Shown piece after piece: positions 1 through 64,000 of a stretch of 64,000 nt of DNA. Below the pieces are notes generated by a model, which was not told the origin of the DNA, made no database searches, and saw nothing but the letters and a program-made list of their open reading frames with translations. The stretch is from a virus (Duplodnaviria; Heunggongvirae; Uroviricota; Caudoviricetes): IMG/VR virus record IMGVR_UViG_3300033463_000003. One strand, 5' to 3'. Numbering within the stretch: the first letter of the stretch is position 1; every line of letters starts with the position of its first letter. Both the position numbers and the translations under genes were made by a program.

Positions 1-35
1 ATCGTGAGAGCGTAGTTAATATAGTTTCTTTCACA

Positions 36-812
36 ATGGCTGATGTAGATTTTAATGCAAAGTCAAGAAGAGTTTTAAAAGTTATGGTTGAACTTGAGCC
101 TGGAAAAATTTCAACTCTTATCTTCAACCTTGCAGTTAATTCGGGCACATTAAAATTAAATGAAGATGACATGTGCAAATATAATTCTATCAAAGCTATT
201 GTTGATGAAGCTGAAACTGTTCACGAACAAGAAATTGAAGCTGCGAAGAAAGAAGCTGAAGAACTTAGTAAGCAAAAATTCTTAGAAGCAAAACAAAAAG
301 CTGAAGAACAGGCTGAACTTATCAAAGCAAAGTTAGAAGAAAAGAAATATCAGACTAAAGTTGCCAAGAGCTTAAAGAAGTTAGAGAACTTAAAGCCTGA
401 AGATACAGCAAAATTGTTTAATTGCCCAACAACTTATTATGAATGTTTAGGTTGGATGGCTAAACATACTACTTCAGTTAGGGCCGCAATGCCAGATTAC
501 ATGGAAAAGTGGTTCATTGGTAAATTCGGTGATGTAGATAGATATGTTGTTAATTCAAAAAAGAAAACTTCTGGTGGTTTCGACTATCAATGGGGTTTGG
601 GACTTAAGATTTCATTTGATGAAGCAGTTTCTGGTATCTTAGAGCAAAGAGCGACAAGTCAAAACAAGAAAGTTATTGATAATGTTGCCTTCGTCTGGGA
701 TTTAATTGAAAACTACGGATTCCAATTCGGTAAAACTCAAGATATTGAAAAGATTAGATTAGAAGTTCCAAAACAGTACGTTTCCGATTTTGAGAAAGGT
801 TTGGCGATGTAA
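36..812 (+). CDS. hypothetical protein (258 aa, Lys/Glu-rich coiled-coil N-half)
   Basis: Long ORF in an AT-rich context ending in TAA. No motif recognised. The start may lie upstream of the window because no clear RBS precedes it. Confidence 0.5.
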   Translation: MADVDFNAKSRRVLKVMVELEPGKISTLIFNLAVNSGTLKLNEDDMCKYNSIKAIVDEAETVHEQEIEAAKKEAEELSKQKFLEAKQKAEEQAELIKAKLEEKKYQTKVAKSLKKLENLKPEDTAKLFNCPTTYYECLGWMAKHTTSVRAAMPDYMEKWFIGKFGDVDRYVVNSKKKTSGGFDYQWGLGLKISFDEAVSGILEQRATSQNKKVIDNVAFVWDLIENYGFQFGKTQDIEKIRLEVPKQYVSDFEKGLAM

Positions 813-813
813 T

Positions 814-1227
814 ATGGAAGAAGAGAAAGTTCCAGAAATATTCGTTGAACTGGTAAAAAATGTAATGGAAGGTAAGTCAACTGAATTTGTATTAATTTCA
901 ACTAATGAGATTTATTCAATAACAAGGACCTTCATCAAAGCGACGAAGAAAGTTATCAAGATGTTCCAGAATTTAGTAGATGCAACAGGCTGGTCCTACT
1001 CAAACCAAATTCTGGAAGGTAAACAAGATTTAAAATTATTGCTTGCTCACCTCCAATATAGAAACTGCTTAGAGTTTTATGAAAGAGAACTCAAAACTGC
1101 GAAGTCGATGACCCAAGAATATAGAACATATGTAAGAAGTGGACATATTCTAAAAACATTACTTAATATTCCTCGTTCTGAAGAAGATATGGTTGATTAT
1201 CGTAAGCTTCCGTGGAGCTGGTTCTAA
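814..1227 (+). CDS. hypothetical protein (137 aa)
   Basis: The ATG at 814 immediately follows the TAA of the upstream gene, in frame with track ORF 790-1227. No motif recognised. Confidence 0.5.
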   Translation: MEEEKVPEIFVELVKNVMEGKSTEFVLISTNEIYSITRTFIKATKKVIKMFQNLVDATGWSYSNQILEGKQDLKLLLAHLQYRNCLEFYERELKTAKSMTQEYRTYVRSGHILKTLLNIPRSEEDMVDYRKLPWSWF

Positions 1228-1307
1228 ATTAGACCTTATGACAGATACTGCAATTCCTCCTGCGGTATCTTTTTTTAAAATGACCTGTTTTCGATTCCAA
1301 AATAATT

Positions 1308-1320
1308 AGCTAAATTTAAT
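1308..1320 (+). promoter_or_regulatory. Variant of the TGCTAAATTAT late-class motif (AGCTAAATTTAAT) upstream of the nrd operon, followed by a ~120-nt leader with a hairpin and U-run at 1387-1428
   Basis: Sequence similarity to the 11 TGCTAAATTA sites further downstream. The leader contains aataggtaaatttcaaaatattggattcctattttttt. Confidence 0.35.
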
Positions 1321-1442
1321 ACAGGCGAGGAAGTGGAAAGTTAGTTAGGAAAAATATCTTAGCTGACGAAAATAGGTAAATTTCAAAATATTGGATTCCT
1401 ATTTTTTTATTCACTAATTATTGATGAAAGGAAGAGAAATTT

Positions 1443-1655
1443 ATGATCACATTGTATAGTACTCATTGCCCAAAATGTAAAATTATCGAAATGAAGTTAG
1501 CACAGAAAAAAGTCGATTTCGAAATGGTCGACGACACTGATATTGTAGTAGAAGTGGGCAGAGCTAACCACATATTATCTGCACCGATCCTTAAAGTTGA
1601 TGAGAAGTTTTATGACTTTTCTGGTGCAGTGAAATTCATTAATGAGGTAAAGTAG
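1443..1655 (+). CDS. nrdH: NrdH-like glutaredoxin/thioredoxin-fold redoxin (70 aa)
   Basis: CPKC redox motif at residues 9-12. Small thioredoxin-fold size. Sits immediately upstream of nrdD and nrdG with 1-nt spacing. Confidence 0.6.
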   Translation: MITLYSTHCPKCKIIEMKLAQKKVDFEMVDDTDIVVEVGRANHILSAPILKVDEKFYDFSGAVKFINEVK

Positions 1656-1656
1656 T

Positions 1657-3603
1657 ATGCAAATAAATTTGAAACTTCAAAAAGACTTTGAGAGATCGTT
1701 AACCAATCTTGTAGATGAATTCGGTGAGGATTTCGAAATTCTGAATGGAATCCATGACTCACAGCTAAATTTTAGTGATTTTATTGATGCATTTGTTGAT
1801 AAGAATGTAGGTGATGTAACCATTGATGGTAATGCAAATGCTTCCCACAAGGACATAGCATCACTACTTGCAGAGAAGGGTAAGAGCATCGATAAGCTGA
1901 TCGCGATGAACAAGATCTTCTATGAACTAAAGAAGAAGTATGGGCTTTCCACTGCTAAAGAGTGGCTTAAGACAGAATATCTTGGCGGCTTTTACATGCA
2001 TGACTTTCCTTCAGCTAGCTTCAAGCCTTACTGTTATGCTTACGATCTTAGTAGACTTGCTAAAGAAGGTTTGTTCTTCTTGTCGAACTACAATAATGAG
2101 GGGCCAAAGCACTTAACCACTTTCCTCGACGATGTAATTGAATATATTTCATTTATGTCCAATAGAAGTTCAGGTGCAGTTGGTATTCCAAATATTTTAG
2201 TGTGAACTTTATATTTCTATAAGCACGATGTAGAAACTAACCACATTATCAAAGATAAGGATTACTATTTAAAACAGTGCTTTCAGAAATTTATCTACAG
2301 ACTTAACCAACCGTTCATGAGAGTTGACCAATCTGCTTTCGTTAATGTCAGTATTTTCGATAGAGAATATTATACAGCACTATTTGGTGATTTAATATTT
2401 CCTGATGGTAGCTTCGCGATCGACTACGTTGAAGAATTCCTCGATCACGAAAAGAAATTTATGGAAGTAGTTAGTGAAATTCGACAAGCTAATATGTTCA
2501 CATTTCCGGTACTAACATACAGTTTGCTCTATCAGAATGGTAAATTTGTAGATGAAGAGTTTGCAAGATGGTGTAGCGATCACAATTGTAAGTGGAATGA
2601 TTCTAACTTCTTTGTCGGTAAGGATGTTACTACATTATCCAACTGTTGTAGACTTCTTAGTGATACTTCAAAGCTGAAAGGTTTCTTCAACAGCATCGGT
2701 GGAACTGAATTAAGTATTGGATCGGTAAAAGTAAATACAGTGAATTTAGTTCATATGTTCTACGAGCTTGGCGATGAAATTTCAGAATCGAAATATTTAT
2801 CACTATTAAAGAAAAGAGTATTGCTCTGTTGCAAAGCTTTGGATACAGTTCGTCATATCATCAAGAGGAATACTGAAAAAGGTTTACTTCCAAATTACTG
2901 TGAAGGCGGAATGAGTTTAGACCACCAATATTGCACAGTTGGTATCTTAGGACTTTACGAAGTAATGGATAAATTCGGATACATTAAAACTAATGAGTTC
3001 GGTTTAAAATCTTACAGTGATGAAGGAATCGAATTCGCAGATAAGATCTTCAAGATCATCAATGAAGTTAAAGATAATTTCACTAATGAGAAAGACTACT
3101 CGATGAACATCGAATCAGTTCCTGCAGAAAGAGCTGCGGTGAACCTCTGTGCGAAAGACTCACTCCTCTTCAATGTACATGACTACCCAATGTACAGTAA
3201 CCAATGAATTCCACTAACTGCTAAATGTTCCATCAATGAGAAAATCCGACTCAGCTCGATCCTCGATGAAAAGTGTTCGGGCGGTGCGATCGCGCATATA
3301 AATTTGGAGTCGAATTTCCCAAATAGTGATATGGCCTGAGACATGCTCAATCACATCGCAGAGAAGGGTGTCTTCTACTTCGCATTTAATACTCGTATTA
3401 ATGTGTGCAAAAATGGACATGGCTTCGTCGGAACTGATATCTGTCCTGTATGCGGAGAGCCAGTTAGCGATACTTGACAAAGAATCGTCGGGTTCCTCAC
3501 CCCATCACATGCGTACAGTAAAGAAAGAAAAGTGGAATTTAGTGCTCGCGAATGGTACAACACCGGCGTCATTCATGGTGAAACATCTGTGATCAAGGAT
3601 TAA
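1657..3603 (+). CDS. nrdD: Anaerobic ribonucleoside-triphosphate reductase (class III RNR), about 648 aa, containing four in-frame TGA codons
   Basis: Track ORFs 1657-2205 and 2317-3207, plus the stretch to 3603, share one frame with no TAA or TAG between them. The C-terminus reads NTRINVCKNGHGFVGTDICPVCGEPVSDT-x-QRIVGFLTP, a Zn-ribbon followed by a glycyl-radical RxxGF/Y motif. A CCRL motif occurs mid-protein. TGA codons lie at 2203, 3205, 3328 and 3475. Confidence 0.85.
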
Positions 3604-3605
3604 GT

Positions 3606-4085
3606 ATGATCGTTAAAGATGTAATTCCAGTGGATTTCGTTAACTACAAGGAACCTGCTATGTATGTAGCATTCCCTTACTGTTCATTTAAATGCGATAA
3701 AGAGAATGGTTGTCAACTATGTCATAACTCACAGCTGGTCAGATCTCCCAACATCGAAGTATCTGCGGAAAGATTAGTGGAAATTTATGCCGATGATGCA
3801 AAGCCGATCGCAAATGCATTGGTCTGCTGTGGTCTGGAACCATTGGATAGCTTCCCTGATCTGTTAGACCTAATAGTGGAATTTCGTCACAGCTACGATG
3901 ATCCGGTAATTGTGTACACCGGTTATACCGAAACAGAAGCTGCTACGTATATAGAAGCTCTACAGAAGTTTCCAAATATTATAGTGAAATTCGGAAGGTT
4001 CCGCCCCAACCAACCACATCATGTGGATGAACTGTTGGGAATCGAGTTAGTAAATCCTGAACAATATTCCAAAAAAATATCTTAA
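3606..4085 (+). CDS. nrdG: Anaerobic RNR activating enzyme (radical SAM), 159 aa
   Basis: Cys cluster CSFKCDKENGCQLCHN near the N-terminus. Small phage-type NrdG size. Lies directly downstream of nrdD. Confidence 0.75.
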   Translation: MIVKDVIPVDFVNYKEPAMYVAFPYCSFKCDKENGCQLCHNSQLVRSPNIEVSAERLVEIYADDAKPIANALVCCGLEPLDSFPDLLDLIVEFRHSYDDPVIVYTGYTETEAATYIEALQKFPNIIVKFGRFRPNQPHHVDELLGIELVNPEQYSKKIS

Positions 4086-4120
4086 AAGCCGTTTACAAAA
4101 GCGGCTTTTTTTGTTATAAT
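4085..4120 (+). promoter_or_regulatory. Terminator hairpin (aagccg/cggctt plus U-run) with a TTTACA -35 in its loop, followed 17 nt later by TGTTATAAT
   Basis: aaagccgTTTACAaaagcggctttttttgTTATAAT. This is the first copy of the early terminator-promoter module. Confidence 0.6.
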
Positions 4121-4154
4121 ATATATAGAGAATAAATAATGGGAGGAATTACTA

Positions 4155-4403
4155 ATGAAATTATTTATTATCACAACAGCATCATTAGATGACGACGGAA
4201 ACTTCTACAGCGAGGTTCATAAAGTTTGTAAGACAGAACAAGAAGCTATCGATGAAGTAAGAAGATATCACGAACAAGTATTAACTTACTTCGATAATCC
4301 AGACAGCGACTATGATGATGGAGATAAGGGCTTCGATGTCTGTGAAGAGGATGATATTGGTATTAGACAATACTGCCAAATCAATACTGTCGAAATAAAT
4401 TAA
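4155..4403 (+). CDS. hypothetical acidic protein (82 aa)
   Basis: ORF with a GGAGG RBS, under an early promoter. Confidence 0.55.
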   Translation: MKLFIITTASLDDDGNFYSEVHKVCKTEQEAIDEVRRYHEQVLTYFDNPDSDYDDGDKGFDVCEEDDIGIRQYCQINTVEIN

Positions 4404-4406
4404 ATT

Positions 4407-4440
4407 AGGGGTTTACAAACCTCTTTTTTTGTGGTATAAT
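4407..4440 (+). promoter_or_regulatory. Early terminator-promoter module (aggggTTTACAaacctct hairpin, then TGGTATAAT)
   Basis: Hairpin followed by U-run, with a -35 in the loop and an extended -10. Confidence 0.55.
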
Positions 4441-4462
4441 ATAATTATAAGGAGGACAGTAT

Positions 4463-4927
4463 ATGTCTACAAGATCAAGAATTGGAATTAGAAATCAAAA
4501 TGGAAGTATTACTTCTATTTATTGTCATCACGATGGTTATCCAGACGGAGTTGGTGAAGTTTTATTAAATAATTATAAGACAGAAGAAAAGATTAGACAA
4601 TTATTATCATTAGGAGATTTAAGTTCTATTGGAACTGAACCTATTGACAATCCAAGAGCGTGGGAAAGACCAAAGCTAACAGGAAATATAGGCGATTGGG
4701 CAAAACAGTGGGCAGAAATTAACCCTGATAATATGTGTAACTCATATAGAAGTCGTGGTGAAGATGTGCCAGCAAGAACTAATAGAAATATAAATGGTTT
4801 TCTCAAACTTTCTAAAGATTGTTGGGCAGAATATGTTTATTTATTTGAAAAAGACGGAACTTGGAAAGTTTTAGAATATGGCGGGGAAGATTTTAGACCA
4901 CTTGCGGAGGTTTTAGCAAATGATTAA
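4463..4927 (+). CDS. hypothetical protein, paralog family A (154 aa)
   Basis: N-terminal 70 aa are nearly identical to ORF 13000-13443 (MSTRsRIGIkN...SIYCHHDGYPD). Confidence 0.6.
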   Translation: MSTRSRIGIRNQNGSITSIYCHHDGYPDGVGEVLLNNYKTEEKIRQLLSLGDLSSIGTEPIDNPRAWERPKLTGNIGDWAKQWAEINPDNMCNSYRSRGEDVPARTNRNINGFLKLSKDCWAEYVYLFEKDGTWKVLEYGGEDFRPLAEVLAND

Positions 4928-5076
4928 ATTAGAACTTACAAAAGAAGAAGCCGAAATGTTAGAAAGCTATTTATTCCGAAAACAAGTTAATTTGGAAAAT
5001 AGTAATTTAACCGACTCTAAATGTTACCCGCTTATTTGTAGTATTAGAAAAAAATTAAAAAATAATTAAAAATATA

Positions 5077-5106
5077 TTTACTTTTTATATTAAATATGTT
5101 ATAATA
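5077..5106 (+). promoter_or_regulatory. Early promoter (TTTACT, 17-nt spacer, TGTTATAAT)
   Basis: Match to the early consensus. Confidence 0.5.
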
Positions 5107-5131
5107 ATAATGTAAGTGAGGAGGAAATGTT

Positions 5132-5461
5132 ATGGCAAAAACTTACACAACTTGTATTGGAATGAGAGGCGGAGCAACACGTCGTGGTGGATGTGATGGC
5201 TGTAGAGCTTCAGTCCAAGCTTATGACGGTTCTGTTATTATAGAGAACTGGTATGACAATGAGACATTAAAAGTCAGAGTTTGTTTAGACGAAGGTTCAT
5301 CTTGTTATGGTGATACAGTTTTCACCGGAACTTTTGAAGAGTTCAAAGAAGCAATGCAACTTTTGAAAGACATTAAAGAAAAGAAAGTTTCAGTTACTAG
5401 ACATCGCGAGAAATCTAATAAAATGAAACAATTAGAAAAAATGTTCGGAGGCGCAAACTAA
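5132..5461 (+). CDS. hypothetical protein, paralog family B (109 aa)
   Basis: Paralog of 8350-8682. Shared motifs are GATRRGG and a C-terminal VTVHREKSNKMKQLE. Confidence 0.6.
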   Translation: MAKTYTTCIGMRGGATRRGGCDGCRASVQAYDGSVIIENWYDNETLKVRVCLDEGSSCYGDTVFTGTFEEFKEAMQLLKDIKEKKVSVTRHREKSNKMKQLEKMFGGAN

Positions 5462-5697
5462 TGGAACAAATGACTGTTGGAATGCTTGTTAAATTATTAA
5501 CTCAAGCTTGCTATGCTGATCCAAAAGTTGCCTACAAAAAAATTATTGTAGCAGATGATGAAGAGGGTAATTCATATCACGGAATGTACTATCATCCAAC
5601 AACTGATGCTAAAGACGTTAAAGAAAACCTTGAGTTCAGTAATGGTGTGTATGATACTGATACAGAAAACCCTGATGAGCTTGTAATTCTTGGTTAA
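5461..5697 (+). CDS. hypothetical protein, paralog family C (78 aa)
   Basis: Paralog of 14361-14564 (DDEEGNxYH...YH...E.PxExxILG). The ATGA stop/start overlaps the upstream gene. Confidence 0.55.
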   Translation: MEQMTVGMLVKLLTQACYADPKVAYKKIIVADDEEGNSYHGMYYHPTTDAKDVKENLEFSNGVYDTDTENPDELVILG

Positions 5698-5710
5698 AAA
5701 ATAATTAAAA

Positions 5711-5746
5711 AAGCTGTTTACAACAACAGCTTTTTATGTTATAATA
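5711..5746 (+). promoter_or_regulatory. Early terminator-promoter module (aagctgTTTACAacaacagcttttt, then TGTTATAAT)
   Basis: Hairpin with a -35 in the loop. Confidence 0.55.
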
Positions 5747-5768
5747 TAATAAAGAGAGGTAAAAAGAA

Positions 5769-5996
5769 ATGAATAAAGAATTAGCAGTAAATAAATTCGT
5801 CGATATGATTCAAGCTTCTTGGACTTGGAAAAGATTAACAATGGACGAAAAGAAAAGATTTATGAAGCTTTTAGATTTAGCTATTGAAAGACGTGAAATT
5901 CAAGGAACTTACGAACAAAGATTTTCTACTTTGCATTTAATGTATGACGCATTTTTGCAAGGTTGTCAATATGAACCTATGGGTTGGAGGGAATAA
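5769..5996 (+). CDS. hypothetical protein (75 aa)
   Basis: ORF with RBS. Confidence 0.5.
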   Translation: MNKELAVNKFVDMIQASWTWKRLTMDEKKRFMKLLDLAIERREIQGTYEQRFSTLHLMYDAFLQGCQYEPMGWRE

Positions 5997-5997
5997 T

Positions 5998-6216
5998 ATG
6001 AAGAAAGTAATTAACAAAAGAATCACAGCAAAGATGGTTAAGGTTGGAGCACTTACTCGCGGCGACTATATTTTAACAAAGAATTATTTAGTCGTCCCTG
6101 CTAAGGATTCTTGGAAAGCTCACGAATGGTTAGAGGCTCACGAGTACCCTACTAATGGACAAAATTTAGTTCATAATGGTGAGTTTCAAGTTTCTGTTAT
6201 TTATATAAATAGATAA
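5998..6216 (+). CDS. hypothetical protein (72 aa)
   Basis: ATG at 5998 preceded by ggttggaggg. In frame with track ORF 5944-6216. Confidence 0.5.
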   Translation: MKKVINKRITAKMVKVGALTRGDYILTKNYLVVPAKDSWKAHEWLEAHEYPTNGQNLVHNGEFQVSVIYINR

Positions 6217-6224
6217 AAAACTAT

Positions 6225-6252
6225 TTACTTTTCTTTTTATATGTGTTATAAT
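6225..6252 (+). promoter_or_regulatory. Early promoter (TTTACT, spacer, TGTGTTATAAT)
   Basis: Consensus match. Confidence 0.5.
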
Positions 6253-6280
6253 ATAATTAAGAAAAGAGAGGTAAAACAAA

Positions 6281-6517
6281 ATGACAGTTTATATTGTTAT
6301 TACAAATGACGACTGTGAAGTTAATGGCGAAGTTGAGGGCGTTTTTTCTACATACGAAAAAGCAAGAGAATGCTTTGAAGCCATTAAAGCAGATTGGCAA
6401 CATTGGGTTTACGGCTGTGAATATATTGATACAGAAGAAGATGACTACTACTGTGTCACTAATGAAGATGTTGGCGAATTCTGTGAAGTCAAACTTGAAG
6501 CTCACGACATTAAATAA
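6281..6517 (+). CDS. hypothetical acidic protein (78 aa)
   Basis: ORF with RBS (agagagg). Confidence 0.5.
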   Translation: MTVYIVITNDDCEVNGEVEGVFSTYEKARECFEAIKADWQHWVYGCEYIDTEEDDYYCVTNEDVGEFCEVKLEAHDIK

Positions 6518-6530
6518 AAAAGTTAAAATA

Positions 6531-6564
6531 AGGGGTTTACAAAAACCCCTTTTTATGTTATAAT
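6531..6564 (+). promoter_or_regulatory. Early terminator-promoter module (aggggTTTACAaaaacccctttt, then TGTTATAAT)
   Basis: Hairpin with a -35 in the loop. Confidence 0.55.
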
Positions 6565-6591
6565 TATTATATAAGAAAGAGGTAAAATTTT

Positions 6592-6840
6592 ATGACAAAT
6601 TATACACATATTAACGATTGTTGGGAAGCAATTAGAAAAGCAAAAACTATTGAAGAAGTAGAATCACTTTTTAATACTTTTCCAAGATGGTCTGGAAACT
6701 GGTTTGTTCAAATTGAAGAAAATTCATTTTATGAAAAAGTTTATGTTGTCTATAATACTTATTGGGACAATAATTTAGATCAAGAGGAAACTGAATGTGA
6801 AACTCTTGAAATTGAAGTGCCAGATTTTGAAGAAGAATAA
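6592..6840 (+). CDS. hypothetical protein (82 aa)
   Basis: ORF with RBS. Confidence 0.5.
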   Translation: MTNYTHINDCWEAIRKAKTIEEVESLFNTFPRWSGNWFVQIEENSFYEKVYVVYNTYWDNNLDQEETECETLEIEVPDFEEE

Positions 6841-6848
6841 AAGAAACT

Positions 6849-6878
6849 ATTTACAAATATCATAAAATATGATATAAT
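6849..6878 (+). promoter_or_regulatory. Early promoter (TTTACA, then TGATATAAT)
   Basis: Consensus match. Confidence 0.45.
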
Positions 6879-6910
6879 TATAATAGAGAAAAGATAATAG
6901 GAGGAAAATT

Positions 6911-7240
6911 ATGAAAAAGTACTTAATTCATTTTATGAGCATTGATATGCCATCAGTTGAAGACGATGGTTTGAGTGATGGTTCAAATTTCGGTATTTAT
7001 GAAAAAGTGTTTAACACAAGAGAAGAAGCCGAAAAAGGTTTAGAAGAACTTATGTTAAATGACAAAGCAGAATTAGAAGAATGCTATGGGTTCAATGAAG
7101 AGGAAGAAGATTGGGAACCTACCGTTTATATTGACATTGAAAATGGTAGATATGACCGTAAAGAATTAGTTGTTTATGATAAGTTTGACGCAACTGAAAT
7201 TAACACAACTATTTATGAAATCGTGGAGGTTGAGTTTTAA
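6911..7240 (+). CDS. hypothetical acidic protein (109 aa)
   Basis: ORF with an AGGAGG RBS. Confidence 0.5.
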   Translation: MKKYLIHFMSIDMPSVEDDGLSDGSNFGIYEKVFNTREEAEKGLEELMLNDKAELEECYGFNEEEEDWEPTVYIDIENGRYDRKELVVYDKFDATEINTTIYEIVEVEF

Positions 7241-7512
7241 TGTTTGAAGCAAATACAGAACAATTAGAATTCATCAACAAAAGATATAACGATATTAAAG
7301 AAGATATTTATATCGGAACTGACTACGTTGGCGAGGGAACTGAAATTGTAGACTTCTCTATTGATGACAATGGTAGAGTTACAATGAGTGTTACAGAGTA
7401 TTACTTAAATAATCAGTATGCTATGAGGGAAAGATACCACGAAAGACACCCAAGATTTAAGCCAACAGAGCTTGATTACTTACTTGGAAAGGTAGATACT
7501 CTAAATGCCTAA
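7240..7512 (+). CDS. hypothetical protein (90 aa)
   Basis: ORF whose start overlaps the upstream stop (TAATG). Confidence 0.5.
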   Translation: MFEANTEQLEFINKRYNDIKEDIYIGTDYVGEGTEIVDFSIDDNGRVTMSVTEYYLNNQYAMRERYHERHPRFKPTELDYLLGKVDTLNA

Positions 7513-7649
7513 TGAATTTGTAGAACTTCACAAAGATATTGGGTTAGCATACTTTGTAGATAAGAAAACAAAACAAATAACCTATGTAATGGATATTAAG
7601 AAATTAAATCTTGATAAAGTTAAAGCAGATGGTTTGGAGGTAAAAGTTT

Positions 7650-7868
7650 ATGAGCATTAAATTAAATGAAGTCGCATCAAGCACAATTAAAGCAGTTGGA
7701 TACGACTATGAACATAAGGACCTACACGTTCACTTTGTAAATGGTGGGGAATACTTATATGAAAATGTACCAGCCGAAGTTTATGCAAAACTATTGGAAG
7801 CAGACAGCAAAGGTAGATTCTTGCACGCTGAGGTAATTGGAAAATATAACTACGCAAAATTGAAATAG
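7650..7868 (+). CDS. KTSC-domain protein (72 aa)
   Basis: The pattern I.AVGYD.E...L.V.F.NGG.Y.Y.NVP..VY..L..A.SKGRF matches the KTSC (lysyl-tRNA-synthetase C-terminal-like) domain common in phages. Confidence 0.6.
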   Translation: MSIKLNEVASSTIKAVGYDYEHKDLHVHFVNGGEYLYENVPAEVYAKLLEADSKGRFLHAEVIGKYNYAKLK

Positions 7869-7888
7869 TCATATAATCCTCCTTATAA

Positions 7889-7915
7889 AAGTCCAGGCAT
7901 AAAGCCTGGCTTTTT
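7889..7915 (+). terminator. Rho-independent terminator (aagtccaggc ataa agcctggc tttttc)
   Basis: GC-rich 8-bp stem followed by a U-run. Confidence 0.6.
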
Positions 7916-7964
7916 CTTTTACAATTTTTTATACGAACGGTTCTGCGATCAGAATTTTGAAGTT

Positions 7965-7990
7965 AAATTTCACTGAGTTAGTGAAAAATA
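7965..7990. repeat. Palindromic motif AAATTTCACTgagttAGTGAAA (copy 1)
   Basis: Inverted repeat TCACT/AGTGA flanked by AAATTT. A family with at least 8 members, all in non-coding islands. Confidence 0.6.
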
Positions 7991-8090
7991 CTATAAATTT
8001 ACCCGTGACCGGTAAAAATTCGGATCGAGTAACGGTCACAGTAATGGTTACAGTAACTGTCACGGTTACAGATCATAGCTGTAGCCGTAG
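7990..8090. repeat. GC-rich non-coding segment carrying an inverted repeat GTGACCG...CGGTCAC and tandem GGT(C/T)ACAGTAA / TGTCACGGTTACAG repeats
   Basis: cccGTGACCGgtaaaaattcggatcgagtaaCGGTCACAGTAAtGGTTACAGTAActGTCACGGTTACAG. GTCACAG-like words recur at 13501 and 13640. Confidence 0.5.
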
Positions 8091-8091
8091 T

Positions 8092-8119
8092 AAATTTCAC
8101 TAGAATAGTGTAAAATTTA
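8092..8119. repeat. Palindromic motif AAATTTCACTagaatAGTGtAAAATTT (copy 2)
   Basis: Same family. Lies about 125 bp from copy 1. Confidence 0.55.
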
Positions 8120-8174
8120 TCTGGATCACAGACCGTACAAGAAGTCTATCTTCTAAAAATTATTAAATTAATAG

Positions 8175-8203
8175 TTTACAAATTTATTAAAAGATGTTAT
8201 AAT
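8175..8203 (+). promoter_or_regulatory. Early promoter (TTTACA, 14-nt spacer, TGTTATAAT)
   Basis: Consensus match. A second copy at 8260-8288 lies directly upstream of 8350. Confidence 0.5.
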
Positions 8204-8349
8204 ATTAATAGAGGAAAAGAATTAAATATAAAATTGTTAAAAAAATAATTTAAAAACTATTTACAATTAATTAAATTCGTGTTATAATATTAATGTAAGA
8301 AAGAGTGAACGAACAACACTCTATAATAAAACAGAAAGGAAAAAGGAAG

Positions 8350-8682
8350 ATGTCAAAATTCTATGGAATGGTTGTTGGCAATAGAGGCGCAGCAACACGT
8401 GGGGGAAGTGCTAACTCCGGATTCAAAGCAACAGCACAAAGTTGGGATGGCTCAGTCATCACAAGATTAGATTATGATAATGATAATAACCTCATTGTCA
8501 CAATTGAAATGGAAGAAGGCTCAAGAACTTACGGAGACGTAATGTTTAGAGGAACCTATGAAGAACTTAAAGAAGTTTTTGAAACTGCAAAGCTCATTAA
8601 AGAAAAAAGAGCAAGCGTTACAGTTCATCGTGAAAAATCAAATAAGATGAAACAGCTTGAAAGATGGGGATGGATTAAATAA
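8350..8682 (+). CDS. hypothetical protein, paralog family B (110 aa)
   Basis: Paralog of 5132-5461. ATG at 8350 follows aaaggaag. Confidence 0.6.
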   Translation: MSKFYGMVVGNRGAATRGGSANSGFKATAQSWDGSVITRLDYDNDNNLIVTIEMEEGSRTYGDVMFRGTYEELKEVFETAKLIKEKRASVTVHREKSNKMKQLERWGWIK

Positions 8683-8858
8683 TGAGTAGAACAGTTTATA
8701 TTGTTGTAAAAGATGGTATGATTGTAGATGCTTACGCCGACCATCTTACAGACCTTGTTATTCTTGACCTTGATACTAACTCAGAGGAAGAAGAAAAGAT
8801 CGTTCAAGCTGAGTTAAAGAAAATTCAAGAAAGCAACGATTGCATTGAAATTTATTAG
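8682..8858 (+). CDS. hypothetical small protein (58 aa)
   Basis: Start overlaps the upstream stop (TAATG). Below the ORF-track size cutoff. Open frame ends in TAG. Confidence 0.4.
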   Translation: MSRTVYIVVKDGMIVDAYADHLTDLVILDLDTNSEEEEKIVQAELKKIQESNDCIEIY

Positions 8859-8867
8859 GAGGCAAGT

Positions 8868-9056
8868 ATGGCTATAGTTATTATACTGATAATTGCATTC
8901 TGGTTCTTACCATTACCACTTGCATTACAAATTCTAATGACAGTCTTTGGCAGCTTACATTGCATATTCGCAATAATAAAAGCGTGTGTAAAAGCTTATA
9001 ATAAAACACATGCGCCAAAGAAAACTGGAATTTCAACATTAGATAGATTTCTTTAA
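8868..9056 (+). CDS. small membrane protein (62 aa)
   Basis: Hydrophobic N-terminal half (IVIILIIAFWFLPLPLALQILMTVFGSL). AGGAGG RBS. Confidence 0.5.
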   Translation: MAIVIILIIAFWFLPLPLALQILMTVFGSLHCIFAIIKACVKAYNKTHAPKKTGISTLDRFL

Positions 9057-9074
9057 AAAAATTATAAAAACCTA

Positions 9075-9102
9075 TTTACAAAGTAGGTTTTTTATGTTAT
9101 AA
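9075..9102 (+). promoter_or_regulatory. Early terminator-promoter module (cctatTTTACAaagtaggtttttt, then TGTTATAAT)
   Basis: Hairpin with a -35 in the loop. Confidence 0.55.
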
Positions 9103-9129
9103 TATTATTAGAAAAGAGGTAAGAAACTT

Positions 9130-9444
9130 ATGTTTGAAAATGAATTAAAAAATAAAATTGAATTTGTTAACGAAATTAGCACAGCTTTAACCATTGGGTG
9201 TAGAAATATTGACAGAGCAGAATATGTTATCTTCCAATCAGATAAAAACCCAGAGTGGTATACCGAGTTTGTGGTCATGCACTATAGAGGAGGTGCTATT
9301 CAAGCCAGATACTGCACAGGCAATAGTTGTGGAGCTATCTTTGAGGAAATTGCACAAATGTTATATACATCACAAAAATTCCCACAAGATACAAGGGACT
9401 ACTTAGAGTTTGTAAAAAGAAATTCTAAAATTTTGCAACTTTAG
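9130..9444 (+). CDS. hypothetical protein (104 aa)
   Basis: ORF with RBS. Confidence 0.5.
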   Translation: MFENELKNKIEFVNEISTALTIGCRNIDRAEYVIFQSDKNPEWYTEFVVMHYRGGAIQARYCTGNSCGAIFEEIAQMLYTSQKFPQDTRDYLEFVKRNSKILQL

Positions 9445-9447
9445 TAT

Positions 9448-9474
9448 TTACAAATAAAAAAATATGGTATAATA
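9448..9474 (+). promoter_or_regulatory. Early promoter (TTTACA, spacer, TGGTATAAT)
   Basis: Consensus match. Confidence 0.5.
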
Positions 9475-9498
9475 TATTATAGAGGTGGCAAATGAGCT

Positions 9499-9843
9499 AT
9501 GGAAAAAGAATTAGAATTTACAACCGCAGATCTTGATGATTTAAAAGAACTGGATGAGCTAGACCTTTCTGATGTTCCAAGTCAATATGAATATCAAGTT
9601 TGGTTATTAGGCTATGATGCCAACCAACTTGCTAATGATTATGAATATCAAATTGATTGGTTCGACTCATTTACAGAAGCTAAAAAGTGTTTTGATTTCT
9701 TTGCTGATGTTAAGAATTTAAAAGAAGTATTTACAATTCCAAATGATGTAAAGAATTTAGAACTTAGAATTGAATACGTAGTTACAAGCGATAACTATGA
9801 AGTCAATGAAGAAACATTAGAAACTACTACATTTGTTTTATAA
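9499..9843 (+). CDS. hypothetical acidic protein (114 aa)
   Basis: ORF with RBS (agaggtgg). Confidence 0.5.
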   Translation: MEKELEFTTADLDDLKELDELDLSDVPSQYEYQVWLLGYDANQLANDYEYQIDWFDSFTEAKKCFDFFADVKNLKEVFTIPNDVKNLELRIEYVVTSDNYEVNEETLETTTFVL

Positions 9844-9856
9844 GGAGCAAAAGGTT

Positions 9857-10168
9857 ATGAAAAAAACAAAGTATTTAAACAAAACATTTGACAACAATTG
9901 GACTTGCGTGCACGTTGGTGTTGCAAGCGTTAATGGTGCTTTTTACAAAGGCACAAGAAAAAGAACATTAAGACCTGGCCACAGAAGCTATTACTATCTT
10001 TTTGTCCGTGAAACCTCAGATGGTAAATTCGACAAGATGGTAAGATTAAACTGTGCCCAAGCAGCAAGTGTTTATAGCGGAAAGCAAACCGTTGAGTATT
10101 ATTCAGATAAAAAACAAAACAAAGTTAACCCAGATATTTTAAATAAGGTTGGATACTACTTTATTTAA
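9857..10168 (+). CDS. hypothetical basic protein (103 aa)
   Basis: ATG at 9857 preceded by aaggagcaaaagg. In frame with track ORF 9833-10168. Confidence 0.5.
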   Translation: MKKTKYLNKTFDNNWTCVHVGVASVNGAFYKGTRKRTLRPGHRSYYYLFVRETSDGKFDKMVRLNCAQAASVYSGKQTVEYYSDKKQNKVNPDILNKVGYYFI

Positions 10169-10203
10169 TCTACTGGAGGTAAGATTGAAAGGAGAAAGTT
10201 AAG

Positions 10204-11079
10204 ATGTTACAACAAGTTAAGAAAGATTGTATGTCAGCAGCTTCTAGACTTGGCGACTATCAAGCAATGAGTGTAGATACTTTAGCTGATGGATACTGCA
10301 AAGCTTTAGACGAACAAGATATGGATAATATGGATTCTTATCTTGGTGCTTTAATTTTACGCTTTTGGTATAGAATTAATAAACTTTTACAAGAAAATTT
10401 AAATTATAGCAATGATAGAACCGAATATTTTGACTGGTTAGTTGAGGCTATTAACTATGCTTGTAAATACAGAAAGTGGCAAGACCCAGCAAATAAGGTT
10501 AATGCACAACAATGTATTAATCAATGTATTGCTACAATCAGATTACAACATTATTATGTCAGCAATTTAAAGAAGAATGCTGGTGCTTATGGTAGCATGG
10601 TAAGCTTAGATGATAATGTTGCTGGCGACCCAGATGGCAAGCGCCTTCTTGATACTATTGAATCTGATGAAATTCCAGCAGATCAAGAAAGTCATGTTGT
10701 AGAATACTTGGTGCAATACTATATTAACAACAAGAAACTGGTAGAAGCTATCATCTTAGATAACATTGCGTTCCAAGATTCATATAAACTTACTAAAAAG
10801 GTAGTTAGAACCACAGATGAAGAAGGTAATCCAGTTAAATACCACGAATACTCTTCTAAATTCTGGCCATATAGAGTAGTTCAAGCTTTAAATGCACTTC
10901 CAGATGATTATTTAGAGTATTTTATGGAAAAATATGAAGATGTTGTTCCAGTTGAGTTCGAAGCAGCACTAAATAGCATCAAAAAAGCTAACAATCAGAA
11001 ACTCTATAAGTCAATTGAAAAAACATTGGCTGGCTTACGTGCAAATAAGGAACTTTTAGAGGAATTATTTTACGCATAG
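10204..11079 (+). CDS. hypothetical protein (291 aa). Largest early-module protein, function unassigned.
   Basis: ORF with a strong RBS (aaggagaaag). No catalytic motif recognised. Confidence 0.55.
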   Translation: MLQQVKKDCMSAASRLGDYQAMSVDTLADGYCKALDEQDMDNMDSYLGALILRFWYRINKLLQENLNYSNDRTEYFDWLVEAINYACKYRKWQDPANKVNAQQCINQCIATIRLQHYYVSNLKKNAGAYGSMVSLDDNVAGDPDGKRLLDTIESDEIPADQESHVVEYLVQYYINNKKLVEAIILDNIAFQDSYKLTKKVVRTTDEEGNPVKYHEYSSKFWPYRVVQALNALPDDYLEYFMEKYEDVVPVEFEAALNSIKKANNQKLYKSIEKTLAGLRANKELLEELFYA

Positions 11080-11162
11080 GCAAATTTAGAAAATTTCAAA
11101 CTAAATGTAGGTGTAAAAGCCTACATTTTATTGTATTATATAGTATAAGGTAGGTAAGCATT

Positions 11163-11879
11163 ATGTATTTAGATATATTGGCAGAAGATAGCTATGGAAA
11201 GTATAGCCGTAAGATTGCAGCTATAGCAGATTTGTATACTGCAGTGTATTTTTCTGAAATTTTAGATATTATAAAAAAGGTTGTTAAGAAAGGTACTTAT
11301 GATGAACTCGGTTATTTTATATTGGATCGAGAATACATCAAAAGTCGCACTACAATAGAAGAAGAGGATCAAATTAACTGTGATTCCGTTTTAGCAAGAG
11401 CAGGAATACTTGCCGTTGATGAAAAGAATTTAAATAAGATTAAAGTAGATTTAGAAAAAGCAGTGGCAATTATGATTGATGAGGATCCGAAGAAACTAGA
11501 AAAGCTCGCTAAAGAAATGAAGATTACACGTCAAGCTGCTGCGAAGAATAAACAATTATATATTATTGCTGGACTAAAGAAAGCAATAGTGGAACCTAAT
11601 GCGCAGATGTTAGATGCCTTACGTAATTGGGTTGAAGCAGTTTATGCCAACAAACGTTATCTAACAAAGCGTGCGATCGAAATTTTCCAAGAAACTATTA
11701 GAAAGTATAGTGAAAATTTAAATGTGCAGCTGAAGATTGTTGAGATCGCTACAATAAATGGTTGGACTGATGCTGCTTGGGCTATTAGTAATTTTGAAAG
11801 AGACTACGCTAACAGAACATCACTTTACAAACCAACATCTGAATCTAATGGTAAAACAAAAGCTGGAGTGGAATTCTAA
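11163..11879 (+). CDS. hypothetical protein (238 aa)
   Basis: ORF with RBS (aaggtagg). Confidence 0.55.
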   Translation: MYLDILAEDSYGKYSRKIAAIADLYTAVYFSEILDIIKKVVKKGTYDELGYFILDREYIKSRTTIEEEDQINCDSVLARAGILAVDEKNLNKIKVDLEKAVAIMIDEDPKKLEKLAKEMKITRQAAAKNKQLYIIAGLKKAIVEPNAQMLDALRNWVEAVYANKRYLTKRAIEIFQETIRKYSENLNVQLKIVEIATINGWTDAAWAISNFERDYANRTSLYKPTSESNGKTKAGVEF

Positions 11880-12199
11880 TGAGTGCAAAATATAAAATAA
11901 TAAATGATTTGCATGCGCATCGAAGGAATTTGGTAGGCTGGTTAGTGTTAGAACTCACTATACTAGGAATATTAATAGCTACAATTGCATTGATCTGCAC
12001 AGCCGACTCATCGTTGGGCAATAAAATTCTAATGTCAATACTTACTTCAGTGGGAATTGCAATTATGATCCGGATCGCAGCTGCATCGATCCGAAAGGTG
12101 TATGCTTTAAATATTACACTAAAAGAAATGAAAACTTTAACCGATGAGGAAATTAAATTCTTCTACATCGATACATCTGATAATAATGGGAGTGAATAG
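11879..12199 (+). CDS. membrane protein with two predicted TM helices (106 aa)
   Basis: Hydrophobic segments LVGWLVLELTILGILIATIALIC and ILMSILTSVGIAIMIRIAAASI. Start overlaps the upstream stop. Confidence 0.5.
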   Translation: MSAKYKIINDLHAHRRNLVGWLVLELTILGILIATIALICTADSSLGNKILMSILTSVGIAIMIRIAAASIRKVYALNITLKEMKTLTDEEIKFFYIDTSDNNGSE

Positions 12200-12200
12200 T

Positions 12201-12530
12201 ATGATAGTGAAAGTTTATAACAGAAAAGCTGATCATGATCCAACGCAGCTGCTAGAATCATTAACTAAGGAAACTGATTTAGTGCGAGTTCAAGCATCTG
12301 ATTATCATGAGCCACGTGAAGAAGATTTAGATTTCGAAAGTAGAATTTTATGTGGTGCAGAAACTATAATGTCTGATATTAAGAAGGTGTTGGGTATTGT
12401 AGACTTAGAAATATTTATGAAGCACCACATGTACGATCATGCTTTTGAAAGAGGCGATTTAGTGGAAGTAGATGGCAAACTATTTTTAAAATCTGAAGTT
12501 GGTTATATTCCAGCAGAAATAAAAAATTAA
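12201..12530 (+). CDS. hypothetical protein (109 aa)
   Basis: ATG at 12201 immediately follows the upstream stop. In frame with track ORF 12144-12530. Confidence 0.5.
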   Translation: MIVKVYNRKADHDPTQLLESLTKETDLVRVQASDYHEPREEDLDFESRILCGAETIMSDIKKVLGIVDLEIFMKHHMYDHAFERGDLVEVDGKLFLKSEVGYIPAEIKN

Positions 12531-12548
12531 AAAATTATAAAAAAACTA

Positions 12549-12578
12549 TTTACAAACAACAAAAAACATATTATAATA
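12549..12578 (+). promoter_or_regulatory. Early promoter (TTTACA, then TATTATAAT)
   Basis: Consensus match. Confidence 0.45.
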
Positions 12579-12634
12579 TATATGTAAGATGAATAAAGAA
12601 CTTACAAATATTAATTATAAGGAGCTTATCAAAA

Positions 12635-12916
12635 ATGCAAAAAACAGTTAATCAAGTCAAAAACGCCTACACATTCTATTTACAACCAAAGTTAGGTAAA
12701 ATCTATTCAATGTCAAAAAATAACAATGTTGAATTAGAAGCAATGAAAAGAATTGTTAAGAGTTATGTTAAAGAAGCTAGATACTCTTACCCAGTCAATC
12801 AACTTACCAAATTACAATGGTTCAAAAATACAGTTGATGAAATTGACTCAAAGAAACAATTATACTTCTTCTGTAGAAACTCTGTCCGTAGAGCACAAGC
12901 AACATTAGCAAGATAA
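12635..12916 (+). CDS. hypothetical basic protein (93 aa)
   Basis: ORF with an AAGGAG RBS. Confidence 0.5.
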   Translation: MQKTVNQVKNAYTFYLQPKLGKIYSMSKNNNVELEAMKRIVKSYVKEARYSYPVNQLTKLQWFKNTVDEIDSKKQLYFFCRNSVRRAQATLAR

Positions 12917-12930
12917 TTAAAAACAAAAAA

Positions 12931-12972
12931 GATTGTAAAAGTTGTTTACAATCTTTTTATTTTGCGTTATAA
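12931..12972 (+). promoter_or_regulatory. Early terminator-promoter module (gattgtaaaagttgTTTACAatcttttt, then GCGTTATAAT)
   Basis: 9-bp stem with a -35 in the distal arm, then a U-run. Confidence 0.55.
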
Positions 12973-12999
12973 TATATGTAGAAAAGAGGAATAATAAAT

Positions 13000-13443
13000 A
13001 TGTCAACAAGATGCAGAATTGGAATTAAAAACAAAGATAATACTATTACATCAATCTATTGCCACCACGATGGTTATCCAGATTGTGTGGGTGATACTCT
13101 GGTAAATCATTACACCAACGAAGATAAGATTAGGAAACTTATGGAACTTGGTGATATGAGTTCTTTAGGAAATGAACCTATTGATAATCCAAACGCTTGG
13201 GAAACACCTGGACTATGTGATGACTGGTTTGGAAAGTATAAAGAATTACACCCTGATGATATGTGTGATACTTATAAGTCAAGAGGTGAAGATGTTCCAG
13301 CAAGTATAGACAATAACTTAAAAGAATATCAAGAACGTACCGAGGACAGTTGGGGTGAATATGGTTATATCTTCCAAGATAATGACTGGTATGTGTTTGA
13401 ATACAAAGGCGAAGAATTAAAATTAGTTAAAGATTTATTATAA
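13000..13443 (+). CDS. hypothetical protein, paralog family A (147 aa)
   Basis: Paralog of 4463-4927. Confidence 0.6.
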   Translation: MSTRCRIGIKNKDNTITSIYCHHDGYPDCVGDTLVNHYTNEDKIRKLMELGDMSSLGNEPIDNPNAWETPGLCDDWFGKYKELHPDDMCDTYKSRGEDVPASIDNNLKEYQERTEDSWGEYGYIFQDNDWYVFEYKGEELKLVKDLL

Positions 13444-13469
13444 AGGGGTTTGTAAAAACCTCTTTTTTT
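13443..13469 (+). terminator. Rho-independent terminator (aaaggggtttgtaaaaacctcttttttt). A second hairpin with U-run follows at 13482-13528.
   Basis: Stem-loop followed by a U-run. Confidence 0.55.
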
Positions 13470-13525
13470 ATTTTATAAAAAACATCGGAACTAAAAATTT
13501 GGTCACAGATCTGTTCCGGATTTTT

Positions 13526-13550
13526 TATTTTCACTGAGCTTAGTGGAATT
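13526..13550. repeat. Palindromic motif TTTTCACTgagctTAGTGgAATTT (copy 3)
   Basis: Same family. Confidence 0.55.
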
Positions 13551-13650
13551 TGCCTGCATCGTACGGGATCTGCGCATGCGACTGCTGTGCGAATGCTTGT
13601 AAGTTTTTGTTAAATGCCTGCACAGCCTGTACATCGGTGTGACAGCTACA

Positions 13651-13676
13651 GCAAATTTCACTAGACACTAGTATAA
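13651..13676. repeat. Palindromic motif AAATTTCACTagacaCTAGTatAAAA (copy 4)
   Basis: Same family. About 125 bp from copy 3. GC-rich DNA lies between the two, with the duplicated word tgcctgca. Confidence 0.5.
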
Positions 13677-13733
13677 AAACTTATAGGATGTCACCCCCCC
13701 TGGATGTACATGAAGTTTATTCCAAAAACCTGT

Positions 13734-13761
13734 TTACATTTTTGTGCACATATGTTATAAT
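13734..13761 (+). promoter_or_regulatory. Early promoter (TTTACA, spacer, TGTTATAAT)
   Basis: Consensus match. Confidence 0.5.
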
Positions 13762-13792
13762 ATTAATAGGAAGAAAGAAGGTAATAAAAATT

Positions 13793-14044
13793 ATGAAGTA
13801 TGTAAATAATGGAAAAACTTATGATGTTGAAGAAGTTAATTTAATGGGTGCAATTATAAACGTTAATGGAACTTCTATCACAGACTTTCAAAAGATGTAC
13901 GAACTAACTGGCGATAAAATGCTTTATGGAAATGGTGGTTATACAGTATTTGTTGGGAGCGATGAAATCTACTATGACACATTCGAGCAAGCTTATGATT
14001 GTGCCATGAATAAACAAAAAGATACTTTTTGGTTGGAGGACTAA
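13793..14044 (+). CDS. hypothetical protein (83 aa)
   Basis: The ATG at 13793 lies downstream of the promoter. Track ORF 13688-14044 begins upstream of the promoter, so the internal ATG is preferred. Confidence 0.5.
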   Translation: MKYVNNGKTYDVEEVNLMGAIINVNGTSITDFQKMYELTGDKMLYGNGGYTVFVGSDEIYYDTFEQAYDCAMNKQKDTFWLED

Positions 14045-14048
14045 TTAT

Positions 14049-14300
14049 ATGAAACTAAATAAAAAACAAAAAGAGTTCTTATTTGAAAAGTACTATGTTA
14101 CTGCCAAAGTCTTAGATGCTTGTGTTGAAGATGGTTGGCAAAACTACTTTATTAAATGGTTTAATTGGGAATTAAAAACTGAATTAGACCAATATGGTTT
14201 TCATAGACTTTATTTAAAAGATAAAGATGATGGAACTATTGAATATACAATTGGTTTAAACTTCCATGACAATGATTTAGAATTGTTAAAAAGTTTATAA
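14049..14300 (+). CDS. hypothetical protein (83 aa)
   Basis: ORF closely coupled to the upstream gene. Confidence 0.5.
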   Translation: MKLNKKQKEFLFEKYYVTAKVLDACVEDGWQNYFIKWFNWELKTELDQYGFHRLYLKDKDDGTIEYTIGLNFHDNDLELLKSL

Positions 14301-14307
14301 AAGCTAT

Positions 14308-14335
14308 TTACAAATTAAAAAAGTTAGACTATAAT
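14308..14335 (+). promoter_or_regulatory. Early promoter (TTTACA, spacer, gacTATAAT)
   Basis: Consensus match. Confidence 0.45.
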
Positions 14336-14360
14336 ATAAATAGAAAGAAGGTAAGAAGGA

Positions 14361-14564
14361 ATGAATACACTTACAGTTAAAGAATTATTAGAATTATGTA
14401 AAGAACAAGTTGCATTAGGTAATGGTGATAAAAAGATACTATTATCAAATGACGACGAAGGTAATGGTTATCATGAATGCTTCTATCATTTTACAGAGGA
14501 TGTAGCAGGTAATGATATGTGGGGCGAAATTGAACACCCAGAAGAGTATATTATTTTAGGCTAA
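14361..14564 (+). CDS. hypothetical protein, paralog family C (67 aa)
   Basis: Paralog of 5461-5697. Confidence 0.55.
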   Translation: MNTLTVKELLELCKEQVALGNGDKKILLSNDDEGNGYHECFYHFTEDVAGNDMWGEIEHPEEYIILG

Positions 14565-14577
14565 GGAGGATTTTACA

Positions 14578-14742
14578 ATGGATGAAACATATACAATTAT
14601 CGTAAAACGCCAAGGCAAAAAAGATATGATTAGAAAGGGCTTAGATAAACTAAATGCTTCTATAATTCCGGCAGAATTACAATTAGCTTTTCCAAAAGCA
14701 TTTAAATCGGGTTATATGAGTGTAATAGTTTTAAAAGAATAA
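14578..14742 (+). CDS. hypothetical small protein (54 aa)
   Basis: AAGGAGG RBS 7 nt upstream. Below the track size cutoff. Confidence 0.4.
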   Translation: MDETYTIIVKRQGKKDMIRKGLDKLNASIIPAELQLAFPKAFKSGYMSVIVLKE

Positions 14743-14744
14743 TT

Positions 14745-15167
14745 ATGACGTACGAAGAAATACAATACAATAAAGAAAGAATAACAGTTAATAGAATAGT
14801 TATACTAGCTTTAGAGTACTTGCAAGAAAAGAAACATTTAAAACTAGATGTACAACAAATTGAGTCTATGCCAGGATACGGACCTATGGACCCACTATCT
14901 ACTTTTTACATTCTAACTATTCAATACACACCAGACCAACCTCCTATCGGTGTTGCAACTTGGGATGCCATTCGACATATTAGAGTAATGTTGTCTAGTA
15001 GTTATTTTGACCCACACCCAATGCCTGATGACTCTGATGTATTAAGAACTTTATATGGTAAAGTAGATAATACTAAGTATACTATATTAAGACTTGTTGA
15101 AAAAATTTATCAGGGCATTAAACCTTATATCACAAAACCTAAGTGGCAAGAATTTAGTTTTGATTAA
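14745..15167 (+). CDS. hypothetical protein (140 aa)
   Basis: ORF. Confidence 0.5.
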   Translation: MTYEEIQYNKERITVNRIVILALEYLQEKKHLKLDVQQIESMPGYGPMDPLSTFYILTIQYTPDQPPIGVATWDAIRHIRVMLSSSYFDPHPMPDDSDVLRTLYGKVDNTKYTILRLVEKIYQGIKPYITKPKWQEFSFD

Positions 15168-15175
15168 AAAAACTA

Positions 15176-15204
15176 TTTACATTATTTAATAGATATGTTA
15201 TAAT
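15176..15204 (+). promoter_or_regulatory. Early promoter (TTTACA, spacer, TGTTATAAT)
   Basis: Consensus match. Confidence 0.5.
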
Positions 15205-15228
15205 AATAATGTAAGGAAGGTAAGTAAT

Positions 15229-15552
15229 ATGAAATTAAGTAATTATCATCAAACATTAAAAGCAAGAGGTTATAAAGTTCGTGAGTTGAGCGAATATCAA
15301 GGAATTAATGTGTTTGAAAAAGAGCACAAATTTAATAAGATAGTTTGCACAGTCGTTAAAGATACTCATGGTAAGGGAGTTGAAATGACATTCAATATCT
15401 ACCCAACATTAACGACACCAAAAGATATGGTTGAATTTAAGGAGCAAGAGTTTGATAGAAGTTATCTTGTTAAAGAAGCGACTGTTATTCATCAAGCCTT
15501 TGAAGAATTAAAAACTCTTAAATCACCAAAGCACGTTCATTACTTTAATTAA
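15229..15552 (+). CDS. hypothetical protein (107 aa)
   Basis: ORF with an AAGGAAGG RBS. Confidence 0.5.
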   Translation: MKLSNYHQTLKARGYKVRELSEYQGINVFEKEHKFNKIVCTVVKDTHGKGVEMTFNIYPTLTTPKDMVEFKEQEFDRSYLVKEATVIHQAFEELKTLKSPKHVHYFN

Positions 15553-15566
15553 GGAGGTAAAGAAAG

Positions 15567-15713
15567 ATGAGCCAAAGTGTTGTTGCCGTTGAAATCGAAA
15601 ATGTTATGGGGTTCAAGCCAAATATGGAAGCAGTTGAAACTATAACTTGGTTTAAAAATAATAATCCTTATATGGAATTAAAACAAATTATTGAAGATTA
15701 TTATTTGTGATAA
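15567..15713 (+). CDS. hypothetical small protein (47-48 aa). The open frame ends in TGA followed immediately by TAA.
   Basis: AGGAGG RBS. The tandem TGA-TAA at 15708-15713 is the only in-frame TGA seen in the early module. Confidence 0.4.
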
Positions 15714-15736
15714 CGTTTAATTAAATAAACAAAAGG

Positions 15737-15774
15737 AAAGATAACGTTTAATATAACTGACGTTATCTTTTTTT
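15737..15774 (+). terminator. Rho-independent terminator (gataacgt...acgttatc plus a U7 run)
   Basis: 8-bp stem followed by a U-run. Confidence 0.6.
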
Positions 15775-15845
15775 ATTATTTACATTTTTGTTGGAATACA
15801 TTATAACGAAAACATGATTCAGATGATTGATCAGATTCATCAATT

Positions 15846-15869
15846 ATCACACTGAGCTAGTGAAATTTA
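15846..15869. repeat. Palindromic motif TCACACTgagCTAGTGAAATTT (copy 5)
   Basis: Same family. Sits in an island containing GATC palindromes (catgattcagatgattgatcagattcatc). Confidence 0.5.
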
Positions 15870-15892
15870 GAAAGCTGTAAATCCGATCACAT

Positions 15893-16222
15893 ATGTCAAC
15901 ACCAAACTTTTTTGACAAACTTCGTCATAATTTTTCCGGATCGACATCTGATTGGATTTATAACATCGTAGCTTTTAGTGAATTTAGTGAAGAATTATTC
16001 CGATCGTACGATGTTGTAACGATCTGTTGTTGTGCTAAATTACATGTACGAGGTTACAAATTTACGATGTATAGAATAATGTTAGTGAAAAAAGATTCAA
16101 CACCACAGCTAATTGAGGTCTGTGAATCTGAACTGGCGGCAGAAAAAGCACTGGAAAACTTTAAAGCTGCATTCCCAAAGCAGATCAGAACCGGTGAGTT
16201 TACAGTTTATATTGAAAAATAG
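15893..16222 (+). CDS. hypothetical protein (109 aa)
   Basis: Long ORF but no convincing RBS. Lies just after the repeat island. Confidence 0.4.
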   Translation: MSTPNFFDKLRHNFSGSTSDWIYNIVAFSEFSEELFRSYDVVTICCCAKLHVRGYKFTMYRIMLVKKDSTPQLIEVCESELAAEKALENFKAAFPKQIRTGEFTVYIEK

Positions 16223-16258
16223 CACAAGAAAAATTTGTGTTATTTTTTTATTTTCTTA

Positions 16259-16287
16259 TTTACAAATGTTTTAAATAATGTTATAAT
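16259..16287 (+). promoter_or_regulatory. Early promoter (TTTACA, spacer, TGTTATAAT)
   Basis: Consensus match. This is the last copy of the early class. Confidence 0.5.
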
Positions 16288-16311
16288 ATATATGTAAAGA
16301 GGAAAAGATAA

Positions 16312-16494
16312 ATGAACAAAGTATTAAGATTATTATTGGCAATTATATTAACACCTATTATTATGATTTGGAATGTAATAACAGTTGGTATTGTAGCAGT
16401 CATTGGGTTTATTGTTGGAGTTATTAAAGGTTCGGCAAACACAATTGATAGAGTTATAGATGGACCAAAAGAAACAATGGAGGTAAATGAATAA
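16312..16494 (+). CDS. small membrane protein (60 aa)
   Basis: Two hydrophobic helices. AGAGG RBS. Confidence 0.5.
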   Translation: MNKVLRLLLAIILTPIIMIWNVITVGIVAVIGFIVGVIKGSANTIDRVIDGPKETMEVNE

Positions 16495-16700
16495 TGAAAA
16501 GATGTTGTATTTGTGGTTGTATCATTGAAAGTCCTATGGGTGAAAACAATCCTGAAGGTGCTTGTTGGAAAACTGAAACTGGTGATATTGTAGAAGCAAC
16601 GTTTGAACCAACTGATGTATGTTGTAATGAATGTAATACCAGATATGTTATTCCAGGTAGAATATATAAATTAAATAAAGTTAAAAGAGGCGAAAAATAA
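16494..16700 (+). CDS. Cys-rich Zn-ribbon-like protein (68 aa)
   Basis: CCICGC near the N-terminus and CCNEC later. Start overlaps the upstream stop. Confidence 0.5.
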   Translation: MKRCCICGCIIESPMGENNPEGACWKTETGDIVEATFEPTDVCCNECNTRYVIPGRIYKLNKVKRGEK

Positions 16701-16783
16701 ATCGCTTCTTTTTTATTTACAAACACCAAAGAATATGTCATCATGATGATGTAGCTGCACATGATCAGGAATTTAAATATGCT

Positions 16784-16808
16784 TTTAGTGAAATTTAGTG
16801 GAAGCTTT
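16784..16808. repeat. Motif TTTTAGTGAAATTTAGTGG (copy 6, left end of the GATC-rich island)
   Basis: Same family. The word agctttca follows it here and also follows copy 7. Confidence 0.5.
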
Positions 16809-16880
16809 CAGATGAATTCAGAACTGTGATCATGCATTTGTGTTACCATGATCTGTGGAATGATCGATCCGATGCATAGT

Positions 16881-16908
16881 AAATTTCACTGAACTAGTAA
16901 AGCTTTCA
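16881..16908. repeat. Palindromic motif AAATTTCACTgaaCTAGTaAAG (copy 7, right end of the island)
   Basis: In inverted orientation relative to copy 6. The two copies bracket about 75 bp that contain six GATC sites. Confidence 0.5.
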
Positions 16909-17033
16909 TTATTATAAATCCTGATCACGGAACGTACATAGAAAAATAATCTTCTTTTTTTATTACACCAATATAAAATAAAATAGTCGTTGTTGTATAA
17001 TATAATAGATTTAAAAACGAGGTAGTATTGCTT

Positions 17034-17333
17034 ATGGAAAAGCATTATAAGATTTTACAGTTAAGAGACTTACAGACACCATACATCTGGCGCAGTTACA
17101 GCCGAGCATTGGATAACAACTTTTCACTAGAAGATTATGATGTTGTTTACGATGCGCACATTGATGTAGATGAATTTGAAGATGATGAACAAACACTAGA
17201 TAGACTTTGGGTGATGTTTAATATGGATCATCCAGGTGACTTTGAAGGTAGGTCTATGTCAGTGAGCGATATTATAGAGTTTGACGATGCTACATATTAC
17301 GTTGACTCTGTTGGTTTTAAAAAGATAAAGTAG
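17034..17333 (+). CDS. hypothetical acidic protein (99 aa)
   Basis: ATG at 17034 after an RBS (acgaggtag). Upstream lies ttgtTGTATAATAT. The track ORF started at a TTG codon at 17028. Confidence 0.5.
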   Translation: MEKHYKILQLRDLQTPYIWRSYSRALDNNFSLEDYDVVYDAHIDVDEFEDDEQTLDRLWVMFNMDHPGDFEGRSMSVSDIIEFDDATYYVDSVGFKKIK

Positions 17334-17344
17334 AGGTAGATGTT

Positions 17345-17674
17345 ATGATCATGATTATCAATAAAGTATATGACCAAGATTTAGTGAACTTGTTAGGATG
17401 TACAGACTTACCAACATTCATCAACAAGTCAACTGAAGAAATAGAAGAATACATTGACACACATGAATTACGCAGATCGAATCTAATTCCTGTTGTTTAT
17501 ACTTATAGTGGAAAGATGTTAGCAAGCGTTGATGCTACAGCAGTCGGTAAGGTACTTGGTCTGGATTATAAAATTAAAGAAGAAGATACACTAAGCACAG
17601 TTACAAATTTAAAAGCGGTAGCTTACATGGATCCAGATGTTGTGCCGATGAATAGTTTAGTAAGAATGATTTAA
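17345..17674 (+). CDS. hypothetical protein (109 aa)
   Basis: ORF. Confidence 0.5.
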   Translation: MIMIINKVYDQDLVNLLGCTDLPTFINKSTEEIEEYIDTHELRRSNLIPVVYTYSGKMLASVDATAVGKVLGLDYKIKEEDTLSTVTNLKAVAYMDPDVVPMNSLVRMI

Positions 17675-17704
17675 AAATATATTATGTAAAGGAGCGAAGA
17701 TAGA

Positions 17705-18040
17705 ATGTTAAGTTTAGAAAAAGAAAATAGTTGGTTAATTAATTTTTTAAAAGAGTCAGGATACAGAAGAATAAAGTCAGACGATTCAGATAGCATATTA
17801 TATTTTAAAAGCTTTAGTGATGAAACTCGTGTTGGCGGCGGCGTTATGGTCTACTCTAACATAAAAGAAAATAGAGTTAAAGTTATGGCAAAATATCCAG
17901 CTAACTTAAACTTCGAACTTGGATATACTACTGCAGAAGATGTCGAGAACTATTTACAGCTAGTTCGTACGATCAGCTGGGATATAAATGCAGAAGTATA
18001 TAGAGTAGTGAACAGTTGTAATAGAAGACTTGTGGAATAG
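17705..18040 (+). CDS. hypothetical protein (111 aa)
   Basis: ORF with an AAGGAG RBS. Confidence 0.5.
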   Translation: MLSLEKENSWLINFLKESGYRRIKSDDSDSILYFKSFSDETRVGGGVMVYSNIKENRVKVMAKYPANLNFELGYTTAEDVENYLQLVRTISWDINAEVYRVVNSCNRRLVE

Positions 18041-18065
18041 AATAAAGAATAAAATAAAAGAATAA

Positions 18066-18098
18066 AGAGCATATATAGAAATGTATATGTTCTTTTTT
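18066..18098 (+). terminator. Rho-independent terminator (agagcatatata gaaa tgtatatgttct tttttt)
   Basis: Stem-loop followed by a U-run. Confidence 0.55.
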
Positions 18099-18227
18099 AT
18101 TACCCGTTTTAAAGCATAGATGGGCATATATAAACACCTATGTCTATATTTTAGTAGTATATATAGGCTTTAAAAGTAGAAGATAGGCTATAGATCTGGC
18201 ATATATAAGCTAAAAAAGGCCTATACT

Positions 18228-18245
18228 GGACTAGTGAAAAAACCC
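18228..18245. repeat. Half-motif gGACTAGTGAAAAAA (copy 8)
   Basis: Partial member of the same family. Confidence 0.35.
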
Positions 18246-18420
18246 ATATTTTTGGAGCAGGGGGGTACTTTTCTACGCCTCACTGACTGAGCAAGAGAGA
18301 GCCCCTTTTTCATACGCGCCCGCGCCTGCACGCATGTATGTATACGTATAAAGTGAGTAGCAAAATGAATAGCAAGATTTTATGGCTTTTACTGTATAAT
18401 ATATTAAGGAGCTTTTATAT

Positions 18421-18630
18421 ATGCGATTAGAAGATGGAACTTTATATGTAAATAAAAAAGAATATGACTTAGTTAGAAGATGGAATTGGATAGCTAGTCC
18501 TTATAATGCAGGCTTATATCTATATCATCATTTAAAGCGTGAAGGTATTATTATGGAATGGAATGCAATTTTCTTTAGGGATATTTACATGGCGTTTAGA
18601 AGAAAGAAAGTTATTATAGAGGAAATTTAG
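18421..18630 (+). CDS. hypothetical protein (69 aa)
   Basis: ORF with an AAGGAG RBS. A TGTATAATAT promoter lies at about 18395. Confidence 0.5.
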   Translation: MRLEDGTLYVNKKEYDLVRRWNWIASPYNAGLYLYHHLKREGIIMEWNAIFFRDIYMAFRRKKVIIEEI

Positions 18631-18631
18631 T

Positions 18632-18844
18632 ATGGAAGTATATATTGTTATTCATAGAGCGACAGAAATTATTTATACGAACTCAGATGATTGGGATGAC
18701 GATGATAATGACTATGAAGTTGAAACTGATCATGTAGAAGCAGTTTTTATTAGTAAGGATAAAGCTGAAAAATATATTAAAGAGCATGAAGATGAATGCT
18801 ATGCTTTAGATTATCTTTTTGTTGAGGAATGGAAGGTAGAATAA
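18632..18844 (+). CDS. hypothetical acidic protein (70 aa)
   Basis: ORF. Confidence 0.5.
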   Translation: MEVYIVIHRATEIIYTNSDDWDDDDNDYEVETDHVEAVFISKDKAEKYIKEHEDECYALDYLFVEEWKVE

Positions 18845-18846
18845 TT

Positions 18847-19350
18847 ATGGAAAAACTAAAACTTTTAAAAGACTATATGGATGATGTGGCTATTGGCTGT
18901 GTGTTTACATTTATGTTTGATGTAGATGAAGAGCATGATGATAATGGCTGACTGCATCAATATTCTTGTAATAGCTCTGAAGATTTTGTTGTTAAATATG
19001 GAACTGTTAAGCAGCATATATTAACTGACTATTATGTAGAAAGAGTTAATACTATCCATTCTTCTAACGACCAGGGAATTGATGAAGTTCTTATTCTTGT
19101 CGATAAAAAGAAATATGACTATGATAATGAACCTGTTACTTTTACTCCTGTCCAACATAAAATAATCAATAAATATTACGCTGCCACTTCTGACGTCTTA
19201 GTTGGTAATGCTGTTATTATGGATACTGGCAGCGGTTGGAATGCTATGGAAGAAATTGTTTCAAGAATTAATAAGTTAAGCCCCGAAGATAAGAATAAGA
19301 TTAGAAGTATCTTTTTAGGCTATAACTATAAGAAATATGTAAAGGATTAA
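18847..19350 (+). CDS. hypothetical protein (167 aa) containing one in-frame TGA at 18946
   Basis: The frame stays open from the ATG at 18847 through the TGA to the TAA at 19348. This is the first TGA-containing gene after the early module. Confidence 0.5.
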
Positions 19351-19354
19351 TTAT

Positions 19355-19873
19355 ATGCCAAAAGTAGATTTAACGCTTAAAAATGCAAATGAATTAAATA
19401 TTGACTTATCTTCTTTTCATAGGCCAGATTATAAGTGGAAGAATTATTATATTGAGGATACAGAGCAAAACTTATTATTCTTAGTTCCTTCTTATCTTAA
19501 ATATGGTGTTATTGTTTTAGACTTAACTCTTGCCAAAGCTGCTTCATTTACTACTAAGGATGGGGCTGTTCATATGCTAAAAGATTATGCCTGGGGTATT
19601 TCTTCTAATGTAAGGCGAACTAATTATCCTAAAACGACCGTAACTGATAGAAGTATTAAATGTGGAAGAAGGACTATTTTACTTAATTCTATTCTTCTTG
19701 ACCATAATGAAATAATTGACCCAGAAGGAAGATATGCTATTACTCACTTAAATGGCAATACTTATGATAATCGTTTATGTAATCTTGCCTGGGGAAACTT
19801 AAAAGAAAATAATAATAAAAAATATACTGCTGGGATTTCTGAAGTTAAATATCCTTTCAAAACCTGGTGGTAG
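19355..19873 (+). CDS. HNH homing-endonuclease-like protein (172 aa)
   Basis: ITHLNGNTYDNRLCNLAWGNLKEN matches the HNH_3 motif (H-x-N-G-x-x-x-D-N-R-x-x-N-L). Confidence 0.55.
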   Translation: MPKVDLTLKNANELNIDLSSFHRPDYKWKNYYIEDTEQNLLFLVPSYLKYGVIVLDLTLAKAASFTTKDGAVHMLKDYAWGISSNVRRTNYPKTTVTDRSIKCGRRTILLNSILLDHNEIIDPEGRYAITHLNGNTYDNRLCNLAWGNLKENNNKKYTAGISEVKYPFKTWW

Positions 19874-19905
19874 AGCGTTGTATAATATATTGAGGTAATT
19901 TGTTT

Positions 19906-20823
19906 ATGAGCCAATGGACACATATTAGAGGTGGACTTGAATTAGTCAGCACCCCATACGAAATGAAGAAAATGCCTAAATCTTTAGTTGAGCCAAAAAG
20001 AGAAGACTTTGAAACTGATGAAGCTTTTGAAGAAGCTCATGATAAGTATAGATGGGAAGAAAGAAAGCTTTACTATTTTCCATACCCAGAAGAACAATTT
20101 AAACTTTCTATGCCACTCCCTGCTACTACATATACTTGGCATGGAAAAGATAGAAAGAATAGAAAAGAGCATAAGAGTATTGATTTTAGAGCTTATATTT
20201 ATTCTTTACCACGTGCTAGAAAGTATATTGAAGAGGCCTTTAAACTTATGCCACAAGGTGAATTAGGCTTTAGATATTCAGTGGACCAAAAAGTTTATGA
20301 CAGCAGCTCTTCTTCAAGCGGCTTCTGGATGCCTTGTGAATATAAAGCTTATCAAGATGCTATTACAAGAATGTATAAGCATGAACATTATTGGAGTAAT
20401 TATACTTATGAAGATTTACGTAAGTATTTCTATATTGATGAAGAATGCTCAGTTGATAATGTTAACCATATTTTAATTGGTATTAGAGACGATATTAGAT
20501 ATTGCTCTGCCACTGATGTTCAAGAAGGCTTAGAAAAAGTTTTTAAGTATTTTGAAGATAATGGTATTAGTGTTGAAGATGGTTATTTAGAGTGGCAAGA
20601 TGAGTATGATCCAGACCATATTTATGCTTGGAGAAATAGTAGGCTAAGTTTTGGTATTAGTCATCAATTTATGACTTTAGATAAAAAAACTAATAAAGTT
20701 ATTCATTCTAAAACATGGGCAGTCAAACGTGATGAAAATGGCAAAAGAATGCATGACGAAAACTGGAATGATATTTGGGAAGTAGCCGAAAAAGATGGCC
20801 CATATTTTGATAAAGAGGACTAA
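19906..20823 (+). CDS. hypothetical protein (305 aa)
   Basis: ATG at 19906 downstream of a TGTATAATAT promoter. The track ORF started at a TTG codon at 19900. Confidence 0.55.
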   Translation: MSQWTHIRGGLELVSTPYEMKKMPKSLVEPKREDFETDEAFEEAHDKYRWEERKLYYFPYPEEQFKLSMPLPATTYTWHGKDRKNRKEHKSIDFRAYIYSLPRARKYIEEAFKLMPQGELGFRYSVDQKVYDSSSSSSGFWMPCEYKAYQDAITRMYKHEHYWSNYTYEDLRKYFYIDEECSVDNVNHILIGIRDDIRYCSATDVQEGLEKVFKYFEDNGISVEDGYLEWQDEYDPDHIYAWRNSRLSFGISHQFMTLDKKTNKVIHSKTWAVKRDENGKRMHDENWNDIWEVAEKDGPYFDKED

Positions 20824-20880
20824 AACTACTGTTTTTCTATTGTATATTATAGTAAGAGTATTGAAAGGAAAAATTAAAAA

Positions 20881-22167
20881 ATGATTAGAGCACTATTATT
20901 TGTATTATTCTTCATTCTTTTATTTGGAGCTATTGGATTAGCTATTTTCTTTGGCGTCAAAGTTTATAGAAAAAATGTTGATGCCGTAGATGATATTAGA
21001 AATATTAAATCTAAATATGAACATAACTCCTGGGGAATGTCAAAAGAAGAAAAAGCACAAGCACAAGCACAATGTGAATTAGCAATTAAAGATTATAAAG
21101 CGGCTCACCCAGTTAGAAAAGGTGGATTACTTGCTGCTATTATTACTTCTGTTGCTATGCTTGGTTTAGTTATTACAATTCCTGGTTCATTCCATCAAGT
21201 TGAAGCTGGTACTTATTCTGTCGTTAAAGAAGTTGGTAAAATTGTTGATATTCGTACTCCTGGTACATACTTTGATTTCTATGTCACCAGAAAATATGAA
21301 ACCTATGATGCAACAGTTCAACAAGTCAAGATTAATACAGCAGCATATTCACATGATGCTCAAACAATGGACCTTGAAGTTTATCTTCAATACCAAATTC
21401 AATTAGATAAACTTATTGTAAAAGATGATAAAGGAAATATTATTCAAACAGAAGGTATTGCTGGTAAATATGTAACTATTGAATCTTTACAAGCACGTAT
21501 TGAAACACAAACTATCGAAAAAACAAAAGCTGTTATGTCTGCAGAGCATTTTTATGATAAAGATCCAGAAACAGGCCTTTACCCAATAAATGATTTTGCA
21601 ATGACAGGTGAAAATATTATTAGACACAGAGCTGACGTTTCTAATAAAGTTTCAGAAGTAGTTAGAGCTGCTATTGGTGATGATTATTATGTTATTGTTC
21701 AAGATGTTGTTTTAACTAATATTGATTTCACAGATGAGTTTGAAAAGTCTGTTGAAAATAAAGTTATTGAAGAACAAAATAAGATTGCAGCAGAAACAAA
21801 AGCAGCTGCAGAAGCAGAAGTTGCTAAAATTAAAGCTGAGGCAGAAAAAACTGTTGCTGAAATTGAAGCTGAAAAGAAAATTATTGAAGCAAATGCAGAT
21901 GCAGCGGTTGTTAAAATTGCAGCTGATGCTGCTGCTAAAGCTACTGTTGCTCGTATTGTTGAGTTAGCAAGGACCGTTGGTTTTACAGTTAATGAAACAG
22001 AAACTGGTTATGAAATTATATTTGATGCAATTCATACAGAAGAAATGTTTAAATCTATTGTAGAAGATTACATTAAATATCTTGAATACCTTGAACAATG
22101 GAATGGCGAGCTCCCACAAGTTGTTGCTGGTGATGATGCTGTTAGTATTATTGTTCCTAATAATTAA
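20881..22167 (+). CDS. SPFH/band-7 (prohibitin/flotillin/HflK-like) membrane protein (428 aa)
   Basis: N-terminal TM helix. The SPFH core reads VEAGTYSVVKEVGKIVDIRTPGTYF...VQQVKINTAAYSHDAQTMDLEV. This is followed by DFTDEFEKSVENKVIEEQNKIAAE and an Ala/Glu/Lys coiled coil, as in HflK/C. Confidence 0.65.
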   Translation: MIRALLFVLFFILLFGAIGLAIFFGVKVYRKNVDAVDDIRNIKSKYEHNSWGMSKEEKAQAQAQCELAIKDYKAAHPVRKGGLLAAIITSVAMLGLVITIPGSFHQVEAGTYSVVKEVGKIVDIRTPGTYFDFYVTRKYETYDATVQQVKINTAAYSHDAQTMDLEVYLQYQIQLDKLIVKDDKGNIIQTEGIAGKYVTIESLQARIETQTIEKTKAVMSAEHFYDKDPETGLYPINDFAMTGENIIRHRADVSNKVSEVVRAAIGDDYYVIVQDVVLTNIDFTDEFEKSVENKVIEEQNKIAAETKAAAEAEVAKIKAEAEKTVAEIEAEKKIIEANADAAVVKIAADAAAKATVARIVELARTVGFTVNETETGYEIIFDAIHTEEMFKSIVEDYIKYLEYLEQWNGELPQVVAGDDAVSIIVPNN

Positions 22168-22187
22168 TAGTTAAAAATCTTATAATT

Positions 22188-22214
22188 AAAGCACTTTTCT
22201 AAAAAGTGCTTTTT
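22188..22214 (+). terminator. Rho-independent terminator (aaagcactttt ctaa aaagtgcttttt)
   Basis: Perfect 11-bp stem followed by a U-run. Confidence 0.65.
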
Positions 22215-22220
22215 ATTTTA

Positions 22221-22231
22221 TGCTAAATTAA
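22221..22231 (+). promoter_or_regulatory. Late-class motif TGCTAAATTAA, followed by a 145-nt leader
   Basis: One of 11 TGCTAAATTA sites. Confidence 0.45.
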
Positions 22232-22376
22232 ACAATATTTCCATGTTGCGACATGCGAGTATGCTGAGTTTAGACATTAGTATTAGGCCTGTCCGCCTAA
22301 GGCATTACTTGTGGGATTGCCACGAAAAACTGAATTGTTTTTTCTTTACTGCGGTAAGGATAGAAAGGCGAAACTT

Positions 22377-23246
22377 ATGAAAAAGTTTTTAAAATCATTG
22401 TTAGTACTCTTCGCTGCGGCAGGACTAACAGGTTGTAGTTTGTCAGATATTACTAGTAAATTTCATAAATCAGAAGAACCAACCTCAGAAGTTCAACCAT
22501 CAGAAGAAGCACCATCATCAGAAGAACAACCTTCTGAACCATCACAACCATCAGAGCCATCTGAACCAAGTGAACCATCTGAACCAAGCGAACCAGAGAC
22601 AGATCCAGTTTTAGTTTCTATTTCTGTTAGTGGTGAATTTAAAGTTGTATATAAAGTTGGTGAAGAATTTAGCTCAGAAGGTATCGTTGTTACTGCACAC
22701 TTTGATAAGGGTGAAGATCAAGATGTTTCATCTGAAGCATCATTTAGTGGTTTTGATTCATCAGCAGTTGCAGAAGAACAAGCTATTACTGTCTCATTTG
22801 AGGGAAAAGAAGCATCATTTATTATCAGTATTGTAGCACATTCTATTGAAGAAATTGTTGCGGATATTGAATCATCATTTGGTGTATCATTTACTGAAGA
22901 TGCTGGTGAATACTTCGCTGGATTCTATCGTGCAGCAAGTTCTGCTGATGCTGAAGCTTACCCAGACAATGCAGATGAAAACACTCTTTTAAGTATTGCT
23001 AGCTTTGTTGCTTCATACTGTCCAGAATATTTAGTTGTTTATGACTATTGGTTTTATGATGGTATTGTAACTTTAGAAATGGCAGATGAAGAAAAGAAAG
23101 AGCATGATTTCTGGGGTGATGAAGATGGTTCAACAGCTCTTGAAGCCTATTTACTTAATGAAGATTCATCAATTTTTATTGATATCATTGCTTACTGCTA
23201 TAATGGCTATCCATGTTTTGGAATTGATATCTACTCACTTATTTAA
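22377..23246 (+). CDS. Lipoprotein with a Pro/Ser/Glu repeat linker (289 aa)
   Basis: Signal peptide MKKFLKSLLVLFAAAGLTGC with an LTGC lipobox. (SEP) repeats. RBS ggataGAAAGG. The track ORF started earlier at 22311. Confidence 0.65.
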   Translation: MKKFLKSLLVLFAAAGLTGCSLSDITSKFHKSEEPTSEVQPSEEAPSSEEQPSEPSQPSEPSEPSEPSEPSEPETDPVLVSISVSGEFKVVYKVGEEFSSEGIVVTAHFDKGEDQDVSSEASFSGFDSSAVAEEQAITVSFEGKEASFIISIVAHSIEEIVADIESSFGVSFTEDAGEYFAGFYRAASSADAEAYPDNADENTLLSIASFVASYCPEYLVVYDYWFYDGIVTLEMADEEKKEHDFWGDEDGSTALEAYLLNEDSSIFIDIIAYCYNGYPCFGIDIYSLI

Positions 23247-23325
23247 TTAGAAAAGTACTAACAAGCAAAAAGTCTATCTTTTATAGGGTAGGCTTTTTAT
23301 TTTTCAGCTTATATTTGCTAAATTA

Positions 23326-23336
23326 TTTGATAGTTC
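23326..23336 (+). promoter_or_regulatory. Late-class motif TGCTAAATTAT
   Basis: Motif family. Confidence 0.45.
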
Positions 23337-23362
23337 GAGTTTAAAGAAAAGGAAAAGTAGCT

Positions 23363-25912
23363 ATGACAAAATTTAAACCAGGTGATGTAGTAAGAATAGA
23401 GCCAAAATGATTAGACGTTGGTGAAGATCCTAATACTGATTATATTGTATTAGAAGATTTAACTGATGAAGTTTTTGCTGATGGCAGAGTTAAAATAATG
23501 ACAAAAGCTGAAAATATGGTTTTCCCATCTGTTTCAGAAGTTTCTTATGATATGGTTTATAAAATTGGTCATGTTAATATTGGCGCTGATGGTTTAACTG
23601 AAGATGTTAGACTTACATTAGATCCAAGTATTCATAATGGTGAAGAATTTTTTGAACCAATGGATATTAATATAGAAAATGCTCGTATTATTTATGAAAA
23701 TGTTAAAAAAGGCTATGATAAGATTGTATTAGTTGCTCTTGAAAGTGGCCCAAATGATTTATTCAAAAAAAGAAAAGCACTTTCTTGGCTTTTAATTGCT
23801 ATTGTTTTAAAATTTGATCATGTTATTGCTTTATTAAAAGAGTTTATGCTAAATGAACTTAACATTTCTTTAGATGAACTAAAAAGGCTTATTAAAGAAT
23901 GTACTCATGATAAAGCAATTACAGATAGACTTGTTGAGGTTAAACATGCTATTTTTGGTGAGCCTCTTGAAGATGAAGAAGATACTAGCCAAACACAACA
24001 ACCAACCCAACAAAGTAGCGGTACAAAAGCTGCTAATGCTGGTGTAACAAATATGGGGGTTGATCCAAGTAAAAACTTCTGTAGACTAGTTGTTTATGAT
24101 GATGGCTATAGTTATCCAGTAAGACGTCATTTATATGTTAGCAAAAAAGTTGGTAATACTTATGCTATTACAGTTGGTGGTTCACAATTAGCACCAAGTC
24201 ATGACTGGTGGGATGAGCCATTATTTGATAGCTTGCCACAAGCTTTAAATTTTATTCATAATGTAAATCAAACTAACATTAAAACTGTAGTTGATACTCG
24301 TAATTTTAAATATAATGTTACAAGCAAGCCAATTGATTTAGGTTATAGGGATGCAAATGGAAATAAAGTTCAAATTGTTGATTTAAGTGATTCTGTTTTA
24401 GTTGATACTGCTTGTGGTCCAGCTTATATTCAACGTAAAAATAAAAAATGTGTTGAAAGTTTAACTGAAGAGCTTTGGCCAAAAGAACATAATGAAACAA
24501 CTGTAGAATATTTTGAAACAAACGAAGTTATGAAAGCAAAAGTCAAAGATTGGCTTGCTGCTGAAAAGCCTTGTGAATACCAAATTGAAAATATTCCAGA
24601 AGATTTAACCTGGGAAGAAGTTATTAATGCTTATAAAGAAGGCAAAGAACCAAGGGGCGGATTACATCTTGACACTGAACCAAGGGAATATGTTTGGCAA
24701 AGAGCTGGCGAGTTATATTATTTACAAACAGGTGAATTTTTAGACGCCGACTTTGAAAGAGTATATAAAGAAAAAAGAACTGACCTTCAAACACCAGAAG
24801 AAAAAGTTGAAGGCGAAAAAATGTTAATGATAACTAAGCCAGGTATTCCCGAAGATGAAGCCGCGGTTGAAGAACCAGTAGAAGAGACTTTGGTAGAAGC
24901 TAAAGAAGAAAACTTAGAAGAAAAAGTTAGAAAAATTGTTAAAAGTTTCTTTAGTGAAGATAAATCCAAAATGAGCATCTTAGAATATGATAATGGCTAT
25001 GATGGATTTGTTGAAACTTTTGGCGAAGATGAAAATGGGCATCATGATGTAATTGATTTTGGTGTTTTTACCTATAATGATTTGTCAGATGAAGATATTG
25101 AAAAAGGTAAACCTGTTATTACTTTCTTACTTTCAGGTGGCTTAAATGGTTCAGGGGACTGAAAAGATTATTTAAGTGATATCTCAGATTTATTTAAAGA
25201 ATTTGAAGATAAATTAAATTTACATGCTATTATTTATAAAGCTAATACTGATATTGCTGATGATGTTTGAACTGCTGAAGTTTTACTTTACATTGATAGA
25301 GATGAAGTTAAAGAAAGTCTAAATGAAGACTTAATTGTTGTTGAGCCTTTTGAAGCTAAGGAAAAATTAGAGGAAATTAAAGCTCAAATTGAAGAAGCTA
25401 AAGACTGAAAAGTCCGCAAAAACCTATTAACTTTAATGAATATCTATTTATTCCAAACAATCTATGAAGCAGATCATCAAGAAGAAAGAAATTGTAATAT
25501 CAATAAAGATGAATGGGATGAATACTCTGATTGGCACACAGAACAGGCTGAAGAACTTTATGATGAACACCCAGAACTTGAAAAAGAAGATAAAGAAAGA
25601 GAAGCTAAAATTGAAGCCTCTATGGAAGATGCTGGTTCAGAAGAAACTGAAGAACATGAAGAATTAGAAGAAGATTTAATTTCAGACTATAATTATGCAG
25701 TTTGGTGTGAGGCTGGTTATGAATTCTGTTTCTACATCTTATCTAAAGCAAATTCTGAGCTAGAGGCAGAAAAAGAAGTCAAACAAGCTCACCCAGAATA
25801 TGATGTCTATTGGGCTAGAGCATTAACACCTGAAGAAAAGGCCACTAATAAGATTTTAGAAGGTGTTGGTAGCCTCACAGAAATATATAATGATTTAAAT
25901 GAAGGGAAATAA
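23363..25912 (+). CDS. Large acidic hypothetical protein (about 850 aa) with four in-frame TGA codons
   Basis: Track ORFs 23498-25162 and 25436-25912, plus the intervening stretches, share one frame with no TAA or TAG between them. ATG at 23363 preceded by ggaaaag. Confidence 0.6.
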
Positions 25913-25915
25913 TTT

Positions 25916-26323
25916 ATGGATTGGCAAACAGGATTAGCAATAGGGGCATTAGTTGTATCAATTGCATCAGCAGTATTTACATTTATATCTGCAATTAGGG
26001 TTGCGAAGATAAGTCATGTTAAAGATTTACATGAGTATGAAAAGAAAATCACTTATTTTGAGCTTCAATTTAAAGATGAAATGTGGCTATATGATTTATT
26101 TAAAAATGATGAATTCCACAAATATAATTATAAAAGTCAAAAAAGAATTTTAAAGTGGTGGAAAAAATATCAAGAAACTCATCCAACTATTTTATTAGAT
26201 AAAGAAGTAGAGTTTAATAAGCATTTAATTAGTATGTGTATCGGCCCAGAAGCTATTATGAAAAAAGAAAAAGAGCTTAAAGATAAAGAAAAAGGTAAAG
26301 ATGACGGCTCACTTGACTGGTAG
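25916..26323 (+). CDS. N-terminally membrane-anchored protein (135 aa)
   Basis: TM helix LAIGALVVSIASAVFTFISAI. C-terminal half rich in Lys and Glu. Confidence 0.5.
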   Translation: MDWQTGLAIGALVVSIASAVFTFISAIRVAKISHVKDLHEYEKKITYFELQFKDEMWLYDLFKNDEFHKYNYKSQKRILKWWKKYQETHPTILLDKEVEFNKHLISMCIGPEAIMKKEKELKDKEKGKDDGSLDW

Positions 26324-26328
26324 GAAAA

Positions 26329-27015
26329 ATGATTAGTAATATTGTTTGAAATGATTATGAAATGCATGATTTTTTTGCAGAGTGTGCTGAATATGTGCAA
26401 GAAAATATTGCAAAAAAGTTTAATATTAAGCTAGAATTAAAAGATATTCGTGATAGTGTTTCATGAAGTCAACTTACAGCTTATGTTGCAATAAATGATA
26501 CTGATGTTTTATTATGCTCTATTACTTATGCTAGCTTAGAAATAAAAACAGGTATTAAGTCAGATAGTCTAGTGCTTAATTTAGATAATATGCCAGCTGC
26601 TGCAAGAGCAAGTTTAAAAGATTTTGTCTGTGGTAAGATTTGGGAGGAAGTAAAGCATAGTCAAGAGTTATGACGAGTTATATTTAATTTAATCAGGAAA
26701 AATTGGAACCACCAAGTTATAGCTAGAATGTGTGATACTTGTGCTGATATTATTTATAACAATCGTGGTATTAATGTTAATTATGCAAAGCTTGGTTTAG
26801 AAGATGACGGTTATGAAGCTTTCTTTGCAGTTGATTCAGATATATTTATGGTGCCACTTCATTATGTAGATATTGTAATGGCTATCTTTCCAGATGTTCA
26901 AGTAGAAGATGACTTAGTTTGATTTGATGAAATTGACTTAAGTTCATTAACTAAAGAACAACAAATATCATTAGGTAAATATATAATTCAAGCCATCTGA
27001 ACAATCTTAAAATAA
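26329..27015 (+). CDS. hypothetical protein (228 aa) with five in-frame TGA codons
   Basis: One frame stays open from the ATG at 26329 to the TAA at 27013. It incorporates track ORF 26728-26922. This is the highest TGA density in the window. Confidence 0.5.
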
Positions 27016-27088
27016 TAAAAATTGTTAAAAAAGGTATACAAAAATAAGGTATATCTTTTTTATTTTATTGTATAATATTATGGATATT

Positions 27089-27244
27089 ATGACCCCAAAA
27101 GAAAGATTAATTAGATACTTTAATTTATCAAGCAGACGTTCAAAATTAACAGTGGACGAATTTCATGAACTACTACATTTGGAAGAAGCTTTAGTAGATG
27201 ATATAGATGAATTAATAAAATTGCAAAGGGAGGACAAGCAGTAA
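27089..27244 (+). CDS. hypothetical small protein (51 aa)
   Basis: Downstream of a TGTATAATAT promoter. Its stop overlaps the next ATG. Confidence 0.35.
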   Translation: MTPKERLIRYFNLSSRRSKLTVDEFHELLHLEEALVDDIDELIKLQREDKQ

Positions 27245-27654
27245 TGGATGCATCAAAGAAAATAGAATTAGAGCTAAAAGATGTATATCAAATGCTTATA
27301 AGTGAGTGCAGATATGGCTATACAAGAAATAACCATTTAATGCCTTCTGGGGCGTACGATAAAGTTAAAAGAATAATTCCACAAATGTATAAAGTAGATA
27401 AAGAATATGCTATTTATACACTTAAACAGATTTGTGAAGAATGTATTACAGATGAGCTTGATTGGCATTTTTATGATAGCCCTGACGATGAATTTAATAA
27501 TAAAGCTGAATCAATTGAGTTTATTAAATGGTGCTTTGATTATATATATGCAAATACTGCAGATTTTGATAAAGATTGGAAGCCGTATTGTTTAGATAGA
27601 TTTGAAGCTAATTTAGAAAAAGGAAGTTGTAATAAAAAGAGGTATAGAAATTAA
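27244..27654 (+). CDS. hypothetical protein (136 aa)
   Basis: ORF with an AGGGAGG RBS. Confidence 0.55.
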   Translation: MDASKKIELELKDVYQMLISECRYGYTRNNHLMPSGAYDKVKRIIPQMYKVDKEYAIYTLKQICEECITDELDWHFYDSPDDEFNNKAESIEFIKWCFDYIYANTADFDKDWKPYCLDRFEANLEKGSCNKKRYRN

Positions 27655-27685
27655 AAACTATGCCTCTTTATTTTATCATTTAAAC

Positions 27686-27696
27686 TGCTAAATTAT
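27686..27696 (+). promoter_or_regulatory. Late-class motif TGCTAAATTAT
   Basis: Motif family. Confidence 0.45.
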
Positions 27697-27709
27697 ACAG
27701 GGTATTTAT

Positions 27710-28825
27710 ATGAGTAATTTTAAATATATACAAAATAATCAAACTAAGGATATAGCAGACTTATTAATTAATTCAAGCACATATTGGTATCCAAAAGTAA
27801 CATATTCTGGATATTCTCCAGCAATACAAGCTGTAGCACCATGCACTTCAAATGGCTGGGAGCAATACGATAATCTTTCAAATTATGGTTATAGCTATTC
27901 ACCAGATGCAAATAATGGAAGATTTATAAAAAAAGGTTATATACCAACATTTGTAGGTGAGGATACAAGTTCTGGTTCAGGCGCTTGATATAGCACAGGT
28001 CGTAATGATGTATATTTGCTAACTGTAGCATCTGATTCTTCATATATAAATATACATGCTAACTATACAGGCATTGATACAAAAATTACAGCAAATAGAT
28101 TTAGGGATGGCGTTGTTCCAAAAAGAATGATATTAATGCTTCAGGGTGCCGGTGGTGGAGGCGCTTATGGTGAAAAGGATACATATGATTCTTATCCAGG
28201 TAATGGCGGTGGCGCTGGAGCTTTTTGTGTTGTTGTTATTTCTACTAATCCTGGTGAAGCATATACAATAGTTGTTGGTGAAGGTGGTGCAGGTGGGTGA
28301 AGCCCAAAATCGGGTGGAGATTCTTATATACAACTTAATAATGGAACAGTTTTAGTTAAGGCTGGTGGCGGTGCTGCTGGTGGTAGTGGTGGAAGCTATT
28401 CAACACCAAATGGTGAAAATGGCTATTGATGACATTTGCCAAGTAAACGTGTTGGTAGCGATGGTACATTTACATATAATGATTCTTGCTATAATGGAGC
28501 ATCTGGTGGTAATGGTGGTTATCCTAGTAATCCACTAACTTATGGGCAGCAAGGTGGCAGTAGGGGGACTGTTACAACTTATACTAGTTTTGCTGATGAA
28601 ATTAAACATAAGTCATTAACCTGAACATATGTAAATTTTGCTAGCCCAAGTGGCGGAGCCGCTAGTGGCGGTGGCGGAGGAGCATCATCATTTATTGGCC
28701 AAGGCGGTGCTGGAGGCGGAACAGGTCAAGATGCCCCAGGATATGGCGCTGGAGGCGGTGGCGGCGGCTTTGGTGATTATAAAGGTGGCCGTGGTGGTAA
28801 TGGTTGATTTGCATTATATTACTAA
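27710..28825 (+). CDS. Glycine-rich repeat protein (about 371 aa) with five in-frame TGA codons
   Basis: Track ORFs 27710-27988, 28016-28300 and 28436-28624 share one frame and continue to the TAA at 28823. Repeated G-rich blocks include QGAGGGGAYG, PGNGGGAGAF, GEGGAGGW, GQGGAGGGTG and GAGGGGGGFG. Confidence 0.6.
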
Positions 28826-28880
28826 TAAAAATAACTAAAAGAAGTCTGAAATATGGCTTCTTTTTATTGTATAATATAGT

Positions 28881-29147
28881 ATGAAGGTTTATTGTTATAA
28901 TATTAAGTACCAAGGCAAAGAAGCTATTATAAGTATTTCTGGGCCTAATGCATTACAAGGCTTTGCAGAAAATGGATATATTAATTTTTATAATAATGAA
29001 ACTGCACCAAAAAGTTTAGAAGTAGATGTTAGTCTATCTAATAATTGGTTGGATAATTTAATAGATACAGAAGAAAAAATAAAGGCTGTTTTACAGGAAG
29101 AAACAGGCTTAACAATACAAACATTTAACTATATTGTAAAGGAGTAA
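28881..29147 (+). CDS. hypothetical protein (88 aa)
   Basis: ORF downstream of a terminator and a TGTATAATAT promoter. Confidence 0.5.
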   Translation: MKVYCYNIKYQGKEAIISISGPNALQGFAENGYINFYNNETAPKSLEVDVSLSNNWLDNLIDTEEKIKAVLQEETGLTIQTFNYIVKE

Positions 29148-29154
29148 GTAAAAT

Positions 29155-29307
29155 ATGTATTATGCATGTTTAGAATTCAAGCCAGAAAAGCATAGTCCTA
29201 ATGGCAGAAGAATAATGAAAGTCAGATTTAATAAGCGCCAAGAAGCCCGTGATTATATTTCAGAAAACTTTAATCCAGAAATTCATACAAAATGTTGGAC
29301 AGAATAG
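29155..29307 (+). CDS. hypothetical small protein (50 aa)
   Basis: AAGGAG RBS. Below the track size cutoff. Confidence 0.35.
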   Translation: MYYACLEFKPEKHSPNGRRIMKVRFNKRQEARDYISENFNPEIHTKCWTE

Positions 29308-29318
29308 GAGCATATAAA

Positions 29319-29699
29319 ATGAGAGACCCTAAAAGAATTGACGTAGTTTTACAAGAAATTAGTAATATTTGGCACAAGTATCCAGACTTGAGATTAGGCC
29401 AGCTTATTGGTAATGTTTTAGAAGGCCCAGCTTTATACTATGTTGAAGATGATGGATTAATTCAAGCTCTTAAAGATATGTATAATCAAGAAGAAATTCT
29501 AGTTAAGTTTGATGAAGAAGCATATATTTGGGATTTAGTTAAAAGAGATCCTGAAGAAATTGGATTTATACTACAAGCCAAAACATTTGAAGAATATGTA
29601 GCAACCTACACAGATATTGGTGGAAAAGCTGAAGATGCTGTTTATAATGAGCATGAGTATAATTCTATTAAAGCATTTTTTGGAAAAGAAAGCAAATAA
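29319..29699 (+). CDS. hypothetical protein (126 aa)
   Basis: ATG at 29319 after an AGGAG RBS. In frame with track ORF 29292-29699. Confidence 0.5.
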   Translation: MRDPKRIDVVLQEISNIWHKYPDLRLGQLIGNVLEGPALYYVEDDGLIQALKDMYNQEEILVKFDEEAYIWDLVKRDPEEIGFILQAKTFEEYVATYTDIGGKAEDAVYNEHEYNSIKAFFGKESK

Positions 29700-30109
29700 T
29701 GTTAGAATATAAAGAATTAAACTTAAACCCAAATAATGAGCATTCAAATGACTGTTCAACAAGAGCTATTTGTTATTGCTTAAAATTACCGTGGGAAACA
29801 GTCCATAAGCAACAAGAAGAATTAGCTGAGGAAATAGGTAAAGTTTATAGCACTGAATTTCTATTTAATGATGGTATGGTAGTAAATGAGCTACTAATAA
29901 GATATGGTTTTGAGTATTATAAAATTGAGCCTATTGAGCTAATTAACTTTGATACAGTGATTAAAAAAATGGGCTTTCCAGAAAATGCTGTATTTATTTG
30001 TTGGTCAAGTTTAGGCGGGCATGTAGTTGCTGTAGACGGAAATTATTATATTGATAATGTTAATAGAGGCTATTTAGAGGTTGATAGCTTCTATGTAAAA
30101 GTATTATAA
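29699..30109 (+). CDS. Putative papain-like (C39/CHAP-like) cysteine peptidase (136 aa)
   Basis: N-terminal NDCSTRAICYCL (candidate catalytic Cys) and C-terminal GGHVVAVDG (candidate His). Size and Cys-then-His order fit a C39/CHAP-like fold. Weak inference. Confidence 0.35.
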   Translation: MLEYKELNLNPNNEHSNDCSTRAICYCLKLPWETVHKQQEELAEEIGKVYSTEFLFNDGMVVNELLIRYGFEYYKIEPIELINFDTVIKKMGFPENAVFICWSSLGGHVVAVDGNYYIDNVNRGYLEVDSFYVKVL

Positions 30110-30146
30110 AAAGGAAGTATATAAAATAAGCTACTTCCTTTTATTT

Positions 30147-30157
30147 TGCTAAATTAT
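30147..30157 (+). promoter_or_regulatory. Late-class motif TGCTAAATTAT preceded by a terminator hairpin (30113-30140)
   Basis: Motif family. Confidence 0.45.
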
Positions 30158-30173
30158 ATGTTGAGGTACTGAA

Positions 30174-30956
30174 ATGAAGGAACTATTAGAAAATATTGAT
30201 TTTAATAGAGTATATGATAATTTGTCTAATATTTTTAATGCCAAGATTTTTCCACTAACTGAGGCAGCTGGAAAAGGCAAATATTGGGCTAGACAGTTAG
30301 ACCCAGAATTTTTTAATTACGAAGTTTATTATAGTGAGCAGGATGCCGAAAATGATTTAGCTTGGTTTGGTGGCAATCGCGATTATAGGGATATCAATGA
30401 AGATTTACGCAAGGATATTGCTAAAGCTCTTGAAGATATTTACTATGATATTGATAATCGTGATAATGGTGATCCTGATGCAGAATCAGATTATGAAATA
30501 GTTAATTATTATTTTCATATGCCGAATAGAAATGAAGTACCTAAAATTTATATTCCGAAGATTGTAGCATTGGCAGAAGAATATAGTACATGTCGTTCAC
30601 AGGATGAAAATGAAGTACTTGCCGAAGCATTATCACTTAAATATGGTAAAAGATTTGTTACTGGCACAATTCGTGGAAATAGTCAAAGTGATTGGATGGA
30701 TTATATTTGCCCAGCAGGTTTAAATGTAGATTATATTGAGGCTGTATTTTTTGCAACTGGCACAGAGTTTGCAATAACAGAAGATAGATATGAAACTGAA
30801 CCAGATTGAAGTGAAGCTAATACATTTACAGCATATACTGATGAGTGGAGTGATACAGGTTTAGTGACATTTGTTGCAGATGAACTCGGATGCTTCCCAG
30901 AAGATGTTGTTGTAATGGTCCTTGAAGATTACCGTGGTGAATACAGAATACTTTAA
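30174..30956 (+). CDS. hypothetical protein (260 aa) with one in-frame TGA at 30807
   Basis: Track ORF 30174-30809 continues in frame to the TAA at 30954. Confidence 0.5.
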
Positions 30957-31070
30957 TTAAAAAAATAATATTAAAAATAATGCCTTTTTGTAGGCATTTT
31001 TTTATTTTTTATATTATTATTGTATAATATAATGAGTATAAATTTATCGGCAAAAAGGAGTTTATATTAG

Positions 31071-31409
31071 ATGAAGAAAAAGAAATTATCATATGTTTTT
31101 ACCGATGAGGAAAAAGAAATATTAGAAAAAGCAGACTTTATTAGATTTAAAGTATTCTTATATGAATTTGGAAAAACTTTAGGTAGTGAAATTATTTTAT
31201 TAGATAATGATACTGTAAATATTGATGGTGAAATTTTGAATGCAGATCAATTTGAGGAGTATTTAAATAAAATAACATTTGAAACAGGTATTGGAGTTAA
31301 TGATTTTAAGCTTGATGGCTACTTAGAGGATGAAGAAACAGATGGCTTTGATGCTGACTATGATGAAGATGGTTTTAGAAAAGATGGCCCAGTTAAATAT
31401 GATGCTTAG
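31071..31409 (+). CDS. hypothetical acidic protein (112 aa)
   Basis: ORF with an AAAGGAG RBS. Confidence 0.5.
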   Translation: MKKKKLSYVFTDEEKEILEKADFIRFKVFLYEFGKTLGSEIILLDNDTVNIDGEILNADQFEEYLNKITFETGIGVNDFKLDGYLEDEETDGFDADYDEDGFRKDGPVKYDA

Positions 31410-31418
31410 GAGGTAAGT

Positions 31419-32477
31419 ATGAGTGACAAGAAAAATTTAGATTTAGCAAAATTAAAAGCTGATGACGAATTTTATACCTCTTTTGTTGATATTGTAACAG
31501 AGTTATCACATTGGCTTCATAAATTAAAAGGTAAAAGAATAATATGTCCTTGTGATTTTAAGCCAACACCAACAGTTTCTTCTATTACAATTGACTTTGA
31601 GGCTGGTAAATTTTTTATTAATTCAGTACATAAAAAATCAAAGGTAGAATATGTATCTTTATTTGATGCATTTCCTATTGATGATAATATAAAAACAGAA
31701 GTATCAAAAAGCAAAATCCGTGAAATTTTAGCTAATCAGGAAGTAGTTAATTTTGTTAATTATTTATGGGCAGTTGGAAAAGAGGCTGGCATCAAATCAA
31801 TTACGGCCTCTGGGTATGATATTAAAACAAGGCTAGGAATAAGCTTTGATGATGTTGATTATAGTAAGTATGATATGGTTATTACAAATCCGCCATTTAG
31901 TTTATATAGCTCTTTCACTGAAGCTGTCATTGAAGAAAATCCGAACATTGAATTTATCTTAATTGCTCCATTTATGAATAGAGTTGCACCTTGTGTAGCA
32001 ATTCCTCTTATGGAGCGTAGAGCCTATTTAGGTTATGGTCGTCATCTTGCTATGAATTTCAATAATCCAACTGGTGGTAAAGGTAAGAAAGTTGCAGTTG
32101 ACTGGATTGTTAGCTGGCCAGATGCACAAGATGAGCTAGATAAAACTGTCATAGCAACAGGACGAAAATATGACAATTCATCATATAAAACAATGCCTTA
32201 TATGACAATGAAAGATGGAACAAAGCCACTTAAAATTAAATCTATTATAGATATTCCAGATGATTATGATGGTTATATGTTTACATCAGTTGCAGTATTA
32301 GATAGATTAAGTTATAAAAATTTTGACTGGATTTGCACAGGTTGTAAAAAATATTTTAATAAAGAACACCCAGAATTAAACCCATTTGCACATAAAGTTA
32401 GTAATGAAATGATAGGATACGGAACAGAAGATAGCTGTTTCCATGGAATCCTATTTAAAAGAGTATCTAAAAATTAG
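31419..32477 (+). CDS. N6-adenine DNA methyltransferase, HsdM/Eco57I-like (352 aa)
   Basis: DEFYTSFVDI (GxFYTP-like motif) and VITNPPFSLY (motif IV NPPF). No cognate restriction or specificity gene recognised nearby. Confidence 0.55.
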   Translation: MSDKKNLDLAKLKADDEFYTSFVDIVTELSHWLHKLKGKRIICPCDFKPTPTVSSITIDFEAGKFFINSVHKKSKVEYVSLFDAFPIDDNIKTEVSKSKIREILANQEVVNFVNYLWAVGKEAGIKSITASGYDIKTRLGISFDDVDYSKYDMVITNPPFSLYSSFTEAVIEENPNIEFILIAPFMNRVAPCVAIPLMERRAYLGYGRHLAMNFNNPTGGKGKKVAVDWIVSWPDAQDELDKTVIATGRKYDNSSYKTMPYMTMKDGTKPLKIKSIIDIPDDYDGYMFTSVAVLDRLSYKNFDWICTGCKKYFNKEHPELNPFAHKVSNEMIGYGTEDSCFHGILFKRVSKN

Positions 32478-32492
32478 GTATTCTTTTTTTAT

Positions 32493-32503
32493 TGCTAAAT
32501 TAT
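32493..32503 (+). promoter_or_regulatory. Late-class motif TGCTAAATTAT
   Basis: Motif family. Confidence 0.45.
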
Positions 32504-32519
32504 GCGAGGTATTTTTAAT

Positions 32520-33197
32520 ATGCTTGCAACTTATGAAGAATTAGATGGAAATAAATCATTTGAATATTTATTAAATGCACCACTTTCTAATGTTTCTTTT
32601 ATTGAACATTTATCTGATATTTCACAGCATTCTTCAATATCTTGTGCAAAAGAGTACTTAGATATTATTTGTCCAAGCATGTCAATTGAAAACCAAATTT
32701 TGGCTTTTGCAAAGTTATATGGTAAAGTATCACAACAAGAAGCTGGCCGTTGTAATTTTATAATAAAGTTTTTGTTTTTACTTAATTGCTTAAACAAGCT
32801 TAATATTAAAATTAGAGGCAATGGAGATTTAGTAGTTACTTCAAGTAAAACTAATAGATCATATGCTTTAACTGAACGTGGAATTGTGATTGATAAGCAT
32901 GGTACAATTTATTTTGTTTTTACTAATAATAATGCAAATACACCAGAAATTAAAACTGCTTTTATAACATTTAATTTGCCATCAGAAGAAACATATAATT
33001 ATCTTGAATTAAAAGATTTAAATTCTGAGCTATTAAATGCTCGTGTTGAAATGGTTTCATATTTAACAACTAATGAAAAGGATAGTATCTTAGATTTAAA
33101 TTATTCATCTATTATTTCTAACTACTCTAAATTAAATCAGTTAAATTCACAAATTATTAAACATTTGGTTACTGAAACAGTTGAGTCAGTTGCTTAA
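32520..33197 (+). CDS. hypothetical protein (225 aa)
   Basis: ATG at 32520 (gcgaggtatttttaatATG). In frame with track ORF 32502-33197. Confidence 0.5.
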   Translation: MLATYEELDGNKSFEYLLNAPLSNVSFIEHLSDISQHSSISCAKEYLDIICPSMSIENQILAFAKLYGKVSQQEAGRCNFIIKFLFLLNCLNKLNIKIRGNGDLVVTSSKTNRSYALTERGIVIDKHGTIYFVFTNNNANTPEIKTAFITFNLPSEETYNYLELKDLNSELLNARVEMVSYLTTNEKDSILDLNYSSIISNYSKLNQLNSQIIKHLVTETVESVA

Positions 33198-33202
33198 TTA
33201 TT

Positions 33203-33213
33203 TGCTAAATTAA
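33203..33213 (+). promoter_or_regulatory. Late-class motif TGCTAAATTAA
   Basis: Motif family. Confidence 0.4.
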
Positions 33214-33262
33214 ATAGCAAATTGATAATAATATCAATTAAAAACTTGTAAAGGAGTAAATT

Positions 33263-33604
33263 ATGGATTGGATTACAACAGTTAATGGGTTAATCGCTTT
33301 AATTACTGGTTTAGTTGGATTAATCGGTACTGGCATTGGTGCATTTTTTGCAATTAAGAACTTCATCAAAGCTACAAAAGAAAAATCCGCTAAAGAAATC
33401 TGGGCTCTTATCATGGAAATTGCTGATGCTGCAATGAAAGATGTTGAAAAGTCAACTTTAAAAGGTGCAGCTAAGAAAGAAGCTGTTATCAGTGCTGTTA
33501 AAGAAGGCTGTAAAGCAGCAGGTGTTGATTTAGGACCATTTATTGACCAATTAGGCGAATATATTGATCAAACCATTTCATTCGTTAATGGAATGACAAA
33601 ATAA
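33263..33604 (+). CDS. Small membrane protein, holin-like candidate (113 aa)
   Basis: N-terminal TM helix (LIALITGLVGLIGTGIGAFFAI) followed by a charged tail. No endolysin identified nearby, so the lysis role is speculative. Confidence 0.35.
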   Translation: MDWITTVNGLIALITGLVGLIGTGIGAFFAIKNFIKATKEKSAKEIWALIMEIADAAMKDVEKSTLKGAAKKEAVISAVKEGCKAAGVDLGPFIDQLGEYIDQTISFVNGMTK

Positions 33605-33628
33605 CGATAAAATATTGATAATTAAAAT

Positions 33629-33656
33629 AGGACTATAATAAAGTCCTATTTTTTTA
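33629..33656 (+). terminator. Rho-independent terminator (taggacttt attat aaagtccta ttttttt)
   Basis: Stem-loop followed by a U-run. Confidence 0.55.
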
Positions 33657-33679
33657 TACTTTGATTTATCTTAAAAATA

Positions 33680-33690
33680 TGCTAAATTAT
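33680..33690 (+). promoter_or_regulatory. Late-class motif TGCTAAATTAT
   Basis: Motif family. Confidence 0.45.
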
Positions 33691-33724
33691 TTGAGTTTAG
33701 TCTAATAAAAAAGGAGTTTTGGTC

Positions 33725-34189
33725 ATGCGTGATATGTTCATCAATTATGATAATGATTGCAATAAAAAAATTAAACCTCATCAACCAATTACGCCATTTG
33801 ATAAACCAAAAATATTAGAAAGCACTGATGATATTTCAATTGCTTATGATAAAAATGGAAATGAAATCGGAATAAAGGTGAAGCATAATACTGCTTTTAC
33901 TTTATTTTTATATCTTGATGGTTGGAATGAAGAAGAAATTGATGAAGTCGTTTTAGGTAGCACAATTGTTCTTAAAGTATTTGACTTAGTTCCAAAGTTA
34001 GTCTTTAGTAAAGCTATTCCAGCCGAAGAAATTTATGATGTTGAGTCAAACTATTTAATGATACCAATTTCTTATGACGAAGCTCATATGTTAGATATAG
34101 ATTCATATAGAATAAATATAAGTTTAAACTGGGGACAATTTAGTTATGAATTATATACTGAATCCAATGGTTTACTTATTGTAAGATAG
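33725..34189 (+). CDS. hypothetical protein (154 aa)
   Basis: ATG at 33725, 8 nt after AAGGAG. Confidence 0.5.
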   Translation: MRDMFINYDNDCNKKIKPHQPITPFDKPKILESTDDISIAYDKNGNEIGIKVKHNTAFTLFLYLDGWNEEEIDEVVLGSTIVLKVFDLVPKLVFSKAIPAEEIYDVESNYLMIPISYDEAHMLDIDSYRINISLNWGQFSYELYTESNGLLIVR

Positions 34190-34201
34190 AGGGAGTTTAC
34201 A

Positions 34202-34888
34202 ATGGACGAATTAAGAATTAAATCCATATTGGGAATTAGCCCAAGGCATAAGCCACGTAAACTAACTGTTATTACTCGTGGTGCAACAGCTAAGTTAGAG
34301 TATGTTTTAACTGATAAGTGGTTTTCATTTGAGACATTAGAGCAAGTAACATATTCATTTAAACAAAGAACAAGATTACTTTGGTATAATATGTTTATCT
34401 ACTTATTAAAAACAGAAGATACAACAGTAGATGAGTATAAAACATATTATAAAAATGTCACTCCAATAGAACCTGGAAGCAGACAATGTAATGCAGAATT
34501 AGTTTTAGACCCAGTATCAAATCCAAAACAAGCTAACTATTATGAAGTAGTTGATATAACAGATGGCCAAAATGATTTATACTATTTAATTGATGACCAT
34601 TTCTATTATACTGATGATGGTGAAAGAGAATATATTACATTTGTATTTTCATCTGAAGAAACAGAGACATTTTCACCAACTGAACCTGGCGCTGAAGTTA
34701 AGTTTGAAATTGCATTAAGATTTAATACAGACAGCCATGTAGAATTAACTAATAAAGACTCAGTTATTATAGATCCGCAACCACCACTAATAGTTGCAGA
34801 TAGCTTATATAGCAGAGTAAATTCAGATGGTGATTGTTGTAGTGATGATACTGATATGGTAGTATCAACATCACGACTTGTTGGATAA
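34202..34888 (+). CDS. hypothetical protein (228 aa)
   Basis: ORF with a GGGAG RBS. Adjacent to the tail-fibre genes. Confidence 0.5.
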   Translation: MDELRIKSILGISPRHKPRKLTVITRGATAKLEYVLTDKWFSFETLEQVTYSFKQRTRLLWYNMFIYLLKTEDTTVDEYKTYYKNVTPIEPGSRQCNAELVLDPVSNPKQANYYEVVDITDGQNDLYYLIDDHFYYTDDGEREYITFVFSSEETETFSPTEPGAEVKFEIALRFNTDSHVELTNKDSVIIDPQPPLIVADSLYSRVNSDGDCCSDDTDMVVSTSRLVG

Positions 34889-34902
34889 AAAGGAGTTAGA
34901 AT

Positions 34903-37900
34903 ATGTCAGAACTTTATACAAAAACAAAGTGGATAAATAATAGAACAAAACTCAGTGCTAAAAACATGAACCATATTGAGGATGGCATTGAAAGAGTTGC
35001 TGAAGAAATTGAAAGTATAGAAAGTCAACATCAACTTCATACACATCCTAATAAACAAATTTTAGACCAAATTCAAGTACCTCTTACTACTGGATTAGCA
35101 GAAAAATATGATAGTTATGAAGGGCAAATTGAAGAAAAGTCAGCTGTTTCTGTTTCCGAAACTGGCGAATCTGAGACTAGTGTTCAATATATTACAATTG
35201 ATGGTGTTGAATATAAATTAGCTGGTGATATTGCAGAAAATTATGAAGAATTAGATAATGTTTCTTTAAATGCAATCACAGCTACAGGCGTTTATAAAAT
35301 TATTAATGCAAAAGATGTTCCAGAATATACATCTACTTCTGGTATTTTAAATGCAACTAAATTATCAAATGATCAAACAGCACAAGATTGGTTATCAACA
35401 ACTAACCGTGCAGTTAGAATTTTTGATGAAACAAGTGTTGGTTTAAAATTCTATGTTAATAATGAAGTAGTTCCACAAGGTGAAGTTTTATTACCACTTG
35501 GTGGAACATATGAATTACATGGTGATTTATTAGGCCATATTATTATTGGTGAAGGCGAATTAACTGCCAATAATAGAACAAAAATTATTCTTAATGGTGT
35601 TAATATTCAATCATATAACTATGAATCTTGTATTGAATATACTTCTGAGGCAAGTAAATTAATTGTTGAAATTGCTGATAATTCTAAGAACTACTTAGTT
35701 GCTGGCGTTGAGGGTGAAACTGGTGATAATGACAAAGGTGCGCTTCACTCAGAAAATAATTTAGTTTTAACTGGTGTTGGCTATTTAACAATTATTAATG
35801 CAAAGGGTCATGGTATTAAAGCTTCAGAGCTTGTTATTACTGGAAATCCTTATGTTTATTTAGATACAAATCATGATGCTGTTCATGGTGGTAAATTATT
35901 AAAGATTGCTGGCGGCTACTTTGTAGTTCATGGAGCTAATGATGCATTTAGTGGTTCAGCTGGTGGTAATAATGATGGTAAAGTTTTAATTCTTGGTGGT
36001 GAATATAACATCGTATCATGTAAAGAAGCTGCTTTTGAAGGTAAGTCAGCTAATGGTATTAAAAAAGTATTAAATTCTACTATTACATTTGGTGAAGGCT
36101 GCAATAAATTATTTAACGCAAGTAATGCAAATGAAGGATATGAATTTAAAGTTTTTGAAGGATTAAATACAATTACTAATAATTCTAGTAAAACTTATGA
36201 GGAAGTCAGTTTAGCTGAGGCTGTTGGTTTACCGTATCTTTATGAATATGGTGAAGAACCAGTTCAAATTACTGCTTCTGTAACAACTTTAGATCCAAGC
36301 TCTGATAAAGAATATGTAATTAAAGGTAATTGGACAGGTAAAAAACTTATTACTGCACCAGCTTCTGGAGTTAAAGTTGATTTCAGAGTCAAGGATTTAT
36401 ACTATGAATCAGAAGATGCAGAAGATCTAGAAGCATTTATTACACATACTAATGATAAACGTATTAAATTTAGTATTGATGAATTTAACTTAGCTTATAT
36501 TAAAAAAGCTGCTGGTTCATGTATTACTACTGCCAAGAACTTACAAGTTAAAGGCAAAGGTGATTTATTCCTATCTTGTACAAATGGTGAAGCTATTTCA
36601 GCACCTAATGGCTATACAGTTTTAGGTGGTGATGGTATTAGAAGTATTAAAGGTAGTGCTTCTGGTATTACAACTTCAAGCTTACGTTTAGGTGAAGACC
36701 CAGATGACGTTGATGAAAAATTTGATACTCCAAGTAAACGTGGTGTAAGTGATACTGCTGCATATATTATTGAAAATACTCAAGATATTACTCTAACAAA
36801 TACAGAAGAGCTAATTACATATAAAAATCAAATTATTGCTACACAATATATGACTGGCGCAGTAATTTTAGGTACAATTCAAGCTGCCAATGTTGAAAGT
36901 GCATTAGTTGTTCAATCTGGTGATGTATTACAAAAAGAAGGGGAGCCATACCCAAATACTGCATTAGTTTATGGTATGCCTTCTGGCTTAATTATTGCTG
37001 GTGATGCTCATACATATATTGAACCAAGTGCAGAAGAGCTTGATGGTGAAGTTCCAGATATTGAAGAAGCAGCCGGTAGTGATTGGATTGTTTATCGTGG
37101 CGATGGTTATACAAAAGAAGAAGTAGATACTAAGTTTGTTCCAAAAACAGAATATAATGCTTTACTTGCTAAGCTTGATGCTATTGCTCCAAGAGCAGTT
37201 AATTTTAGTTATAGATTATTAGACCCAACACAAGGTATTAAGAAAACTAATTTATCATTTGCAGATGTTGTTGATGAAAGTGGTGAAGAGCCAGTTATTA
37301 AGTCTGCAATTAGTAATTTAACTATTTATAAATATGCTTGTCCAGAAGAAATTGAAGATGAAGCAGAACAAGCCCATAAATATTTATCAAGTGGTGCTCC
37401 AATTTATGCACGTGATGGTGATAAAGGCTATGTAGCTATTGATAAAACAGGGCAAGTTAACTTTATTCCTGAATTTACAGAAGAGTTTGCAAGTGGCTAT
37501 GTGTTACAACCAGTAGTTACACCTGCAGATGGGTATAATAATTTTAAAACACAATGGAATACTGGAATTCCAGGACTTTACCGTTTTACAAAAGTTAATT
37601 CTGATTTAGATGTTGAATTACATGCTGTTAAAGAGTCAGAAATGCCAGCACATGTATTAACATATAAGCTTAGAGCTCCAGTTGATTATCCAATTGATAA
37701 AGTACCATACCCAACTATTTTCCGTGGTGCAGACCATCTTGAAAAATATGTTAAATATGGCCCAGGTGCAACACTTCAAGGCGCCTATAACACATTAGAT
37801 GAGTCATTAATTAGTGGCTGTGCTTTAGTATTACCACAAGAATATGAAACAGTTACTATTGATAATGTTGATTATCATGAATGGACTATTATTGATAGAG

Positions 37901-38493
37901 CTTATGATGATAATAATGGTTTACCATCAGCTGATACTTCTGGTGATTTATGTGCAAGCTATGTTAGATTTGATGGTGAAATGTTACCAAGTTATGTCGT
38001 ATCAGTATCAGCAACTGGTAGCTATAATAAATTAAATCCACCAAAAGCAGGACAACCATGCTATAAATTAACAAAAGTGATAGGTGATGTTACTATTATT
38101 GCAACTGTTATATATGATCCAGAGCCAGTTAGTTTAACTTTTGTTAATAATACAAATTATGCAATAGAATTCAAAGATACAGATGGTACACATGCGATAA
38201 CTGAATCAATGCAAATTAAAGGTATTGATGATTTTAAGTTTACAATTGCCCATAACTTGGGTGATGAAGCTAAAACGCATGATCCTGCAATTACATCTGT
38301 AGTAATTGGCGGTGATGAACTTGGTATTACTGCAAGTAAAACGGATAAAACTAAACCAATTTATTATTCTGCATCTAAGAAAAAAGATGAGTGTACTATT
38401 TGGAAAGAATTTATTGATATTGCTCATGGTAATATTATTATTACAGTTAATGAAACTGCAATTAAGCAGCCAGAAGAGCCAGTTGGTGAATAG
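34903..38493 (+). CDS. Tail fibre / receptor-binding-like protein (1196 aa)
   Basis: The N-terminal KWINNRTKLSAKNMNHIEDGIERV resembles the conserved N-terminus of tail-fibre proteins in Gram-positive phages. Long, beta-rich, Gly/Asn/Thr-rich body. Confidence 0.55.
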   Translation: MSELYTKTKWINNRTKLSAKNMNHIEDGIERVAEEIESIESQHQLHTHPNKQILDQIQVPLTTGLAEKYDSYEGQIEEKSAVSVSETGESETSVQYITIDGVEYKLAGDIAENYEELDNVSLNAITATGVYKIINAKDVPEYTSTSGILNATKLSNDQTAQDWLSTTNRAVRIFDETSVGLKFYVNNEVVPQGEVLLPLGGTYELHGDLLGHIIIGEGELTANNRTKIILNGVNIQSYNYESCIEYTSEASKLIVEIADNSKNYLVAGVEGETGDNDKGALHSENNLVLTGVGYLTIINAKGHGIKASELVITGNPYVYLDTNHDAVHGGKLLKIAGGYFVVHGANDAFSGSAGGNNDGKVLILGGEYNIVSCKEAAFEGKSANGIKKVLNSTITFGEGCNKLFNASNANEGYEFKVFEGLNTITNNSSKTYEEVSLAEAVGLPYLYEYGEEPVQITASVTTLDPSSDKEYVIKGNWTGKKLITAPASGVKVDFRVKDLYYESEDAEDLEAFITHTNDKRIKFSIDEFNLAYIKKAAGSCITTAKNLQVKGKGDLFLSCTNGEAISAPNGYTVLGGDGIRSIKGSASGITTSSLRLGEDPDDVDEKFDTPSKRGVSDTAAYIIENTQDITLTNTEELITYKNQIIATQYMTGAVILGTIQAANVESALVVQSGDVLQKEGEPYPNTALVYGMPSGLIIAGDAHTYIEPSAEELDGEVPDIEEAAGSDWIVYRGDGYTKEEVDTKFVPKTEYNALLAKLDAIAPRAVNFSYRLLDPTQGIKKTNLSFADVVDESGEEPVIKSAISNLTIYKYACPEEIEDEAEQAHKYLSSGAPIYARDGDKGYVAIDKTGQVNFIPEFTEEFASGYVLQPVVTPADGYNNFKTQWNTGIPGLYRFTKVNSDLDVELHAVKESEMPAHVLTYKLRAPVDYPIDKVPYPTIFRGADHLEKYVKYGPGATLQGAYNTLDESLISGCALVLPQEYETVTIDNVDYHEWTIIDRAYDDNNGLPSADTSGDLCASYVRFDGEMLPSYVVSVSATGSYNKLNPPKAGQPCYKLTKVIGDVTIIATVIYDPEPVSLTFVNNTNYAIEFKDTDGTHAITESMQIKGIDDFKFTIAHNLGDEAKTHDPAITSVVIGGDELGITASKTDKTKPIYYSASKKKDECTIWKEFIDIAHGNIIITVNETAIKQPEEPVGE

Positions 38494-38513
38494 AAGTAGC
38501 GAGGTAAATAAAT

Positions 38514-40433
38514 ATGCCATTTAAAAACACAGTTGAAAACTTAGCAGCCTTTAAAGCAGAGGCTGTTACTAAGAGTACAGAGCAAACAATTCCTTCTAAA
38601 AAAACTTTTACAAATACAATTACTTTTGATGATAATATTTTAGTAAGAGGTAATTTAGTAAGTGAAGGCGGTTTTGAAGTTGGAATTGAGGATCTTTCTA
38701 CTGCTTCAAATTTAGAAAATGATTTAGGAAATGCTTCTGTTATTCAAAAAAATATTGCTTTAGATAGTGTTACTTGGGAGTCAGATGATGAAAATGTTGC
38801 TACAGTCGACAGCCATGGTAATATTTTAGCAGTTGGCCCAGGTACTGCTACAATTTCAGCTACAAAAATTGAAGATAATGTTATTTATCAAGGAAGCTGC
38901 GATGTTACAGTTTCTATACCAAATTCTCCTTTGTTTAATAGTGTTGTTCCATCAGAAACAATCTTATATACATTAGATGGAAGCCTTCCTGGAACTGGTA
39001 GTGCTTATGCTACAGAAAATACTGCGACTCAAGATGGAATTACTTGGAAAGTCCAAGGAAATGTTACTACAAATCCATGGCGTATTGGTGGTAAATCATT
39101 AACAGAAGAAAATAGGGTTGTATATTCAACTGGTCAGATTTCAGGAACTATTGCAAAAGTTTCTGTTGCTCATGGAAATTTCTTTGGTTCATCTTCTAAA
39201 GTAGTTATTCACAGTTTAACTTTAATTGTAGCACAAGATGCTGATTTCCAAAATGTTTTATATACAGAAACAAGCTATTCAATTTCAGCAAATTCTACAA
39301 GCAACTTTATTTGCCCACAGAGTACTATTGAGGAAGAGTATTGGACAAATGCTTATTATAAATTAATTTATGTAATTAGCATTAATACAGCTACTAATAG
39401 CGGTATTGAATTAAATAGTGTTACTTTCTATGAAGGTTATGAATATATCCCAGCAACAGGTATTGAACTAGATATTAGTCAACTTACATTAATGGAAGGT
39501 ACAGAAGCTCAACTTACCGCAACAGTTTCCCCAGTAGATGCTTCAAATAAAAATGTATTATGGAGCAGCGCTGACCCATCTGTTGCTACAGTAAGTGCAA
39601 GTGGTGTTGTTACAGGCCTTACAATTGGTGATACAAGTATTACCGCTACATCACAAGATGGCGGATTTACAGATGTTTGTTCAATTACTGTTACAGATCA
39701 AGCATTTGATGAATTAAAATTAAATGCTTCGAGTATAGATATTCGTGTCGGTAAAACTTACAAATTAAAAGCATATTATAATGTTAAAAATATTGCAACT
39801 GGTGATTCTGCTATTGCTTTAGGCCGTGGTAATACTATTCATAATAATATGGCATTTGCCTATGGTGATTGCTTAGAATCAACAGCCGATGGTCAAACTT
39901 TATTTGGTAAATATAATAATTTAGAATCAACAGCTAAGTTTGTTATCGGTAATGGTACTGATACTGATCACAGAAGTAATGCTTTTGAAGTTCATTTAGA
40001 TGGAAGAGCAACAGTAGGTGCTAATCCAACACAAGATAAAGATGTTGCTACAAAAGAATATGTAGATGAAAATAAAGGAACCAAGCTTTATAGACATCAT
40101 TTTGATATTGTAGTTGGACATCTTGATTTACCTTTAATTCCAGAAGGTACTGCTGCTTTTATTAATGTAAATGCATTATCAACAAGTGGTGAAGAATGGG
40201 AAACATTAAGTGAATTAGATGGTGGTGGATTTATTGTATCTGCTTTTGGAACTATTCCAAATGTATATGATTATATTTTTGAATTAAAACTTTATTATAA
40301 TACATTAAATACTTTATTGCTAAATATTCATGATTTAACAGATAATACAGTTAAAGCAGTTACAATTACTACTGTTAATAATGGACAAACTCCTAGCACA
40401 TTTGAATTACAGGATGGTGTAACACCACTTTAG
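38514..40433 (+). CDS. Structural protein with Big_2 (bacterial Ig-like) domains and a fibre-like C-terminus (639 aa)
   Basis: Two segments match Big_2: VTWESDDENVATVDSHGNILAVGPGTATISATK and VLWSSADPSVATVSASGVVTGLTIGDTSITATS. The C-terminal motif is GANPTQDKDVATKEYVDE. Confidence 0.55.
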   Translation: MPFKNTVENLAAFKAEAVTKSTEQTIPSKKTFTNTITFDDNILVRGNLVSEGGFEVGIEDLSTASNLENDLGNASVIQKNIALDSVTWESDDENVATVDSHGNILAVGPGTATISATKIEDNVIYQGSCDVTVSIPNSPLFNSVVPSETILYTLDGSLPGTGSAYATENTATQDGITWKVQGNVTTNPWRIGGKSLTEENRVVYSTGQISGTIAKVSVAHGNFFGSSSKVVIHSLTLIVAQDADFQNVLYTETSYSISANSTSNFICPQSTIEEEYWTNAYYKLIYVISINTATNSGIELNSVTFYEGYEYIPATGIELDISQLTLMEGTEAQLTATVSPVDASNKNVLWSSADPSVATVSASGVVTGLTIGDTSITATSQDGGFTDVCSITVTDQAFDELKLNASSIDIRVGKTYKLKAYYNVKNIATGDSAIALGRGNTIHNNMAFAYGDCLESTADGQTLFGKYNNLESTAKFVIGNGTDTDHRSNAFEVHLDGRATVGANPTQDKDVATKEYVDENKGTKLYRHHFDIVVGHLDLPLIPEGTAAFINVNALSTSGEEWETLSELDGGGFIVSAFGTIPNVYDYIFELKLYYNTLNTLLLNIHDLTDNTVKAVTITTVNNGQTPSTFELQDGVTPL

Positions 40434-40487
40434 TTAATAATATACTAAAAATACTGTTATAATAATAAATAAAAATATTTATAAAAA

Positions 40488-40514
40488 TAGGCATCTAATT
40501 AAAGATGCCTTTTT
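40488..40514 (+). terminator. Rho-independent terminator (aggcatct aatta aagatgcct ttttatt)
   Basis: Stem-loop followed by a U-run. The late motif TGCTAAATTAT follows at 40545-40555. Confidence 0.6.
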
Positions 40515-40575
40515 ATTATTTATGGCTTAATAATTGCTAAATTATATGAAATCTTTGGATTAAAGGAGTTAATTT

Positions 40576-40941
40576 ATGGCAGCATTAAATAATATTGTAG
40601 TAATTAACCGTGGTGATACATTCTCATTTGATTTAACTATTAATGATTGTAGCGCACCAGAAGGTAGATATATATTAAAAGATGATGATGTTTTATATTT
40701 TGGTTTAATGGACCCACATCAACTTTTTGAACATGCTTTAGTTAAAAAAAGATATACAAAAGATGATACAGATGATGCTGGTAATTTAGTTATTACATTA
40801 AAGCCAGAAGATACTATAGATTTATGTCCTGGCGTATATTATTATGCTGTTAAACTACATAAGCTTACTGATAATGAAGAAGAATATGTAGATGAAGTTA
40901 TTACTGTAATTAATAAGACTAAATTTATTATTAATGACTAG
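40576..40941 (+). CDS. hypothetical protein (121 aa)
   Basis: ORF with an AAGGAG RBS. Confidence 0.5.
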   Translation: MAALNNIVVINRGDTFSFDLTINDCSAPEGRYILKDDDVLYFGLMDPHQLFEHALVKKRYTKDDTDDAGNLVITLKPEDTIDLCPGVYYYAVKLHKLTDNEEEYVDEVITVINKTKFIIND

Positions 40942-40955
40942 GAGGAGTACTAATA

Positions 40956-43900
40956 ATGATTGGAAAAATAAATAAAAATTCAACATCTATTAGTGGAACA
41001 ATCAATAGTACAGCTCCTAGCACAGGGTCAGTAACTTCTGCAGCTGGTGGTACTAGTGATCATAAAAGATTAGCAAATAGAAGTGCTGCTGATCAACACC
41101 CTATTAGTGCTATTACTAATCTTCAAGATATTTTAGATAGTAAAGCAACTAAGGTTGAACTTGATGAGTTAAAAGCTCAATTAACAGAGAAAAGAGCCAA
41201 GGGCTTATACTATGATTTTAATAGTACTTTTGCTAAAAAGCCATACTGATATTTAGTTTCTGAAGTTGATTCTGAAACAGGCCAAGGAATTCCTGGCGAC
41301 GATGGTAGATATATTGTTTCTGGCCCATATGACCTCGGCCAAGGCGGCGGAGGCGGTGGTTCCGGTGGTGGTATTACTACTGTTACTTTAGTTAACCGTG
41401 ATCCTGAAACAAGTGAGTATTTATGGCCTACTGCTGTTGCTATTGGAGCAGATGTTAATTTAAAAGTTTATTGGTCATCAAAACGTGACGAAGATCCAAC
41501 TGGTAACGGCACGATGTTTGTTTATGTAAATGATATTTTAGTAGAAAAAAAGAATACAAAACAAGGACTTTATGAATGTAATGTTTCTAACTATTTAATA
41601 TCAGGAGCAAATAAAATTGAATTTAAAATTCAAGATGCTTATTCTACAACTAAAAATTTAATTGGTACTATTAATGCTGTTTCTCTTAAACTAACTTCTA
41701 AATTTGAAGATGATACTATTTTAACAGGCCTATTTACATATACCTATATTCCAGTAGGCGATGTTTTAAAATTAGTTCATTTTATTGTTGATGGTGTAGA
41801 AATTGGTGTTGATCAAGTAAGAACCTCTAATGAACAATGTACAAGAGTTTTTCAACCAATGAGTCATGGTTCACATACATTAGAAGTTTATTTTACTGCA
41901 GAAATTGATGGCGATTTTGCAGAATCTAACCATTTAAAGTATGATTTAATTGCTGCAGCATATGGTAATACTACTCCAATTATTGCTTCTACATTCCCAG
42001 CTCAAAGTGAGCAAGAGCAATATGTTGCATATAATATTAAGTATCGTGTATATACCCCAACTGCTGATGGTGGTCATAAAAATACATCTATTGTTAAATT
42101 ATTTATAGATGGTCAACAAGTTGGAAGTGACCTTTCAGTTAATACAAGTTGGCAAAACTGAGAAATTATTCCAACAGTTGTTGGCAATCACATTTATACT
42201 ATTCAAACTGGTTCAGTACAAAGAATTTTTAATGCACATGTTTTTGAAAGTACAATTAATGTTCAGCCAATTGAAACAAGCCAAGTTTTATATTTAACAA
42301 CATCAGGAAGAAGTAATGCAGAAGCATTAGAATCAAGAGTTGTTTGGGAAGATGCTGCACATGATATTCATTGTAATTTAACTGGTTTTAACTGGTCAGC
42401 TAATGGCTGGTTATCAGATAGTACAGGCACAACTGTTTTAAGACTTTCTGGTGATGCTCGTGTTGAAATTCCATATCAACCATTCTATAAAGATGTTCAA
42501 CAAACAGGTAAAACAATTGAAATTGAATTTGCCACATCAGATGTTAAGAAGTATGAATCTCGTATTCTTGAATGTTTAACAGGTGGTGATTCTTTAACTT
42601 ACTCACAAGCACTTGCTGGTGAAGATGATAGAGCACATTATTTTACTGTTACAGATGTTAATAGTGAAAAGTTTGTGCAAGCTGTTAGAGGTGATCATAG
42701 AACATACTTATTCTTACATGATGGAACTAACTGGACATTAGATGGTGAAGTTGTAGATTTAAGCCAAGATAATATTTATGGTATTTCAATTAGAATGGAA
42801 GATCGTGCTGGTGGAACACCTAGTGAATACTTTATTGAAGGTGATAGAATTACTGTTGCTTACTTAGTTGTTGGCCGTGGTATTTATATTACACCTCAAC
42901 TAGCTAAGTTCCAATCTCAATTATCCGCATTATCTACACAATATAAAGAAAATGAAAGAGTTTATTTAACATTTGTTATTGAAAAACGTGCTGAAAATAG
43001 ATTAATCTATATGTATATTAATGGTATTATGTCTGGTGTATCAGTATATCCATTAGGTGATACATTTGAACAAAACCCAGCTGCTAATATTATTTTAGGC
43101 AGCAATGATGCTACATTAGATATTTATACTATTCGTATTTATGATAACTCATTAAATAGAAAACAAGTTGTTAATAACTGGATTGCTAGTATGCGTGATC
43201 CACAAACAAGAGCCGCTTACTATCAAGAAAATGATAACTTTAATCCAGAAACAGGAAAAGTTGTTATTAGTAAAATCCCAAGTAAAACTCCTTACATGGT
43301 TTTAACTGGCCCAGAATTACCAGGATTTAAGAAAGATAAAAAACTTGTTGACGTTGAGTTTGTTTATCCAGGTAGTGATGAAAGATACTTTACTGCTCCA
43401 CAAGCACAAATTGACGTCCAAGGTACTTCTTCACAATATTATTATAGAAAGAACTTTAAAATTAACTTTAAAGAAGGTTTTTATGATATAGATAAAGAAT
43501 ATCATGAAAAATATAAGCATATTCCACCACTATCAAAGAAAGAAAAGAAGTTTACATTTAAGGCTGACGTTGCATCTTCAGAAGGTGCTAATAACGTTCA
43601 ATTAGTTAGATACTTTGAATTAACTAAAAACTGGCTAATGCCTGCTGAAAAAGATCAAGATGCTGATGATACTGCTGATGGATACTTAACAAAAGATAGA
43701 ATTCGTACTGGTATTGATGGTTTCCCAATGATTATGTTCCACAATAATGGTGCTGAAACATATTTCTATGGAAAGATGAACTTTAATAATGATAAAGATA
43801 ATAAGAGCACCTTTGGTTTTAGTGATGGTGATGAATGTTGGGAATTTGTTAACAATACTACACCATTAGTTTTATTTGAAGATGATGATTTATCAAATTG

Positions 43901-46900
43901 GCAAATAAGCTTTGAATCAAGATATCCAGAAGAATATGGTGAAGATGATCATGCTTATGGTACAAAGCCAGGCGAATTAGATAAGCTTCAAGCAGTAATG
44001 TCCTGGGTTGTTTCAACAAAGCGTTTACCAACAGATAGCGATGAAGAAAAAGCTAGAAAATTACAAAAGTTTAGGGATGAATTTGAAGATCATTTTAATT
44101 TACAATCTTCATTATTTTACTACTTATATACAGAATTATTCTTAATGGTTGACTCTCGTGCTAAAAACGCGATGTTAGCTTACTTAAAATCACATACACC
44201 AGGTGATAAAGGAAACAGATGGTTCTGGCTCCCATACGATATGGACACTGCAATAGGTACTAACAACGAAGGTTTATTAGTATTTAACTATGATGCTGAA
44301 GATACTGATATTGTTAATGGTGCTAACGTTTACAACGGCCAAGCTTCTGTTTTCTGGAATAACTTACGTGATGCTTTCCCAACTGAACTAAAACAGCTAT
44401 ATAGAGACTTACGTTCAGGCGCTGCTGGCGGTGATATGAAGTGGTCATATGATAATATTGAAAAATTATTTGAAGATCATCAAAGCTATTGGTCTGCATC
44501 TATCTTTAATGAGGACTCATATACAAAATATCTTGAACCATTAATTAATAATAATGATGCCACTTACTTAGGTATGGCACAAGGTTCAAAAGAAGAGCAA
44601 CGTAAATGGTGGTTGTGGAATAGATTTAGATATTTAGATAGTAAATATAGAACTGGTGATGCACAAGATCAGTACATTATGCTTCGTGCTTATGCTAGGG
44701 ACAATCTTGTTGTTACACCATATATTAACTGTTATGTTACGGGCGTTTTTGACCAAGTTAAAGATGAATCAATGGTTACAGTTGATGCATTAAAAGATAC
44801 TGCATATACAATTGTTCCACCTGAAACATGGGACCCAGCACGTATGGGCTCTGGTGGTTCTGACTCTGTTGTTGCTATTTATTCTGCTGATTTATTAAGA
44901 GATGTTGGTGATTTATCAGGATTTAAGCTTGGTTATGCAGACTTTTCACGTGCAACAAAACTTCAAAGATTACAAATTGGTTCAACTGCCCCAGGATATA
45001 CTAATAATAAACTAGAAACGCTTAACGTTGGTAATAACCACTTACTTACATATCTTGATGCTAGAAACTGTTCAGCACTAGGAACAGGTGATACTAAGAT
45101 TGTTGACCTTTCTAACTGTAATAGTATTGAAGAAGTTTACTTTGATAATACTAATATTCAAGGTGTTATGTTCCCTGTTGGTGGTAACTTAAAGAAAGTT
45201 CATTTACCAGCTTCTATTACTGACTTAACAATTAGAAGTCATCCAAATCTTAATGAATTAAAATTATATGGAACAGATAACTTAACATCAGTTTGGCTTG
45301 AAGATATTCCTTCTTCAAGTATTTCAGCTGTTGAAATTATCAGTGCAATGGATGAGGGTGCAACTGCTCGTTTAATTAATATTAATGAAACTATTGATTC
45401 AGTTGAAACTCTTGAAAATTTCTATGATAAGCTTTGGACTATGAAAGGTAAAGATAACAAAGGTGATACTACAGACAAAGCTCAAATTACAGGTATTATC
45501 AATCTTTCACAATTAACTAATATTTCATATGCTGACTGGGTTAGATTATCTGCTATGTTCCCAGAAGTTGAAATTAGAGGCAATATTATTTGTAATGTTA
45601 ATTTCTGGAATGATGATGTTTTATATGCAACAAGAAATGTTATACTCGGTCGTGCCGCTGTTGCACCAGAAATGCCATCACGTACACCAACAGCTCAATA
45701 TTACTATACATTTGCTGGTTGGGATGGCGATTTTAGTACAGTAACTCAGGATTTAGATATTCATGCTACCTATGATGAACATATTCAAGTATATCATATT
45801 ATTTTTGATGTACGTTCAGAAGTAATTGAGCTTGAGCAAGATACATTTGATTTAGAATATGGTTCAGCAATTCCAGAGCCAGTTATTATTCAAGAGACTA
45901 TCCCAGAAGGTGTCAATTTCTTAGGTTGGCATACAGCTAATAATGACCTAGTTGATTTTAATACAATTACTGTATCTGGAGATATTATTAATTTCCCAGA
46001 GACCAAGAATATTATTATTTCTGCCCGTTGGCAAGATGAAAATGCTCCATTAGTTACATTATCACGTATTTCATATAATAAATTTGCATATAGAGCTACT
46101 GATAACTTAGGTATTGTTGCTTATGCAATTACAGATAGCGAAGTATTAACACCAATTGATGAAAGATGGCATTTAATTACTTCTACAACATTGTATGAAG
46201 GTGAACATACAATTAATGCTACTGGTGATTATTATTTCCATGTTAAAGATGATCAAGGTAATACATCATGGGCAAAAATTACAGCATATGAAGTTAATGT
46301 AATTCAAAATATTAATAATGAATTTGATAGTTCTACTAATATTATTCAAGTTACATATTCAGAACAAGCAGATTTAAGTAATCAATTTACAACGGTTTTT
46401 GCACTTTCTGGCACAAAATTATATATAGATGCAACAAATGATTCACATTATGAAAATTTAAGCTTAAAACATAATGCAGCAGTTGTTAACATTGGTGATT
46501 CTATAACTGTTAACCAAACAATTGTTATTATGGCAAGTGTTACACCAAAAGTATATCGTGTTACATTTGATATTAATTTACCACAAGCTTTAATTGAATC
46601 CTTAACCGAGGAACAAATTGAAGCAATGACTCCATGGCCACAAGATGTTATTTATAAGCATAAAGTTATTGAGCCAGAACCACAATCATTAAATGGCTAT
46701 ATTCTTGATGCATGGAAAACAATTGATGATGAATTATGGAGCTTTGCATCTAATGTAATTTTAGGTGCTCTAACATTGTATGCTGTTTGGGCAGAGTACT
46801 CAGACCCAACAACTATTGTTATTGATACAACTGAAGAAAATCAAGAAGTTCATATTAATTTATGGCAAGAAACTGCAATGGCTGTAAAGGTTGTTTGGGG

Positions 46901-48233
46901 TGATAATACCGGTGAGCAAGCAATCAATGAAGCTGGTGGTGTTACATTTACACACACATATTCTGATGCTAATACATATTCTATTCAAGTTTATAGATAT
47001 GCAGGAAATTATCATTTAGGTTGAAACTTTGATACACCAGCAGTACAACCAATTAATATTGTTTCTGATGTTATTTTTGCTTTTGATGTCGCTTATACAA
47101 ATCCAGGTGCATTTAGAGGTGCAACACATCTTAGTACAATTCGACTAACAAGATTTATGACTAAGATTGCAGACAGTACTTTTGAAGATTGTACTGGAGC
47201 CGTGTCATTTGATGGCGGAACTTATAATATTCCAAATTCAATTCAAAATATCGGTGGTCGTGCTTTTGCTGGTTGTACAGGCTTAACGAGAGTTACATTG
47301 CCAAGTAAACTTCAAGTGTTAGGTGATAACGTATTTAGAGGATGTACAAATCTTACAAATATTACATTTTCTAACGAATGTACATTAGCTAAAATTTCAG
47401 CTTATGCCTTCTATGGATGTTCAAGTTTATCCACAATAAATATTCCAGGCAGTGTTACAACTATTGGTGAAAATGCTTTTGGAAACTGTATAGCTTTATC
47501 AGAGCTATATTTAGGCACAAATGTTACAACTATTAATTCAGAAGCTTTTGCTAACTGTTCTTCATTAGAATATATTACTATTATGGCCCCACATATGATT
47601 ACTATGGATAGAGACTGCTTCTATGGTTGTTCATTATTAGAAACAGCTGGCCCAATTAGTGGTAATTATAATATTAAATTTGGTTGGACACAAGTAATTC
47701 CAGCTAATGCATTTAACGTATCATATGCTGCTGCATCTGCTTTACGTTCAATAACTTTACCATTAACTATTGAAGAAATTGGTGATAATGCATTCTATGA
47801 CTGCCAATACTTAAATAGTATTAATTATGTTGGTAGTACATATGATATTAATATTTTCCCAAATAGCTTACGTATTATTGGTAATAGCTGTTTTAATGGC
47901 TGTGCATCACTTCAAAATATTACTATCCCATCTAGCGTAGAATCAATGGGTGATAGTGTATTTAGAAGTTGCCGTGGCTTAACAAGAGCTTATTTATATT
48001 TAGCAAGTAGTAGCCATAAGATTGATTCACCACTATGTGGTTGGTTCTATAACACAAGATTTATTACACAACCAGATGGTTCACAAGTACAGCAAATTGA
48101 AATTCATGTTCCAAATGATATTACAGAGGGACAAGATGACCTTTATTACGGTGCATATTGGAACTGTCATATTTATGATGGTACTTCCCAACCACCAACA
48201 ATTATAATGCTTGCGTATATAAGCGACCTATAG
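40956..48233 (+). CDS. Giant structural / host-interaction protein (about 2425 aa) with three in-frame TGA codons. Contains a Gly-rich N-terminal region, a CotH-like kinase-fold domain and C-terminal BspA-type leucine-rich repeats.
   Basis: Track ORFs 40956-41249, 41514-42161, 42675-47024 and 47157-48233 all lie in frame 0. The inter-ORF stretches of 264, 513 and 132 nt contain no TAA or TAG. TGA codons are at 41250, 42162 and 47022. SRAKNAMLAYLKSHTPGDKGNRWFWLPYDMDTAIG resembles the CotH catalytic region. The C-terminal region carries repeats of the form G(C/N)xxLxxIxIPxSVxxIGxxAF(xxC), as in BspA-type leucine-rich-repeat proteins. Confidence 0.7.
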
Positions 48234-48257
48234 AATTTAGTATAGTGAGGTAAAATT

Positions 48258-48461
48258 ATGATAATTAATATTATTCAAACAATTACAAATGTCCTTGATA
48301 ATAATCGTACAGTATTAAGAACATTTTCAACAGAAACTTATGAGCTTACTCCTGAAAAAGGAAAAGCAATTAAGAATATTTCAAATGGCCGAATTTATAC
48401 TGCAACTGTTAATATTGGAACAAAGGGAAATTTAAAAAATTACATTGAAATTGATTTATAA
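48258..48461 (+). CDS. hypothetical protein (67 aa)
   Basis: ORF with a GTGAGG RBS. Confidence 0.45.
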   Translation: MIINIIQTITNVLDNNRTVLRTFSTETYELTPEKGKAIKNISNGRIYTATVNIGTKGNLKNYIEIDL

Positions 48462-48497
48462 AATTAAAATGTATAATATTAAGGTGAGGAAATTACT

Positions 48498-49106
48498 ATG
48501 CCAAGAATGCCAATAGTTACTCCCAAAGATGATAGAATTCAAGAAAAGCCAAAGGCTGTTCGCCCTGTTAATCCAGTACAGCCACCTAAAAAAGAATTCC
48601 ATAGGGATAATACATCAGTTTATATTCAACCAGTTGACTTTGATTTAAAGTTAAAAGTTTTAGCTGAAGATACTGCTAGAACTTATTTGCCTTTAGATTT
48701 TGATAACAACTCAGAAATTGAGCAAAAAACAGCTGAAGAGCTAGCAGATACAGCTTATATTTTTGTTGATAATAATGGAAAGCCAACTAAGGTTTTGGCA
48801 ACCTCTGTTTTAAGAACATTTATTAAATGAAACGATTTAGCAGATAGCACAAAAACAAGAATTCAGCAAGCTATTGATATAGCTATTGAATCAAATAAGC
48901 TTAAAGCAGGTGATAATATTACTATTGAAAATAATATTATTAGTGCTAATATTGGTGTAGCCTCACTTAATGGCAAAATTGGTAGTATAACATTATCAGC
49001 AGAAGATTTAAATGCTTATACAAAAGATAAAGTTTATACAAAAGATGAAACACAAGATATTATTAATAATTTAATTATAGAAGTAGATGGAGGACGAATT
49101 GAATAA
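48498..49106 (+). CDS. hypothetical tail-associated protein (202 aa) with one in-frame TGA at 48828
   Basis: Track ORF 48498-48830 continues in frame to the TAA at 49104. Confidence 0.5.
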
Positions 49107-49107
49107 T

Positions 49108-49779
49108 ATGAGTAATACTATTAGAATTGATGTTGTTCAACTAAAGCGTGGCAATAAAGCAGATTTAGAGCGTGTCCTCCGTGGCATACTTAAACCAGCA
49201 GACGGTGAACCAATTTTTGAAATAGATACAGGCAAACTTAAATTTGGTGATGGTATTCATAACTATGTAGACTTAGAATATTTTAGAACTGGTGATATTC
49301 AAGTTGCTGATGCTTTAAATGGCCAAATTTTAACATATGATGCCGCCCAAGCAAAATGGGTTGCAAGTAAGTTTGCAGATAATAAAAGTATTGAGTATAC
49401 TGAAAATGGCTTACAAATTGCAGGTTTTAATACTCCTGCTGCCCAACAAGGTTATGGACCGATTGTTAATGAAGATACTATTAACTGGCAAAAAGTTGTA
49501 ACAGATGAAACACTAAATGCAAAAGTTCAACAAGCAGATAGTGCAGCATATCAAGCTGGTCAAGCTGCAGCAAGTGCATTTTCTTCTGCTGAAAATGCAA
49601 ATCGTTCTGCAGGTCAAGCAGAACAATTTAGAGACGCAACTGCACAACTTATTAATGATAAATTCTGGTTTGGCACAAGAGCAGAATATGAAACAGAAGT
49701 TATTGGTCAAAATCAATTACATGAGGGAACAATATATTTTATTCGTGATTATGATTGGATTGATTTCCCAAATAACTAA
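49108..49779 (+). CDS. Tail-fibre protein with a conserved N-terminal fibre/hyaluronidase-type domain (223 aa)
   Basis: KRGNKADLERVLRGILKPADGEPIFEIDTGKLKFGDGIHNYVDLEYF matches the N-terminal signature shared by many Gram-positive phage tail fibres (R..T...W...NP.L..GE.G.E.DT.K.K.GDG...W..L.Y). Confidence 0.55.
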   Translation: MSNTIRIDVVQLKRGNKADLERVLRGILKPADGEPIFEIDTGKLKFGDGIHNYVDLEYFRTGDIQVADALNGQILTYDAAQAKWVASKFADNKSIEYTENGLQIAGFNTPAAQQGYGPIVNEDTINWQKVVTDETLNAKVQQADSAAYQAGQAAASAFSSAENANRSAGQAEQFRDATAQLINDKFWFGTRAEYETEVIGQNQLHEGTIYFIRDYDWIDFPNN

Positions 49780-49797
49780 TAAAAAGTAAGGTATTTT

Positions 49798-50310
49798 ATG
49801 AGCACAAGAGATCGAATTGGTAATAATAAAGCTAGAGTAGGCACTCTTGTTGATGGAAGTTTGGAAAGCAAATTACATTTAATTTTAGGCTCAACTACAA
49901 TATTAAATGGTTCACAGCTAGTATATGACTTGCATCAACAAGTTTTTAGAAATGGAGTTTTACCATTAGACCTTGAAACTGGTGGCCCAAATGATGAACT
50001 TTTGCCAGAGTACAAGTGTAATTGATATCCAGGCAGTATTACATATGGTGTTGTATTAGATAATGATGCACCAGTATATAGTTCAGAGGATGAAACAAAT
50101 AGACAATATTTAGGTACAGTTCAAAAATTTAGGGAAGGTAATAATATTGAAGAATCTATTGTTAGAATTTATACTGTTTTAGACGGAATAAATACAAACC
50201 ATACTTGGCAACAAAAAATGAATATTTATTATAAAATTAGGATGCATGATGGCACAATTGGTTATATTAATTCTTTATTAATTAATAAAATTGTGTATAA
50301 AGATTGCTAA
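49798..50310 (+). CDS. hypothetical protein (170 aa) with one in-frame TGA at 50023
   Basis: Track ORF 49798-50025 continues in frame to the TAA at 50308. The stop overlaps late motif TGCTAAATTAT at 50304-50314. Confidence 0.5.
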
Positions 50311-50345
50311 ATTATTTGATAACATAGAGATCAAGGAGAAGTAAA

Positions 50346-53300
50346 ATGTCAGCTAATAACTTTAAATTAACACTTGACACAATTGCTCCAGTCGGTAGCT
50401 TTGTTTTAACTGACTGAGGTGATAACGAAACAATATATATAAATACTTCAAAGCAGCTTTCACTTAATAAAGGTGATGCTTCTTTCATGAAAATTTGGTA
50501 TGATGGATCAGCATCAACTTCTACAATTCCATCAACATATGGAAATAATACCACATTAAACTGGATTCCAGCTGCTGCAACATATACAATGTCATTCCAT
50601 GCAGATGGTGAATATTATTGCCATGTTGCTTTTATGGATGATGTTGGTAATATTTCATCAGTCGCACATTCAAAGGAAATTATGTATGAAACACAACGTC
50701 CTACATTTGTTACTGTAGATAATAAATTGCAGTTTTATGCATATGATTTAGATGATACTGATACAACAAGAAAATATTTATATACAAATAGTGCCACATT
50801 TGGTTTTCACTTTAAAGTTGCTGATACAGGTACTACACAATCATTAGTTGACCATGTTGTGCTTAGAGGTAATTTTACAGGCAGTCCAAAGACTTTATCA
50901 GGTAGTGATATTAATTCTTCTGGTGAACCTGCAAGTACATTAAATCTTACTTTTACTTCTGGTGCGACACATGGTGAGCAAATTATTTATGGTGATGTCT
51001 ATGATAAAGCTGGCAACCATCTTGCTTCAGAAGTTTCTACATCAATTATTTATGACCCAGATCCTGTTGGAGCTAACCTTGCTTTACAAAAGAATGGTAG
51101 TGCATTAGCTCAATATATTAATGCTGCTAATAATAGTTTTGATGTTGTTATTACACTTCAAGATGGTGTTGACCCAGATTCAGCAGTTGACACAGACGTT
51201 GTTGGATACAAATATTGGGGTGGTTTAACAGGACACACTTCTGAACCATCTACTTGGACAACTTGGCCAACGACTTCTGGTACTGCCAATACAAGTGTAA
51301 CACTTTCAAGTCAATCATTTACAACAGGTGATGAAACAAAGAGTGTTTATGCAAAAGTTATTGATAGAGCTGGCAACATTACAAGCTTAGGCCCAATCAC
51401 AAGAGTTTATGATAATACAGCCCCAGCTGATACCCCATCTACTCCAACTGCTACAAGTAATGATATTTGGGTTGGCCAAACTAATCCTTCATCACCAGCT
51501 AACCGTAGTAATACTGATACAATTGCTAATGGTAATGGTACAATAAATAGTACAACTGTTTACTTCTATGCCACAGATGCTACAGCAGGTGTTGCTTCAG
51601 TTGCATTTATGTGTAACTCAACTAACTTTGCTTCAGGCACACACTGCTATGATGCAACAGCTCCATCTTCTGGTAATGTTTGGTCTGGTAGCTGGACATT
51701 TAAAGGCCCAGGTGCAACAGGTGCTACAACAGGTGCAGTTGTTGGTACAAATACTGTTACAATGCGTATTACTGATAGGGCTGGAAACTATCGTGATTAT
51801 TCAGTTACTATTGTCGTTGAAAACTCGTTTACAATTGATTCATTAACAATTACAGGTCATGAATTATATTCTAATATCTTTAATTACAGTAGAGCAAATA
51901 GTGCTTTAGGTGCTACATTTGTTTGTACTGATCTTCCAACATCAAGTTGGGATACATATTATGCTTGGATTGATACCACAGCAAATAATACTACAGCTGC
52001 AGGTAATGCAAGAACTTGGGCATCTAGTGGTGGTACAAGCCAAGTTGTAGCAAATAATTTAATTAATAAGTCACTTGCAGATAATGCAACAAATTATTTA
52101 CATATTAAAGCTGTTAGTAAAACAGGCTTAGTCGCATATAAACATGCAACATTTACAATTGATTCTATTGCTCCAACATTATCAGCAAGTATTTCAAGCA
52201 CAAGTACATCTTCAAGAACTAATACAATTGTTGTTGCTGGTTCTGGTAGTACTTATGATAATGCTGGTGGTGTAGGCCTTGATTGTATTAAGATTGCTGC
52301 AAAATCTGGCACATCATTACAAACAGGTGCTATTGACTGGACAAATTATACTGCAGGTAATTATACAGTAACATTATCTTCATCAACACAAGATGGAACT
52401 TATGGTGTTATTGTATATCTTCGTGATAAAGCAAATAATAGCACATCACAAGAGCTTACATGGGAATATGATAAGACTGCCCCAGCAGTTGCTGTTGATG
52501 GCTTGGTATTAAAAGAATCAGATGGAACTACTGGTAAAGTTTCACCAACTGCTATTAATACAGTTAGAGCTCAAATTACATTTGCATCACCAGATGCTAC
52601 AGATGATGAAAATACTCTTTGGTATAAGATTTATGGTGATATTGCTACAACAGCTAGTGGTGCTGCAATTACTGAATCTAATGCTGAATGGGTACCATTC
52701 CATACAGATAATACTAACTTAGCAAATGGTGAACAAGCAAGAATTTCAGCTACAACTACAATTACAGAAATATTCTATTGTACAGCAGCTGTTACCGGTA
52801 CTGATGGTGATACTAAGACTATTAGAGTTAAGTTAAAAGATAATGCTGGAAATATTTCATCAGAAGCAACAGCATCCTTCATTTATAACCCAAGAAGAGC
52901 TGAGTTGTTTATTTCAGAGGTATCACACCCAAGAATTAGCTGCTCACATATTAAACGTAAAACAACAAGTGGCGGCAACGTAGTTGATGAAAGTAATATT
53001 ATTATTGACTATGATGATAGTAGTAGTACAACAGCAGATAGATACACAATTGAGGACTATGCAGATGTTGTTGCATTTAAAGTAAAATCAGGTGAAACTG
53101 GTAATGGCCAAACAATTGTTGAATGGAAAGTTGCTGCTTATACAACTTATCCAAGCTCAGATGTTTCAGGTGAAACAGTTACTGCAATGACAAAACGTAA
53201 TGGTTCATACTCAACAACTGGCTATAGTAATACCATTGCAGGTGGTACAAAAGTATGGCACGTTGTTATTGATGGCCAAGATTATAGAACTGCTTTAGGT

Positions 53301-53408
53301 GGCAGTGCATCTACAAATAAAGATGGCCTTCATTATATTGTTGTATTTGGTAAGAACCAAGCTGGCTTATGGTCATTAGCTGGCACAGTCACTGAAATTG
53401 ACTGGTAA
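50346..53408 (+). CDS. Large Thr/Ser/Gly-rich structural protein, probable tail fibre or appendage (about 1020 aa), with one in-frame TGA at 50415
   Basis: ATG at 50346 after an AAGGAG RBS. In frame with track ORF 50487-53408 with no other stop between. Repetitive beta-rich sequence. Confidence 0.6.
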
Positions 53409-53492
53409 TTATTAAAAGTATAATTGACAAGTTATGGTCGATGGCTAATTTGAACGGCCATCGACCATTTATTTAAAAGTAAAGGAGCTTAT

Positions 53493-55184
53493 ATGGCAAC
53501 ACGTCCAACAATAACATATTCAAATGTTAAACATAAAGTAATTGGTGGCGTTTCAGGCGGAAATTTTACATATAATGATGAGGATATTTCTGTCCTTTTT
53601 AATGGTGGTGTTGGCGGAAGTACATCGTATAAAGTTTCTTGTAATTCACCATTTAACCAAATAACAGGACAATTTACATCTAGTATTGCTTTAACAAGAT
53701 TTGAAATAAGAGTTAATCCAATAGAGGAAGAAGAATATGGACCAAATATTGGCAATTTAGTTTGTATGGAGCTTGGTATTTCAGCCAATACAGCTAAATC
53801 ATTTTCATTTACTATTTCAACATCTACTTTTAATGGAAGCCCCACTAACACATATAGAGTTTGCTTATTATCGCAAGCGCAATCCGATTATACATGGGAT
53901 TATACAGCATTATTTATGGTTATTAATAATTCATTTACTGACCTTTATAAAGAAGTAGAGTACCTTAGTTTTAGTCGTGATAGTAATCCATGTTGTATAG
54001 ATACAGGTGTTACTATGCAAAAAACTTATTCTATAGAAACAGCTATGGAACTTACAAATACTTCAGGTGATAATCAATTCTTATTTAGTGATAGATCCAG
54101 CAGTGGTGGTTATTTCCATGTTTATGTTGCGCCATCAAGATTTGCTACATATCAGTCGCCAAATGTTGGTACTATTACTATGGCATTAAACCAAAAATAT
54201 ATATTTAGAAAAGTTGGAACAAGCTGTTATGTAGATAGCACTTATTATGGTGAATCTGGGACAAGCACTCAGACAACACGAACTTTATTAATTGGTTGTG
54301 TTGATTCTACGACAAATACTCGTGGTTTTTATGGAAAGTGCTATTATTTTAAAATTTATGATGCTAATAAATCACTTCTTAGATGTTTTATACCTTGTGT
54401 TAGAAAAAGTGATTCAGTACCTGGAATGTTTGATACTGTTAATGAAGTATTTTATCAGAATACAGCTAGTGGCTCATTTACAGCTGGCCCAGAAATAGAA
54501 TTACCGGCAGCATATCAAGAAATAGAGTATCTTGAATCAACAGGATCACAATATATTAATACTGGTTTTATTCTTGATTTTAATACTAGAGTTGTTTGTG
54601 ATATGGCTTTAACTTCCCAAACAACTGGTATAATGTTGTGGGGCGCAATCGGTTCAACACCAAATATATTAGAATATTCTTGCTATGTAAACAGTAGTAA
54701 AATAAGGCCATATTTTCAGGTAAATAGCTCAACATATTATCAATTTTATTCTGATACCTTACTAACAAATCAATTAATACATATTGATTTTGATGTTAAA
54801 CCAGATAAACAACAAATAGTAACATCACAGGGTAGTAATGCTTATACATATGATAAAACATTTAATTTAACAACTTCTAATACATCTGACCATAATATGT
54901 TTATTTTTGCTTCTTCTACAAATAGTGGTGGTGTAGGTTGGCCAGGTGCATCAAAGTTATATAATATGAAAATATATAAAAATGATGAACTTGTTAGATA
55001 TTTTATTCCATGCTATAGGAAATCAGATAGTAAGCCAGGATTATATGACCTAGTAAATGATGTTTTTTATGTAAATCAAGCAAGTGGTACTGAATTTACA
55101 ATGGGGCCAGCTTGTGAAAATATGCGTTCAGTTAATGCTTATGAAAAGTTTGTTCCAACAGGTGCAGACGGATTTGCTGTTTAG
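53493..55184 (+). CDS. Tail-fibre-like protein (563 aa) carrying two copies of a ~40-aa module also found in 59480-63196
   Basis: CFIPCVRKSDSVPGMFDTVNEVFYQNTASGSFTAGPE and RYFIPCYRKSDSKPGLYDLVNDVFYVNQASGTEFTMGP. Confidence 0.55.
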   Translation: MATRPTITYSNVKHKVIGGVSGGNFTYNDEDISVLFNGGVGGSTSYKVSCNSPFNQITGQFTSSIALTRFEIRVNPIEEEEYGPNIGNLVCMELGISANTAKSFSFTISTSTFNGSPTNTYRVCLLSQAQSDYTWDYTALFMVINNSFTDLYKEVEYLSFSRDSNPCCIDTGVTMQKTYSIETAMELTNTSGDNQFLFSDRSSSGGYFHVYVAPSRFATYQSPNVGTITMALNQKYIFRKVGTSCYVDSTYYGESGTSTQTTRTLLIGCVDSTTNTRGFYGKCYYFKIYDANKSLLRCFIPCVRKSDSVPGMFDTVNEVFYQNTASGSFTAGPEIELPAAYQEIEYLESTGSQYINTGFILDFNTRVVCDMALTSQTTGIMLWGAIGSTPNILEYSCYVNSSKIRPYFQVNSSTYYQFYSDTLLTNQLIHIDFDVKPDKQQIVTSQGSNAYTYDKTFNLTTSNTSDHNMFIFASSTNSGGVGWPGASKLYNMKIYKNDELVRYFIPCYRKSDSKPGLYDLVNDVFYVNQASGTEFTMGPACENMRSVNAYEKFVPTGADGFAV

Positions 55185-55210
55185 TTAAATAAATATATAA
55201 AAAATAATAT

Positions 55211-55240
55211 AAAACTCCTGCTATTGAGCTGGAGTTTTTA
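55211..55240 (+). terminator. Rho-independent terminator (aaactcc...ggagttttt). The late motif TGCTAAATTAT follows at 55249-55259.
   Basis: Stem-loop followed by a U-run. Confidence 0.55.
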
Positions 55241-55289
55241 TTTATATTTGCTAAATTATATGAGTTTTCGGACAAGGAGAGCACAAATT

Positions 55290-55790
55290 ATGGCAGAATA
55301 TCTAAGTAGTTTTGCAGGAAAAGAAGTTGATAGAGCAATTAGCAAGCTAAAAAACTGGGCGGCTGCTGGTTTTGATGCAAGCTTAGCAAATATGACCACC
55401 ACAGATACCTATGATACTGTTACTATTAATAGTGCTACTTATGCTGTACTTTGGAAAGTTGCTCCTACAAGCTCAAATACAGTATATGGTATTGGATTAA
55501 GCACAACCACTGGTGCTATTTATCAAATTAAGTCTACAAATGGCACAAAAACAGCCGTCGCATTAGATACTGATACAAAGACTACTGCTGCATCTGCTAA
55601 TAGTGATAATAAATTATTCTTAATTGGTAGAACACAACAAAGCTCAACTGGTGATACAACATATTCAAATACTCAAGTATATGAAACAGCTGGCACATTA
55701 AATGCAACTAAGTTTACAGTTGATGCAGCACATACTGGCGGTACAATCCAATATAATACTACAACAGGATGTATAGAAATTATATGCTAG
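55290..55790 (+). CDS. hypothetical structural protein (166 aa)
   Basis: ATG at 55290 after a GGAGAG RBS. In frame with track ORF 55224-55790. Confidence 0.5.
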   Translation: MAEYLSSFAGKEVDRAISKLKNWAAAGFDASLANMTTTDTYDTVTINSATYAVLWKVAPTSSNTVYGIGLSTTTGAIYQIKSTNGTKTAVALDTDTKTTAASANSDNKLFLIGRTQQSSTGDTTYSNTQVYETAGTLNATKFTVDAAHTGGTIQYNTTTGCIEIIC

Positions 55791-57841
55791 CAGATTTTAT
55801 CGTAGAAAAAGATAAGCTTATTCTAAGGAATTTGAATAAAAATGGTGCAGCTTTAGATGTTTGGTCATCAGGCAGCTCAAGCTATAATTTTTATAATGTG
55901 CCATATGAAACTCCTGTAGTATTAGACCATTATTACTACCAAAGATTTACATATAAATTTACTACAACTAATCAATCACCAACTTGATCACAATTTTATA
56001 TTCAAGGCGGTATGAGGGGTGGTCCAAATATTTCTAATCCGGTAGCTGGAACAGAGTATACAGCAAGTGGTATTCAAACAGTATCTATTACAAGTCCAAG
56101 CTATACTATTACTTCTGGTACTTTATATAATGGCCCAGGTGGTGCAATTAGTGGTGTATCAGCTCAAGCAAAAAATGTTCTAATTTATGATGTTACAATT
56201 TTAAGAACATATTTAAGAGCCCTAGGTATTGCTACAACTGATTCAGCAATTAAAACATGGTGTGATAATAATTTAGTTTATGTTCCACCATATACTGATT
56301 ATGATATTTCAAACCTTCTTACAAATGATGCTACAAATAAAGTATATATAAAAGAAGGGCATATTATTGCAAATAACTTTATTGAATGTGATGGCATGAA
56401 ATACTATTCATATAATAAAAACTTAGATAATTATTTTGATGAAAGTTTATCTGGTGTATCAGTATATAATAATTCTGGTAATGGAACTGTTACTCATACA
56501 CGAATTTCTGCTGAAACACAAGATTCACCATTTCTTGGAAAACACCCATATATTCTACAAATTACTACAAATGGGACAGCCAGTCCTGGTGCAGGCGGGC
56601 TAGTTTTATACCACCAGTCAGCGGCCAATAAAATATTTGTAGAAAAAATTGTGGCAAAAATTCCAGTTGGCTATACATTAAATTGTTACTATAATCCACA
56701 AGGTGATGGCGCTTCAATTGGATTTATTTCCTCCCAAGCTGGAACAGGTGATTGAGCTGAGTATACTGTGCTATATAAGTGTGGTTCAAGTGGTTCATTT
56801 TCAAGCGGCGGGCATCTTGCATTAGTAGCAAATAGTGGCTATAGTAATACCTCAGTTACTTGGTACATTGCATATGCTAATAACTGTGATATTACTGATA
56901 AAGAATACCTAAAATATTATACTGCTATGCCAGACACTTATAGATTTAAAGATGGAAATATATATGATACAAAATTTGATACAGTAAATTTATTTCCAAA
57001 TGGTGATGCAAGTGACCAGACAATGCCTTTACCATCAGGCTGGACTTATGATACCGAAGATTATGCTGGAAATGCAAAGTGTTCAATTGTTCAACCAGTT
57101 AATGCAGCTGCAGGCACATTTGATGTATTTATGCCAATAGATCCAACAGCATTATATAAAGTTTCTTATTGAGTAAAAACAACCGGGGATATGTCAAGTT
57201 TTTTAACAGCTATATATTTATATGCTTCAAATAAAACCACTCAAATTGTTCACGCTAATTCTCAGTATGTTTATGGCACAAAGACAAAATTAGCCCAAGA
57301 TTTAGTAAGTGGGGCAACAGAAGTATATCTTAATTCAGTCTCAAATTGGACTATTAAGAGCTGGTCATCTTTAGGGATCAGAAATAATGAATATAATTCA
57401 ACTTATAATGATATATTAACTTATGATAATGGTTCAGGTGGTATTGTTGGTGCTGTAGATACCACAAATAAAAAAATCACTCTTACAAAAGCTTATTCTG
57501 GTAATACAATAGCTACTGGTAAAACTGTTGTAGAAAGCTTTGATGGTAGTAATCATCCATACCCAATTAATAAAAATATGTTGCCAACTGATAACACATG
57601 GAAGTATGTTGAAGGTACTTTCGGAAAAGCTAATACTTTATCAGATGGTCAAGCAAATTCTGGTGGCTCAACTTGGCAAGGTATTCCAGCAGTGGTTAGA
57701 TATATAAAGCTAACACCAAATTTATATAAAAATACAAGTACAGCAGCAATTAAATTTTCAGATATAAGAATAGAACAAATAAGTAATTCAGCAGGTCATA
57801 GATACGAAAAAAAGATAGCATTTAAAAAACATTCAGTATAA
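55769..57841 (+). CDS. Tail-fibre-like protein (about 690 aa) with three in-frame TGA codons. Exact start uncertain (55769 or 55784).
   Basis: Track ORFs 55769-55987, 56012-56755, 56768-57172 and 57191-57841 all lie in frame 2 with only TGA between them. Confidence 0.55.
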
Positions 57842-57856
57842 TAAGGAGAAAAAAGT

Positions 57857-59436
57857 ATGGCAACATTAGGTGATACCACGGTAACTAGTCTAAATGTACT
57901 AAATACAACTACAACAAATAAAATAAGTGCACCAACATCTGATGGTGGCTCTACTTTTGGTTTGGGCTCTAATGGTCAACTATTAAAAACAAATGGAACA
58001 ACTATTTATTGAGGTGCTATTAAAAAAACAGACTTACCATCTCTTACAGCAAGTGATGTTAGTGCATTACCAGCTAATACAACATACCTTGAAAGTATTG
58101 TATCTACTAGTGGTGATAAATCCTGGACATTAACTAATTCTTTAAATACTTCGTGATTGATTCCAAAAGATGGACATAAGGTCAGTTTTAAAGATAGTAG
58201 CGGAAATAATATTTTTACTGTATCTTCATTTAATGATGTAGTAATAAAAGAAGGCAGTAACATTATTATTACAGAAGGCACTAATGGAACTGCAGTTATT
58301 TCAGCAGATTTCACTAATAACTTAGCTCCAGCCTATAGTGCATCTTCTACTTATTCACTTGGTGCAAAAGTTATTTATAATGGACAACTTTACAAATGTA
58401 CTACAGCTATTTCTACAGCAGAAGCTTGGAATAGTGCTCATTGGACAGCTATTAAAGTTTCTAATGGATTTGTTGATTTAGATTCAACACAAACTATTTC
58501 TGGGGCTAAGACATTTGATACATCGGGTAGTATCAATACAAATGTTACTATTTCCGGTGGTTTTGGTGGTCAATCCGGGTATGAATCAGACGCTATTGGA
58601 GGCTTGATGCTTACAGGTGCAGCAAGTGGAATGTATGGAAAAGCAACTTTATTATTAGCTCATGCTAGTGCCAGTTCTTCTGCCTCTAGCCCAGTGAAAG
58701 TATATTTACCAAATGAAACAGGTACTGTCGCTTTAAAAAATATTGATAATAATTTTAGTGCAAAACAAACATTTTTTACTGGTATAGGTATTGACAATGA
58801 TACTTCCAGCCAATATCCACTTAATATTGAAAAAAGTGCTACATTTAAATTAAAAGCAACGGCTGCAGTTGCTACAAATTATAATACTGAGTATGATTTG
58901 CAAAATAATTACTTAATACTCAAACATGTATCATCTTCAGCCGATTCCTATTTACAATTTCCACAAGGAAAAGGAAGCGTATCTGGAAGTACTATTACTT
59001 ATGCAACTCTTGCAACAACTGATGACATTACTAATGCCTATTGGGCAAATGTAAAAGTTTCTACTAGTAGTTCGACTTCAACCAGTCCAACTTTTGGTAC
59101 CGCTACTATAGGGTCTCTTGGTTATGCTCAAATCTATGCCTATGAAAACTCTAATTCAACTAATTCTGCAGTTATAAAAGTTATATCTGGCAGCACTACA
59201 GCAAGAGCATTATATATACAACCATATGGATCAGCTGGCAGTGCTTCAAATACTGGTAGTGTAATTATTGGTGGAGCTGTTGAATCTTCCCCAAATAATG
59301 ACTATAAATTAAGAGTGGTTGGCAATACCGCAGCCTCTTCTCTTACATTAATAAATGTTGATGGTAGTATGAATTGAAGTGCAAAAGCAACAATGTCCTA
59401 TGACACAACAAATGAGTGTATAAAATTCACATTCTA
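57857..59436 (+). CDS. Tail-fibre-like protein (526 aa) with three in-frame TGA codons
   Basis: ATG at 57857 after an AAGGAG RBS. In frame with track ORF 58157-59377. Continues through the TGA at 59375 to the TAA at 59434. Confidence 0.55.
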
Positions 59437-59479
59437 AAATTTTAATGTATAATAAAAAGTAAAGGATAGATTATAAATA

Positions 59480-62400
59480 ATGGCATTATTAGCTTGGTTT
59501 CCATTAAATAATTCAATAACAAATTTAGGTGAAAATACTTTTACTATTACTTCACCTTCTTTTACTGGTGCTGTAAATACAGGTGGAACTGGGAAAACAG
59601 CCACTTATTGCGGTAGTTTTTCTACTGTATCTGGTGCAGCACAATCATATTTATCATCAGAAACTATTTCATTAAAAAGCACAGATCCGATTTCTATTTT
59701 TTGCTGAGTTAAAATGAATAGCTTTAATATGATAAATGATGGTGCATATTTAAATGGGCTTGTATCAAATCATAATCATGGGCATAATAGCGACCATGGC
59801 TCTGGTTTTGGCCTTAATTTAAGAAATGATGGAAGCAGTTTTAGAGTAAGTATTTCAACATCACATACTAGTGGTAGAACTTATTCTACTTATTATGGCA
59901 ATACTACTTTTGGAACTGGTGAATGGCATCACGTTGGTTTTACATATGATGGCACCAAGATTAGGCTTTATTTAGATGGAAATTTAGATGGAGAGTCTTC
60001 TTTTACTTCTTCTTATAATTCAAATAACCCAATTGGTCTAGCCTGTTGGTCTACTGGCTTTTCTGATTATGGAAGTGAATGTTGCCTTCAAGATGTAAGA
60101 GTTTATAATCATGCTTTATCAACAAAAGAAATAAAAAATCTTGCAAGAGGTTTAGTTGTCCACTATGATTTTGAAGATATTTATGAGCTTGTTGATTGTG
60201 TAAATTTTTTCACTCTCTTTACTGACGCTGGAACTCTTGATACTCTACCAGCTACACCTGATTATAATTCATTTGTATTAGAGGTTAATGCTACTAACGC
60301 TGTTCCAAGTTCAACTTCAGCCCGAACTTTTATTATTTGTAATGGAACGGTTACATTAAGTGGTAGTTCTGGCGGTGTGTTTGTTATAATGCCTATATTG
60401 TCACCAACTTGAGGTATTTATGTAAATGGTAATGGATATTATGGCTACTATGATGGAACTAATTATGTAGATACTAGTATTTTAGCTAGTTCAGGTAAAG
60501 CAATAATTACATATAATTATACAACTCATATTTTAACAGTAAACAATTATAGTGTTAACGTTTCATTTAGTAGCAAGCCAAATGGGCTTATGCCATGTGC
60601 TAGTAGAATTGCATATGTAACAAGTACTACATCTATTAATATTTATAGTTTAAAATTTTTTGATAGCAATAATAAGTTAGTGAGTGCTTATTTACCTGCA
60701 ACTAGCCATACTGATGGTACAATTGGCCTATATGATAGAATTACTAACAAATTTATTACATCGCAATTAGATATACTTTCAGCAAATACTCAAGCTACTC
60801 CAGCAAAGATTCAAACAAAAATTGTACCTGATATTAGTGGTAATTGCTTGCATGGACAGTTTAATGCTTCAACTTCATTTGTTAGTGATACAGCAATAGG
60901 AACAAAAGCTGCCTCATGTGCTTCAACAGGCATTATTACACCAACATTACCCGTATTTACACAATATACTATTTCTATGTGGTTTAAGCTTGGGGCAACT
61001 GGTACTATGCCACTTGGTTCAAATACTTTAACAGCACAAAATACATCTTTTTACTGCTATGGTGATAACTCTTGAGCATATACAACAAGTGCAGGTTGGC
61101 AAGAAAAGTATTATAATCATAATGGTGGTGCTGTTTCTACCAGCAATTGAGTTCATTGGGTAGCAACATATGATGGAACCAATACTAAAATTTATAGAAA
61201 TGGTGTGTTAGAGGGAACAGATGCTGTTACAACAGCTGGAGCCACTGTTAACTTCCCACAAATTTCAGTTGGCTATGGGTATAATGGTTCTTCTTATTGG
61301 TCAACACAAAAAATTGCAGATTTTAGACTTTATGCAACAGCTTTATCAGCTGATGATATTTTAGAGCTATATAAATGTAGAGGAATAATTGATAAGGCTG
61401 GCAATATTTATAGTGATAGTAGTATACCTGGTAGTGAATTTACTATTACAAAAAAGGGCATTGCAACTATTGATGATTATACAAAAGGCGGTAGTATTGC
61501 CAAAATTGCAGGAAGCAAATATACTCGCCTTGAATATATTGAATCTGTTAATGGATCAGCATATATTAATACTAATTATATTTATAGTAATAGTGCAACC
61601 GATAATGCTAGAATAGTTGTTGATTATACACCAGTGACACTATCTGATGATGGTACATACTATAAATATCGTGTTAGTGGTTCATATAATGGCGAGCCTT
61701 ATAGAGCAATGATTTTATATGGTACTCCTGCAACTGCTGAACAATTAAGACTTGGTAATGGTGCAGGTGATTATCCAGTTTTAGTATCAGGAAATGCTTT
61801 TCATCCAGCCGCTGGGACAAGATATTTAATGGATTTGACAGCTAAAGGTGGTGTTGTCTCTGGCACAGTTAATGGTGTAACAGCATCTGGTACGTATTCA
61901 GGAACAGTTTATAGTAATAGGCCATATTTAATTTTTGCAAATAATGAAAACGGAACACCAGGATACTATGGTAGATTTAGACTGTATAGTTTTAAAATGT
62001 ATGACTGTGATAAATTAGTTAGAGACTTTATTCCAGTTAAAAAAGGTACTGCTGTAGGATTATATGATTTGGTTGAGGGCAAATTTTATAGCAATGCAGG
62101 TGCAAATTCATTTACTGCTGGCCCAGAAATAGGGAGTTTAAATGCCATTAGTTGTAACAATTTTTATGATGATGGTGGTGCCGCTATTGCAACACATAAT
62201 TTATTAGCAAATAAGTTAATAAAAAATAATATTACTGTTGTTTTAAACACAGGTGTTAATAGTATTGTAGTAACTAAAACAGATTTAGATGGTGGGCAAT
62301 CAACTCAAACATTTATATCAAATGGAACATGCTCAAGTGCAATTAATTATCCATATGCATGGACAGCTAGTGCTAAATCATCTTATTCAGTATATCCAAG

Positions 62401-63196
62401 TAGTGGTAGCGGCTATTTTCATAATGGTGAATATACTGTTATTTCACCAACCGCAACAAGAAAGACACAAACAATTACTATATCATTACCAACTAATGTA
62501 GCATCTGTTACATTAACTTATTATAATGCCTCTGAAACATCAACAACAACTACCTTTACTTCAAATGGTTCAGTTACAGCAGCTCAAGGCTATACCTATT
62601 CATGGACAGCAAAACCAGCTCGTGGGTATTCTTTAAGCTCATCAAGTGGAACTGGTACTGTTTCTACAGTAGCTATAACAGTACCATCAACAACTGCTAC
62701 AGCTTTAACTGCCTACACAATGGCATTTACAAGTAATACATACTGCTCTTGGGATAGTAGTACTTCTGCAACAATATATTCTGGTGAGTATTTAGAGGTT
62801 AGTACTCTTGCACTTGGTACCATACTTAAGCCTTATGTTTCTTGTAAGAGCGATTCAAGTAGTAGTGCAACTACTTATTGGACAAGACAGGTTACATTAG
62901 GAAGTGAAACTGGTTATACATACTCATTTAGTAATTTCTATCAGGGAACTTCTAGTTCAGGCACTGTTTTATCATCTAGTACATATGATGGTAGTTTTAC
63001 AAATATTTATGCTTATACTACAAGGACACAAGAATGTTCAAGTTATAATGTTTGTACGGGCCGTACAATTTGTGGTAATAACATTATAATTTGTGGATCC
63101 AGAACCATTACATGCCCAACTAGAGGTATATGCACTAAGGATGTACTCAGCAATGGTGATGACTTAGATAATGAGTGGGAAGAACATATTATCTAA
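59480..63196 (+). CDS. Multi-domain LamG/ConA-like lectin-fold fibre protein (1238 aa) with four in-frame TGA codons and a Cys-rich C-terminal tail
   Basis: Track ORFs 59480-59707, 59714-60412, 60590-61075 and 61205-63196 all lie in frame 2. LamG_3 signatures ISIFC(TGA)VKMN...GEWHHVGFTYDGTKIRLYLDG and TISMWFKLG...VHWVATYDGTNTKIYRNG. The C-terminus reads CTGRTICGNNIIICGSRTITCPTRGIC. Confidence 0.65.
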
Positions 63197-63229
63197 AAAT
63201 AATTGTATAATATAATTAAGGTAAATAGT

Positions 63230-64000
63230 ATGCAATTTGTATTTCAGATAACTTATAACTGTAATCTTAGATGTGAGTATTGTTACCAGCCAAAAACTAA
63301 GCATAAGGTTCTTAAAAAAGAAGAAGCTTTTGAATTTATTGATGAGTGGTTTAAATACTATATTACAGATGAATCAAAAATATTTTCAGTGTATATGGCT
63401 AAACATGATAAGCCAGAATCTTACACCTTAAATTTCTTTGGCGGTGAACCATTACTATATCCAGAGCTACTTATGGATATAATAGATTACTTTAAAGAAA
63501 GCTGTATAAAAAATAATTTAGAGCGTCTATGGGATAATACTTCTATTGTTTTTCAGACAAATGGAACTTTAATTCAAACACCTAATGTATTAGCCTTAAA
63601 AGATAAATATAAAGATCGTATTATCTGGCACATTACTTTTGAAGGAACAGCAGAGTGTCAGGATGCAAAAAGAAAATTTGCAGATGGTAGTGGTTCTTAT
63701 AGTATTATTAAAGATAATTTGGACTATCTTATAGAAGAATATAATGACCCAGAATTAAAACGCTTTCCAGATAAGCTTACTTTTACTCCTGAAACTGTGC
63801 CATTAATATTATCAGTTACAAAAGCATTAATAAAAATTGGTTATCACTATGTTGGGTTAGACTATGATTCAACAATACAGATTAATGAAAAAGAATCTGA
63901 AGAGTATTATCAAGCTTTATGCCGAGCAATTGATTATATAGTTGATAATAGAGTTAGACTTTATCCACGTCATTTTGGTTATACTTATAATAATACAACA
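63230..64000 (+). CDS. Radical SAM enzyme, anSME/SPASM-maturase-like (3'-truncated at the window end, at least 257 aa)
   Basis: ITYNCNLRCEYCYQ (CxxxCxxC at residues 11-18, as in anaerobic sulfatase-maturating enzymes and peptide-modifying rSAMs). NFFGGEPLL SAM-binding motif. Its own TGTATAATAT promoter at about 63206. Not in the ORF track because no stop lies within the window. Confidence 0.6.
   Translation, partial: MQFVFQITYNCNLRCEYCYQPKTKHKVLKKEEAFEFIDEWFKYYITDESKIFSVYMAKHDKPESYTLNFFGGEPLLYPELLMDIIDYFKESCIKNNLERLWDNTSIVFQTNGTLIQTPNVLALKDKYKDRIIWHITFEGTAECQDAKRKFADGSGSYSIIKDNLDYLIEEYNDPELKRFPDKLTFTPETVPLILSVTKALIKIGYHYVGLDYDSTIQINEKESEEYYQALCRAIDYIVDNRVRLYPRHFGYTYNNTT

Follow-up and report, generated by a model that had tools for sequence, protein, structure and literature searches.

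A cysteine-ladder tail on a LamG-domain virion protein and the adjacent radical-SAM/SPASM enzyme: a candidate cross-linking cassette in a TGA-recoded phage

A LamG-domain virion protein with a conserved ladder of cysteines at its C-terminus was found directly upstream of a radical-SAM/SPASM enzyme gene in a 64,000-nucleotide stretch of DNA (hereafter the window) from a TGA-recoded phage, and this phage probably staples the C-terminal end of its own particle protein chemically, by enzymatic cross-linking of the tail. Stapling is made probable by a conserved Cys ladder standing next to a radical-SAM enzyme of the type that cross-links Cys-rich peptides, a reading based on sequences and on the order of the genes. 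What could be observed directly comprises the two sequence features, the SPASM architecture and family relationship of the enzyme, and the conserved adjacency of the two genes; we infer that the Cys tail would be the substrate of the enzyme and a thioether the product. The features are listed in Table 1.

Table 1. Positions of the features of the virion protein gene and the enzyme gene in the window
Feature	Position	Strand	Remarks
Virion structural protein gene, 1238 aa	59480..63196	+	TAA stop at 63194; 1238 aa by the JGI and ENA pipelines
First LamG / concanavalin-like domain, aa 55-219	59642..60136	+	Pfam PF13385, E 2.2e-35
Ser/Thr-rich conserved C-terminal module before the Cys ladder	62636..63034	+	Ends in the invariant TNIYAY.TR
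Cys ladder CSSYNVCTGRTICGNNIIICGSRTITCPTRGIC, candidate substrate core	63035..63133	+	Six Cys; shuffle test, invariance in four variants
Acidic C-terminal tail TKDVLSNGDDLDNEWEEHII	63134..63193	+	Conserved; consensus L-x-x-G-D-...-W-E-E-x-I-x
Spacer between tail gene and enzyme gene, 33 nt	63197..63229	+	AAGG about 9-12 nt before ATG
Radical-SAM/SPASM enzyme, first 257 of 425 codons	63230..64000	+	Cut by the window end
CxxxCxxC motif of the enzyme	63260-63283	+	CNLRCEYC, aa 11-18
GGEPLL of the enzyme	63440-63457	+	aa 71-76; FFGGEPLL at 69-76

TGA encodes Trp across the whole window, and four in-frame TGA codons (59705, 60410, 61073 and 61148) lie in the virion protein gene; the length of 1238 aa given in the initial annotation holds only under this recoding, where independent gene callers agree on it, and not otherwise. 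The LamG assignment was borne out by Pfam, in which Laminin_G_3 matched two stretches, the second further downstream at approximately aa 505-632 (position estimated from sequence motifs), and these domains are compatible with adhesion. The N-terminus matches phrog_26670 and phrog_8510, both described as 'virion structural protein', and the gene comes last in a series of large genes of structural type, among them some with Ig-domain and 'tail protein' matches. The label 'fibre' in the initial annotation goes beyond PHROGs, which gave 'virion structural protein' only and no fibre-specific match; a role as fibre or receptor-binding protein is what we infer. The Ser/Thr-rich module recurs in proteins of 233 and 452 aa whose N-terminal parts are otherwise unrelated, and it stands without the Cys tail in the homologues P0124 and P0125. 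No terminator was found in the 33-nt gap before the enzyme gene, and promoter-like sites in the region were no commoner than in shuffles (6 found, 7.9 expected), so that the dedicated promoter proposed for the enzyme gene was rejected; both genes probably share one transcript.

The ORF ending at 63196 closes with the 55 residues QECSSYNVCTGRTICGNNIIICGSRTITCPTRGICTKDVLSNGDDLDNEWEEHII, and the ladder and acidic tail together make up the last 53 residues of the protein. The three C-x-x-R-(T/G)-I-(T)-C units first noticed here are indeed present and belong to a fuller pattern of six Cys at residues 1186, 1192, 1198, 1205, 1212 and 1218, with spacings of 6, 6, 7, 7 and 6. Shuffling the 1238-aa protein gave six Cys within 33 residues in 69 of 20,000 trials, and no other real ORF of the 64 kb has at least six regularly spaced Cys. 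Among the four sequence variants described below, all six ladder Cys are invariant, versus two of the 27 intervening residues, and this is the pattern of purifying selection on the cysteines. The number of repeats in these tails ranges from 6 to 10. The acidic motif is conserved, and the acidic tail is a candidate for a recognition ('follower') sequence or for the source of acceptor residues; the residue at Cys +3 is R, N, D or K across the tails, with no consistent acceptor residue. No Pfam or NCBIfam model matched the tail module, and the C-terminal 207 aa of the protein matched no NCBIfam model, including TIGR04114 and TIGR04117. An AlphaFold model of the C-terminal 208 aa, from an alignment of two sequences only, had a pLDDT of 33 and was unusable.

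The enzyme start at 63230 and both its motifs, CNLRCEYC and GGEPLL, were found where the initial annotation had placed them, with a Pfam Radical_SAM match at E 6e-12; the in-window fragment scored 46.5 bits against PF04055 (gathering threshold 29.5), indicating that it belongs to the radical SAM superfamily. The full-length enzyme (P0001, 425 aa) was recovered from contigs identical to the window. It contains a complete SPASM domain at aa 262-356, beyond the window end (TIGR04085, 33.2 bits against a cutoff of 27, with all seven Cys of the motif for two auxiliary 4Fe-4S clusters), as the proposed maturase relationship had anticipated, and also beyond the window end a conserved C-terminal extension of 55 aa. 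Across 38 relatives, no variation was seen at C11, C15, C18, C262, C280, C326, C329, C335 or C338, and conservation at C356 is at least 90%. The AlphaFold model of P0001 had a pLDDT of 85, and its closest solved folds in Foldseek were CteB, the SCIFF maturase (5WGG, E 1e-16), and then anSME (4K36, E 4e-13), at 17-20% sequence identity; CteB was also the only PDB match by sequence. P0001 lacks an N-terminal peptide-recognition domain, which CteB has. SCIFF peptides, too, are Cys ladders, and their genes immediately precede that of their own maturase, as in the window.

By sequence, P0001 is a diverged relative of TIGR04115, PapB, QhpD and CteB, though far below the cutoff of every named family. 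TIGR04115 ('radical SAM peptide maturase, CXXX-repeat target family') was the best-scoring family, with 141 bits for P0001, 122 for P0002 and 137 for P0003 against a cutoff of 350, and the alignment of P0001 ran end to end (positions 5-359 of 359). It was followed by the PapB family (NF047865, 105 bits, cutoff 340), QhpD (TIGR03906, 73 bits, cutoff 453), the SCIFF maturase (TIGR03974, 61 bits, cutoff 425) and anSME (TIGR03942, 51 bits, cutoff 349). P0001 also falls within phrog_1802 ('radical SAM domain-containing protein', function unknown; E 5.7e-36, aa 3-399), which the true TIGR04115 phage enzyme P0006 matches at 7e-67. The enzyme groups with maturases of Cys-containing peptides rather than with QueE, NrdG or viperin, and functions of the latter types were rejected, as they scored only 22-42 bits and lack SPASM. 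Each refuting condition of the initial annotation that could be put to the test spoke for its maturase interpretation, with L006 (below) as a caveat.

TIGR04115 and its predicted targets TIGR04114 and TIGR04117 are a curated prediction of NCBIfam, and no biochemical study of TIGR04115 was found in the literature. P0001 and TIGR04115 share phrog_1802, the SPASM Cys pattern C-x2-C-x5-C-x2-C and a partner with regularly spaced Cys encoded next door. True TIGR04115 members have an N-terminal extension of about 45-55 aa, whereas P0001 lacks it and has its C-terminal extension instead. The targets also differ, in Cys spacing (6-7 here, 4 for TIGR04115), in Cys number (6-10 in this clade, 20-120 for TIGR04115) and in form, the target here being fused to the C-terminus of a virion protein and that of TIGR04115 being a separate repeat protein. 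The window tail thus does not have the Cys at every fourth residue that defines TIGR04115 targets, but it agrees with the idea of an adjacent partner with regularly spaced Cys. We found no published description of a virion protein with a Cys tail paired with a radical-SAM enzyme, in line with the novelty first claimed; nevertheless, a radical-SAM enzyme with a Cys-repeat target is an existing, curated though uncharacterised family concept, so that the system is less unprecedented than initially held.

PapB, which makes the ranthipeptide freyrasin with thioethers from Cys to the beta-carbon of Asp, is a SPASM enzyme forming several thioethers along Cys-containing repeats. It joins Cys to Asp or Glu and functions leader-free and at C-termini (PMC12715619, PMC12373016). 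Its N-terminal recognition domain comprises residues 1-86 (PMC12715619), and the cluster motif of P0001 begins at residue 11, leaving no room for a domain of this type. The Asp/Glu-rich tails of the variants L005, L007 and L096 contain C-x-x-D/E units and recall PapB sites next to acidic residues, whereas the motif of PapA is C-x3-D on a short peptide and the window tail has no C-x3-D unit. QhpD, third in score, puts Cys thioethers into a protein subunit that stays in a larger complex (PMC10114670). Its substrate QhpC, the gamma subunit of quinohemoprotein amine dehydrogenase, differs from the window protein as a small dedicated subunit with a leader, used in the maturation of a periplasmic enzyme and not in a virus particle.

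SPASM enzymes are chemically diverse, the matched families including cyclophane and epimerase-like ones, and the enzyme might modify the Cys tail with another chemistry, such as formylglycine, dehydroalanine, epimerisation or a C-C or C-O link, which we regard as quite unlikely. Formylglycine was raised by the initial annotation; anSME is the second-best structural match, lacks a recognition domain like P0001 and modifies whole proteins, and the Arg soon after Cys in the CTGR, CGSR and CPTR units of the window tail loosely recalls the sulfatase motif. It is nevertheless not favoured, as the anSME score lies well under those of the thioether-forming families and the motif C/S-x-P/A-x-R is absent from the tail, where Arg stands at +3 and Pro, where present, at +1, with no Pro or Ala at +2. 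Moreover, Arg at +3 is not conserved in the tails of L005, L007 and L096. The closest characterised relatives, PapB, QhpD and CteB, all make cysteine thioethers with Cys as the sulfur donor, which argues for a thioether over the other chemistries.

The order of Cys tail and then radical-SAM gene was found in the window together with L001-L004 and in L005, L007 and L096, amounting to four sequence variants, all metagenomic, in three enzyme lineages with enzymes 64-80% identical. The paired tails sit on three N-terminal architectures (1238, 233 and 452 aa). Co-occurrence of tail and enzyme stood in these four variants, and also in the one tail-less homologue P0124, whose following genes are not radical-SAM genes, and it failed in L006, whose enzyme is 99% identical to that of L096 but adjoins an unrelated upstream gene and no Cys tail. 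Homology resumes only in the last six codons, and an Rfam search of the GC-rich spacer in L006 gave no family. The L006 scaffold has an N gap and a break exactly at the end of the tail gene, so it is compatible with a chimera and may be one. Few relatives were reached by other searches: none in viral and metagenome contigs with the enzyme fragment or a four-enzyme alignment, none among phage records by blastn of positions 62000-64000, only P0121 by a word-indexed protein search with the C-terminal module, and nothing with the short tails; P0123-P0125 were found by an exhaustive HMMER search.

The L006 arrangement would be expected if the adjacency were incidental, with the ladder being an ordinary structural element, for instance rungs that bind metal or form disulfides in the tip of a trimeric fibre, and the enzyme serving another substrate in the genome of about 270 kb or in the host. 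Metal-binding repeats run along the axes of T4-type fibres, and the enzyme lies where the structural genes give way to a nucleotide-metabolism block that likewise keeps its gene order (MazG-like gene, thymidylate synthase), so that the adjacency could partly reflect a module boundary. We consider incidental adjacency unlikely, since the pair stays in contact in four variants although the rest of the upstream protein is swapped, P0124 lacks both tail and enzyme, related enzyme families nearly always adjoin their own Cys-repeat substrate, and the one discordant scaffold is possibly chimeric. In addition, the tail gene is the only Cys-repeat ORF in the window and the 10 kb downstream. A separate small precursor gene near the enzyme was rejected, as a search of 10 kb downstream gave no Cys-rich ORF.

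Stand-alone pairs of CXXX-repeat and enzyme genes were seen beside structural genes in many phages, including SPN3US-like and phiEaH2-like jumbo phages. CXXX-repeat ORFs adjoin bona fide TIGR04115 enzymes (384-508 bits) in seven of the nine best bacterial loci and eight of nine phage loci, and in the same genome scan 40 of 71 loci with other related enzymes had a SCIFF-like Cys-repeat peptide immediately before the enzyme. TIGR04115 members were found in phage structural-gene neighbourhoods, and distant relatives of the enzyme adjoin CXXX-repeat proteins in cultured jumbo phages of Erwinia (phiEaH2), Salmonella (SPN3US, STsAS) and Cronobacter (CR5), whose annotation lacks the CXXX-repeat genes or gives them in truncated form. 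CXXX ORFs of these phages lie at L101 2088-2896, L013 3090-3889 and L102 2142-2953, and their repeats contain neither Lys nor Arg. The phage CXXX proteins matched no Pfam or NCBIfam model and, in PHROGs, only phrog_6085, of unknown function. Our results raise the possibility, which we hold tentatively and as somewhat short of probable, that radical-SAM Cys cross-links are an unrecognised modification of phage particle proteins, in fused form here and on stand-alone CXXX proteins elsewhere.

Relatives of the enzyme mostly make ribosomal peptide natural products, and the bacterial TIGR04115 partners are peptides of 60-90 aa. The tail, ending in a distinct conserved acidic segment, might likewise be a precursor peptide that is modified, cleaved and released as a bioactive peptide, with the large protein as its carrier or leader. 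This we judge very improbable: to our knowledge a leader of 1180 residues is unprecedented, the gene and Pfam lists show no protease or exporter gene up to 10 kb away in both directions, and the module of about 150 aa with its invariant TNIYAY.TR junction is conserved together with the tail, as for one folded unit. The Cys-repeat partners in other phages are furthermore proteins of 130-500 aa with a conserved globular domain, which showed no relationship to the C-terminal module of the window protein in profile comparison.

Under the favoured reading of tail cross-linking, the two genes would form a cassette whose enzyme modifies the ladder while the protein is in the host cytoplasm, either ahead of particle assembly or in the course of it. 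The enzyme would cleave SAM to a 5'-deoxyadenosyl radical, which would take a hydrogen from a carbon close to each Cys, in a side chain or in the backbone; the stripped carbon would then be bonded to the Cys sulfur, itself positioned by an auxiliary Fe-S cluster. The C-terminal end of the protein would thus carry several thioether staples, within or between chains, which, unlike disulfides, would not be reducible.

Radical-SAM/SPASM maturases are known to produce small peptide natural products and to mature a few enzymes, and other cases of covalent or self-processing assembly in phages include the HK97-type isopeptide chainmail and self-cleaving fibre chaperones. If the proposal is true, a virion structural protein as radical-SAM substrate would be a new class of covalent modification in phage assembly, in which natural-product chemistry gives phages non-reducible covalent staples for the virion, and it would suggest how adhesion tips survive in reducing, protease-rich anaerobic habitats where disulfides fail. 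For enzymology, P0001 is apparently leader-independent and, devoid of a recognition domain, may recognise a C-terminal tag, a property now engineered in PapB for peptide macrocyclisation. The Salmonella, Erwinia and Cronobacter jumbo phages, with related enzymes beside overlooked CXXX-repeat genes, provide culturable models.

Read with the standard bacterial code, the sequence upstream of 63196 falls into four ORFs in one frame, separated by TGA codons that match usual LamG Trp sites (for example, ..SIFC-W-VKM). TGA is Trp in this genome, since the window holds 43 in-frame TGA codons (vs 217 TGG), stops are TAA or TAG in 55/55 complete ORFs, and two public pipelines call this gene as 1238 aa; the 1238-aa protein of the initial annotation is therefore real. 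TGA use is uneven, with individual window genes containing 0 to 6. The window has no tRNA gene and thus no suppressor tRNA. The LamG domains likewise held up, with Laminin_G_3 matched over two stretches (E 2e-35, Pfam). The N-terminus matches PHROGs families labelled "virion structural protein", and the gene is the last in a series of very large structural-type genes that all point the same way, among them one for an Ig-domain protein and one matching "tail protein"; the designation "fibre" is plausible.

The Cys-rich C-terminal tail was borne out as a ladder of six regularly spaced Cys (spacing 6, 6, 7, 7, 6), directly followed by TKDVLSNGDDLDNEWEEHII. A comparable cluster arose in 69/20000 shuffles of the protein, and no other genuine ORF in the 64-kb window has ≥6 regularly spaced Cys. 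Elsewhere in the window, a roughly 50-residue motif (..Y-x-F-K-I/M-Y-D...L-V/L-R-x-F-I-P...G-L/M-Y/F-D-x-V...F-Y-x-N...F-T-x-G-P-E) occurs in a 563-aa protein and in the 1238-aa protein, and may be a module common to structural proteins. The C-terminal region of a 2425-aa protein contains Listeria-Bacteroides-type repeats as well as leucine-rich-type ones in which Cys recur at regular positions (..F.GC..L..I.IP..V..IG..AF..C..L..); this protein is probably a large adhesin-like virion component. Two pairs of small early-region genes are paralogous (MSTRxRIGIxN....ITSIYCHHDGYPD.. and M..Y....G.RGxATRxGG..).

Coordinates of features in the window and in related records
Feature	Record	Position	Remark
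1238-aa protein gene	window	59480-63196	
In-frame TGA codons, 1238-aa gene	window	59705, 60410, 61073, 61148	sole type of interruption (4/4)
Cys ladder	window	63035-63133	residues 1186-1218; CSSYNVCTGRTICGNNIIICGSRTITCPTRGIC
Radical-SAM (rSAM) ORF	window	from 63230	33 nt after 1238-aa gene; window ends at codon 257
563-aa protein	window	53493-55184	2 copies of 50-residue motif
50-residue motif, 1238-aa protein	window	61900-62100	1 copy
2425-aa protein	window	40956-48233	
Paralogous early genes	window	4463-4927 / 13000-13443	
Paralogous early genes	window	5132-5461 / 8350-8682	
175-aa protein gene	L001	11380-11907	right after rSAM gene
Globular domain	L009, L011, L015		N-terminal
Globular domain	L010	within 2545-3249, 7321-7977	C-terminal
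Missed CXXX ORF	L009	about 5090-5707	23 consecutive Cys
Missed CXXX ORF	L011	about 3933-5468	68+ consecutive Cys
CXXX ORFs	L013	3090-3889	Erwinia phage phiEaH2, NC_019929, cultured jumbo phage
CXXX ORFs	L101	2088-2896	Salmonella phage STsAS, MH221128, cultured jumbo phage
CXXX ORFs	L102	2142-2953	Cronobacter phage CR5, JX094500, cultured jumbo phage
CXXX-repeat protein	L099	2219-2743	MT837480, human faecal "Bacteriophage sp."

The full rSAM gene beyond the window end was recovered from public contigs of up to 273 kb, one of which (L001) agrees with the window's final 10.8 kb at 10770/10771 bases; its 425-aa product, P0001, is 100% identical to the window part. The proposed own promoter was not upheld, as promoter-like sites in this region were no commoner than in shuffles, and no terminator was found between the two genes. 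P0001 scored highest on TIGR04115 ("radical SAM peptide maturase, CXXX-repeat target family"), with an end-to-end alignment and 141 bits (cutoff 350), followed by PapB (105 bits), QhpD (73), the SCIFF maturase (61) and anSME (51), and it lies below the curated cutoffs of every named family. The auxiliary-cluster check on the full-length enzyme was positive, with the SPASM domain model passed at 33.2 bits (cutoff 27); across 38 aligned relatives, the three cluster Cys and SPASM Cys 262, 280, 326, 329, 335 and 338 are conserved, and Cys 356 nearly so. The AlphaFold model (pLDDT 85, pTM 0.88) best matched CteB, then anSME and ChlB, and sequence matches in the PDB were to CteB only. Because its cluster motif starts at residue 11, P0001 lacks an N-terminal peptide-recognition domain, which in PapB occupies residues 1-86 (PMC12715619); a 55-residue extension behind the SPASM domain is conserved within the enzyme's clade. 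The enzyme is predicted to work like a member of the TIGR04115/PapB group. The protein encoded by the next gene in the window lineage combines a membrane helix at its N-terminus with a coiled-coil-like region; this gene is missing from the related loci L006 and L007, where a MazG-like gene (112-121 aa) directly follows the rSAM gene.

Close relatives of the enzyme are rare, with three clusters among 5.8 billion proteins. In L005 and L007, whose enzymes are 74-80% identical to the window enzyme, the gene ahead encodes a 233-aa protein that has its last 150 or so residues, and nothing else, in common with the window protein, and that ends in a ten-Cys ladder and LSTGDDPL..(E/D)WEETIR. An exhaustive HMMER search with this C-terminal module recovered P0123 (452 aa), which has another different N-terminal part and the C-terminus CGFDGVCPSDHVICTKLCSGDGIICADLGIGCGKDALNVGDSPNSNGEWEEIIE, and which in L096 directly precedes a 433-aa rSAM enzyme 64% identical to that of the window. 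In the four-way tail alignment, the window Cys are invariant (6/6) compared with 2/27 intervening residues, and conservation extends to the TNIYAY.TR junction and to the G-D...W-E-E-x-I motif. Two module homologues from the same search terminate just past TNLYA, without a Cys tail; L097, the one with usable flanks, has unrelated small genes next and no rSAM. These loci support a link between tail and enzyme; the one counter-example is L006, in which the rSAM shares 99.3% identity with the L096 enzyme and the gene upstream of it is unrelated. Between L006 (1500-1900) and L096 (3010-3410), sequence identity sets in only at the final six codons of the upstream gene (..EEIIE, stop), and everything before that point is unrelated. 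The L006 scaffold contains a gap of 10 N at 1588-1597, 270 nt upstream, and its GC-rich spacer of about 200 nt had no Rfam match; L006 is either a chimera or a natural recombinant from which the tail has been lost.

The next tier of enzyme relatives (25-35% identity) follows the same logic of an rSAM with an adjoining Cys-repeat protein. On the phage contig L010, which also has baseplate-wedge and Phage_tail_fib genes, there are two rSAM enzymes, one of which reaches 384 bits on TIGR04115; behind each lies a protein of 219-235 aa whose 28 Cys recur at every fourth position (CXXX). In L009, L011 and L015, the gene immediately ahead of the enzyme gene joins a conserved domain of about 100 aa to CXXX repeats. 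This globular domain (..D-F/Y-x-x-L/I-K...E-x-x-R-R...E-H-x-N-K-I..) is common to the phage CXXX-repeat proteins, lying before or after the repeat; it had no match in Pfam or NCBIfam and is not related to the C-terminal module of the window protein. Cys-repeat partners are probably under-counted in protein databases, because metagenome gene callers missed long CXXX ORFs in L009 and L011 and called out-of-frame Val/Pro/Leu-rich "proteins" instead. Among cultured-phage records, tblastn matched 69; in phiEaH2, STsAS and CR5, a "virion structural protein" on one side and paired rSAM genes on the other flank two successive CXXX-repeat ORFs, each with 15-21 Cys at regular spacing, left without annotation or annotated only as short pieces. 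In bacterial genomes, CXXX ORFs lie nearby in 7/9 best loci, as 60-94-aa peptides or as proteins of about 670 aa in Termititenax, and the same scan found a SCIFF-like Cys-repeat peptide directly upstream in 40/71 loci of other related enzymes. The L099 CXXX-repeat protein, directly upstream of its rSAM, begins with a twin-arginine-like signal (SRREFFKNAAKSVLPILG), which suggests that some members may be exported in folded or modified form.

Since an adjoining Cys ladder is, as a rule, the substrate in this superfamily branch, the window tail is the likely substrate. The characterised relatives PapB, QhpD and CteB all link Cys sulfur to the carbon of another residue (PMC10114670, PMC12715619), so the likeliest product would be several thioether staples within the last 50 residues of the window protein. 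QhpD makes Cys links inside a protein subunit (PMC10114670), and PapB can make them with no leader present and at a C-terminus (PMC12715619, PMC12373016). The residue at +3 from Cys is R, N, D or K, with Asp/Glu frequent in L005, L007 and L096. The links may be intra-chain or may join chains of an oligomer, and the acidic tail may serve as recognition tag or acceptor, or be cleaved off. We infer that the benefit would be a rigid tip resistant to protease and reduction.

NCBIfam already has curated models for an rSAM paired with a Cys-repeat target (TIGR04114, TIGR04115, TIGR04117), and PHROGs covers each partner with a family of function unknown. The putative window target differs from those of the TIGR04115/PapB group in spacing, length and architecture, being fused to a large virion protein. 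A full-text literature search, with most subscription journals outside its coverage, returned nothing on this family, its occurrence in phages or rSAM-modified virion proteins. The window system is testable, and it reaches to culturable phages.
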